From positions 1 through 25,699 of the forward strand of contig DATNHU010000106.1 of NCBI GenBank assembly GCA_035604795.1: a stretch of DNA of 25,699 nucleotides, given 5' to 3'. The position numbers were made by a program, and so were the translations under genes. Origin of the DNA: Candidatus Limnocylindrales bacterium. GTDB lineage: Bacteria > Acidobacteriota > Terriglobia > Acidiferrales > UBA7541. The notes under the pieces were generated by a model, which saw nothing but the letters and a program-made list of their open reading frames with translations, did not search any database and had not been told where the DNA came from. Below, piece after piece: positions 1-25,699 of the stretch (positions are counted from its first letter, which is position 1; each line of letters begins with the position of its first letter).

Positions 1-2754
1 GCCGATCCCGGCGCGAAATTTCAAAGGCTCAAGCCCGGCTTGCCCTCCAGTCCGGGCCGCGAAATGGGGTATGCCGTTTCCACCGCGCTGAGCCCAGACG
101 GCGCAACCTTGCTTGTTTTAACCAGCGGATACAGAGAGTGGTACGACTCCAAAGGAGTGCGCGATCGCGCCGCATCGAACGAGTTTGTTTTTGTCTTTGA
201 CATAACCAAAGGCGAGCCGCGCCAAGTCCAGGCGTTGCCGGTGTCCAATGCGTTTGGCGGAATCGCCTGGAATCCCAGTGGCAAGGGATTTTACGTTGGC
301 GGCGGAGTGGACGATGTGGTGCACACGTTTGCGATTGAAAATAACCTTTGGACGGAATCCGGCGCGCCGATTCCATTGGGGCATGCGGCTGGACTGGGCC
401 TCGAAATCAAGCCGATGGCCGCGGGCGTGGCAGTCACCGCGGACGGAACCAGGCTCATCGTCGCCAACTATGAAAACGATTCTGTAAGCATCGTAGATTT
501 GGCCGCGCGCAAAGTTGACGCGGAAATTGATCTGCGCCCCGGCAAGTCGGACGCATCACGCGTGGGAACGCCCGGCGGAGAATTTCCTTATGGTGTTGCA
601 GTTCGCGGGAACGGCCACGCGTACGTTTCCAGCGTGCGCGACCGCGAGCTGGTGGTTGTGGACCTGGGCGCTATTTCCAGGGTTGTTGGACGTATCGCCT
701 TGCACGGCCAGCCCAACAAATTGGTGCTCAACCGGCAACAGACGCGCCTCTATGTCGCCGAGGACAACAGCGACACATTGGCGGTCGTAGACACAGCGAA
801 TAATCAGGTGTTGGGCGAACTTGGCGTGACCGCGCCGCGGGAAATTTTGGCAAAACTAGGCGGCTTCAAGGGCAGCAATCCAAATAGCGCGACTCTTTCT
901 CCGGATGAGCATACGGCATACGTCACTTTAGGCGCGGCGAATGCCGTGGCCATTGTCCGCTTAAACTCCGAAGGCCTGCCCACGGAAGTGGGCGGGCTGA
1001 TCCCGACGCCATGGTATCCGAACGCGGTCAGCGTGAATCGCGCGGGCACCACGCTTTATGTTGTGAATGGAAAGAGCGTCGCAGGATCCAATCCTCAAAA
1101 CTGCCGGGACAATACTTCCATTGAGAAGGGTTCCAACGATAAATGTCACAGCACAAATCAATATATCCTCCAGCTCACCAAGGGCGGATTGCTGACGGCG
1201 CCGGTTCCGTCTCCGGTGGCCCTCGCTGATTTGACACGGCGTGTTTCGGAGAACAACCGCTGGCCGGAAATCATGAACAGCGCGATGGAAGCCGGCCGAA
1301 TGAGCGGGCTTCGTGGGAAAGTTCACCACGTGATTTATATCATCAAGGAAAACCGCACCTACGACCAGGTGCTGGGCGATCTGGAAAAAGGAAATGGCGA
1401 TCCCCGGCTGGCGCTTTTCCCTGAGCCGATTGGGCCCAACCATCACCAGATCGCGCGGCAGTTTGTAACGCTCGACAACCTGATGGCCAGCGGTGAGGTA
1501 AGCGGAAATGGCTGGAACTGGAGCACGGCCGCGCGCGGCACCGATGCGCTGGAAAAAGGCGTGCCCGTGAATTACGACAACGGCCACGCGCTCAGCTACG
1601 ACTATGAGGGCACAAATCGCCTCATTAATGTGGGCATCGCGGATCTGGCGGCGCGGCGCGCTGCCAATATCGCCACGCCCTCCGATCCCGACCTGCTGCC
1701 CGGCACGAATGACCTGATCGCCCCCGATGGCCCGGGCGCTCCCGGAGCCGAAGCAGGAGCGGGATATTTATGGGACTCGGCGCGGCGCGCGGGGCTGAGC
1801 ATGCGCAACTACGGTTTTTTCCTGGATGATACCCGCTACATCGCCAAGACTACCGATCCCTCCTATTTGGCCCCTCCGCGCGATGCGTTCGCACAGAAAA
1901 TTGTTGTTGCTGTCCCCGACAAAGTTGCGTTGGCCAATGTCACCGATCCTTATTTCCCGGGCTTCGATCAGAAACTGCCGGACTACTGGCGCTTCAAGGA
2001 ATGGGAGCGCGAGTTCGATGGTTACGTCGCCGCCGGCAATTTGCCCGCGTTGGAATTCCTGCGCATTCCCCACGATCATTTTGGCGACTTCGCCGCCGCG
2101 AAAGACGGGGTGAATACGGTCGAAACGGAATTCGCCGACAACGATTACGCGATTGGTTTGATCGTCCAGAAAATTGCCAACAGCCCCTTCGCGAAAGACA
2201 CCGTCATCTTCACCATAGAAGACGATGCGCAGAACGGCCCGGACCACATGGACGCGCATCGGACCGTGGCTCTGGCCGCGGGCGCGTTCGTGCGCCAGGG
2301 CGTCGTTGTCTCCAGCAGGTACACGACGGTCAACTTGCTGCGCACCATTGAAGAACTGCTGGGAATGGGGCCCATGGGACTGAACGACGCCGCGGCCGCG
2401 CCGATGTCGGACATATTCAGTACGGACTACATGCCGTGGAGCTATACAGCACGCGTGCCTGCCGTTTTGCGCACCACACAATTGCCGCTGCCGCCCGCTC
2501 CTGGCGGCGCCAGTGGAACAGATCTGGACGCGAAGTATTCACTCCCTCGGCACACTGCCGCATGGTGGGCCGCGCATATGCACGGTCAGGATTTCAGCGT
2601 AGAGGACGATCTCGATACCGACAAATTCAACCGCACCCTATGGCTGGGATTGATGGGTCCCGGCGTACCCTTTCCGACTCGCACGACAGGCCAGGATCTG
2701 AGCAACGGCCGCGAACAACTGCTCAAGAAATATCGTACAATTTCCGGGAATTGA
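1..2754 (+). CDS. Bifunctional YncE/YVTN-type beta-propeller + phosphoesterase (alkaline phosphatase superfamily) protein, 5'-truncated by the window edge
   Basis: Frame 1 is open from base 1 (ADPGAKFQRLKPGL...), so the TTG at 40 is probably not the true start. The N-terminal half has repeated propeller blades (GVAVTADGTRLIVAN, PYGVAV, PNSATLSPD, YPNAVSV). The C-terminal half has HVIYIIKENRTYDQVLGD and IEDDAQNGPDHMDAHR, typical of this phosphoesterase family. Confidence 0.85.
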   Translation, partial: ADPGAKFQRLKPGLPSSPGREMGYAVSTALSPDGATLLVLTSGYREWYDSKGVRDRAASNEFVFVFDITKGEPRQVQALPVSNAFGGIAWNPSGKGFYVGGGVDDVVHTFAIENNLWTESGAPIPLGHAAGLGLEIKPMAAGVAVTADGTRLIVANYENDSVSIVDLAARKVDAEIDLRPGKSDASRVGTPGGEFPYGVAVRGNGHAYVSSVRDRELVVVDLGAISRVVGRIALHGQPNKLVLNRQQTRLYVAEDNSDTLAVVDTANNQVLGELGVTAPREILAKLGGFKGSNPNSATLSPDEHTAYVTLGAANAVAIVRLNSEGLPTEVGGLIPTPWYPNAVSVNRAGTTLYVVNGKSVAGSNPQNCRDNTSIEKGSNDKCHSTNQYILQLTKGGLLTAPVPSPVALADLTRRVSENNRWPEIMNSAMEAGRMSGLRGKVHHVIYIIKENRTYDQVLGDLEKGNGDPRLALFPEPIGPNHHQIARQFVTLDNLMASGEVSGNGWNWSTAARGTDALEKGVPVNYDNGHALSYDYEGTNRLINVGIADLAARRAANIATPSDPDLLPGTNDLIAPDGPGAPGAEAGAGYLWDSARRAGLSMRNYGFFLDDTRYIAKTTDPSYLAPPRDAFAQKIVVAVPDKVALANVTDPYFPGFDQKLPDYWRFKEWEREFDGYVAAGNLPALEFLRIPHDHFGDFAAAKDGVNTVETEFADNDYAIGLIVQKIANSPFAKDTVIFTIEDDAQNGPDHMDAHRTVALAAGAFVRQGVVVSSRYTTVNLLRTIEELLGMGPMGLNDAAAAPMSDIFSTDYMPWSYTARVPAVLRTTQLPLPPAPGGASGTDLDAKYSLPRHTAAWWAAHMHGQDFSVEDDLDTDKFNRTLWLGLMGPGVPFPTRTTGQDLSNGREQLLKKYRTISGN

Positions 2755-2772
2755 CGTAGCCTACCCAGCGAA

Positions 2773-3969
2773 ATGCCCGAGCAAATCATCAAGCGAAAAT
2801 CGCGCGGATTTATCTGCGTCAATGCGCACCCGGAAGGCTGCCGCCAGAATGTCGTCCGGCAGATCGCGGTGATTACTTCTCAAACTCAATCACCACGCCC
2901 CGGCCTCCGCAATGTGGTGGTCATCGGCGCGTCCACGGGCTATGGACTGGCCTCGCGCATTGCCGCCGCCTGGGGATTCGGCGCGCGCACGCTGGGGATA
3001 TTTTTTGAGCGGCCGCCCGAAGGCGTGAAAACCGCCTCCGCGGGTTATTACAACAGCGCGGCATTCCATGAATTCGCGCGGCGGGACAATTTGTTTGCCG
3101 CCAGCTTGAATGTCGACGCCTTCTCCGACGGGGCCAAGCAACAGGCAATTGGGATTATCCGCCGCGATATGGCGCCGGTCGATCTGGTTATTTACAGCCT
3201 CGCCTCTCCCCGCCGCGTTCATCCGCGCAACGGCGAGGTGTTCAATTCCGTGCTGAAACCGGTGGGACAGGCCTTCACGAACAAGACTATTGATCTGGAC
3301 GTTGGCAAAGTGGTTCCCGTCACGCTTGAGGCTGCCACCACAAAAGAGGTTGCGGACACGGTAGCCGTGATGGGCGGCGAGGATTGGGAAATGTGGATGG
3401 ACGCGTTGCTCGCAGAGGGTCTGCTGGCCCCCGGCGCGCGCACGCTGGCCTATTCCTACATCGGCCCTGCAGTGACCTGGCCGATCTATCGCGACGGCAC
3501 CATTGGCCAGGCGAAAAAAGACGTGGATGCCGCGGCAAAGCGGATCAATTCAAAGCTAAATGCGAAGTTGGGCGGTCGCGCCTGGGTGTCGGTGAATAAG
3601 GCGGTTGTCACCCAGGCCTCCTCGGCAATCCCCGTAGTGCCGCTCTATCTGAGCTTGCTCCCACCCGCTTTGCGCGCCCGCCGCTTGGATGAGGGCCCCA
3701 TCGAACAAATGCGCCGTCTGTTTTTCGATTTTCTTTCCGAGGGCGCGAACATCAAAACCGATGATGCTGGCCGCATCCGGCTCGACGACCGCGAGATGCG
3801 CGCCGACGTTCAGTCGGACATTACGCGCCTCTGGCCGCAAGTGACCACGGAGAATTTGCGCGAGATCACCGCTTACAATGAGTTTCAGCGGGAGTTCCGC
3901 TCTTTATTCGGGTTTGAAGTGGATGGCGTGGATTATGACGCGCCCGTCGAGACGGACGTCAAGATTTAA
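2773..3969 (+). CDS. fabV: Enoyl-ACP reductase FabV / trans-2-enoyl-CoA reductase
   Basis: N-terminus RGFICVNAHPEGC, Rossmann motif GASTGYGLASR, catalytic Y-x8-K (YRDGTIGQAK), VNKAVVTQASSAIP, and C-terminal FGFEVDGVDY. Confidence 0.95.
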   Translation: MPEQIIKRKSRGFICVNAHPEGCRQNVVRQIAVITSQTQSPRPGLRNVVVIGASTGYGLASRIAAAWGFGARTLGIFFERPPEGVKTASAGYYNSAAFHEFARRDNLFAASLNVDAFSDGAKQQAIGIIRRDMAPVDLVIYSLASPRRVHPRNGEVFNSVLKPVGQAFTNKTIDLDVGKVVPVTLEAATTKEVADTVAVMGGEDWEMWMDALLAEGLLAPGARTLAYSYIGPAVTWPIYRDGTIGQAKKDVDAAAKRINSKLNAKLGGRAWVSVNKAVVTQASSAIPVVPLYLSLLPPALRARRLDEGPIEQMRRLFFDFLSEGANIKTDDAGRIRLDDREMRADVQSDITRLWPQVTTENLREITAYNEFQREFRSLFGFEVDGVDYDAPVETDVKI

Positions 3970-3994
3970 GAAGGATTCCTTCAGCGCAAATTTC

Positions 3995-5497
3995 TTAGTG
4001 CAGCCCGACCGTCCCCTTGACCGAATCTATCAATTTCACCGAGTCGTACCCCACCCCATCCTTGAAAACGATTTCCACCTTCTCGATATCCGCAATTTGC
4101 GCCGAAGGATCGCCGTGAATCACCAAGAGGTCCGCGGCCTTTCCCTCCCCAATTGTTCCGGTTTGCCCGGAAAGTCCCAGGAATTCAGCGCCATTGGCCG
4201 TGGCAATATGAATCGCTTCCAGCGGAGTGAATCCCGCTTCCACCAGCAACTCTACCTCTCGCTGATCGCCGAACCCGGGCAAATCGCCACCACCTCCGGT
4301 CGGGTCCACTCCCGCGAGCAGCACGCCGCCCGCTTTCACGAAGTCGTGCTCAAACTGCATTTCCATTTTCAACAAAGTATTCCATGGCGTGTCGGCTTGC
4401 GCTGCGTTGCGAGCGCGCCCCTCGAGATACGAAACGCTTTCCTGCGGCAACAGGGCATCGAGCGGGCGCCGCATCCAGGCCATCGGCGGACGGTTGGGTA
4501 CAAAGGTTTCAAACACGGGGAGCGTGGACGTCACCGCCACGTGGTGCGCCACTAAATCGCGAATTGTTTGCTGGATTTCCGGACCTTCCACATCCATTTT
4601 CGCAATCGTGGCGAACGTCGTGGCTTGCGGTGTACACACATCCGGCTGCTTTCCAGGAACGAATTCCGTGTCCACCACCAATCCGTGTTCCAGGTTGTCA
4701 ATGCCCAGCGCCGCCGCTTCCCGGAATCCAATCGAGCAAAGATGCCCGGTAAGCTTGACCCCGTGGGCGTGTGCGGCGGCGATTGCCGCGGAAAGCTCCG
4801 CGCGCGTGATGTGCATATACGCTTTGAACGATCCCGCGCCGAGCCCGGCCCAGTAGTCCACCAACTGCCGCGCTTCGTCCGCGTTGGAAAGGATGTGCAT
4901 TTGCACGCCGGTGCCCGGCGGGCCTTCGAGGTACGGACCGGTCACATTAAGCTTCGGCCCAATCATCCTTCCGTCATCAATCATGGTCTTGAGGTTCAGG
5001 TCGGTATAGGTATCGAGGCTCCCCGTGGTCCGCGCGGTAGTCACGCCGCAGGCAAGATAAAGCCGGGGAGCAGTCACGGTAAGTTCGTTGTACTGTCCGC
5101 CTGCCGGATAAAACATGTGCTCGTGCATCCCGACCATGCCGGGCATCACCGAGTAGCCAGTGAAGTCCATGACCTGCGCGCCGGATGGAATGTTCGCTTT
5201 TGACGCGCTGCCCATCCAAGTAATTTCCCCCCCGCTAAGCACAATCGTCTGATCGTCGCGCGCCGCCGCCCCAGTGCCGTCAATCACTTTCACGTGCGTC
5301 AGCGCGATCAACGGAGCATCGGTCTTGATGTATTGCCGCAACTGCGCGCCGCGGCCGCCCTGACCCTGTTGCGCACTGCCTTGCTGGCCGCCCCGCTGTC
5401 CTGGTCCTGGCGTAGTTCCCCCCTGACCGCTTGCTTGCCAAGAGAATGCAAACGCAACAAGAGAGATGGTTGCAAGATTGCGAAGAATTTTGCGCAT
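3995..5497 (-). CDS. Secreted amidohydrolase-family (metal-dependent hydrolase) protein
   Basis: The start was moved to ATG 5497 because it has a GGAGA RBS and is followed by a signal peptide (MRKILRNLATISLVAFAFSWQASG) and a G/Q-rich linker. Motifs: PGMVGMHEH (HxH), FKAY, LTGH, EHG, LAGVD, GTIGEGKAADL. Confidence 0.88.
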   Translation of the reverse strand: MRKILRNLATISLVAFAFSWQASGQGGTTPGPGQRGGQQGSAQQGQGGRGAQLRQYIKTDAPLIALTHVKVIDGTGAAARDDQTIVLSGGEITWMGSASKANIPSGAQVMDFTGYSVMPGMVGMHEHMFYPAGGQYNELTVTAPRLYLACGVTTARTTGSLDTYTDLNLKTMIDDGRMIGPKLNVTGPYLEGPPGTGVQMHILSNADEARQLVDYWAGLGAGSFKAYMHITRAELSAAIAAAHAHGVKLTGHLCSIGFREAAALGIDNLEHGLVVDTEFVPGKQPDVCTPQATTFATIAKMDVEGPEIQQTIRDLVAHHVAVTSTLPVFETFVPNRPPMAWMRRPLDALLPQESVSYLEGRARNAAQADTPWNTLLKMEMQFEHDFVKAGGVLLAGVDPTGGGGDLPGFGDQREVELLVEAGFTPLEAIHIATANGAEFLGLSGQTGTIGEGKAADLLVIHGDPSAQIADIEKVEIVFKDGVGYDSVKLIDSVKGTVGLH

Positions 5498-5540
5498 GGT
5501 CAAATCTCCGATCGTCGAGATGGAATGTAATCCGGCGGGG

Positions 5541-5569
5541 AGAATAGTCTGCCGCGCGGACAAGCGCAA
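5541..5569 (-). promoter_or_regulatory. Putative sigma70 promoter of the amidohydrolase gene
   Basis: Minus strand reads TTGCGC (5569-5564), a 17-nt spacer, then TATTCT (5546-5541), about 45 nt upstream of ATG 5497. Confidence 0.55.
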
Positions 5570-5664
5570 GCTTTTGAACGGAATGCGTCAAAATCTGTCG
5601 CTGTTGGTGCATGGAGTCACTAGTCAGAAATTCATCCCACGGTTCTTAGGAGAGGCCAAAGTCC

Positions 5665-6807
5665 TTAGTGGGTCGGAGCTTCAGCTCCGCTTTTAAAACA
5701 TGGATCATGCAGTGGTCTTAACCCCGGAATGATTGCGATCCCACGTGACTCGCGCGCGGCGAAGTATCCAGTCTCAGCGAGCAATTCCGCATTCAAAATG
5801 GCCGCGCCCGCGGCGCCGCGAACTAAGTTGTGCGAAAGCAGCACCAGCCGAATATCCATCACATTGCATGCGCGCACGCGGCCTACGGTTACAGCCATGC
5901 CGCCCCCCGCATCGCGGTCGAGCCGCGTTTGCGGACGATCGGGTTCTTCACGAACTTCTATCGGCCGTGCAGGGGCCGAGGGCAACTTGAGGCGTTGCGG
6001 CTCGCCGGTAAATTCACGAAGCACCGCCGCAATGTCCGCGGGCGACGCTTTGTGCCGTAGTTTCAGTGAGACAGCTTCCATGTGGCCGTCAATCACCGGC
6101 ACACGGTGGCATTGAGCGCTGATGCGTATTTCCGTGGGCACAATGGCTCCATCGCGCAACGACCCCAGGATTTTTCGCGGCTCAGCCTCCAATTTTTCCT
6201 CTTCGCCGGAAATGTACGGGATCACGTTGTCCGTCGCGTCGAGTGAGGCAACGCCGGGATAGCCCGCGCCGGAAAGCGCCTGCATGGTGACCACGGATAA
6301 CGCTTCGATTCCAAACGCATCGCGAATCGGCTTGAGCGCAACCACCAGCCCCGCCGCCGAACAATTTGGATTCGTGGCGATGAATCCCGATGTGTAGCCG
6401 CGCCGCTCGCGCTGCACATCCACCAGCGCGCTGTGTTCCGGGTTCACCTCTGGCACCAGCAGCGGCACGTCGGGCGCCAACCTGTGATTGCTGCAGTTGC
6501 TGATCACCGCATATCCCGCGCGGGCAAATGCCTCCTCAACTGGGCCCGCCACCGAGGAATCCAGCGCAGAAAGACAAAAATCGCAATCCAGATTGGCTTC
6601 GAGCGGTTGCACTCGCAGCTCGCCGATTTCCATGGGCATCGGCTCGGCAATCCGCCAGCGCACAACTTCCGCATAGCGCTTTCCCGCGGAGCGCTCCGAA
6701 GCCGCCAGCGCGGTCACGCGAAACCACGGATGCGCGCGCAGGCGATGAATGATTTGCTGCCCGACCGTACCCGTTGCCCCCAACACGCCCACGCGGAAAG
6801 TTTTCAT
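5665..6807 (-). CDS. asd: Aspartate-semialdehyde dehydrogenase (archaeal/eukaryote-like subtype)
   Basis: GVLGATGTVGQ, HPWF...AASERSAGK.Y, catalytic NPNCS, MQALSGAGYPG, RVPVIDGH, SHNLVRGAAG. The ATG overlaps the TGA of the upstream kinase gene (ATGA at 6807-6804). Confidence 0.95.
   Translation of the reverse strand: MKTFRVGVLGATGTVGQQIIHRLRAHPWFRVTALAASERSAGKRYAEVVRWRIAEPMPMEIGELRVQPLEANLDCDFCLSALDSSVAGPVEEAFARAGYAVISNCSNHRLAPDVPLLVPEVNPEHSALVDVQRERRGYTSGFIATNPNCSAAGLVVALKPIRDAFGIEALSVVTMQALSGAGYPGVASLDATDNVIPYISGEEEKLEAEPRKILGSLRDGAIVPTEIRISAQCHRVPVIDGHMEAVSLKLRHKASPADIAAVLREFTGEPQRLKLPSAPARPIEVREEPDRPQTRLDRDAGGGMAVTVGRVRACNVMDIRLVLLSHNLVRGAAGAAILNAELLAETGYFAARESRGIAIIPGLRPLHDPCFKSGAEAPTH
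5668..5689 (+). repeat. REP-like palindrome GTGGGT-CGGAGCT-TC-AGCTCCG
   Basis: Perfect 7-bp inverted repeat (5674-5680 / 5683-5689) preceded by GTGG. It overlaps the last codons of asd. Confidence 0.5.
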
Positions 6808-7805
6808 CGAGCGGCTCTCCGCAGTTCGCTCCTGACTTCATTCCCTGGGGCGGGGCCGATGCGCGTACCGGGATGTTCGGGCCGAAATGTGTTGCGGATG
6901 CGCAAAGCGATATTTTTCTTCCGCAACGGTTCGATGGTCCTGGGGTGAAGTACCTTCGCGCCGCGTTCCGCCAAGTCCAGCGCTTCGTCATAGCTCAACT
7001 CGGTCAGCAGCGTGAATTCCCCGCTATGCTTTTTATCGGTAGAGCGAGGGTCGCGATCGTAAATGCCGTCCACATCGGTCCATAGGCAAACTTCATCAGC
7101 GTCCAGCGCGTCGGCCACAATCGCGGCGGAAAAATCGGAGCTGTTGCGTCCCAGCGTGGTCACTTCTCCGTCGGCCGTCGCGCCAATAAATCCGGTGACG
7201 ACGGGTACGACCCCCTTTTCCAAGAGTGGAAGCAGGATATCTCTTGCTCGCAGGCGGGTTTCTTCCCATATCGGCGTGGCATTCTGAAATTGTTCGTCGG
7301 TAACGATGAATCGTGATGCATCGACCGCCTCTGCCGGAACACCTTCCCACCTCAGCGCGCACGCGACCAATCGTGCGCTGGCGCATTCCCCATAAGAAAG
7401 CACGGCATCAACCCAGGATGCATCTTTGTCTTCGGTTCTCGTTTCGAGAGCCAGCGACCGGAAACACGTGCCGAGATTTTCCAGATCGCTCCAAATTTCC
7501 TGATCTTCGGGACACTCGGTTGTCGCATCGCCGCGGGCCACTCCTTTTTCAGCCGCGCTCAATTCCAGCGCAGCAAGCAATGCTCGGTGACGTGCCCGAA
7601 TCGCCCAAGCCTCATGAACCTCGTGCGCTGAGACGCCATTGCGCGCCAACTCGGTGAGGTGCACGAGCCGGTTCGTGACACCAGCGCACGCAGAGCACAC
7701 CACCACGGTCTGCTCATCGGCCGCAAGCTCGCGCACCAGTCGCGCGACATGAACTATCGCCGCTGCGTCCGCCAGCGATGACCCGCCAAACTTCAAGACC
7801 TGCAT
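6804..7805 (-). CDS. lysC: Aspartate kinase, catalytic domain only (no ACT domains), 333 aa
   Basis: The start was set at ATG 7805, which has a GGAGG RBS. Motifs: VLKFGGSSLAD, VVVCSA..GVTNRL, D.VLSYGE..S, PVVTGFIGAT, TTLGRNSSDFSA, WTDVDGIYDRDPR, LSYDEA.DLAERGAKVLHP. The ORF ends about 17 aa after the PGTRI end of the kinase domain. Confidence 0.9.
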   Translation of the reverse strand: MQVLKFGGSSLADAAAIVHVARLVRELAADEQTVVVCSACAGVTNRLVHLTELARNGVSAHEVHEAWAIRARHRALLAALELSAAEKGVARGDATTECPEDQEIWSDLENLGTCFRSLALETRTEDKDASWVDAVLSYGECASARLVACALRWEGVPAEAVDASRFIVTDEQFQNATPIWEETRLRARDILLPLLEKGVVPVVTGFIGATADGEVTTLGRNSSDFSAAIVADALDADEVCLWTDVDGIYDRDPRSTDKKHSGEFTLLTELSYDEALDLAERGAKVLHPRTIEPLRKKNIALRIRNTFRPEHPGTRIGPAPGNEVRSELRRAAR

Positions 7806-9106
7806 TGCACATCCTCCGAAACCGCCACCGCGCGCGCGAAGAGTTCGTGTTGAGCCGGCGCGGCGTGAAATCCCCCTATAGATTCGAGTTGAGCGCCGTG
7901 TTCGTCCTGGCACAGGAAAAGGACAGTGGGATTTTCTCCGCGCGCAGCCAGCGGCTCCACCAGCAGTCCGGCGATCTCCTCATCGTGCGCACGAACAAAT
8001 GCCAGCGCCGCGGATCCCGATCCGCTCAGGCACACGCCAAGCAATCCCGGATGACGCACCTCGAGACATTCCGCCAACCCCGGTACCGCAGGCACGCGAT
8101 AGGGCTGGTGCAACCGGTCGCGGAAAAATTCCTGCTGCAACGCGTCCAGCACGCCGCTGCCCGAAAAACATCGCGCCGCAAGCAAACTCGCGCGCTGCAA
8201 ATTGTGGACCACGTCCGCGTGCGAATATTCTTGCGGCAACACTGCGCGCGAGGCACGCGTAAGCATCGCCGTGGCCGGCACGATCGCCAGCATCCGCAAC
8301 TCCGGCGGCAATAGCGTCCGCGCGAAAATCACGCCCCCGCCCTCCTGGCTGGCGGCGAACACCAATCCGCCGTGGCAACAGGCGGCGGCATTGTCGGGAT
8401 GGCCCTCAATCTCCGCTGCCAGCGCCAGAATTTCTTCACGGTCCGCGGGTAAGTCAAGCAACGCCGAGCCCAGTAACAGCCCGCAAACCGTTGCCGCAGC
8501 GCTCGACCCCAGCCCCACCCCGACGGGAATCTCACTTTCAATTTCCAGGCGCGCGCCGGAAATTCTTGCGTTCTTCGCCGCGGTGAATCGCAGCATCCCT
8601 TGTGTCACCAGATTGGAAGCATCGTTGGGCACGCGTTCCGCGTTCGGCCCCCGGTAGCTCACCACAAATCCTGTATCGGGCGTAAGCAACGCTCGCGCGC
8701 GCAGCCGCAAATTCAGCGCAATCGCCGCGCAATCGAACGCGCAGCCAAGATTGGCCGAACTCGCGGGCGCCGAAGCTGCCACCCAGCGCGTGTCTGCCGC
8801 CGCGCTGGCCGAGGTTGCGCCGACAGAAGCAGCGCCGCCCGCGATGGAAGGCACCAGCAGCACCACATCGCCATCGCGGAATCTGTACGCGGCCCCGCCG
8901 AGGAAGCGAATGTCCTCATCATTCACATAAATGTTTACGAAGCGGCGCACTTCGCCGCGATCATCTCGGATGTGCCGCGAAATATCCGGAAATTGCGCCC
9001 CGAGTTGGTCGAGCAAATCCGGCAACTCCGCGGCAATCAGTTGCGCGGTCTGAGCGCCGCCCGTGAATTTGCGCAGCGCCGTGGGAATGTGGACGGTGAC
9101 CGGCAT
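7793..9106 (-). CDS. thrB: Fusion protein: MoaD/ThiS-family ubiquitin-like sulfur carrier (aa 1-91, ends IAGG) + Ala/Ser linker + homoserine kinase
   Basis: aa 1-91 (9106-8834) read MPVTVHIPTALRKFTGG...RRFVNIYVNDEDIRF...DGDVVLLVPSIAGG, a MoaD/CysO-type beta-grasp protein. There is no stop codon after GG. The linker AASVGATSASAAADT is followed by the ThrB motifs APASSANLG..FD, IPVGVGLGSSAA, EGHPDNAA, DRLHQPYR and LSGSG. RBS GGGGAGG lies upstream, 3 nt after the thrC-like stop. Confidence 0.9.
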   Translation of the reverse strand: MPVTVHIPTALRKFTGGAQTAQLIAAELPDLLDQLGAQFPDISRHIRDDRGEVRRFVNIYVNDEDIRFLGGAAYRFRDGDVVLLVPSIAGGAASVGATSASAAADTRWVAASAPASSANLGCAFDCAAIALNLRLRARALLTPDTGFVVSYRGPNAERVPNDASNLVTQGMLRFTAAKNARISGARLEIESEIPVGVGLGSSAAATVCGLLLGSALLDLPADREEILALAAEIEGHPDNAAACCHGGLVFAASQEGGGVIFARTLLPPELRMLAIVPATAMLTRASRAVLPQEYSHADVVHNLQRASLLAARCFSGSGVLDALQQEFFRDRLHQPYRVPAVPGLAECLEVRHPGLLGVCLSGSGSAALAFVRAHDEEIAGLLVEPLAARGENPTVLFLCQDEHGAQLESIGGFHAAPAQHELFARAVAVSEDVQCRS

Positions 9107-9109
9107 CGC

Positions 9110-10399
9110 TCACCTCCCCGCCACGGCGTGCTTGCCCGCGGCCGTTGCAGAAGTGAACGCGCCCGCCATCGCGCTCTCGAAATCGGCCAGCCGCGGGGGA
9201 ATCGGCTCGCTCAACTCGAACCGACCCGCGAGCGCGTCCGTCGTCTTCAGGCCATTGCCCGTGTTGCAGATGACCGTCGTATGGTTAGGCGCGATTCGCC
9301 CCTGCTCAATCAACTTCCGCGTGACGCCAAGCGTCACCCCGCCCGCCGTTTCGCCAAAAATCCCCTCGCTTTGCGCCAGCAGCTCGACGGCCTCCACAAT
9401 TTCCGAGTCGCTCACGTCTTCAGCCCATCCGCCGCTCTTCAAAATCGCCGCGCTGGCGTAATTTCCATCGGCGGGGTTTCCAATCGCCAGCGATCGCGCG
9501 ATGGTGTTCGGTTTCTGTGGATCAAACTCCGCCTTCCCATTTTTCACCGCGTCGGAAATCGGTGAGCACCCGGTCGCCTGGCCCCCGAAAAATTTCACTG
9601 ACTTGCCTTCCACCAGCCCCAACTCAGTCAACTCGCGGAACGCCTTGATAATTTTTCCAATCAGCGCCCCGCCGGCCATGGGCACCACCACGTTGTCCGG
9701 CAACCGCCACCCAAGCTGCTCGGCAATTTCGAACCCCACGGTTTTCGATCCCTCAGCGTAGTACGGCCGCAAATTCACATTCACGAATCCCCACGGATAG
9801 GAATCCGCGATCTGGGAGCACAGCCGGTTCACCTGATCGTAGTTCCCCGCGATGCGCACCAGCCGCGCGCCATAAACCTGCGTGTTCAAAATTTTTGCCG
9901 CTTCCAAATCCGCAGGCACAAAGATGCACGCCTGAAATCCTTCGCGCGCCGCCTGCGCCGCCACGGCGTTGGCCAGGTTGCCTGTGGACGAACAGCTCAC
10001 CACCTCATATCCAAATCGCCGCGCCGCCGTCAGCGCCACGGCCACCACGCGGTCCTTGAAGGAAAGCGACGGAAAGCAGACCGCGTCGTTCTTCACGTAA
10101 AGCTCGCTCACGCCCAACTGCTTCGCCAGGCGATTCGCGCGCACCAGCGGCGTGAATCCCACCGGCAAGTCGGAGCGGAAACCTTCCGGCAGCGGCAGCA
10201 ACTCCGCATAGCGCCACAAATTTCCCGCTCGCGCCGCGATGCTTTCGCGGGTTACGCGGCCCTTCAGCGCCGCGTAGTCGTAGGCCACCTCCAGCGGGGA
10301 AAGACATTCCTCGCAATACGACCGCGGAATATTTCCCCAGGTGCGCCCGCACTCCCGGCATCGCAATTGATAATGTTCGCTCACGGCCAGCCTCGGCAT
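9110..10399 (-). CDS. thrC: Threonine-synthase-family PLP enzyme (sulfur-carrier-associated type; candidate O-phosphohomoserine sulfhydrylase, MetM-like)
   Basis: N-terminal CRECG...CEEC, LWRYAELLP, GFTPLV, PLP-lysine motif SLSFKDRVV, SSTGNLANAVAA, VNVNLRPYYAEGSKT, TIARSLAIGNPADG, GIFGETAGG, TGNGLKT. The start is uncertain (ATG 10399 or GTG 10384); the TTG at 10507 lies in the riboswitch leader. Confidence 0.88.
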   Translation of the reverse strand: MPRLAVSEHYQLRCRECGRTWGNIPRSYCEECLSPLEVAYDYAALKGRVTRESIAARAGNLWRYAELLPLPEGFRSDLPVGFTPLVRANRLAKQLGVSELYVKNDAVCFPSLSFKDRVVAVALTAARRFGYEVVSCSSTGNLANAVAAQAAREGFQACIFVPADLEAAKILNTQVYGARLVRIAGNYDQVNRLCSQIADSYPWGFVNVNLRPYYAEGSKTVGFEIAEQLGWRLPDNVVVPMAGGALIGKIIKAFRELTELGLVEGKSVKFFGGQATGCSPISDAVKNGKAEFDPQKPNTIARSLAIGNPADGNYASAAILKSGGWAEDVSDSEIVEAVELLAQSEGIFGETAGGVTLGVTRKLIEQGRIAPNHTTVICNTGNGLKTTDALAGRFELSEPIPPRLADFESAMAGAFTSATAAGKHAVAGR

Positions 10400-10425
10400 T
10401 TTCCCGAATATTTGAATTGCGGATT

Positions 10426-10505
10426 GAAGGAACATCCGGCGATGCTCGATGCACGAATGCACCGGCATGCACGAAGACAAAATCGCTTCGCGCCGGAGTT
10501 CCTTC
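10426..10505 (-). promoter_or_regulatory. Long inverted repeat (15-bp stem, 1-nt bulge) in the operon leader
   Basis: GAAGGAAC-TCCGGCG pairs with CGCCGGA-(T)-GTTCCTTC (arms 10491-10505 and 10426-10441). The 49-nt interior contains a direct repeat ATGCACGAA at 10449-10457 and 10467-10475. Confidence 0.6.
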
Positions 10506-10539
10506 AAGTCTGGGGTGAGAAGATTTAGGGTGTTCGCCT

Positions 10540-10659
10540 AAATTCCCATGTCCCCCCGCGACTCGGGGCGGGAATTGGCACCGGATGAAGGGCATTGCAC
10601 CCCACCGGTTGCCGTGGCGTCGTCGGGCCCGTTCCCTCGGCCACTCTGCATGAAAACTC
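10540..10659 (-). ncRNA. SAM-I (S-box) riboswitch
   Basis: The minus strand reads gagttttcATGCAGAG-tggcc-GAGGGAacgGGCCCGAcGAcgcca-CGGCAACC...GGTGCCAATTCC-cgCCCCGagtcgCGGGG-ggaCATGggaattt. This matches the SAM-I layout: P1, J1/2 CAGAG, kink-turn P2, GCAACC/GGUGC P3 core, AAUUCC J3/4, P4. Confidence 0.92.
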
Positions 10660-10689
10660 AGGCCCTTGCGGCTTGAGCTTTACAATCCA

Positions 10690-10718
10690 ACCATACGAAA
10701 TGCCGGCGCGCGTGTCAA
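10690..10718 (-). promoter_or_regulatory. Sigma70 promoter of the riboswitch-led operon
   Basis: Minus strand reads TTGACA (10718-10713), a 17-nt spacer, then TATGGT (10695-10690), about 30 nt upstream of the riboswitch P1. Confidence 0.8.
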
Positions 10719-10793
10719 GCGTACCAGCCCTCCTCGCGGCTTGTCATTGGTTTAGGAATCCTTTCTCGTCGCGGCGCCCTTGCGCACGTTTTC

Positions 10794-10818
10794 GTAGGGA
10801 CGGATCTTTGACCCGCCC
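10794..10818 (+). repeat. REP-like element GTAG-GGACGGATC-TTT-GACCCGCCC
   Basis: GTAG tetranucleotide followed directly by an imperfect palindrome (2 A-C mismatches). Confidence 0.45.
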
Positions 10819-10838
10819 GCGGCGCCCGCCGCTGGTTT

Positions 10839-10905
10839 GTGTAGCTCAGGTCGAAGTGAAGACCTGAGGGTTCTCGCTGCCACTTGCGCAAATATGGCTG
10901 GCAAC
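10839..10905 (+). repeat. 67-bp GTAG-hairpin repeat, copy A
   Basis: gtgtag-CTCAGGTC-gaagtgaa-GACCTGAG-g, then 25 nt, then tggctggcaac. It aligns without gaps to the copies at 20575-20641 (+) and 20694-20760 (-). Confidence 0.8.
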
Positions 10906-10977
10906 TGTGCATTAGCTCATCACCAACTTTAGCTTCCAACTTATTTATTGCCATTGCCGCAAATGTAGAGTAACCAT

Positions 10978-11000
10978 GTAGCGCTGGGCTCGATCCCAGC
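10978..11000 (+). repeat. REP-like element GTAG-C-GCTGGG-CTCGAT-CCCAGC
   Basis: GTAG followed by a perfect 6-bp stem with a 6-nt loop. Confidence 0.45.
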
Positions 11001-11062
11001 AGATCCTTGCTTTTTCTCTCCATCGCGACTCTGCGTCCGCAGTCGAAGAAGGACTCGGCATC

Positions 11063-13510
11063 ATGGTAGGCGCTTGGCTGCGAACCTGGCGGCGGAGCCC
11101 GCTCATGACCTCGCAGTTCTCCGTCACCATCGCCGTGGGCATGGGAGCGGCGGCGGCGCTGGTCAGTCTGATGCTGGCGCTCGGTTATCAGCCGCTGCCG
11201 TATCGCGATCCCGGTCAGCTCGTAGCAGTTTGGGAGCAAACCGAGCCCGCTGCGGCGGTGATGGCGTTAGCCGGCCCTGATGTGGCGGATTTTTCCGATG
11301 CAACCCACACTATTTTCTCCTCACTTGGCGCCTTTACTCCCGCCTCGCCATTTTGGTTGATTGACGGCGGAGGCGCGACAGAAATTAACGAAGGCTTCAT
11401 CCAGGCGAGCATGTTCAACGATCTGGGAATACGCCCCGTTTTGGGGCGCGCTGTACGGCTTGACGATAAAACTTACGGCGACAACGCGACTCATCCCGTT
11501 TGGATCGGCGAACACCTTTGGCAGACCCGGTACGGTGGCAGTTCATCGGTGATTGGCGAGACTGTTTGGAGTGCCTCGGACGCGTCGGGGAGCTACAAGT
11601 CGCCCCTACAAATTGTCGGCGTCCTTCCCGCGGGCGTGGGCATCCCGCTTCCATTCCTTATCAGGGAGCCTGACCTGTGGATTCTGATTCCGCCGAACAT
11701 TGCGAACCGTCCCCGGCAGGGCAATTTGTTCTTCGGGGTGGGGCGGCTCCGCCCCGGAGTCAGCGTGGAGCAGGCCGAGGCCGCATTAACCGTGGTAACG
11801 AAACGCATTGGGCAGATCTATAGTTTCGAGCGGCAGAATCGCCCCGTGGTGCAGGGCCTGGACGCGATAGCACACGGCCCCGCGCGGCAGACCATGGGAC
11901 TGCTCGTATCAGGTGTGGGGCTGGTGTTCCTGGTGGCCTGCGTTAATCTCGCCGTCCTCATGGGAGCGGAAGGCAGGAGACGGCGCCGCGAGATAGCCAT
12001 TCGTGTTGTACTGGGCGCAAGCCGCTGGCGCCTGTGGAGCGATGTAGCGGCGGAAAAATGCTTACTCACACTTCTATCGCTGGGACTGGGCGTGTGGTTT
12101 GCCTCTGCGCTGCTGCGAGTGCTGGCATGGTTGGTACCGGCAGCCGGACTTGGCCAGGCCTTGCAGGTTCCGCCGCCTTTGAATCTCTCCGTTCTGCTCG
12201 CCTTTGCGACTTTCGCCCTGGCCGCATCGTTGATTTGGTCGGCGCTGCTGGTGGCCGCAGCGAATGGACCGGGAGCTTCGCGTGCGCTTGCATCAGCGGG
12301 CGGCGCAACGGCCTACACCGGCCTTAGCGACACCGGTCCCGGGGCCGGCCGCTGGCGTCTCGTTCTGTTGGCAGCACAGGCAGGGATAGGAATTTGCCTG
12401 CTGGCGGCAGCAGCGCTCACGGCCAAGACCTACGCTACACTCTCGGCCGCCAATCTCGGGCCAGAGCCGAGCCGCACGGTGACTATGTCGCTTGGAATGC
12501 GAGACTGGGTCCAGCTTTCCGACGCCCAGGGAGATGAACTCAATCGGCAAGTTCAATCCCGGCTGGAGCGCCTGCCGGGCACACGGGCGATCGCATTGGT
12601 GAGCCATTTTCCACCGGACAACCGTCCCATGTCTTTTGTTAAGCAGAGCGATGCGACCGGAACTTTGCGTGATACCATCCAGCCCTTTTCTGTTACGCCC
12701 AGCTATTTCCGCACTCTCGGGATTCCGATCCTGTTCGGCCGCAACTTTGACAACACTGACCACCGCGGCGGCGAGCCGGTGGCAATCATTAGTTTGGATA
12801 TGGCCCAGCGGAACTGGGACTCGCCCGAGCAGGCCGTGGGTTCGCGGATCGCTGCCGGGTCAAAACTGCAGCTCCATTACAAGATCGTCGGCGTGGCCGC
12901 GAATTTCACGGGCTTCTGGTCTCAGCATCCGGTTCCGATGGTCTATGTGCCCGACACGCAGTACGACGACTGTTGCAGCGCTGTGATTTTGCGCACGGAT
13001 TCCTCAGCGAGCGCCGTCACCGTTCTCGCGCCACAGTTGTTGGACGGAATGGCGAACCCTCTGGATATTTCGGATGTTACGACTATGCAGGCGCGCTGGC
13101 AGGCCACATTGACCCGCCCGCTGGCCCGCATGGCAGGCATGCTTCTGCTGGGGTTGCTCGGCCTGGGACTGAGCATCCAGGGCGTGTACGCGGTTGCTGC
13201 AGGAATAGTGGCAGCGCGCGGGCATGAGCTTGCGGTCCGTGCAGCACTCGGCGCGCCTCCGGGCCGGCTGGCTTGGAATGTGACGCGTGCGCTGGTCCTC
13301 GCGGTTTTGGTGGGCGCGCTGTTTGGCGCGGCGGCTTCCCGCGCCATGCATCCCCTGATGGAGCACTGGCTTGGCCCGGTGGCCGTTTGGCAGGCGGAGC
13401 CCATCGCCGTAGCCATCGTGCTGCTCGCGCTCACTGCCGCTGCGGGTTGCTACGCCCCCGCGCGCGCCGCCGCTCGTTCCAACCCTGCCGACGTCCTGCG
13501 CCAGGGCTGA
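11063..13510 (+). CDS. Divergent ADOP-type (MacB/FtsX duplicated) ABC transporter permease
   Basis: QPLPYRDPGQLVAVWE, LGIRPVLGR, IVGVLP, LACVNLAVLM...RRREIAIRVVLGASRWRL, V.P.YFRTLGIPILFGRNF, IVGVA.N, G.Y.V......R.HELAVRAALGA, YAPARAAARSNPADVLRQG. AAGGA RBS. No ATPase gene adjacent. Confidence 0.85.
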   Translation: MVGAWLRTWRRSPLMTSQFSVTIAVGMGAAAALVSLMLALGYQPLPYRDPGQLVAVWEQTEPAAAVMALAGPDVADFSDATHTIFSSLGAFTPASPFWLIDGGGATEINEGFIQASMFNDLGIRPVLGRAVRLDDKTYGDNATHPVWIGEHLWQTRYGGSSSVIGETVWSASDASGSYKSPLQIVGVLPAGVGIPLPFLIREPDLWILIPPNIANRPRQGNLFFGVGRLRPGVSVEQAEAALTVVTKRIGQIYSFERQNRPVVQGLDAIAHGPARQTMGLLVSGVGLVFLVACVNLAVLMGAEGRRRRREIAIRVVLGASRWRLWSDVAAEKCLLTLLSLGLGVWFASALLRVLAWLVPAAGLGQALQVPPPLNLSVLLAFATFALAASLIWSALLVAAANGPGASRALASAGGATAYTGLSDTGPGAGRWRLVLLAAQAGIGICLLAAAALTAKTYATLSAANLGPEPSRTVTMSLGMRDWVQLSDAQGDELNRQVQSRLERLPGTRAIALVSHFPPDNRPMSFVKQSDATGTLRDTIQPFSVTPSYFRTLGIPILFGRNFDNTDHRGGEPVAIISLDMAQRNWDSPEQAVGSRIAAGSKLQLHYKIVGVAANFTGFWSQHPVPMVYVPDTQYDDCCSAVILRTDSSASAVTVLAPQLLDGMANPLDISDVTTMQARWQATLTRPLARMAGMLLLGLLGLGLSIQGVYAVAAGIVAARGHELAVRAALGAPPGRLAWNVTRALVLAVLVGALFGAAASRAMHPLMEHWLGPVAVWQAEPIAVAIVLLALTAAAGCYAPARAAARSNPADVLRQG

Positions 13511-13654
13511 GGGGCGGGTGGCCATCGTATCAATACTGAATTTGGTTTCGGGTGCCCCTCGAGGTACTCCGCGGATAGTTCCCCGGATGTTATTCTCTAT
13601 CCGTGTTCGCGCGTCATCAGAGCAACCTCACAACAACGGACACCCGCCACACAC

Positions 13655-14323
13655 ATGAGGATATTGAGGTTTGCAGCATCGGCTGTGTTTTGGGTCGCGG
13701 TTTCCACTCTGACAGTGGTGAGCGCGCGCCAAACCACATCGCAAAGCCCTCCACAATCAACCGGCCAGCCGATCGAATTCTTCCCTCCGGACACAATCGG
13801 GTTCAGTAATTTCTTTTCCCAGTATTTGAACTACTTTGGCGAACCGTCCCTACTCGCTGCTGCCCAGGACCCGAATAGTTTCTCCTATAGATTGGACGCA
13901 GTTGGGGGCACAAGAGGATATGTGATTGCAGTACGTCTATCTTTGAAAAAGGACGGAAGCGCCCAAATCTTTATCTCGCAACAATGGCCCAGCCCAGATC
14001 CTGAGGTCCGCACTGTGGTTACCAGGACAGTCAAAGATGCACCGGCTGCAGACGTTAAGATATTCTTGCAAATGGTTCAGAGGGTCGATTTCTGGTCGAT
14101 GAGGCCTGAGCTCGATCCTCATAAGACAGGCTATGAGCTTGACGCAGATACTTGGGTTTTCGAGGGGGTGCGCAATGGAAGCTACCACGTCGTCCTTCGC
14201 AATGGACCCGACCGGAATTCGTTCACAGATATGGTGCGCTTCCTTACCAAGAACCTTGCGAAGCTTGACGTATACGACTCAACGATTCCATCGCCGACAG
14301 TTCCCCGCAAACACACCCATTGA
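13655..14323 (+). CDS. Hypothetical secreted protein, 222 aa
   Basis: Signal-peptide-like N-terminus (MRILRFAASAVFWVAVSTLTVVSA), an S/Q/T/P-rich linker, then a globular-looking region (YLNYFGEPSL, SYRL, VDFWSM, LDADTWVFEGVRNGSYHVVLR). It is the only long ORF filling this gap. GC is lower than in the flanking genes. Confidence 0.7.
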   Translation: MRILRFAASAVFWVAVSTLTVVSARQTTSQSPPQSTGQPIEFFPPDTIGFSNFFSQYLNYFGEPSLLAAAQDPNSFSYRLDAVGGTRGYVIAVRLSLKKDGSAQIFISQQWPSPDPEVRTVVTRTVKDAPAADVKIFLQMVQRVDFWSMRPELDPHKTGYELDADTWVFEGVRNGSYHVVLRNGPDRNSFTDMVRFLTKNLAKLDVYDSTIPSPTVPRKHTH

Positions 14324-14428
14324 TTTGATTCAGCCCTTCAAAATGCAAGACTGCGACAGACGGGGGCAGACGCGATGTTTTCTGGATGACAGTAGCCGAT
14401 AGCCACCTTTCGCTAGTGGGTCCCGCAT

Positions 14429-14453
14429 CCTTTCTCCGCTGTGGCGGTAAAGG
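14429..14453. repeat. Hairpin CCTTT-ct-CCGC-tgtg-GCGG-t-AAAGG, REP-like
   Basis: Interrupted inverted repeat in the intergenic region. It is preceded by tagtgggtc (14414-14422), the same 9-mer that precedes the palindrome at 5674. Confidence 0.35.
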
Positions 14454-14757
14454 GTCAGGCAGTGTCCGGCGGAGTCCCTCCCGATTCCCCCCACCATAAG
14501 CATTCGAACATGAATGTGTAGCGAAATTCCCCTGCCCCAATATATTTTTACGAGTTTCAACGTTTAACTTTCGACTACCATTTAATCTATTGCGAAGATA
14601 AATTGAATCGCGCTCGACCGCTCTTACATCTCAAACATGAGATCTGAAATCGGTCTTTCCCTCTGGGGCAGCGCCAGCCGGAATGCCCCCGAAGATCCGC
14701 AGCCCACATCGGTTTGTATTTAATGGAATGGAAGTCAGGACACACGCATGAAATCGC

Positions 14758-14904
14758 CGTAAGCCCTTGCTGGATGAGCCCTTTACGGGCAAAAGGAATG
14801 GGAGGGCACTCTTAAGTCCTTTAGAATGACATTCATTGGACGATAGATGCCCGTAAGCCATTTAGAATGATATTCATACGTAAACGATAGGGGGGTGGCC
14901 CCCC
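14758..14904. repeat. Tandem imperfect repeat (41-bp period, 2 good copies + 1 degenerate) followed by a G6-TGG-C6 hairpin
   Basis: taagtcctttagaatgacattcat (14813-14836) vs taagccatttagaatgatattcat (14854-14877) are 21/24 identical, and each is followed by acgatag. A degenerate copy starts ccgtaagcc at 14758. GGGGGG-TGG-CCCCCC lies at 14890-14904. Confidence 0.75.
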
Positions 14905-14964
14905 GCAAACAGATTGGAGGAATAAACGAAATCTATTGCTCTCAGCAAGAACTATCCCTAACAC

Positions 14965-17421
14965 TTATTCGTGTCTCAGCGCGACCATAGGATCCACGCG
15001 CATCGCGCGCCGAGCCGGGACATAGCAAGCCAGCAGCGCCACGCCAAATAAAATAAACGCCACGGCGCTGAAAGTAAGCGGATCAGTTCCGCTGACGCCA
15101 AAGAGCAACGCGGCCATCAGTCGCGTCAGCACCAGCGCTGCGGCAACGCCTAGGCCCACGCCAATTAGCGAAAGTTTCGCCCCCTGCCCCAGGATGAGCC
15201 GCAATACGTCGCGTTGCTGCGCGCCCAGCGCCAAGCGGACTCCGATCTCGCGCGTCTGCTGCGTAACGGCGTAAGAAACCACGCCGTAGATTCCCAGACA
15301 CGAAAGCAAAAGCGCCAGCGCGGAAAAAATTCCCAGGAGGATCATGGAGAGTCTCCGGGCCGCGAACGAATTGGACACGATTTCATCCAATGTTTCCACA
15401 CTGTAGATCACTTCCCTGGGATCGAGTTGACGAATCGTCCGGCGGAGCGGTTCCACGGTAGCGGTTGGATCGCCTGTGGTTCGCAACACGACCGCTACAT
15501 TTGCAGCAACCAGCGGCGTCATGTTGGAAGGAAGCTGCATGAAAGGATAGAAAAATTGCGCCTCGATGGCCGATTTTGCGTCCGCGTCCAGCCCCCACTG
15601 TTTCACGTGGCCGACGACGCCAACAATTTCCACCGGCACGCCGAAGAGTGCCAGATTGACGCGCTTCCCGAGGGGATCTTCGTTTGGGAAGTAGGTTCGT
15701 GCGAAAACATCGTCAATCACGATGACCACGGGAGAATTTTCATTGTCCTCATCCCTGATCCATCGCCCGCGCTGGAGCGTGATTCCCATGGCCTGCTGAT
15801 AGCCGGATTCAACCAGATAAAACATTGCCTGATTCATTTCGTTTATATTCGCAGGCTTGGGCTGGCCCTCCCTCCAGAACGGTAACGTGGAATCATGTTT
15901 CATGGGTCGCGAGCCAAGCGTAATCGTCACCGCCTCCACACCCGGGATGGATGCGACCTTTCTGTCGAATTCGCGCAACCGTGCACGCGTTTCGGCCGCG
16001 CTGGTCGAAGAGTTGGCCGGCAGCGATAAATTGAATGTGATGGCGTGGCTGGGATTGAAGCCGGGATTGACTGTCCAAAGCGCCGCCAGGCTGCGAATCA
16101 TCAGTCCGGCGCCAACAAGTAAGACCAGGGCCATGGCTACTTCGCCGGCCACGAAGATTCCTTGCAGGCGATGGCGGGCGCCGCTGCCGCCGCGACCGCT
16201 TTCCTTCAATATTTCTTGCAAGTCCGTGCGCGATGTTTTCAACGCTGGAGCGAGGCCAAAAATGATTCCGGCAAACAGCGACAAGGCCATTGTGAAAATC
16301 AATACACGCGCATCCAGTGAGATTTCGTTGGAACGCGGCAACGCGGCGGGCAAAGTCTGGATAAGCGCCCGGGTCGCCCAAGCCGCCATCAAAAGCCCCA
16401 GCGCCCCGCCCAGGCCGGCAAGCAGAATGCTTTCGGTGAGAAGCTGGCGAATCACGCGACCCTGGCTGGCGCCCATTGCCGCGCGAATTGCAAACTCGCG
16501 CGACCTCCCCGCCGACCGCGCCAATAAAAGATTGGCCACATTTACGCACGCAATCAACAGCACAAATCCGACCGCGCCCAGAAGCACCAGCAGAAATGGC
16601 CGAACATTGCCGACCATATCGTCCTTCATGGAAGCCAGCGTGATGCCAATGCCCTTATCGGCCTCCGGAAATGCCACCGCGAGATTTTGGGCCACGCCGT
16701 CCATGTCCGCTTTCGCTTGCGAGAGCGGCACGCCGGGCTTGAGCCGCCCGATCGCGTGTGCGCTCATATCAATTCTGCGGTCGCGAAAGGAAGGATCGCT
16801 CCACTGGCCGATGGGCGTGTACACATCGCGATCGTGGCCATAGAAACTGAAGGTCGCGGGAATCACGCCGACGATGATGTACGGTGTGCCATTCAGAATG
16901 ACCGGTTTCCCCACAATCCCGGGCGAAGAACCGAATTTGCGTTTCCAAAACCCCTCGCTGAGAATCACCACCGGTCCCACGCCCACTTGATCTTCTTCGG
17001 GCCGAAATGACCGGCCGAGAATCGGGTTCACTCGAAGGGTGGAAAAAAAGTCCGCGGAAATCATGTAGCCGCTCACACGTTCGGCCAGATCAGCGCCGGT
17101 GAAATTAAAATCCTGATTCCGGTACATGGCCATGGAGGAAAACGTTTTGGACTCGCGTTGCCAATCAAGAAAATTCAGGTAGGTAATCGGGCCCGCATTC
17201 GCCCCTGGAGTTTTTCCATTGATCGAAACCAGTTCACCAGCCTGCGGATAAGGCAGAGGGTTCAACAGGACGCCGTTCACTATGGAAAACAGCGCTGTAT
17301 TTGCGCAAATTCCCAATGCCAGCGTCAGGATGGCAACCGCAGAGAAGGCCGCGTTCTTGCGCAGCGTCCGGACGCCAAACCGAACGTCTTGCCAACACGT
17401 TTCGAGCGAAGTGAAAGTCAT
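14965..17421 (-). CDS. ADOP-family duplicated orphan ABC permease
   Basis: WQDVRFGVRTLRKNAAFSAVAILTLALGICANTALFS, LLIACVNVANLLLARSAGRSREFAIRAAMGA, EIVGVVGHVKQ, GIYGVVSYAVTQQTREIGVRLALGA, YVPARRAMRVDPMVALRHE. Confidence 0.95.
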   Translation of the reverse strand: MTFTSLETCWQDVRFGVRTLRKNAAFSAVAILTLALGICANTALFSIVNGVLLNPLPYPQAGELVSINGKTPGANAGPITYLNFLDWQRESKTFSSMAMYRNQDFNFTGADLAERVSGYMISADFFSTLRVNPILGRSFRPEEDQVGVGPVVILSEGFWKRKFGSSPGIVGKPVILNGTPYIIVGVIPATFSFYGHDRDVYTPIGQWSDPSFRDRRIDMSAHAIGRLKPGVPLSQAKADMDGVAQNLAVAFPEADKGIGITLASMKDDMVGNVRPFLLVLLGAVGFVLLIACVNVANLLLARSAGRSREFAIRAAMGASQGRVIRQLLTESILLAGLGGALGLLMAAWATRALIQTLPAALPRSNEISLDARVLIFTMALSLFAGIIFGLAPALKTSRTDLQEILKESGRGGSGARHRLQGIFVAGEVAMALVLLVGAGLMIRSLAALWTVNPGFNPSHAITFNLSLPANSSTSAAETRARLREFDRKVASIPGVEAVTITLGSRPMKHDSTLPFWREGQPKPANINEMNQAMFYLVESGYQQAMGITLQRGRWIRDEDNENSPVVIVIDDVFARTYFPNEDPLGKRVNLALFGVPVEIVGVVGHVKQWGLDADAKSAIEAQFFYPFMQLPSNMTPLVAANVAVVLRTTGDPTATVEPLRRTIRQLDPREVIYSVETLDEIVSNSFAARRLSMILLGIFSALALLLSCLGIYGVVSYAVTQQTREIGVRLALGAQQRDVLRLILGQGAKLSLIGVGLGVAAALVLTRLMAALLFGVSGTDPLTFSAVAFILFGVALLACYVPARRAMRVDPMVALRHE

Positions 17422-17478
17422 CCTGTCGCGGCCGTCCCATTCGATGAACGTGCGCCACCGAATGCGAAGAAAGTATCT

Positions 17479-20145
17479 TCATTCGTGGCGCAGCGCAACC
17501 ATGGGGTCCACACGCATCGCGCGCCGCGCGGGAATGTAGCAGGCCAGCAGCGCGACGGCCGCAAGCAACGCGGCAACAATCACAAGCGTGAGCGGGTCCG
17601 TCGGTTTGATCTCAAAGAGCAGGCTCTTCAACAGTCGTGTGACACCCAATGCGCCAACGATCCCTACCACGACGCCGATCGAGGTCAGCCGCATCCCGTG
17701 TTTCAAGACCAGGCGCACCAAATCCGCCGGGCCCGCGCCAAGCGCCACGCGAATGCCAAACTCGTGCACCCTTTGAGACGTTGCGTAGGACACCACACCA
17801 TAAACTCCGATTCCCGCCACGATCAGGGCAACAGCGGCGAAGATTCCCAGCATCAGCATGTCAAATCTTCGCGCACTCATCGAATTGGAGAGACGCTGCT
17901 CCATCGTGCTCACGTCGTATACCGGGAGATTAGGATCCAATTGCGACACCGCGTGTTTCAATTCAGAGGCTACTCCCGCCGGATCAGATTCGGTGCGGAG
18001 CGCTACCTGGATGTATTGCAATCGGCTCTGGTCCAGAGGGACATACACCTGTGGCGGCGCATCCGTTTCGAGGCCCTCGTGCCTCTCGTCACCCACGACT
18101 CCGACGATTTGCATCCAGGGTGGATCGGGGCCACCGCCCATGCGGATGGATTGTCCCAGCGGATTGGCATTTCCCACGTATTGGGTTGCAAACGCGCGGT
18201 TGATGATCGCAACGCCCGGCGCATCTGCTCCGTCCCGTGCATCAAACGCGCGTCCCTCCAATTGCGGAATGCCGAGCGTACGAAAGTAATCCGCGCTTGC
18301 GGCAATGACGGGGAACATGGGAAGCACTCTGGAAGGCGCTTGTGCTTGACCCATCACGCGTATAACGGATTTGGTGTCGTACACCATCATCGGCAGGCTG
18401 TTACCCACGGCCGCCATCTTCACGCCCGGCAAGCCCTTTGCGGCATCCACCAATCGGGCGACAAATGCGATTTGTTGCTCCCGCTTTCCATAATTGATGG
18501 ACGACAGCTTGATTTGGGCGACCAGAAGATTCCGCGCATCGAACCCGGGCGAAACGTCCATCAGCCTCACGAAGCTGCTGATGAGCAAACCAGCGCTCGC
18601 CATCACCATCAACGCCATGGCCAACTCGCATACCATCAGGACTCCTCGTAACCGGACACGGGCCGGCGTGGTGCCCGAACTTCCGTGGCCTTCCTTTAGA
18701 GGTTGATTCAAGTCGGTATGAAATGTCGCGAACACCGGGGCCAAACCGAAAAGGATTCCAGTGAACACGGCAACCAACACAGTGAAGCCAAGAACCCGGT
18801 TATCCATCACCACCATCTCGGGATGGGGAATTCCAGGTGGAGCAATCGCGCGGAACAATTGAATCCTTTCGCGCGCAACGAATAATCCGAAGCCCGCAGA
18901 AATCACCGCCAGCAACACATTTTCCGTGATCAATTGGCGGACCAGCCGGAATTTTCCTGCGCCCAAAGCCATGCGCACGGAAAATTCCCGTAGCCGAACG
19001 GATGACCGTGCCAGTTGCAAATTCGCCACGTTTGCGCAACTGATGAGAAGCAACAGGGAGACAGCTCCAAGCAGAATCAAGAGGTCGGCGCGGGTATCGC
19101 CCGCAAGTTTGTCATGCAGATTCACCAGACGCACTTCCACGCTGCTCGCGATGCCGGCAATTTCTGCGGGATATTGCTTCGCGATCTGCCGGTTCATAAT
19201 CTTCAACTCGGCAAGCACCCGGTCCGAATGGGTCCCCGGTTTCACTCGTCCCAGGACACTCACAATCTGCTGAGGAGTTTGAGGGCTCCAATCCGGTTTG
19301 GCGGGCAGCTTTAGCGGCACAAACAGATCAGGGCTCACATCATTGTCGGGGAAGCGGAAATCAGGGGACATAACTCCCACAACCCTATAAGCGTGATTGT
19401 CCACCTGAACGGACCGATCCAGTATTCTGGGATCTCCGCCGTAGCGCAGCTCCCAGAGGTGGTGGCCCAGGATGGCGACGGGCGGCCCACCCGCGCGATC
19501 TTCTTCATCTACAAAGTCGCGGCCGATTGCCGGTGTGACTCCAAGAAGGGGGAAAAAATTCGCCGTAATCCCCGACACGGCTGCTCTTTCCGGATCGCCG
19601 TCACCGGTCAAATTATTTGCGGAGTCGTTGTAAGCGGCCATCTCCTCGAACACGGTGTTCTGTTCCCGCCAGGCAAGGAAATCGGAACTGCCAACCAAGG
19701 TCCCATTAAACTGAGGCACAAAATCAGAGATCCAGTACAGCCGCGCGGAATCCCTGTAGGGCAGAGGCCGCAGCAGCACGGCATTTACCACGCTGAAAAT
19801 CGCGGTGTTCGCGCCGATGCCCAGCGCGAGGGTAAGGATCGCGGTGGCCGTGAAGCCGGGGTTCTTGCGCAACATTCGCGCGCCGTAGCGCAAGTCTTGC
19901 CAAAAATCTTCCAGCCAGTTGAAGGTCCACATTTCGCGGGTAACCTCGCGCACTGAATTTGCGTTACCGATACTCCGCCGCGCGGCGTAGTGAGCCTCTC
20001 GCACTCCAGACCCGCTCGCGGCGAATTTCTCCTCGCGCTTGGCCAGATGGAATTGCAGCTCTTCCTCGAGATCACGGTCATGCTGCTTGCGCTTCGCGAG
20101 CGCTTTGATCCGCAGCCAGGTTCGCGTGAGCCATTCCTGCAACAC
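17479..20145 (-). CDS. ADOP-family duplicated orphan ABC permease with N-terminal permease-prefix segment
   Basis: The start was set at GTG 20145, with RBS GAGGAGG directly after the padR stop. Motifs: DRDLEEELQFHL...AARRSIGN...REMW, WQDLRYGARMLRKNPGFTATAILTLALGIGANTAIFS, ISCANVANLQLAR, IPARRAMRVDPMVALRHE. Confidence 0.95.
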   Translation of the reverse strand: MLQEWLTRTWLRIKALAKRKQHDRDLEEELQFHLAKREEKFAASGSGVREAHYAARRSIGNANSVREVTREMWTFNWLEDFWQDLRYGARMLRKNPGFTATAILTLALGIGANTAIFSVVNAVLLRPLPYRDSARLYWISDFVPQFNGTLVGSSDFLAWREQNTVFEEMAAYNDSANNLTGDGDPERAAVSGITANFFPLLGVTPAIGRDFVDEEDRAGGPPVAILGHHLWELRYGGDPRILDRSVQVDNHAYRVVGVMSPDFRFPDNDVSPDLFVPLKLPAKPDWSPQTPQQIVSVLGRVKPGTHSDRVLAELKIMNRQIAKQYPAEIAGIASSVEVRLVNLHDKLAGDTRADLLILLGAVSLLLLISCANVANLQLARSSVRLREFSVRMALGAGKFRLVRQLITENVLLAVISAGFGLFVARERIQLFRAIAPPGIPHPEMVVMDNRVLGFTVLVAVFTGILFGLAPVFATFHTDLNQPLKEGHGSSGTTPARVRLRGVLMVCELAMALMVMASAGLLISSFVRLMDVSPGFDARNLLVAQIKLSSINYGKREQQIAFVARLVDAAKGLPGVKMAAVGNSLPMMVYDTKSVIRVMGQAQAPSRVLPMFPVIAASADYFRTLGIPQLEGRAFDARDGADAPGVAIINRAFATQYVGNANPLGQSIRMGGGPDPPWMQIVGVVGDERHEGLETDAPPQVYVPLDQSRLQYIQVALRTESDPAGVASELKHAVSQLDPNLPVYDVSTMEQRLSNSMSARRFDMLMLGIFAAVALIVAGIGVYGVVSYATSQRVHEFGIRVALGAGPADLVRLVLKHGMRLTSIGVVVGIVGALGVTRLLKSLLFEIKPTDPLTLVIVAALLAAVALLACYIPARRAMRVDPMVALRHE

Positions 20146-20153
20146 GCCTCCTC

Positions 20154-20495
20154 CTAAGTCGTCTGCATCACGCGCGCGATGGCGGAAGTCATCTTCCGCC
20201 AGTGTTCCGATTCCGCGGCCAGTGCTGTGCGCCCGCGCGTGGTGAGGGAGTAATACTTGGCGCGCCGGTTGTTTTCGGAGGCACCCCATTCGGAAGCGAG
20301 CAGCCCGCGCAGCTCCAGCCGGTGCAGCGCCGGATAGAGCGCTCCTTCCTCCACTTTCAGAACTTCCGAGGAGGTTTCCGCAATCCATTCCGCCACGGCG
20401 TAGCCGTGCCTCGGGCCGTGCGCCAGCGACTTCAGCACCAGCATGTCCAGCGTTCCCTGCACCAGATCGCCCTGCTTGTCGTGAGCGTTACCCAT
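20154..20495 (-). CDS. PadR-family transcriptional regulator, acidobacterial type
   Basis: MGNAHDKQGDLVQGTLDMLVLKSL..GPRHGYAVAEWI...LKVEEGALYPALHRLE..GLLASEWGASENNRRAKYYSLT..GR..L..E...W. It lies directly upstream of an ADOP permease, the canonical pairing. Confidence 0.95.
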   Translation of the reverse strand: MGNAHDKQGDLVQGTLDMLVLKSLAHGPRHGYAVAEWIAETSSEVLKVEEGALYPALHRLELRGLLASEWGASENNRRAKYYSLTTRGRTALAAESEHWRKMTSAIARVMQTT

Positions 20496-20509
20496 AAATC
20501 CTTTAGGGG
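20491..20509. promoter_or_regulatory. Imperfect palindrome overlapping the padR start codon; candidate PadR operator
   Basis: CCCATAAA-TCC-TTTAGGGG: 7 of 8 positions pair. It covers the ATG (20495-20493) and the predicted transcription start. Confidence 0.5.
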
Positions 20510-20538
20510 AGCATCGCACAATACGTCCACGTGCGCAA
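20510..20538 (-). promoter_or_regulatory. Putative promoter of the padR-ADOP-ADOP unit
   Basis: Minus strand reads TTGCGC (20538-20533), a 17-nt spacer, then GATGCT (20515-20510). The -10 box is non-consensus. Confidence 0.35.
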
Positions 20539-20574
20539 GGCCCTTCGCCCAGCCTATGGCTTTAATATGGATTC

Positions 20575-20641
20575 GTGTAGCTCAGGTCGGGTTGAAGACC
20601 TGAGGTCTTTCGCAGCTATCGTCGCGGATGTACCTGTCAAC
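20575..20641 (+). repeat. 67-bp GTAG-hairpin repeat, copy B
   Basis: gtgtag-CTCAGGTC-gggttgaa-GACCTGAG-g, then 25 nt, then tacctgtcaac. Confidence 0.8.
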
Positions 20642-20693
20642 AGCGACTCTTTGTTTCTGCTCTATTGTTGCTGGACTTGCCCACGACCGACCT

Positions 20694-20760
20694 GTTGCCA
20701 GCCACGTAAGCTCAATTGGCTTCCAACAACCTCACGTTTTCACTTCGAGGTGAGCTACAC
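20694..20760 (-). repeat. 67-bp GTAG-hairpin repeat, copy C (inverted, tail-to-tail with copy B)
   Basis: Reverse complement reads gtgtag-CTCACCTC-gaagtgaa-AACGTGAG-g, then 25 nt, then tggctggcaac. Confidence 0.8.
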
Positions 20761-20782
20761 AACCCACAGCATAGGTGGGTTG
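20760..20782 (-). terminator. Hairpin immediately after the MutS-like gene stop (possible terminator or stabiliser)
   Basis: Perfect 8-bp stem CAACCCAC/GTGGGTTG with a 7-nt loop, starting 2 nt after the TGA. There is no clear U-tract. Confidence 0.4.
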
Positions 20783-20783
20783 C

Positions 20784-22574
20784 TCAGAGGTCCAGGCCGA
20801 TCAGCCGCATCAATTCAATAGCGTTGCTTTTCGCTACCACTCCATCGCGCAATTTGTAATCGAACCGCATTTTGCCGTCCTCAACGTAGTCCTGGAAATG
20901 TTTGTTCCGCACCTGATTGCCGAGCACGTGAGGCAAATCGGTCAGCGCCAGATCGTGCGTGGTCACCACGCCGATAGCGCCGTGATTCAGCAGCGCGCGG
21001 ATTAAACCTTCGGCACCCGCACGGCGATCGTTGGAATTGGTGCCTTCGAGCAGTTCGTCGAACAGGAATAACAACGGCGCGCCTTGGTTCATCAGCTCGA
21101 AGACCTGACGAATTTGCAGGATCTCGGTATAAAAACTGGAGCGATTTTCCTGCAGCGAATCCGTGCTACGAATCCGCGAACCAATGGCCAGCGGCGTCAA
21201 TCGAAGCGATTTCCCCCGGATGGGCGCTCCGGCCATGGCCAGAACGGTGTTGATTCCTGCCGTTCGCAAAAACGTGCTCTTGCCCGACATGTTCGATCCG
21301 CTTACCAACATCACGCGCAACTGAGCGTCCAGCCGCGCCGAATTTCGTACGCAGCGGGCGGAAGGAATCAATGGATGTCCCAGCTCCACGCCATCAAACA
21401 ATGCCTGCGAATTTTCGGGCTCCATAATTTCAGGGAATGGATCGGCGGGATGCTCGTAGGAATATGCCGCGAGAGAGAGCAACGCTTCCATTTCCGCAAC
21501 AATTTCAATCCAGCCGCGCATGCGCTTGCCCCAGCGCGCGCGCCAGGCCTCCGCAGCAAACGCCACCTGCACGGAATAGAGCAGCGGCAACTCCGCCAGC
21601 AAGGCCAGAGGGCTTTCGCGGCCGTCAATGTAAGAAACGATCAGCGCAAGTTTGCGAATCGCGCGAGAAGCCGGCTCAGCGCCATGCTTCAATTCAGCGG
21701 AAAAGCTCTGCAACCGCGGCGACGTGAATTGTTCCCCCTCAATGCGCTTGAGGATTTCCGCGAACAGGAGCAGCCCTTCCTCATTGGTGGCCAGCCCGCC
21801 GATCACGGTTTGCGCGCGCGGCCTCAGCCATCGCAAGAAGACCGCCTCAATCGCCAGAACCAAGAGCACCGGAATGTGTGTGTGCGCGGTGAAGTCAACG
21901 ATCAGAGCCGCGAGGAAGCAAACTGCAAGCAGCGCCGCCACCGCGCGCATCGGGCCTGCGGGTAGAATATGAGCGCTTTCGGACCAGCCCTCGAGCGTTT
22001 CCGGATTGAGCTTGACGCGCAGGTCTTCGCCCATGACGGCCAAATCCTCACGCAAATCCAGATTGTCGCGCAACGATTGAAGCAGCCCCTGGCGCTCCAG
22101 GATTGTTTCTCTCGGTGAAGGCACGCACAGCCAATTGGCCAGCCGGTTTTCACCCATGGGCAGACGCGCTGTGGAGAGCAGCTCAAAAAGTCCGCCACGC
22201 CCGAAAAGATCCAGATCCTCCGCGTAAATGTGTTTTGAGTCGCGGAATCTTTCGCCGGGTTCGCCCGTGCCTGGCCAGCGGTCTTCGATGCGCGCAATTC
22301 CGCGGCGATAAAATGCCGCCGCCGTCTCGGCATGGGTTCGCGCGCGGATCACGCGGTCATGCCAGACGGCCAGGATCACATAGAGGACAACTACCGCAAT
22401 GAGCCAGTAAGGCGAAAATAAATTCCTGGCAAGGGAAAGCCACGCCAGCACCAGCCCCGCAGCAATCGTGCCCAATTTCCAGTAACCAAGTTGAAGATGA
22501 ACGCGTTCTTTACCGGCGATGGTTTTCAGGCGGGCTTCAAGCCGCAGCGCGTATTCGGTCTTCGGGTCAGACAC
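20784..22574 (-). CDS. MutS-related ATPase (MutS domain V) with N-terminal transmembrane helices
   Basis: GTG start with GGGAG RBS. Hydrophobic segments lie at about aa 30-70 and aa 210-245. Motifs: YAEDLDLFGRGGLF, LGHPLI, SGSNMSGKSTFLR (Walker A), SSFYTEI, LFLFDELLEGTNS (Walker B), VTTHDL. No mismatch-binding domain I is recognisable. Confidence 0.88.
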   Translation of the reverse strand: MSDPKTEYALRLEARLKTIAGKERVHLQLGYWKLGTIAAGLVLAWLSLARNLFSPYWLIAVVVLYVILAVWHDRVIRARTHAETAAAFYRRGIARIEDRWPGTGEPGERFRDSKHIYAEDLDLFGRGGLFELLSTARLPMGENRLANWLCVPSPRETILERQGLLQSLRDNLDLREDLAVMGEDLRVKLNPETLEGWSESAHILPAGPMRAVAALLAVCFLAALIVDFTAHTHIPVLLVLAIEAVFLRWLRPRAQTVIGGLATNEEGLLLFAEILKRIEGEQFTSPRLQSFSAELKHGAEPASRAIRKLALIVSYIDGRESPLALLAELPLLYSVQVAFAAEAWRARWGKRMRGWIEIVAEMEALLSLAAYSYEHPADPFPEIMEPENSQALFDGVELGHPLIPSARCVRNSARLDAQLRVMLVSGSNMSGKSTFLRTAGINTVLAMAGAPIRGKSLRLTPLAIGSRIRSTDSLQENRSSFYTEILQIRQVFELMNQGAPLLFLFDELLEGTNSNDRRAGAEGLIRALLNHGAIGVVTTHDLALTDLPHVLGNQVRNKHFQDYVEDGKMRFDYKLRDGVVAKSNAIELMRLIGLDL

Positions 22575-22635
22575 ACTTCCGCTCCCACGAATTGCCGGTA
22601 GAGTTTACTCCGCGGAAAGATATCGCGCCTCTAAT

Positions 22636-25200
22636 TCACGCAACGGCCGGCCGCAATTCTGCCGATTCCGCTCGAATCACCACGGATGCGCTCTTCAGTC
22701 CATCGCCGGTGGCCGAAACTGTGATTTCGCCGGACTGCTTGGGCGCTTGCACAATCGCCATGCACAGCCCGTTGAACACGCTGCGCTTCGCGCCCTGGTC
22801 TGATTCGTGGCAACTCGGGTCTCCGTTTCCAACGCCTATGATTCGGCCGCCGCCCGCAACCGCAAAACTAATCTCGTTTGAGGCGGTTGGGACGATGCGC
22901 CCCTGTGCGTCCAGCACTTCCACTACAACCACGGAAACATCTTCGCCATCGGCGGAGATCTTCACACGGTCAGGGCGAAGCGCAACTCCGGTCGGTACGC
23001 CGGTTGTCTCGCGCTTATCGGTCAGCACAATCTTTCCGTCCTTGCTGCCGCGCGCCTCAATTGTTCCCGGCGCGTATTTCACTTTCCATTCCACGTGGGA
23101 GTTACGCTCCACTTTTTTCAAGCCCAAACTCACGTCATTCAAGAAAAGCTCCACGCTATCCAGATTGCTGTGACACCAAACATCAATTTCCTGGCCCTCT
23201 TTCCCGCTCCAATTCCAGTGCGGAAAAAGATGCAGCACGGGCTTCGATCCCCACCAGGCCTGATAATAAAAATAGGTGTCCTTGGGGAAGCCGCAAGTGT
23301 CCATTGCGCCGAAGTGCGAGCTGATGCACGGCCAGTTATAGGGACTGGGCTCACCGCGATAATCGAAACCCGTCCAGAGGAAGCCGCCGGCCAGGAATGG
23401 GCGCTCGGCATAAAACTTCCACCATTTTTCCGCGGTTTTTGCGTAGCTCGGTGCATTCACGTCGTAGGCGCTGACGTATCCCTTCACTTTGTCGGTCTCG
23501 TAGATCCCGCGGGTCATATAGTGGCTCGCTGTTTCCGTTCCGATCATCGGCTGCTTGGGAAATTTCGCGTGGAAGTCGTCAATCTGCCCCTCGTAGTAGT
23601 TGCAGCCCTGCACGTCTACCACGTCGGATACTCCCTTGCCCCATCCGCCATTCATGGCCATGGTCACTGGCCGGCTCGGGTCCAATTTCTTTGCCAACCT
23701 TTTCATGGTGGCCACAATCTTTGCGCCGCGCGGCGTGGATTGTTCACGCTCTTCATTTCCCAGCGACCAGATAATGATGCTGGGATGATTCCGGAAGCGC
23801 TTGATCATGCGCTCCACTTGCTGGAGCCCCACCGGGTTTGACGACATCATCCGCGTCTCGCACATCACCAGCATTCCCAGGCGGTCGCACGCATCCAGAA
23901 ATTCCGGCGTTGGCGGATTGTGCGATGTGCGGCAACCATTCACTCCCATTTCCTTCAGACGCTCCAGGCGATAACTCTGCAGACGGTCGGGCAGCGCCGC
24001 GCCCACGCCGGCGTGGTCCTGATGATTGCAAGTGCCCTTGATTTTCACGGGCTTGTCATTCAGAAAGAACCCCTTGTCGGCGTCAAAGCGCACTGTGCGG
24101 ATACCCAACGTCGCTTGCTGGCGATCCACAATCACGCCATCGGCTTCGACAATCGTTACCCAGCGATAGAGATTCGGTTCTTCAACGGACCACAGCCGCG
24201 GATGGCTGAGGGTTGCCTGCGACTCGAATTCAAGAATGCCTCCAGCTTCGATCGTTGCTGGTTTCGATTGGCCCACGGCGACCACTTTTCCGTCAGTGTC
24301 CACGGCGCGAGAAATCACGCGGCAGGTCCTGTCTTTGCCGCTTTCGTTCTGTACTTCGGTCTTGAAGAACAAAGTGGCTGAATCACCGTTCACTTCGGAC
24401 CTCACATAGGTTCCAGACGGCGTGACGTTCACGGGATCTGTCTTCATCAGCCGCACGTGTCTGTAAATTCCCGCGCCCTCGTAGAACCATCCCTCGCCGA
24501 GCGTTGCATCCACGCGGACGGTTAAAATATTCTTGTCGCCATAATTCACGAAGTCGGTCAGATCGAACCGGAAAGGCGCATAGCCGCTGAATTCTTCGCC
24601 GATGTAGTGCCCGTTGAACATCACCATGGCATGTCGAAATGCCCCGTCGAAAATGACGGCGATGCGCCTGCCCGCATCCGACGCAGGAATATCGAACACG
24701 CGGCGATACCAGCCGATGCTTGTCTCCGGGTACTCGCGGCCGAGCGCCTTTGCGCCGTGATCCGGCAAGTCGTAGCTGCCGGTCGGCTTCCCATTGCGAT
24801 CCAATGTTGGATTGCCCTTATCGAACGGAAGCTCTACGGCCCAATCGTGAGGAAGGTCAACGCTGCGCCATGCGCTGTCGTCAAAATTCACGCGGGTCAC
24901 AGGAGGAAATGAGCCGGATTTTGCAAACGTGGCTTCGCGCCGGGTTGAGCCATATCCAAAATCCTTTGCGGGGTCATCTGCGTGGCCGAGGGTAAATTTC
25001 CACCCGAAATCCAAGAGAAGCTTTTCGCGAGGAACAGAAGTTGCCGCGGCTTCGGCCTGGACGATGGCCGAACCAACCGGAGATGAAGTGGGGGCGGCAT
25101 CGGCGCCAAGAGGCAAAGGCAAGGCAGCTTTCGCTGCCACGGCCCCAGCCGATGCTGCCAGACTGTTTTTCAGGAACCTACGGCGAGACCATCGCGGCAT
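22636..25200 (-). CDS. Beta-galactosidase, glycoside hydrolase family 2, Tat-exported
   Basis: Twin-arginine signal (SRRRFLK...AASAGAVAAKA), LPHDWAVE, IGWYRR.F, WFYEGAGIYRHV, GIRTVRFD, KGTCNHQDHAGVG, RTSHNPP, WSLGNEE (acid/base), GTE (nucleophile region), GGFLWTGFDYRGEP, GVGNGDP. GGGAGGG RBS. Confidence 0.93.
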   Translation of the reverse strand: MPRWSRRRFLKNSLAASAGAVAAKAALPLPLGADAAPTSSPVGSAIVQAEAAATSVPREKLLLDFGWKFTLGHADDPAKDFGYGSTRREATFAKSGSFPPVTRVNFDDSAWRSVDLPHDWAVELPFDKGNPTLDRNGKPTGSYDLPDHGAKALGREYPETSIGWYRRVFDIPASDAGRRIAVIFDGAFRHAMVMFNGHYIGEEFSGYAPFRFDLTDFVNYGDKNILTVRVDATLGEGWFYEGAGIYRHVRLMKTDPVNVTPSGTYVRSEVNGDSATLFFKTEVQNESGKDRTCRVISRAVDTDGKVVAVGQSKPATIEAGGILEFESQATLSHPRLWSVEEPNLYRWVTIVEADGVIVDRQQATLGIRTVRFDADKGFFLNDKPVKIKGTCNHQDHAGVGAALPDRLQSYRLERLKEMGVNGCRTSHNPPTPEFLDACDRLGMLVMCETRMMSSNPVGLQQVERMIKRFRNHPSIIIWSLGNEEREQSTPRGAKIVATMKRLAKKLDPSRPVTMAMNGGWGKGVSDVVDVQGCNYYEGQIDDFHAKFPKQPMIGTETASHYMTRGIYETDKVKGYVSAYDVNAPSYAKTAEKWWKFYAERPFLAGGFLWTGFDYRGEPSPYNWPCISSHFGAMDTCGFPKDTYFYYQAWWGSKPVLHLFPHWNWSGKEGQEIDVWCHSNLDSVELFLNDVSLGLKKVERNSHVEWKVKYAPGTIEARGSKDGKIVLTDKRETTGVPTGVALRPDRVKISADGEDVSVVVVEVLDAQGRIVPTASNEISFAVAGGGRIIGVGNGDPSCHESDQGAKRSVFNGLCMAIVQAPKQSGEITVSATGDGLKSASVVIRAESAELRPAVA

Positions 25201-25265
25201 AGTGCCCTCCCGTGGCGCGGAGTATATCGCGGGGACGCCTTTTTAAGCTCGGATTGAAATGAAAT

Positions 25266-25697
25266 TTAGAAATCAGTGAGCTGCTTGCCGGGCAGTGCCG
25301 CCCGCACAGCATTCAATACCACAATAAGATCGATCAACTCCTGCGTGATGGCTCCGGCGATCGGAGGCAGATGTCCGAACGCGGCCGCGATCATTCCCAC
25401 TATGCTCAGTGCCATACCGCCAACCGCGCTTTGCAGCGCGATGGTTCTCATCCGGCGGCCGATGTGCATCAACACATCCACCTGGCTGAGCGAAGTTTCC
25501 AGCACGACGGCGTCGGCGGCCTCGGAGGTGATGTCATTTTTTACTCCGAACGCAACCCCAACTGTGGCCGCTTGCATGGCGGGCGCGTCGTTAATGCCGT
25601 CTCCAAGGAAAAGTGTCGGTGCCCGTCTGCTCTCTTCACGGACAATTTCCACTTTTTCTTCCGGGCTCTTTGCGGATTGAACATCCTGAATGCCAAC
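25266..25697 (-). CDS. Heavy-metal-translocating P1B-type ATPase, C-terminal fragment (gene begins beyond the window)
   Basis: The frame is open to the window edge ([19 protein letters not shown]). It contains [31 protein letters not shown], and terminal TM helices [17 protein letters not shown]. Confidence 0.9.
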
Positions 25698-25699
25698 TT

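Follow-up and report, generated by a model that had tools for sequence, protein, structure and literature searches.

Positions 5665-10718 of the window, the whole stretch of 25,699 nucleotides analysed here, carry a minus-strand operon that is probably an acidobacterial version of the MetM/MetO route to homocysteine. The pathway itself is already known: MetM and MetO, together with Mec and MoeZ, were described as an O-phosphohomoserine route to homocysteine in Streptomyces albulus (Hasebe et al. 2024, Appl Environ Microbiol 90:e01247-24), and the route was included in GapMind 2026 (PMC13759103). Judged by the sequences, two features are new here, namely a fusion of MetO to the homoserine kinase ThrB, which occurs in 42 protein clusters with the diglycine in 41 of them, and a lineage with no recognisable homoserine dehydrogenase, the canonical form of which turned up in just 4 of the 31 genomes of relatives. 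The analysis established the identities of the genes, the conservation of the operon and of the diglycine, the clade membership of the PLP enzyme and the presence of the accessory genes in relatives, with fragments of them in the window's own genome. Homologues are named Candidatus Acidoferrales/Acidiferrales, and the host is an uncultured acidobacterium, as proposed earlier from the sequence alone.

Operon layout and riboswitch

The sequence-only reading had listed a promoter, a SAM-I riboswitch, a thrC-like gene, a moaD-thrB gene, an ACT-less aspartate kinase gene and asd at this locus. All of them are present on the minus strand, and the coordinates reproduce the junctions between the genes: a 3-nt gap between the metM-like gene and the fusion gene, a 13-nt overlap between the fusion and kinase genes, and a 4-nt ATGA overlap between kinase and asd. 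The promoter candidate (TTGACA-17-TATGGT, 10690-10718) resembles a sigma-70 site and lies at a fitting distance, with the aptamer following 34 nt downstream. It is the sole such match within 5400-11100, and because 1.3 matches are expected there by chance, the candidate is weak by itself. The aptamer (10543-10656) matches the full SAM-I model (Rfam RF00162, positions 1-108 of 108) with 73 bits (E 1.4e-15) against a gathering score of 44.4 bits. All 12 acidobacterial loci scanned, and 15 of 16 actinobacterial ones, likewise have a SAM riboswitch ahead of the orthologous gene. With the riboswitch at 12/12 related loci and the fusions in 42 independent clusters at 90% identity, the arrangement is not due to chance.

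The segment between the aptamer and the metM-like gene (10385-10542), which we regard as the expression platform, is a conserved structured leader (fold z = -4.2) without a U-tract terminator, and a scan of it found no terminator-like site between the aptamer and the metM start codon. Its segments UCUCACCCC and CCGC...ACUCGG are conserved in 11 relatives and complementary to the 3' strands of the aptamer helices P4 and P1; no covariation was seen in these pairings among the 11 relatives because the pairing columns are invariant. Every gene downstream of metM has its own Shine-Dalgarno sequence, including a GGAGG 7 nt before the ATG of the fusion gene and another GGAGG preceding the kinase gene. 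Since there is no terminator and each downstream gene has its own ribosome-binding signal, the riboswitch would most likely act mainly on the translation of metM.

The PLP enzyme of the MetM clade

The metM-like gene (9110-10399, minus strand) encodes a PLP enzyme of the ThrC family, carrying a Cys4 zinc ribbon at its N-terminus, which in profile searches matched PALP with 220 bits and TIGR00260 with 268 bits against a cut-off of 167. A GTG at 10384 with GAGG 8 nt upstream may be the true start; it would give a protein of 424 aa, in agreement with the database gene call (P0001). Databases call the genes of the operon 'threonine synthase' and 'homoserine kinase', just as the sequence-only reading had anticipated for automated annotation.

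In the IQ-TREE phylogeny, the riboswitch-linked sequences were all split from canonical ThrC and from the PRK08197-type paralogs with 100% SH-aLRT support, and a second tree agreed. The window protein groups with the SAM-riboswitch- and MetO-linked genes, among the actinobacterial riboswitch-metM-metO genes to which it is 50-57% identical. Among 80 actinobacterial loci in this identity range, a MetO gene directly follows the PLP gene in about 45, including a member of the Streptomycetaceae; the orthologue of Actinacidiphila, from this family, is 55% identical to the window enzyme. The order riboswitch-metM-metO is the arrangement reported for S. albulus. It is by way of these Streptomycetaceae and other actinobacterial orthologues, together with published descriptions, that the window enzyme is connected to the characterised MetM of that species (UniProt A0A059WBP2).

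All ten clade-specific residues are found in the window protein, among them Arg211 and Tyr214, whose counterparts on the ThrC side are Asn and Arg; we take this latter Arg, from ThrC structures, to bind the substrate phosphate. The predicted complex of the enzyme with the carrier reached ipSAE values of 0.72, 0.72 and 0.71, as compared with 0.00 for the best control, and its interface contains the MetM zinc ribbon together with the carrier's C-terminal tail (residues 85-90). Because of the clade membership, the riboswitch, the carrier linkage and this predicted interface, the enzyme is predicted to be an O-phosphohomoserine-dependent homocysteine synthase and not the housekeeping threonine synthase.

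The enzyme could instead be the threonine synthase of the cell, or make both threonine and homocysteine, with the operon serving as a general trunk of the aspartate family. The score above the TIGR00260 cut-off would fit this, as would a cyanobacterial (Microcystis) protein, 51.6% identical to MetM, that is reported to act in vitro as a threonine synthase and as a deaminase (PMC12172450). Most genomes of the genus, those of the window's type included, have no canonical ThrC, and their only other ThrC-family gene is of the NCBIfam PRK08197 type, which also occurs in relatives without thrB and hom; the riboswitch-linked enzyme might therefore also make threonine. The presence of canonical ThrC within the same operon in three relatives (G021, G022 and G009) and the finding that the operon's thrB, aspartate kinase or asd is the only copy found in several near-complete relatives point in the same direction. 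However, repression of a threonine synthase by SAM makes no regulatory sense, and the clade and its ten diagnostic residues are shared with MetO-linked actinobacterial genes whose genomes retain canonical ThrC. The replacement of the ThrC-side Arg by Tyr at position 214 and the specific predicted interface with the carrier also argue against a threonine synthase. In the tree, moreover, the PRK08197 paralog falls with ThrC, and it also satisfies NCBI's model for threonine synthase. We thus consider this explanation unlikely. A gene of this paralogous type lies elsewhere in the window's own genome, so that the separate thrC expected by the sequence-only reading does exist as a second ThrC-family gene, albeit a divergent one and not canonical.

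A sulfur carrier fused to homoserine kinase

The fusion gene (7793-9106, minus strand) joins a ThiS/MoaD domain (residues 5-91) to a GHMP kinase. The MetO-like carrier part (8834-9106, residues 1-91; PF02597, 41 bits) begins 3 nt after metM and ends with VPSIAGG, and this beta-grasp domain with its Gly-Gly is 36-50% identical to actinobacterial MetO proteins that stand alone. Most of those terminate precisely at ...AVAGG; in the window, the Gly-Gly is internal to the fusion protein. The carrier part is followed by a variable linker (8792-8833, about residues 92-105), the presumed cleavage region, where AlphaFold gave pLDDT values below 50 at residues 88-104 between two confident domains, which predicts disorder. 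The homoserine kinase domain (7793-8791; PF00288 and PF08544) passes the ThrB equivalog cut-off (TIGR00191, 215 versus 168 bits).

The PLP gene is accompanied by a MoaD-like gene in three forms: fused to ThrB, stand-alone with aspartate kinase and Asd, or stand-alone only. The operon shares with S. albulus a SAM riboswitch before a ThrC-family PLP gene, an adjacent ThiS/MoaD carrier with Gly-Gly, a JAMM protease and an E1-rhodanese encoded elsewhere (complete in a relative, as fragments in the window's own genome), and the misleading label 'threonine synthase'. It differs in belonging to another phylum, in a lineage without detectable homoserine dehydrogenase, and in adding thrB, an ACT-less aspartate kinase and asd, which lie within 4 kb at none of the 80 actinobacterial loci. 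The acidobacterial carrier, furthermore, continues in frame into homoserine kinase or, in relatives, bears a tail of 16-60 aa. Stand-alone carriers in the same genus with such tails beyond the Gly-Gly would need trimming.

By analogy with MoaD-MoaE fusions, the MetO::ThrB protein should need cleavage. MoaX of M. tuberculosis is a cleaved MoaD-MoaE fusion (PMC4326299), and the DR2607 fusion of Deinococcus is cut by DRJAMM (PMC8832034). As in these proteins, a ubiquitin-like sulfur carrier forms the N-terminal part of an enzyme, and there it is cut after Gly-Gly to work. In MoaX and DR2607, however, the carrier is joined to its own partner subunit, whereas the window pairs it with homoserine kinase, which acts earlier in the pathway and makes no use of the carrier.

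Alternatively, the MoaD domain might never be released and act as a permanent dock, keeping homoserine kinase attached to MetM so that O-phosphohomoserine is channelled, with the sulfur coming from free sulfide or from CysO. The predicted binding of the carrier domain to MetM, the existence of a separate CysO carrier and the use of sulfide to mimic MetM activity in vitro in the Microcystis study (PMC12172450) are compatible with such a dock. Eight relatives have ThrB unfused in the operon and lack any carrier gene, which suggests that sulfide or CysO may take over the role of the carrier. The motif VP[SA]IAGG is nevertheless retained in 41 of the 42 fusion clusters despite a linker that varies in both length and sequence, a pattern to be expected only where a free Gly-Gly end is required. 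Carriers that stand alone in the same genus end in tails beyond the Gly-Gly that would need trimming as well, the carrier tail (residues 85-90) lies within the predicted interface, and the linker is predicted to be disordered and accessible; JAMM-cleaved MoaD-MoaE fusions provide a precedent. A permanent dock is accordingly quite improbable.

Release of the carrier from the fusion, the preferred reading, would be assigned to the JAMM protease (Mec) of a separate cysM-mec-cysO-moeZ cluster. This cluster (cysM-JAMM-cysO-ThiF/rhodanese) is complete in the relative G003, and JAMM was found in four of five fusion-bearing genomes. The window's own metagenome-assembled genome, 56% complete, holds only fragments: contig C89 ends in a 29-residue piece of JAMM, and C270 starts with an 88-residue piece of MoeZ. 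The cluster looks orthologous to the CysO/CysM/Mec/MoeZ system of M. tuberculosis, in which, likewise, a fold-type-II PLP enzyme uses an O-phospho amino acid and a carrier thiocarboxylate, assisted by JAMM and an E1-rhodanese. The mycobacterial system differs in that CysM is not of the ThrC-like PLP subfamily, the substrate is phosphoserine and the product is cysteine. In Wolinella succinogenes, HcyS/HcyD/HcyF/MetY also use a protein thiocarboxylate on a JAMM-trimmed carrier as the sulfur donor for homocysteine, but with O-acetylhomoserine and a fold-type-I enzyme of the MetY type.

Supply of O-phosphohomoserine and the proposed pathway

The last two genes on the minus strand encode an aspartate kinase (6804-7805) and an aspartate semialdehyde dehydrogenase of the archaeal/Gram-positive 'EA' type (asd, 5665-6807; TIGR00978, 442 bits against a cut-off of 301). 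The kinase, of 333 aa, consists of the catalytic domain only (PF00696, 168 bits): it matches TIGR00657 with 260 against 209 bits only over positions 5-286 of 442, a domain profile search found no ACT domains in it, and its stop codon overlaps the asd start.

In the pathway that we infer, with its chemistry, cleavage, sulfur donor and riboswitch action, aspartate would be converted to aspartate semialdehyde by the operon's kinase and Asd, the semialdehyde would be reduced to homoserine, and the kinase half of the fusion would produce O-phosphohomoserine. The carrier, made as the N-terminal domain of homoserine kinase, would be cut after Gly-Gly, probably by Mec, before MoeZ, the E1-rhodanese enzyme, activates the freed carrier. 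MetM would then exchange the phosphate for sulfur from the C-terminal thiocarboxylate of MetO to yield homocysteine, and the SAM-I riboswitch would reduce expression at high SAM. The sequence-only reading had proposed such a thiocarboxylate route to methionine, which the MetM clade, the riboswitch, the carrier linkage and the interface favour; its description as self-contained goes too far, as the operon contains neither hom nor the genes for Mec (JAMM protease) and MoeZ (E1), the latter two being in the cysM-mec-cysO-moeZ cluster.

Full-sensitivity HMMER found no match to homoserine dehydrogenase (PF00742) in the window's own 56% complete genome, and the canonical enzyme was not found in 27 of the 31 related genomes searched. 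It is possible, though we propose it only tentatively, that the order forms O-phosphohomoserine, the source of both its methionine and its threonine, with no canonical homoserine dehydrogenase, and that JAMM cleavage frees its carrier from a polyprotein of carrier and kinase. If so, an unrecognised aspartate-semialdehyde reductase would be implied, possibly one of the operon's own enzymes, as well as a mechanism like that of ubiquitin precursors, fixing the amounts of carrier and kinase at 1:1.

Acyl-homoserine routes were expected to be missing, and searches of four near-complete relatives turned up neither MetA nor a true MetX. The MetX candidates, with at best 152 bits against an equivalog cut-off of 500, were rejected as proteins of other families. 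The expected absence of metB and metY is less certain: relatives have two to three PLP enzymes of the Cys/Met gamma family, possibly of metB or metY type, with cystathionine gamma-synthase or gamma-lyase as the best models. Together with the lack of an acyl-homoserine-forming enzyme, these could suggest that a plant-type cystathionine gamma-synthase uses the operon's O-phosphohomoserine for transsulfuration, the ThrC-like protein having another role. None of the gamma-family enzymes reaches an equivalog cut-off or adjoins the operon, however, and the riboswitch on the ThrC-like gene, its carrier linkage and its clade membership would be left unexplained, which makes transsulfuration very improbable.

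For the MetM/MetO reading, the kinase, asd and thrB provide the upstream supply line that had been proposed, but not simply as an extra set for methionine only. The operon's thrB is the only one in most of the genus; in the relatives G011 and G005, no aspartate kinase was found other than the operon's ACT-less one, and in G004 and G005 no asd other than that of the operon. Because the operon thus holds the only kinase or asd in some relatives, simple repression of the whole operon by SAM fits badly. In G003, a full-length ACT-bearing kinase is 37% identical to the operon kinase. The operon asd is a paralog distinct from the asd of dap clusters, with 51% identity to the dap-cluster asd of G003 and 53% to a second asd on contig C73 of its own genome.

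Organization of the riboswitch operon

The operon is headed by a promoter-like TTGACA-17-TATGGT site (10718-10690, reverse strand) and a complete SAM-I aptamer (10543-10656, reverse strand; 73 bits versus the Rfam gathering score of 44.4), the sole Rfam family found in a search of the whole window. Based on Pfam and NCBIfam profile matches, we identified four ORFs behind it on the same strand: a PLP enzyme of the threonine synthase family with an N-terminal CxxC...CxxC zinc ribbon (metM, 9110-10399; TIGR00260, 268 bits), a ThiS/MoaD sulfur carrier (residues 5-91) fused to a homoserine kinase (MetO::ThrB, 7793-9106; TIGR00191, 215 bits, cut-off 168), an aspartate kinase with a catalytic domain and no ACT domain (6804-7805), of which the match stops at profile position 286 of 442, and aspartate-semialdehyde dehydrogenase (asd, 5665-6807; TIGR00978, 442 bits). 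The 3-nt gap, 13-nt overlap and 4-nt overlap that a sequence-only reading had placed at the junctions were all found. The true start of metM may be the GTG at 10384; GAGG lies 8 nt upstream of this codon, and a 424-aa database gene call agrees with it.

The SAM riboswitch was present 5' of the orthologous PLP gene in all 12 related loci scanned. We favour the inference that the riboswitch would act mainly on metM translation, because no terminator-like site was found in the leader, the expression platform is conserved (invariant columns, no covariation seen), and each gene downstream of metM has its own ribosome-binding site of the GGAGG or GGAGA type. No sigma-70-like promoter was found inside the operon.

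The remaining window genes, which encode MacB/FtsX permeases, an amidohydrolase, FabV, MutS2 and a GH2 enzyme, are unrelated to the operon. Three large genes for MacB/FtsX-type permeases occupy one 10-kb stretch beside it (11063-13510, forward; 14965-17421 and 17479-20388, reverse). The amidohydrolase gene (3995-5569, reverse; 524 aa) lies 95 nt 3' of asd on the same strand. It follows the operon in five other genomes of the genus, is a neighbour nowhere outside the genus and is missing from several loci; we therefore regard it as probably a mere neighbour and not an operon member.

The window is contig C106 of a 2.1-Mb MAG in 329 contigs that is only 56% complete, so our statements on absent genes rest on its relatives; names on close homologues are Candidatus Acidoferrales or Acidiferrales. 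The order PLP gene, carrier::ThrB fusion, aspartate kinase and asd is shared by the window, G005 and G015. The fusion order recurs in G021 and G022, members of another family, where the kinase is full-length and a canonical ThrC is added. Eight genomes have the PLP gene, an unfused thrB and the kinase, with or without asd, and no carrier; G007 has the PLP gene, a stand-alone carrier, the kinase and asd; and G017 and G018 have the PLP gene with a stand-alone carrier only. Linkage of the PLP gene with a MoaD-like gene thus recurs among the relatives.

Relation to the actinobacterial MetM/MetO pathway

A MetM/MetO pathway has been described in Streptomyces albulus (Hasebe et al. 2024): MetM, a threonine-synthase homologue, is encoded behind a SAM riboswitch, MetO serves as the sulfur carrier, and the JAMM protease Mec and the E1-rhodanese MoeZ act as helpers. 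GapMind now includes this pathway. As a stand-in for S. albulus MetM, we used orthologs from Streptomycetaceae and other Actinobacteria defined by their genomic context. A scan of species-representative genomes yielded 80 actinobacterial loci encoding a protein 50-57% identical to the window enzyme. A SAM riboswitch lies directly 5' in 15 of the 16 loci scanned for it, and a MoaD-like gene, 36-50% identical to the window carrier domain, lies directly 3' in about 45 of the 80, including Actinacidiphila (Streptomycetaceae). A separate canonical ThrC is kept in the same actinobacterial genomes.

In an IQ-TREE phylogeny of 62 sequences, two groups were split with 100% SH-aLRT support. One holds every riboswitch-linked acidobacterial and actinobacterial sequence together with the window enzyme, and the second comprises canonical ThrC, the ThrC encoded in the operons of G021 and G022, and the PRK08197-type paralogs; FastTree on 130 sequences gave the same split. 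Ten alignment positions are clade-specific (at least 90% conserved in the riboswitch-linked group and at most 10% common to the ThrC group), and all ten occur in the window protein. Among them are Arg211 and Tyr214 of the VNVNLRPYY segment, which are Asn and Arg on the ThrC side; we take this segment to be the one that binds the substrate phosphate in ThrC structures. The NCBIfam family PRK08197 was rejected as the MetM family, as the actinobacterial MetM-like and window proteins score about 260-315 bits, close to the cut-off of 303 bits, which one of them exceeds, and the separate paralogs score 540-580.

The core of the sequence-only reading, SAM-controlled homocysteine synthesis by MetM and MetO mislabelled as threonine synthesis, is supported, and it is already known biology. 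Distinctive here are the MetO::ThrB polyprotein, a riboswitch-headed operon that takes in thrB, asd and an ACT-less aspartate kinase, and the lineage-wide lack of a canonical homoserine dehydrogenase. The MetM/MetO route probably extends to Acidobacteriota, where pipelines name the genes "threonine synthase" and "homoserine kinase"; as a result, methionine synthesis would be overlooked when the metabolism of these widespread soil bacteria is reconstructed.

Four relatives of 98-100% completeness were screened for further genes of methionine and threonine synthesis. As the reading had predicted, no MetA and no true MetX was found in them: the MetX-like proteins reach at most 152 bits versus a cut-off of 500 and belong to other NCBIfam families. 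Each genome has two or three gamma-family PLP enzymes, none at any equivalog cut-off. The separate canonical thrC that had also been expected is matched only by a divergent paralog: each of the four genomes has exactly one further ThrC-family gene, which is of the PRK08197 type (540-580 bits) and lies beside an AlaX-like gene. The neighbourhoods of these paralogs (AlaX and pilus-like genes) are uninformative. The window genome has one PRK08197-type gene on contig C58 and a partial second one on C125.

The carrier-kinase fusion

Actinobacterial MetO mostly stops exactly at ...AVAGG, whereas the acidobacterial carriers all run on past ...PSIAGG, either through a 16-60-residue tail or through a short linker and a whole ThrB. 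The 120 best database matches to the window fusion protein include 42 clusters in which ThiS and GHMP domains occur together, at 47-100% identity to it. Because 41 of these 42 fusion clusters keep VP[SA]IAGG while the linker after the motif varies, the conservation pattern indicates a genuine MetO::ThrB fusion and selection on the diglycine. AlphaFold, run with a 33-sequence alignment, predicted two confident domains with disordered residues 88-104 between them. For a complex of the PLP enzyme with carrier residues 1-91, the predictions gave ipSAE values of 0.72, 0.72 and 0.71, the best of three controls being 0.00; in the calibration of the prediction tool, 55 of 80 solved complexes attained this mark, as did 3 of 110 mismatched pairs. 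The predicted interface takes in residues 16 and 27-35 of the enzyme, in its zinc ribbon, and residues 85-90 of the carrier tail. The modelling supports, short of proof, binding of the carrier by MetM.

Precedents exist for the cleavage of such carrier-enzyme fusions. Mycobacterium tuberculosis MoaX is active only once cleaved (PMC4326299), and the Deinococcus MoaD-MoaE fusion is cut by DRJAMM, exposing the C-terminal Gly (PMC8832034). MetO::ThrB is a natural bacterial carrier-enzyme polyprotein whose partner is not the carrier's own enzyme, and it could serve as a simple model for studying JAMM processing. Of the five fusion-bearing genomes, four yielded a JAMM gene. In G003, cysM, a JAMM protease gene, cysO (with a product ending in GGC) and a ThiF-rhodanese E1 gene form a cluster (L124:5020-8026) that resembles the mycobacterial CysO/CysM cysteine pathway. 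The corresponding cluster of the window genome is split by contig ends: C89 (1-1111) carries cysM and a JAMM gene cut off after 29 residues, and C270 (3-266) carries the last 88 residues of the E1. A 421-aa database protein, P0388, is annotated with PALP and GHMP-kinase domains, which could reflect either a fusion of MetM/ThrC with ThrB or an erroneous gene call.

Aspartate-pathway supply and homoserine dehydrogenase

The proposal that the operon carries its own supply line holds insofar as aspartate kinase, asd and thrB are in it; these genes are often sole copies, so the line is not simply dedicated to methionine. No aspartate kinase besides the ACT-less one was found in G011 (99% complete, two contigs) or G005, the operon asd is the only one found in G004 and G005, and most of the genus has no GHMP-type homoserine kinase other than the operon thrB. 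Because its kinase, asd or thrB is the only copy found in such relatives, the operon is often the main trunk of the aspartate pathway. A second, ACT-bearing kinase is present in G003, G004 and the window genome, and in G003 it sits in a dapE-asd-lysC-dapB-dapA-dapD cluster. G003 and G011 have a non-operon asd only, and the window genome has both. Its 2.85-kb contig C73 carries an adjacent pair of genes for a second Asd and an ACT-bearing aspartate kinase (L120:392-2849). This pair is only about 50% identical to that of the G003 dap cluster, and represents either divergent paralogs or a mis-binned contig.

The main unexplained point is the missing homoserine dehydrogenase. PF00742 scored above the cut-off in 4 of 31 related genomes (G007, G008, G010 and G013), three of which (G007, G008 and G013) have a canonical thrB elsewhere in the genome. 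No credible match was found in 13 of 14 high-quality related genomes, and all 14 control genomes had one; the genome search pre-filters candidates, so that a very divergent enzyme could escape it. A full-sensitivity HMMER search of the 56% of the window genome that was recovered, with a profile from the four in-genus enzymes, also gave no match. In most genomes without a PF00742 match, genes for homoserine kinase, MetM and a ThrC-family enzyme are nevertheless present, and the lack of a canonical dehydrogenase despite these homoserine-consuming enzymes leaves a definite hole in a core pathway. None of the 31 genomes gave a HomK (TIGR02535) match.

PF03447 matches were rejected as a substitute, being only Gfo/Idh/MocA-type proteins and one 2,4-diaminopentanoate dehydrogenase-like protein. 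The latter (337 aa; L132:11156-12169 in G003, about 10 kb from the operon; NF040740, 255 bits, below the cut-off of 400) is 84-94% identical across the genus, which makes it more conserved than MetM, and in several genomes its gene is close to the operon. Its presence in genomes with a homoserine dehydrogenase and its absence from G021 and G022 argue against it as a general substitute. Neither the PF03447 matches nor the neighbourhoods of the PRK08197 paralogs yielded a substitute, and the pathway as drawn therefore has one step without an assigned enzyme.

In G022 (L025:4350-10980) and G021 (L028:4030-10662), one SAM-riboswitch operon encodes MetM, MetO::ThrB, a 472-aa aspartate kinase, canonical ThrC and Asd, so that homoserine dehydrogenase is the only step missing on the way from aspartate to threonine and homocysteine. 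In G020, G023, G024, G026 and G030 of family f3 (87-100% complete), no GHMP homoserine kinase, HomK or homoserine dehydrogenase was found; these genomes do keep a PRK08197-type "threonine synthase" gene, located beside pilus-like genes (L151, L153 and L154).

Follow-up and report, generated by a model that had tools for sequence, protein, structure and literature searches.

A ubiquitin-like sulfur-carrier domain fused in frame to homoserine kinase in an acidobacterial SAM-riboswitch operon: a probable cleavable precursor

Results

A SAM-I riboswitch heads an operon with a carrier-kinase fusion gene

The window analysed here is a stretch of 25,699 nucleotides (contig DATNHU010000106.1) from the MAG GCA_035604795.1 of a soil or peat acidobacterium, which is fragmented and 56% complete. 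Its reverse strand carries an operon in which a SAM riboswitch is followed by a metM-like thrC paralog, a MetO-ThrB fusion, an ACT-less ask and asd:

10690-10718, (-) strand: candidate promoter of sigma-70 type ahead of the riboswitch, TTGACA-17-TATGGT (10/12 in a consensus scan, a pattern match only)
10543-10656, (-) strand: SAM-I riboswitch aptamer RF00162, operon leader (73 bits, cmscan)
9110-10384, (-) strand: MetM-like ThrC paralog, 424 aa (PALP 220 bits; thrC TIGR00260 268 bits)
8834-9106, (-) strand: predicted MetO/CysO-type ubiquitin-like sulfur-carrier domain, residues 1-91 of the fusion (Pfam ThiS)
8783-8833, (-) strand: linker AASVGATSASAAADTRW, residues 92-108 (pLDDT below 50 and variable homologs)
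7793-8782, (-) strand: homoserine kinase ThrB domain, residues 109-437 and stop codon (TIGR00191, 215 bits)
6804-7805, (-) strand: aspartate kinase of 333 aa that lacks ACT domains (AA_kinase 168 bits; asp_kinases 260 bits)
5665-6807, (-) strand: aspartate-semialdehyde dehydrogenase Asd, last operon gene (NF006416 486 bits; TIGR00978 442 bits)

The riboswitch match covers the full model (1-108, E = 1.4e-15, gathering score 44.4), and a SAM-I riboswitch also lies 5' of the PALP gene at five other loci (L002, L005, L006, L008 and L009). No intrinsic terminator turned up when the stretch from the aptamer to metM was put through a simple scan. The start of the MetM-like protein was set at GTG 10384 by homolog alignment. 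GGAGG precedes the ATG of the fusion and GGAGGA the ATG of ask at 7805, where the ask start overlaps the end of the fusion by 13 nt; the asd start also has a Shine-Dalgarno site. The aspartate kinase matches only the catalytic part of the profile models.

The fusion itself (ORF 7793-9106, (-) strand) is a single unbroken frame of 437 aa in which a 17-aa linker joins the carrier domain to a complete ThrB. An initial annotation had read here a 91-aa carrier ending in VPSIAGG and running into a complete ThrB in one frame, and ORF translation, Pfam and NCBIfam confirmed it: ThiS (PF02597) matches residues 5-91 with 41 bits (cut-off 22.5), the GHMP_kinases_N/C domains are found, thrB (TIGR00191) covers residues 112-408 with 215 bits (cut-off 168) and the GHMP phosphate-binding motif PVGVGLGSSAA is intact in the kinase part. 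The best solved-structure match of the carrier is Mycobacterium tuberculosis CysO (3dwg_C, E = 2e-19), to which it aligns end to end with an AGG terminus in both. AlphaFold2 predicted two confident domains, the carrier having a pLDDT of ~90 with a confident fold over residues 1-87, and disorder (pLDDT <50) over residues 88-105, which span the GG region and the linker; the kinase tail (416-437), which overlaps the ask start region, is likewise disordered. The codons of G90-G91 lie at 8839-8834 and 346 residues follow G91, leaving no free C-terminal Gly-Gly carboxylate as encoded. Because the frame continues past G91, carrier function would require processing. Before the kinase part, where the initial annotation had seen no ribosome-binding site with a start codon, the sole in-frame start candidate is GTG codon 109, which has no Shine-Dalgarno site. 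In near-complete relatives, this ThrB is the only match above the thrB cut-off.

The fusion is real, recurs across relatives and keeps its Gly-Gly

The junction was examined at the DNA level. It is covered to a depth of 14 in the probable source run (X1), and contigs from public runs of other samples (X4, 8600-8988, and X5, 8736-8886) cross it with 0 differences and no indels; the read check suggested in the initial annotation thus turned up neither a stop nor an indel. The ThrB-fused architecture is present in 42 other protein clusters that are 47-94% identical (43 with our own); fused genes occur in two GTDB families, and 3 other species genomes among 151 sampled in the order have the fusion. 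Given the contigs that cross the junction and the recurrence of the architecture, the fusion is real and chance read-through is excluded.

A search for the domain architecture, also proposed at the outset, returned independent fused homologs that keep the GG and vary in the linker, whose length differs among homologs. IAGG is present in 42 of the 43 ThrB fusions, the exception (P0019) having IAGT. Across 28 aligned fusions, P86, I88, A89, G90 and G91 are invariant, and mean pairwise identity is 96% in PSIAGG, 64% in the carrier core, 59% in the kinase and 26% in the linker. Measured against L002, dN/dS was 0.063 for the carrier domain and 0.146 for the kinase; by this sequence measure, purifying selection acts on the carrier domain.

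Close relatives have nevertheless shed the carrier domain more than once, through deletions that stay in frame and leave the original start codon in place, so that some backgrounds can dispense with the domain. Close relatives with the carrier deleted and no other MetO retain MetM and the riboswitch, so MetM can do without the fused domain, perhaps by using CysO or sulfide. A search of the 151 genomes sampled from the order for separate metO and thrB genes side by side, the arrangement expected of a direct ancestor, gave none, and our literature search found no published description of a carrier-ThrB fusion.

The operon is predicted to serve a MetM/MetO thiocarboxylate route

The MetM-like protein has an N-terminal Cys4 zinc ribbon and a PLP fold. 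It is only 33-36% identical to the other ThrC-family genes in four genomes (G000, G013, G007 and G008), and at one locus (L018) a MetM-like enzyme and another ThrC-family gene share an operon. A standalone carrier gene lies directly 3' of MetM in 75 of 80 Terriglobia MetM loci; these are the best 80 loci of a genome-contig scan, which nearly all carry Acidobacteriota labels, a few having labels of other phyla, and no Streptomyces stood among the matches listed. Since a SAM-I riboswitch precedes the PLP gene and a standalone carrier adjoins it at so many related loci, the enzyme is predicted to be a MetM-type, carrier-thiocarboxylate-dependent homocysteine synthase. From gene content, the operon is assigned to the MetM/MetO thiocarboxylate route, which leads from O-phosphohomoserine to homocysteine. 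That the genes form a usual threonine operon of the thrC-thrB-ask-asd kind was ruled out by the SAM riboswitch, the carrier after the ThrC paralog and the presence of other ThrC paralogs. The idea that MetM is the sole homocysteine route was not supported, each genome having 2-3 Cys/Met-metabolism PLP enzymes (PF01053).

A MetM/MetO/Mec/MoeZ route that converts O-phospho-L-homoserine to homocysteine has been described in Streptomyces albulus (Hasebe et al., 2024, Appl Environ Microbiol 90:e0124724, as described in PMC13759103, its preprint 10.1101/2024.10.14.618325 and PMC12172450); a SAM riboswitch lies upstream of metM in that species (PMC12172450). Judged by that description, the two systems share a SAM riboswitch followed by a ThrC homolog, an adjoining ThiS/MoaD-type carrier with a GG end, and a substrate supplied by homoserine kinase; a need for carrier maturation of the Mec type and for a MoeZ-type E1 is predicted here. 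They differ in that the carrier here has no gene of its own and makes up the first 91 residues of the ThrB protein, the operon adds an ACT-less ask and asd, and Mec and MoeZ are encoded elsewhere and seen only in relatives.

Most standalone MetO orthologs extend past Gly-Gly, and the carrier has other fusion partners

Standalone MetO proteins encoded next to MetM or Ask are 61-68% identical to the carrier domain of the fusion. These orthologs end in PSIAGG plus tails such as APADACG, CPPAA or AAVTA, with 1-24 residues past the GG in 57 of 74. As so many carry extra residues, C-terminal trimming is predicted to be the norm for MetO orthologs.

Ask (P0122-P0126) and MoeZ are further fusion partners of this carrier, and PSIAGG is kept in all of these (91/91); with the ThrB, Ask and MoeZ partners taken together, GG is retained in 133 of 134 fused proteins. 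In the fusion to MoeZ the carrier is attached to its own E1, which would make adenylation impossible unless the protein is cut, and at one such locus (L022) a JAMM gene directly adjoins the carrier-MoeZ fusion. MoaD-MoaE fusions were found in the MAG itself and in relatives.

Relatives encode JAMM proteases and a MoeZ-type E1

The initial annotation had proposed looking for JAMM and MoeZ genes in the genome. They were found in a 94%-identical genome of the same genus (G013, identical to G001); the 56%-complete MAG itself yielded no JAMM, CysO or MoeZ, which at this completeness is weak evidence against the proposed processing. G013 has a cysM-JAMM-cysO-moeZ cluster, in which the E1 is of the MoeZ type with a rhodanese domain, and a second JAMM gene; it thus shares the gene cluster of the M. 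tuberculosis CysO-CysM-Mec-MoeZ system (3DWG), the source of the closest solved carrier homolog. All 5 relatives checked encode JAMM and a MoeZ-type E1 in such a cluster and have at least two JAMM genes each. The JAMM motif is intact (E32, H92-x-H94...S102..D105). Two candidates were set aside: the E1-like gene of the MAG (L001) as a MoeZ ortholog, being 32% identical to MoeZ and devoid of a rhodanese domain, and a fusion-specific protease, the cysO-cluster JAMM and the second JAMM being present in fused and unfused genomes alike. In Streptomyces, MetO maturation needs Mec (GapMind).

In a complex prediction, a fusion protein (P0003) with Zn and JAMM scored an ipSAE of 0.49 (best control, 0.00), with fusion residues 85-94 placed against the JAMM catalytic residues. 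The prediction tool grades this as weak support; of 80 solved complexes 55 attain the mark used, as do 3 of 110 mismatched pairs, and passes at or below 0.60 are often wrong. The score may only mirror memory of solved JAMM-Ubl complexes.

Discussion

Probable processing into two proteins of one pathway

The reading that we favour, and consider probable, is that the fusion is a precursor cut after G91 by a Mec-type JAMM protease to yield two proteins that act in one pathway. The cut, at G91|A92, would be made by a JAMM/MPN+ zinc protease of the Mec type, the enzyme class that also trims capped carriers and frees the amino acid from carrier adducts. A MoeZ-type E1 carrying a rhodanese domain would then adenylate the freed MetO and convert it to the thiocarboxylate, the released ThrB would produce O-phosphohomoserine, and MetM would join the MetO thiocarboxylate and O-phosphohomoserine to give homocysteine. 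Cleavage after the GG had been proposed in the initial annotation, and each computational test put forward there came out in its support, with JAMM and MoeZ found in a relative; we infer the cleavage itself. The fusion probably originated by loss of the stop codon in a metO that already had a removable C-terminal tail, and would have been tolerated because that tail was cut off anyway. We regard as quite unlikely the further idea that cleavage acts as a regulated checkpoint, with JAMM release, or transient docking of the uncut precursor on MetM, splitting O-phosphohomoserine between threonine and methionine; if true, bacteria would have their own counterpart to ubiquitin-fusion genes, put to use in metabolic control.

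The fusion might instead stay intact, its Ubl domain acting as a docking or regulatory module and not as a sulfur carrier, for example by tethering the sole ThrB to MetM or MoeZ. O-phosphohomoserine would then be partitioned towards methionine, with sulfur coming from CysO, which the same genomes encode, or from free sulfide. A partitioning device would make sense where the sole recognisable homoserine kinase serves both threonine and methionine, and the carrier-deleted relatives that lack another MetO and still have riboswitch, MetM and ThrB argue that the carrier is not strictly needed. However, docking leaves unexplained the near-invariant PSIAGG beside an unconstrained linker. The orthologs of the domain include standalone carriers that stop at GG or shortly after it, the domain is found on three unrelated partners with the GG always retained, and its GG region is predicted to be disordered and not packed on the kinase. 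Docking is thus less well supported than cleavage, and we judge it unlikely.

Two proteins could also be obtained by translation, the kinase being initiated internally at GTG codon 109 and the full-length fusion being a minor or non-functional by-product. This codon does sit just before the first strand of the kinase, and many close homologs have W-V at the site, yet no Shine-Dalgarno site precedes it, in contrast to the starts of the fusion, ask and asd, and deeper fused homologs show no conserved start codon there. Nor would internal initiation free the carrier, whose frame would still have no stop and hence remain blocked; and the deletions that removed the carrier kept the original start codon, as expected if it is the only start of the kinase. 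We therefore hold this explanation to be highly improbable. That the gene is an artefact or decaying, whether through an error in sequencing or assembly or through a stop codon lost recently and without function, is scarcely conceivable: the source is a fragmented, incomplete MAG and neighbouring genes are frameshifted in some related long-read MAGs, but independent contigs of other samples show the same sequence through the junction, the fusion is kept in 43 clusters down to 47% identity, and the dN/dS of the carrier is 0.06.

Relation to known carrier fusions and significance

Precursor cleavage as proposed here resembles the processing of MoaD-MoaE fusions: the natural fusion DR2607 of Deinococcus radiodurans is cut after Gly by DRJAMM (PMC8832034), and cleavage of M. 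tuberculosis MoaX is required for its activity (PMC4326299). Both kinds of protein have an N-terminal Ubl carrier on an enzyme and a Gly-Gly junction at which a cut is needed to free the carboxylate. They differ in the partner, MoaE being the carrier's direct partner, complexed with it after cleavage, whereas ThrB and Ask are upstream pathway kinases and ThrB makes the co-substrate for a third enzyme. Neither kinase is known to bind the carrier, and ThrB is not known to use it.

In Wolinella, the capped carrier HcyS-Ala is trimmed by HcyD. Removal of residues past GG by a JAMM protease, as proposed for the fusion, follows the same principle as for CysO and HcyS caps, but the cap would comprise 346 residues, a linker and an enzyme, instead of the one or few residues of known caps. 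In eukaryotes, genes encode ubiquitin in fusion with ribosomal protein L40 or S27a, and deubiquitinases cut the product. The likeness lies in the in-frame joining of a Ubl to an unrelated protein, the (here proposed) Gly-Gly cleavage and 1:1 co-production; it is one of analogy and not homology, since the two arrangements differ in domain of life, in the protease families involved and in what they serve (tagging versus sulfur transfer).

JAMM polyprotein processing in bacteria has so far been known for MoaD-MoaE; if cleavage is confirmed, it would reach enzymes other than the carrier's binding partner, and the MetM/MetO route, not described until 2024, would have a natural variant in which a maturation step is built in. 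Our survey suggests a lineage rule, in that most Terriglobia MetO are encoded with residues past Gly-Gly and the carrier is fused to ThrB, Ask or MoeZ; because the tail is removed anyway, any gene 3' of metO can apparently become fused. The fusion also offers a ready natural substrate for assays of bacterial JAMM proteases. As for existing annotation, the fusions are labelled just "homoserine kinase", and MetM "threonine synthase", in all sources, labels with which pathway reconstruction would miss both the methionine route and the carrier in abundant soil and peat bacteria.

A ubiquitin-like carrier fused in frame to homoserine kinase

ORF listing and translation give a single open frame of 437 codons on the minus strand of 7793-9106, with a ThiS-family domain at residues 5-91, both GHMP-kinase domains (Pfam) and a match to the homoserine-kinase equivalog TIGR00191 (residues 112-408, 215 bits vs a cut-off of 168, NCBIfam), confirming the initial annotation of a carrier that runs in frame into a full ThrB. 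The carrier domain ends in VPSIAGG (G90-G91 codons at 8839-8834), followed by AASVGATSASAAADTRW and the first strand of the kinase (VAASAPASSANLG). GGAGG lies upstream of the fusion ATG and Shine-Dalgarno sites are likewise present at ask and asd; the sole start-like codon before the kinase is GTG codon 109, where a Shine-Dalgarno site is absent, in line with the initial observation of no RBS plus start codon ahead of the kinase. Contigs from other samples (public runs X4, 8600-8988, and X5, 8736-8886) cross the junction with 0 differences and 0 indels, and the probable source run yields a contig across the junction region at depth 14. The fusion is therefore not an assembly accident, which answers the proposed check of the DNA.

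The fusion tail ...SEDVQCRS (7793-7830, minus strand, residues about 426-437) is conserved in close homologs despite predicted disorder. Its codons also serve the overlapping ask, holding its GGAGGA Shine-Dalgarno site and ATG, and this is probably why the tail is conserved.

Spread and conservation of the fusion

Among 5.8 billion proteins searched, 42 further clusters join ThiS to GHMP kinase; they are 47-94% identical to the window protein, all are labelled "homoserine kinase", and those with a named source come from Candidatus Acidoferrales or Acidiferrales. Within the order, 4 of 151 species genomes carry the fusion: the window's own, G013 (same genus, 94% identical), and G006 and G008, which belong to another family. 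The fusion is conserved and under selection: P86, I88, A89, G90 and G91 are invariant in a 28-fusion alignment, and in comparison with the closest relative the carrier domain has a dN/dS of 0.063 and the kinase one of 0.146.

Mean pairwise identity of fusion segments
PSIAGG: 96%
carrier core: 64%
kinase: 59%
linker: 26%

The architecture search thus returned the anticipated pattern, a retained Gly-Gly before a variable linker, with one exception: alone among the fused homologs, P0019, a single 1.7-kb Logan contig, lacks an intact Gly-Gly (VPSIAGT), and its IAGT may be a sequencing error or mark a decaying carrier domain.

Operon and regulation

Features of the operon (besides the fusion)
10543-10656, minus strand: SAM-I riboswitch RF00162 (73 bits, E 1.4e-15)
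9110-10507, minus strand: ThrC-paralog ORF as called mechanically, beginning at TTG 10507
6804-7805, minus strand: aspartate kinase, 333 aa, without ACT regulatory domains

A promoter-like site lies just 5' of the riboswitch, which is followed by the ThrC-family PLP enzyme (with a zinc ribbon at its N-terminus), the fusion, the ACT-less aspartate kinase and Asd. Homolog alignment places the true start of the ThrC paralog at GTG 10384; TTG 10507 is only 36 nt from the aptamer, whereas with the GTG start an expression platform would have about 158 nt available, and no canonical terminator was found in this stretch. RF00162 likewise precedes the ThrC paralog at five related loci, with or without the fusion, and a standalone carrier directly follows it in 75 of the best 80 listed Terriglobia loci. 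Further ThrC-family genes in the same genomes are only 33-36% identical to the window paralog, one of them (at locus L018) within the same operon.

Riboswitch, ThrC paralog and adjacent carrier together are the signature of the MetM/MetO route, which was described in Streptomyces albulus and leads from O-phosphohomoserine to homocysteine (Hasebe et al., 2024). GapMind 2026 lists its steps as MetO, Mec, MoeZ and MetM, states that MetO maturation requires Mec, and gives threonine synthase as a frequent misannotation of MetM.

The ACT-less aspartate kinase may be controlled by the SAM riboswitch alone; aspartate kinases of more distant relatives (L014, L015, L017-L019) have 467-488 aa, with ACT. 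In near-complete relatives (G013, G006, G008, G007) the operon ThrB is the sole match above the thrB cut-off and no alternative homoserine kinase (TIGR02535, TIGR00938) passes its own, so the only recognisable threonine-synthesis kinase sits behind the SAM riboswitch and, in fused genomes, behind the carrier domain too.

The carrier as a pro-protein

The best solved relative of the carrier domain is M. tuberculosis CysO (CysM-CysO complex), which aligns end to end with an AGG terminus in both. Standalone orthologs, 61-68% identical, adjoin MetM or Ask in related genomes and end in VPSIAGG plus short tails (e.g. APADACG, CPPAA, AAVTA); CysO of a close relative ends IAGGAGN. All 74 standalone carriers next to MetM have [VI]PSIAGG, 17 of them terminating right at GG and 57 carrying 1-24 extra residues, indicating that the carrier of this lineage is normally a pro-protein needing tail removal, with the ThrB fusion at the far end of the range.

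Searching long proteins with residues 1-100 also recovered fusions to ACT-less aspartate kinase (P0122-P0126, carrier 79-83% identical, junction ...VPSIAGGAPETVRVMKFGGSS). One lies in an operon of riboswitch-type MetM, MetO-Ask (401 aa) and Asd (L020:708-4258) from which thrB is absent, and looks like an in-frame ThrB deletion from a MetO-ThrB-Ask arrangement. MoeZ-type E1 plus rhodanese with a CysO/MetO-type carrier at its N-terminus is a widespread architecture in Acidobacteriota (about 85 clusters, P0127-P0212, ~483 aa, several classes), one with cysM and a JAMM gene as neighbours (L022:4630-7452). PSIAGG occupies positions 86-91 in 91/91 Ask- and MoeZ-fused carriers. Since a carrier joined to its own activating enzyme cannot be adenylated without being cut, the E1 fusions argue independently for processing of Gly-Gly fusions. 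In Chloracidobacterium the carrier-MoeZ gene comes after cysM and the JAMM gene.

MoaD-MoaE fusions (240-256 aa frames), a second cleavage-requiring Gly-Gly fusion, occur in the window genome and every relative checked (G000:C309:565-795, L005:4351-5064, G013:C67:119062-119292).

Candidate protease and activation machinery

The expected JAMM and MoeZ genes were both found in the 94%-identical G013 and neither in the window's own 56%-complete MAG, whose one E1-like gene is no ortholog of MoeZ. In G013 a cysM-like PLP enzyme is clustered with a JAMM of 159 aa (motif intact: E32, H92-S-H94...S102..D105), a 108-aa carrier and a 398-aa ThiF plus rhodanese protein, with another JAMM elsewhere; each of the five near-complete relatives has two or more JAMM genes, with CysO beside one of them.

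AlphaFold2 (28-sequence alignment) predicts two confident domains (pLDDT around 90) and disorder (pLDDT below 50) at residues 88-105 and in the C-terminal tail (416-437). Modelled with zinc and the cluster JAMM, a relative's fusion scored ipSAE 0.49 vs 0.00 for the best control, which the tool rates as weak support (55/80 solved complexes and 3/110 mismatched pairs reach its mark, and passes at or below 0.60 are often wrong). The modelled interface sets fusion residues 8-14, 41-65, 83 and 85-94 against the JAMM catalytic residues, consistent with cleavage though not standalone evidence for it.

Proposed processing, and loss, of the carrier

Taking as established the operon structure, domain orthology, Gly-Gly conservation, capped standalone carriers, and JAMM and MoeZ in close relatives, we consider it likely that the fusion is cleaved by a Mec-type JAMM and supplies the MetM/MetO route. 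The protease would cut at G91|A92, MoeZ would thiocarboxylate the freed carrier, ThrB would provide O-phosphohomoserine and MetM would form homocysteine. There are precedents: DRJAMM cuts a natural MoaD-MoaE fusion, leaving a C-terminal Gly (PMC8832034), MoaX activity depends on cleavage (PMC4326299), and mycobacterial MoeZR has roles in both molybdenum cofactor and cysteine biosynthesis (PMC3227635). Neither the route itself (2024) nor JAMM processing of MoaD-MoaE fusions is new. The fusions of Iyer et al. 2006 (PMC1779556) comprise ThiS-ThiG, MoaD-MoaE, carrier-ThiF and carrier-sulfite reductase, none with homoserine kinase, and full-text searches of a limited collection returned no paper on carrier-ThrB; the fusion's apparent novelty holds to that extent.

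That the fusion stays uncut, with a docking or partitioning role, seems unlikely to us. Internal initiation of the kinase is more doubtful still, as GTG codon 109 lacks a Shine-Dalgarno site and carrier losses kept the original start codon, while the identical junction in X4 and X5 and the 42 fused clusters leave an artefact hardly credible. Fused and unfused genes are intermixed in the kinase-domain tree (12 state changes, at least 7 forced by well-supported branches), and many unfused kinases start with what is left of the first carrier strand, running directly into the linker end.

Remnant starts of unfused kinases
P0057: MPVTVHIPAARRKLTDG/WATASAP
P0067: MPSTVHVPTSPRKDTDE/WVGASAP
P0028: MSATAHIP/WVIASAP
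P0083: MPVTVK/ASAP
P0104: MSVT/EIEVRVPATS (sisters fused)

These kinases are in-frame deletions that retained the original start codon, as would be expected of a kinase lacking its own start. MetM abuts ThrB in the carrier-deleted genomes, leaving no space for a carrier gene, and no other MetO is present there, so the carrier domain is dispensable in some backgrounds; presumably CysO or sulfide substitutes for it.

Neighbouring genes are split or joined at three loci of related MAGs (L008:6725-7995, L009:1828-4034, L003:12285-13427), where PALP is cut in two, P0100 links the C-terminus of PALP to ThrB, and asd is broken into 50 + 324 aa; these are probably assembly frameshift errors and not real architectures.
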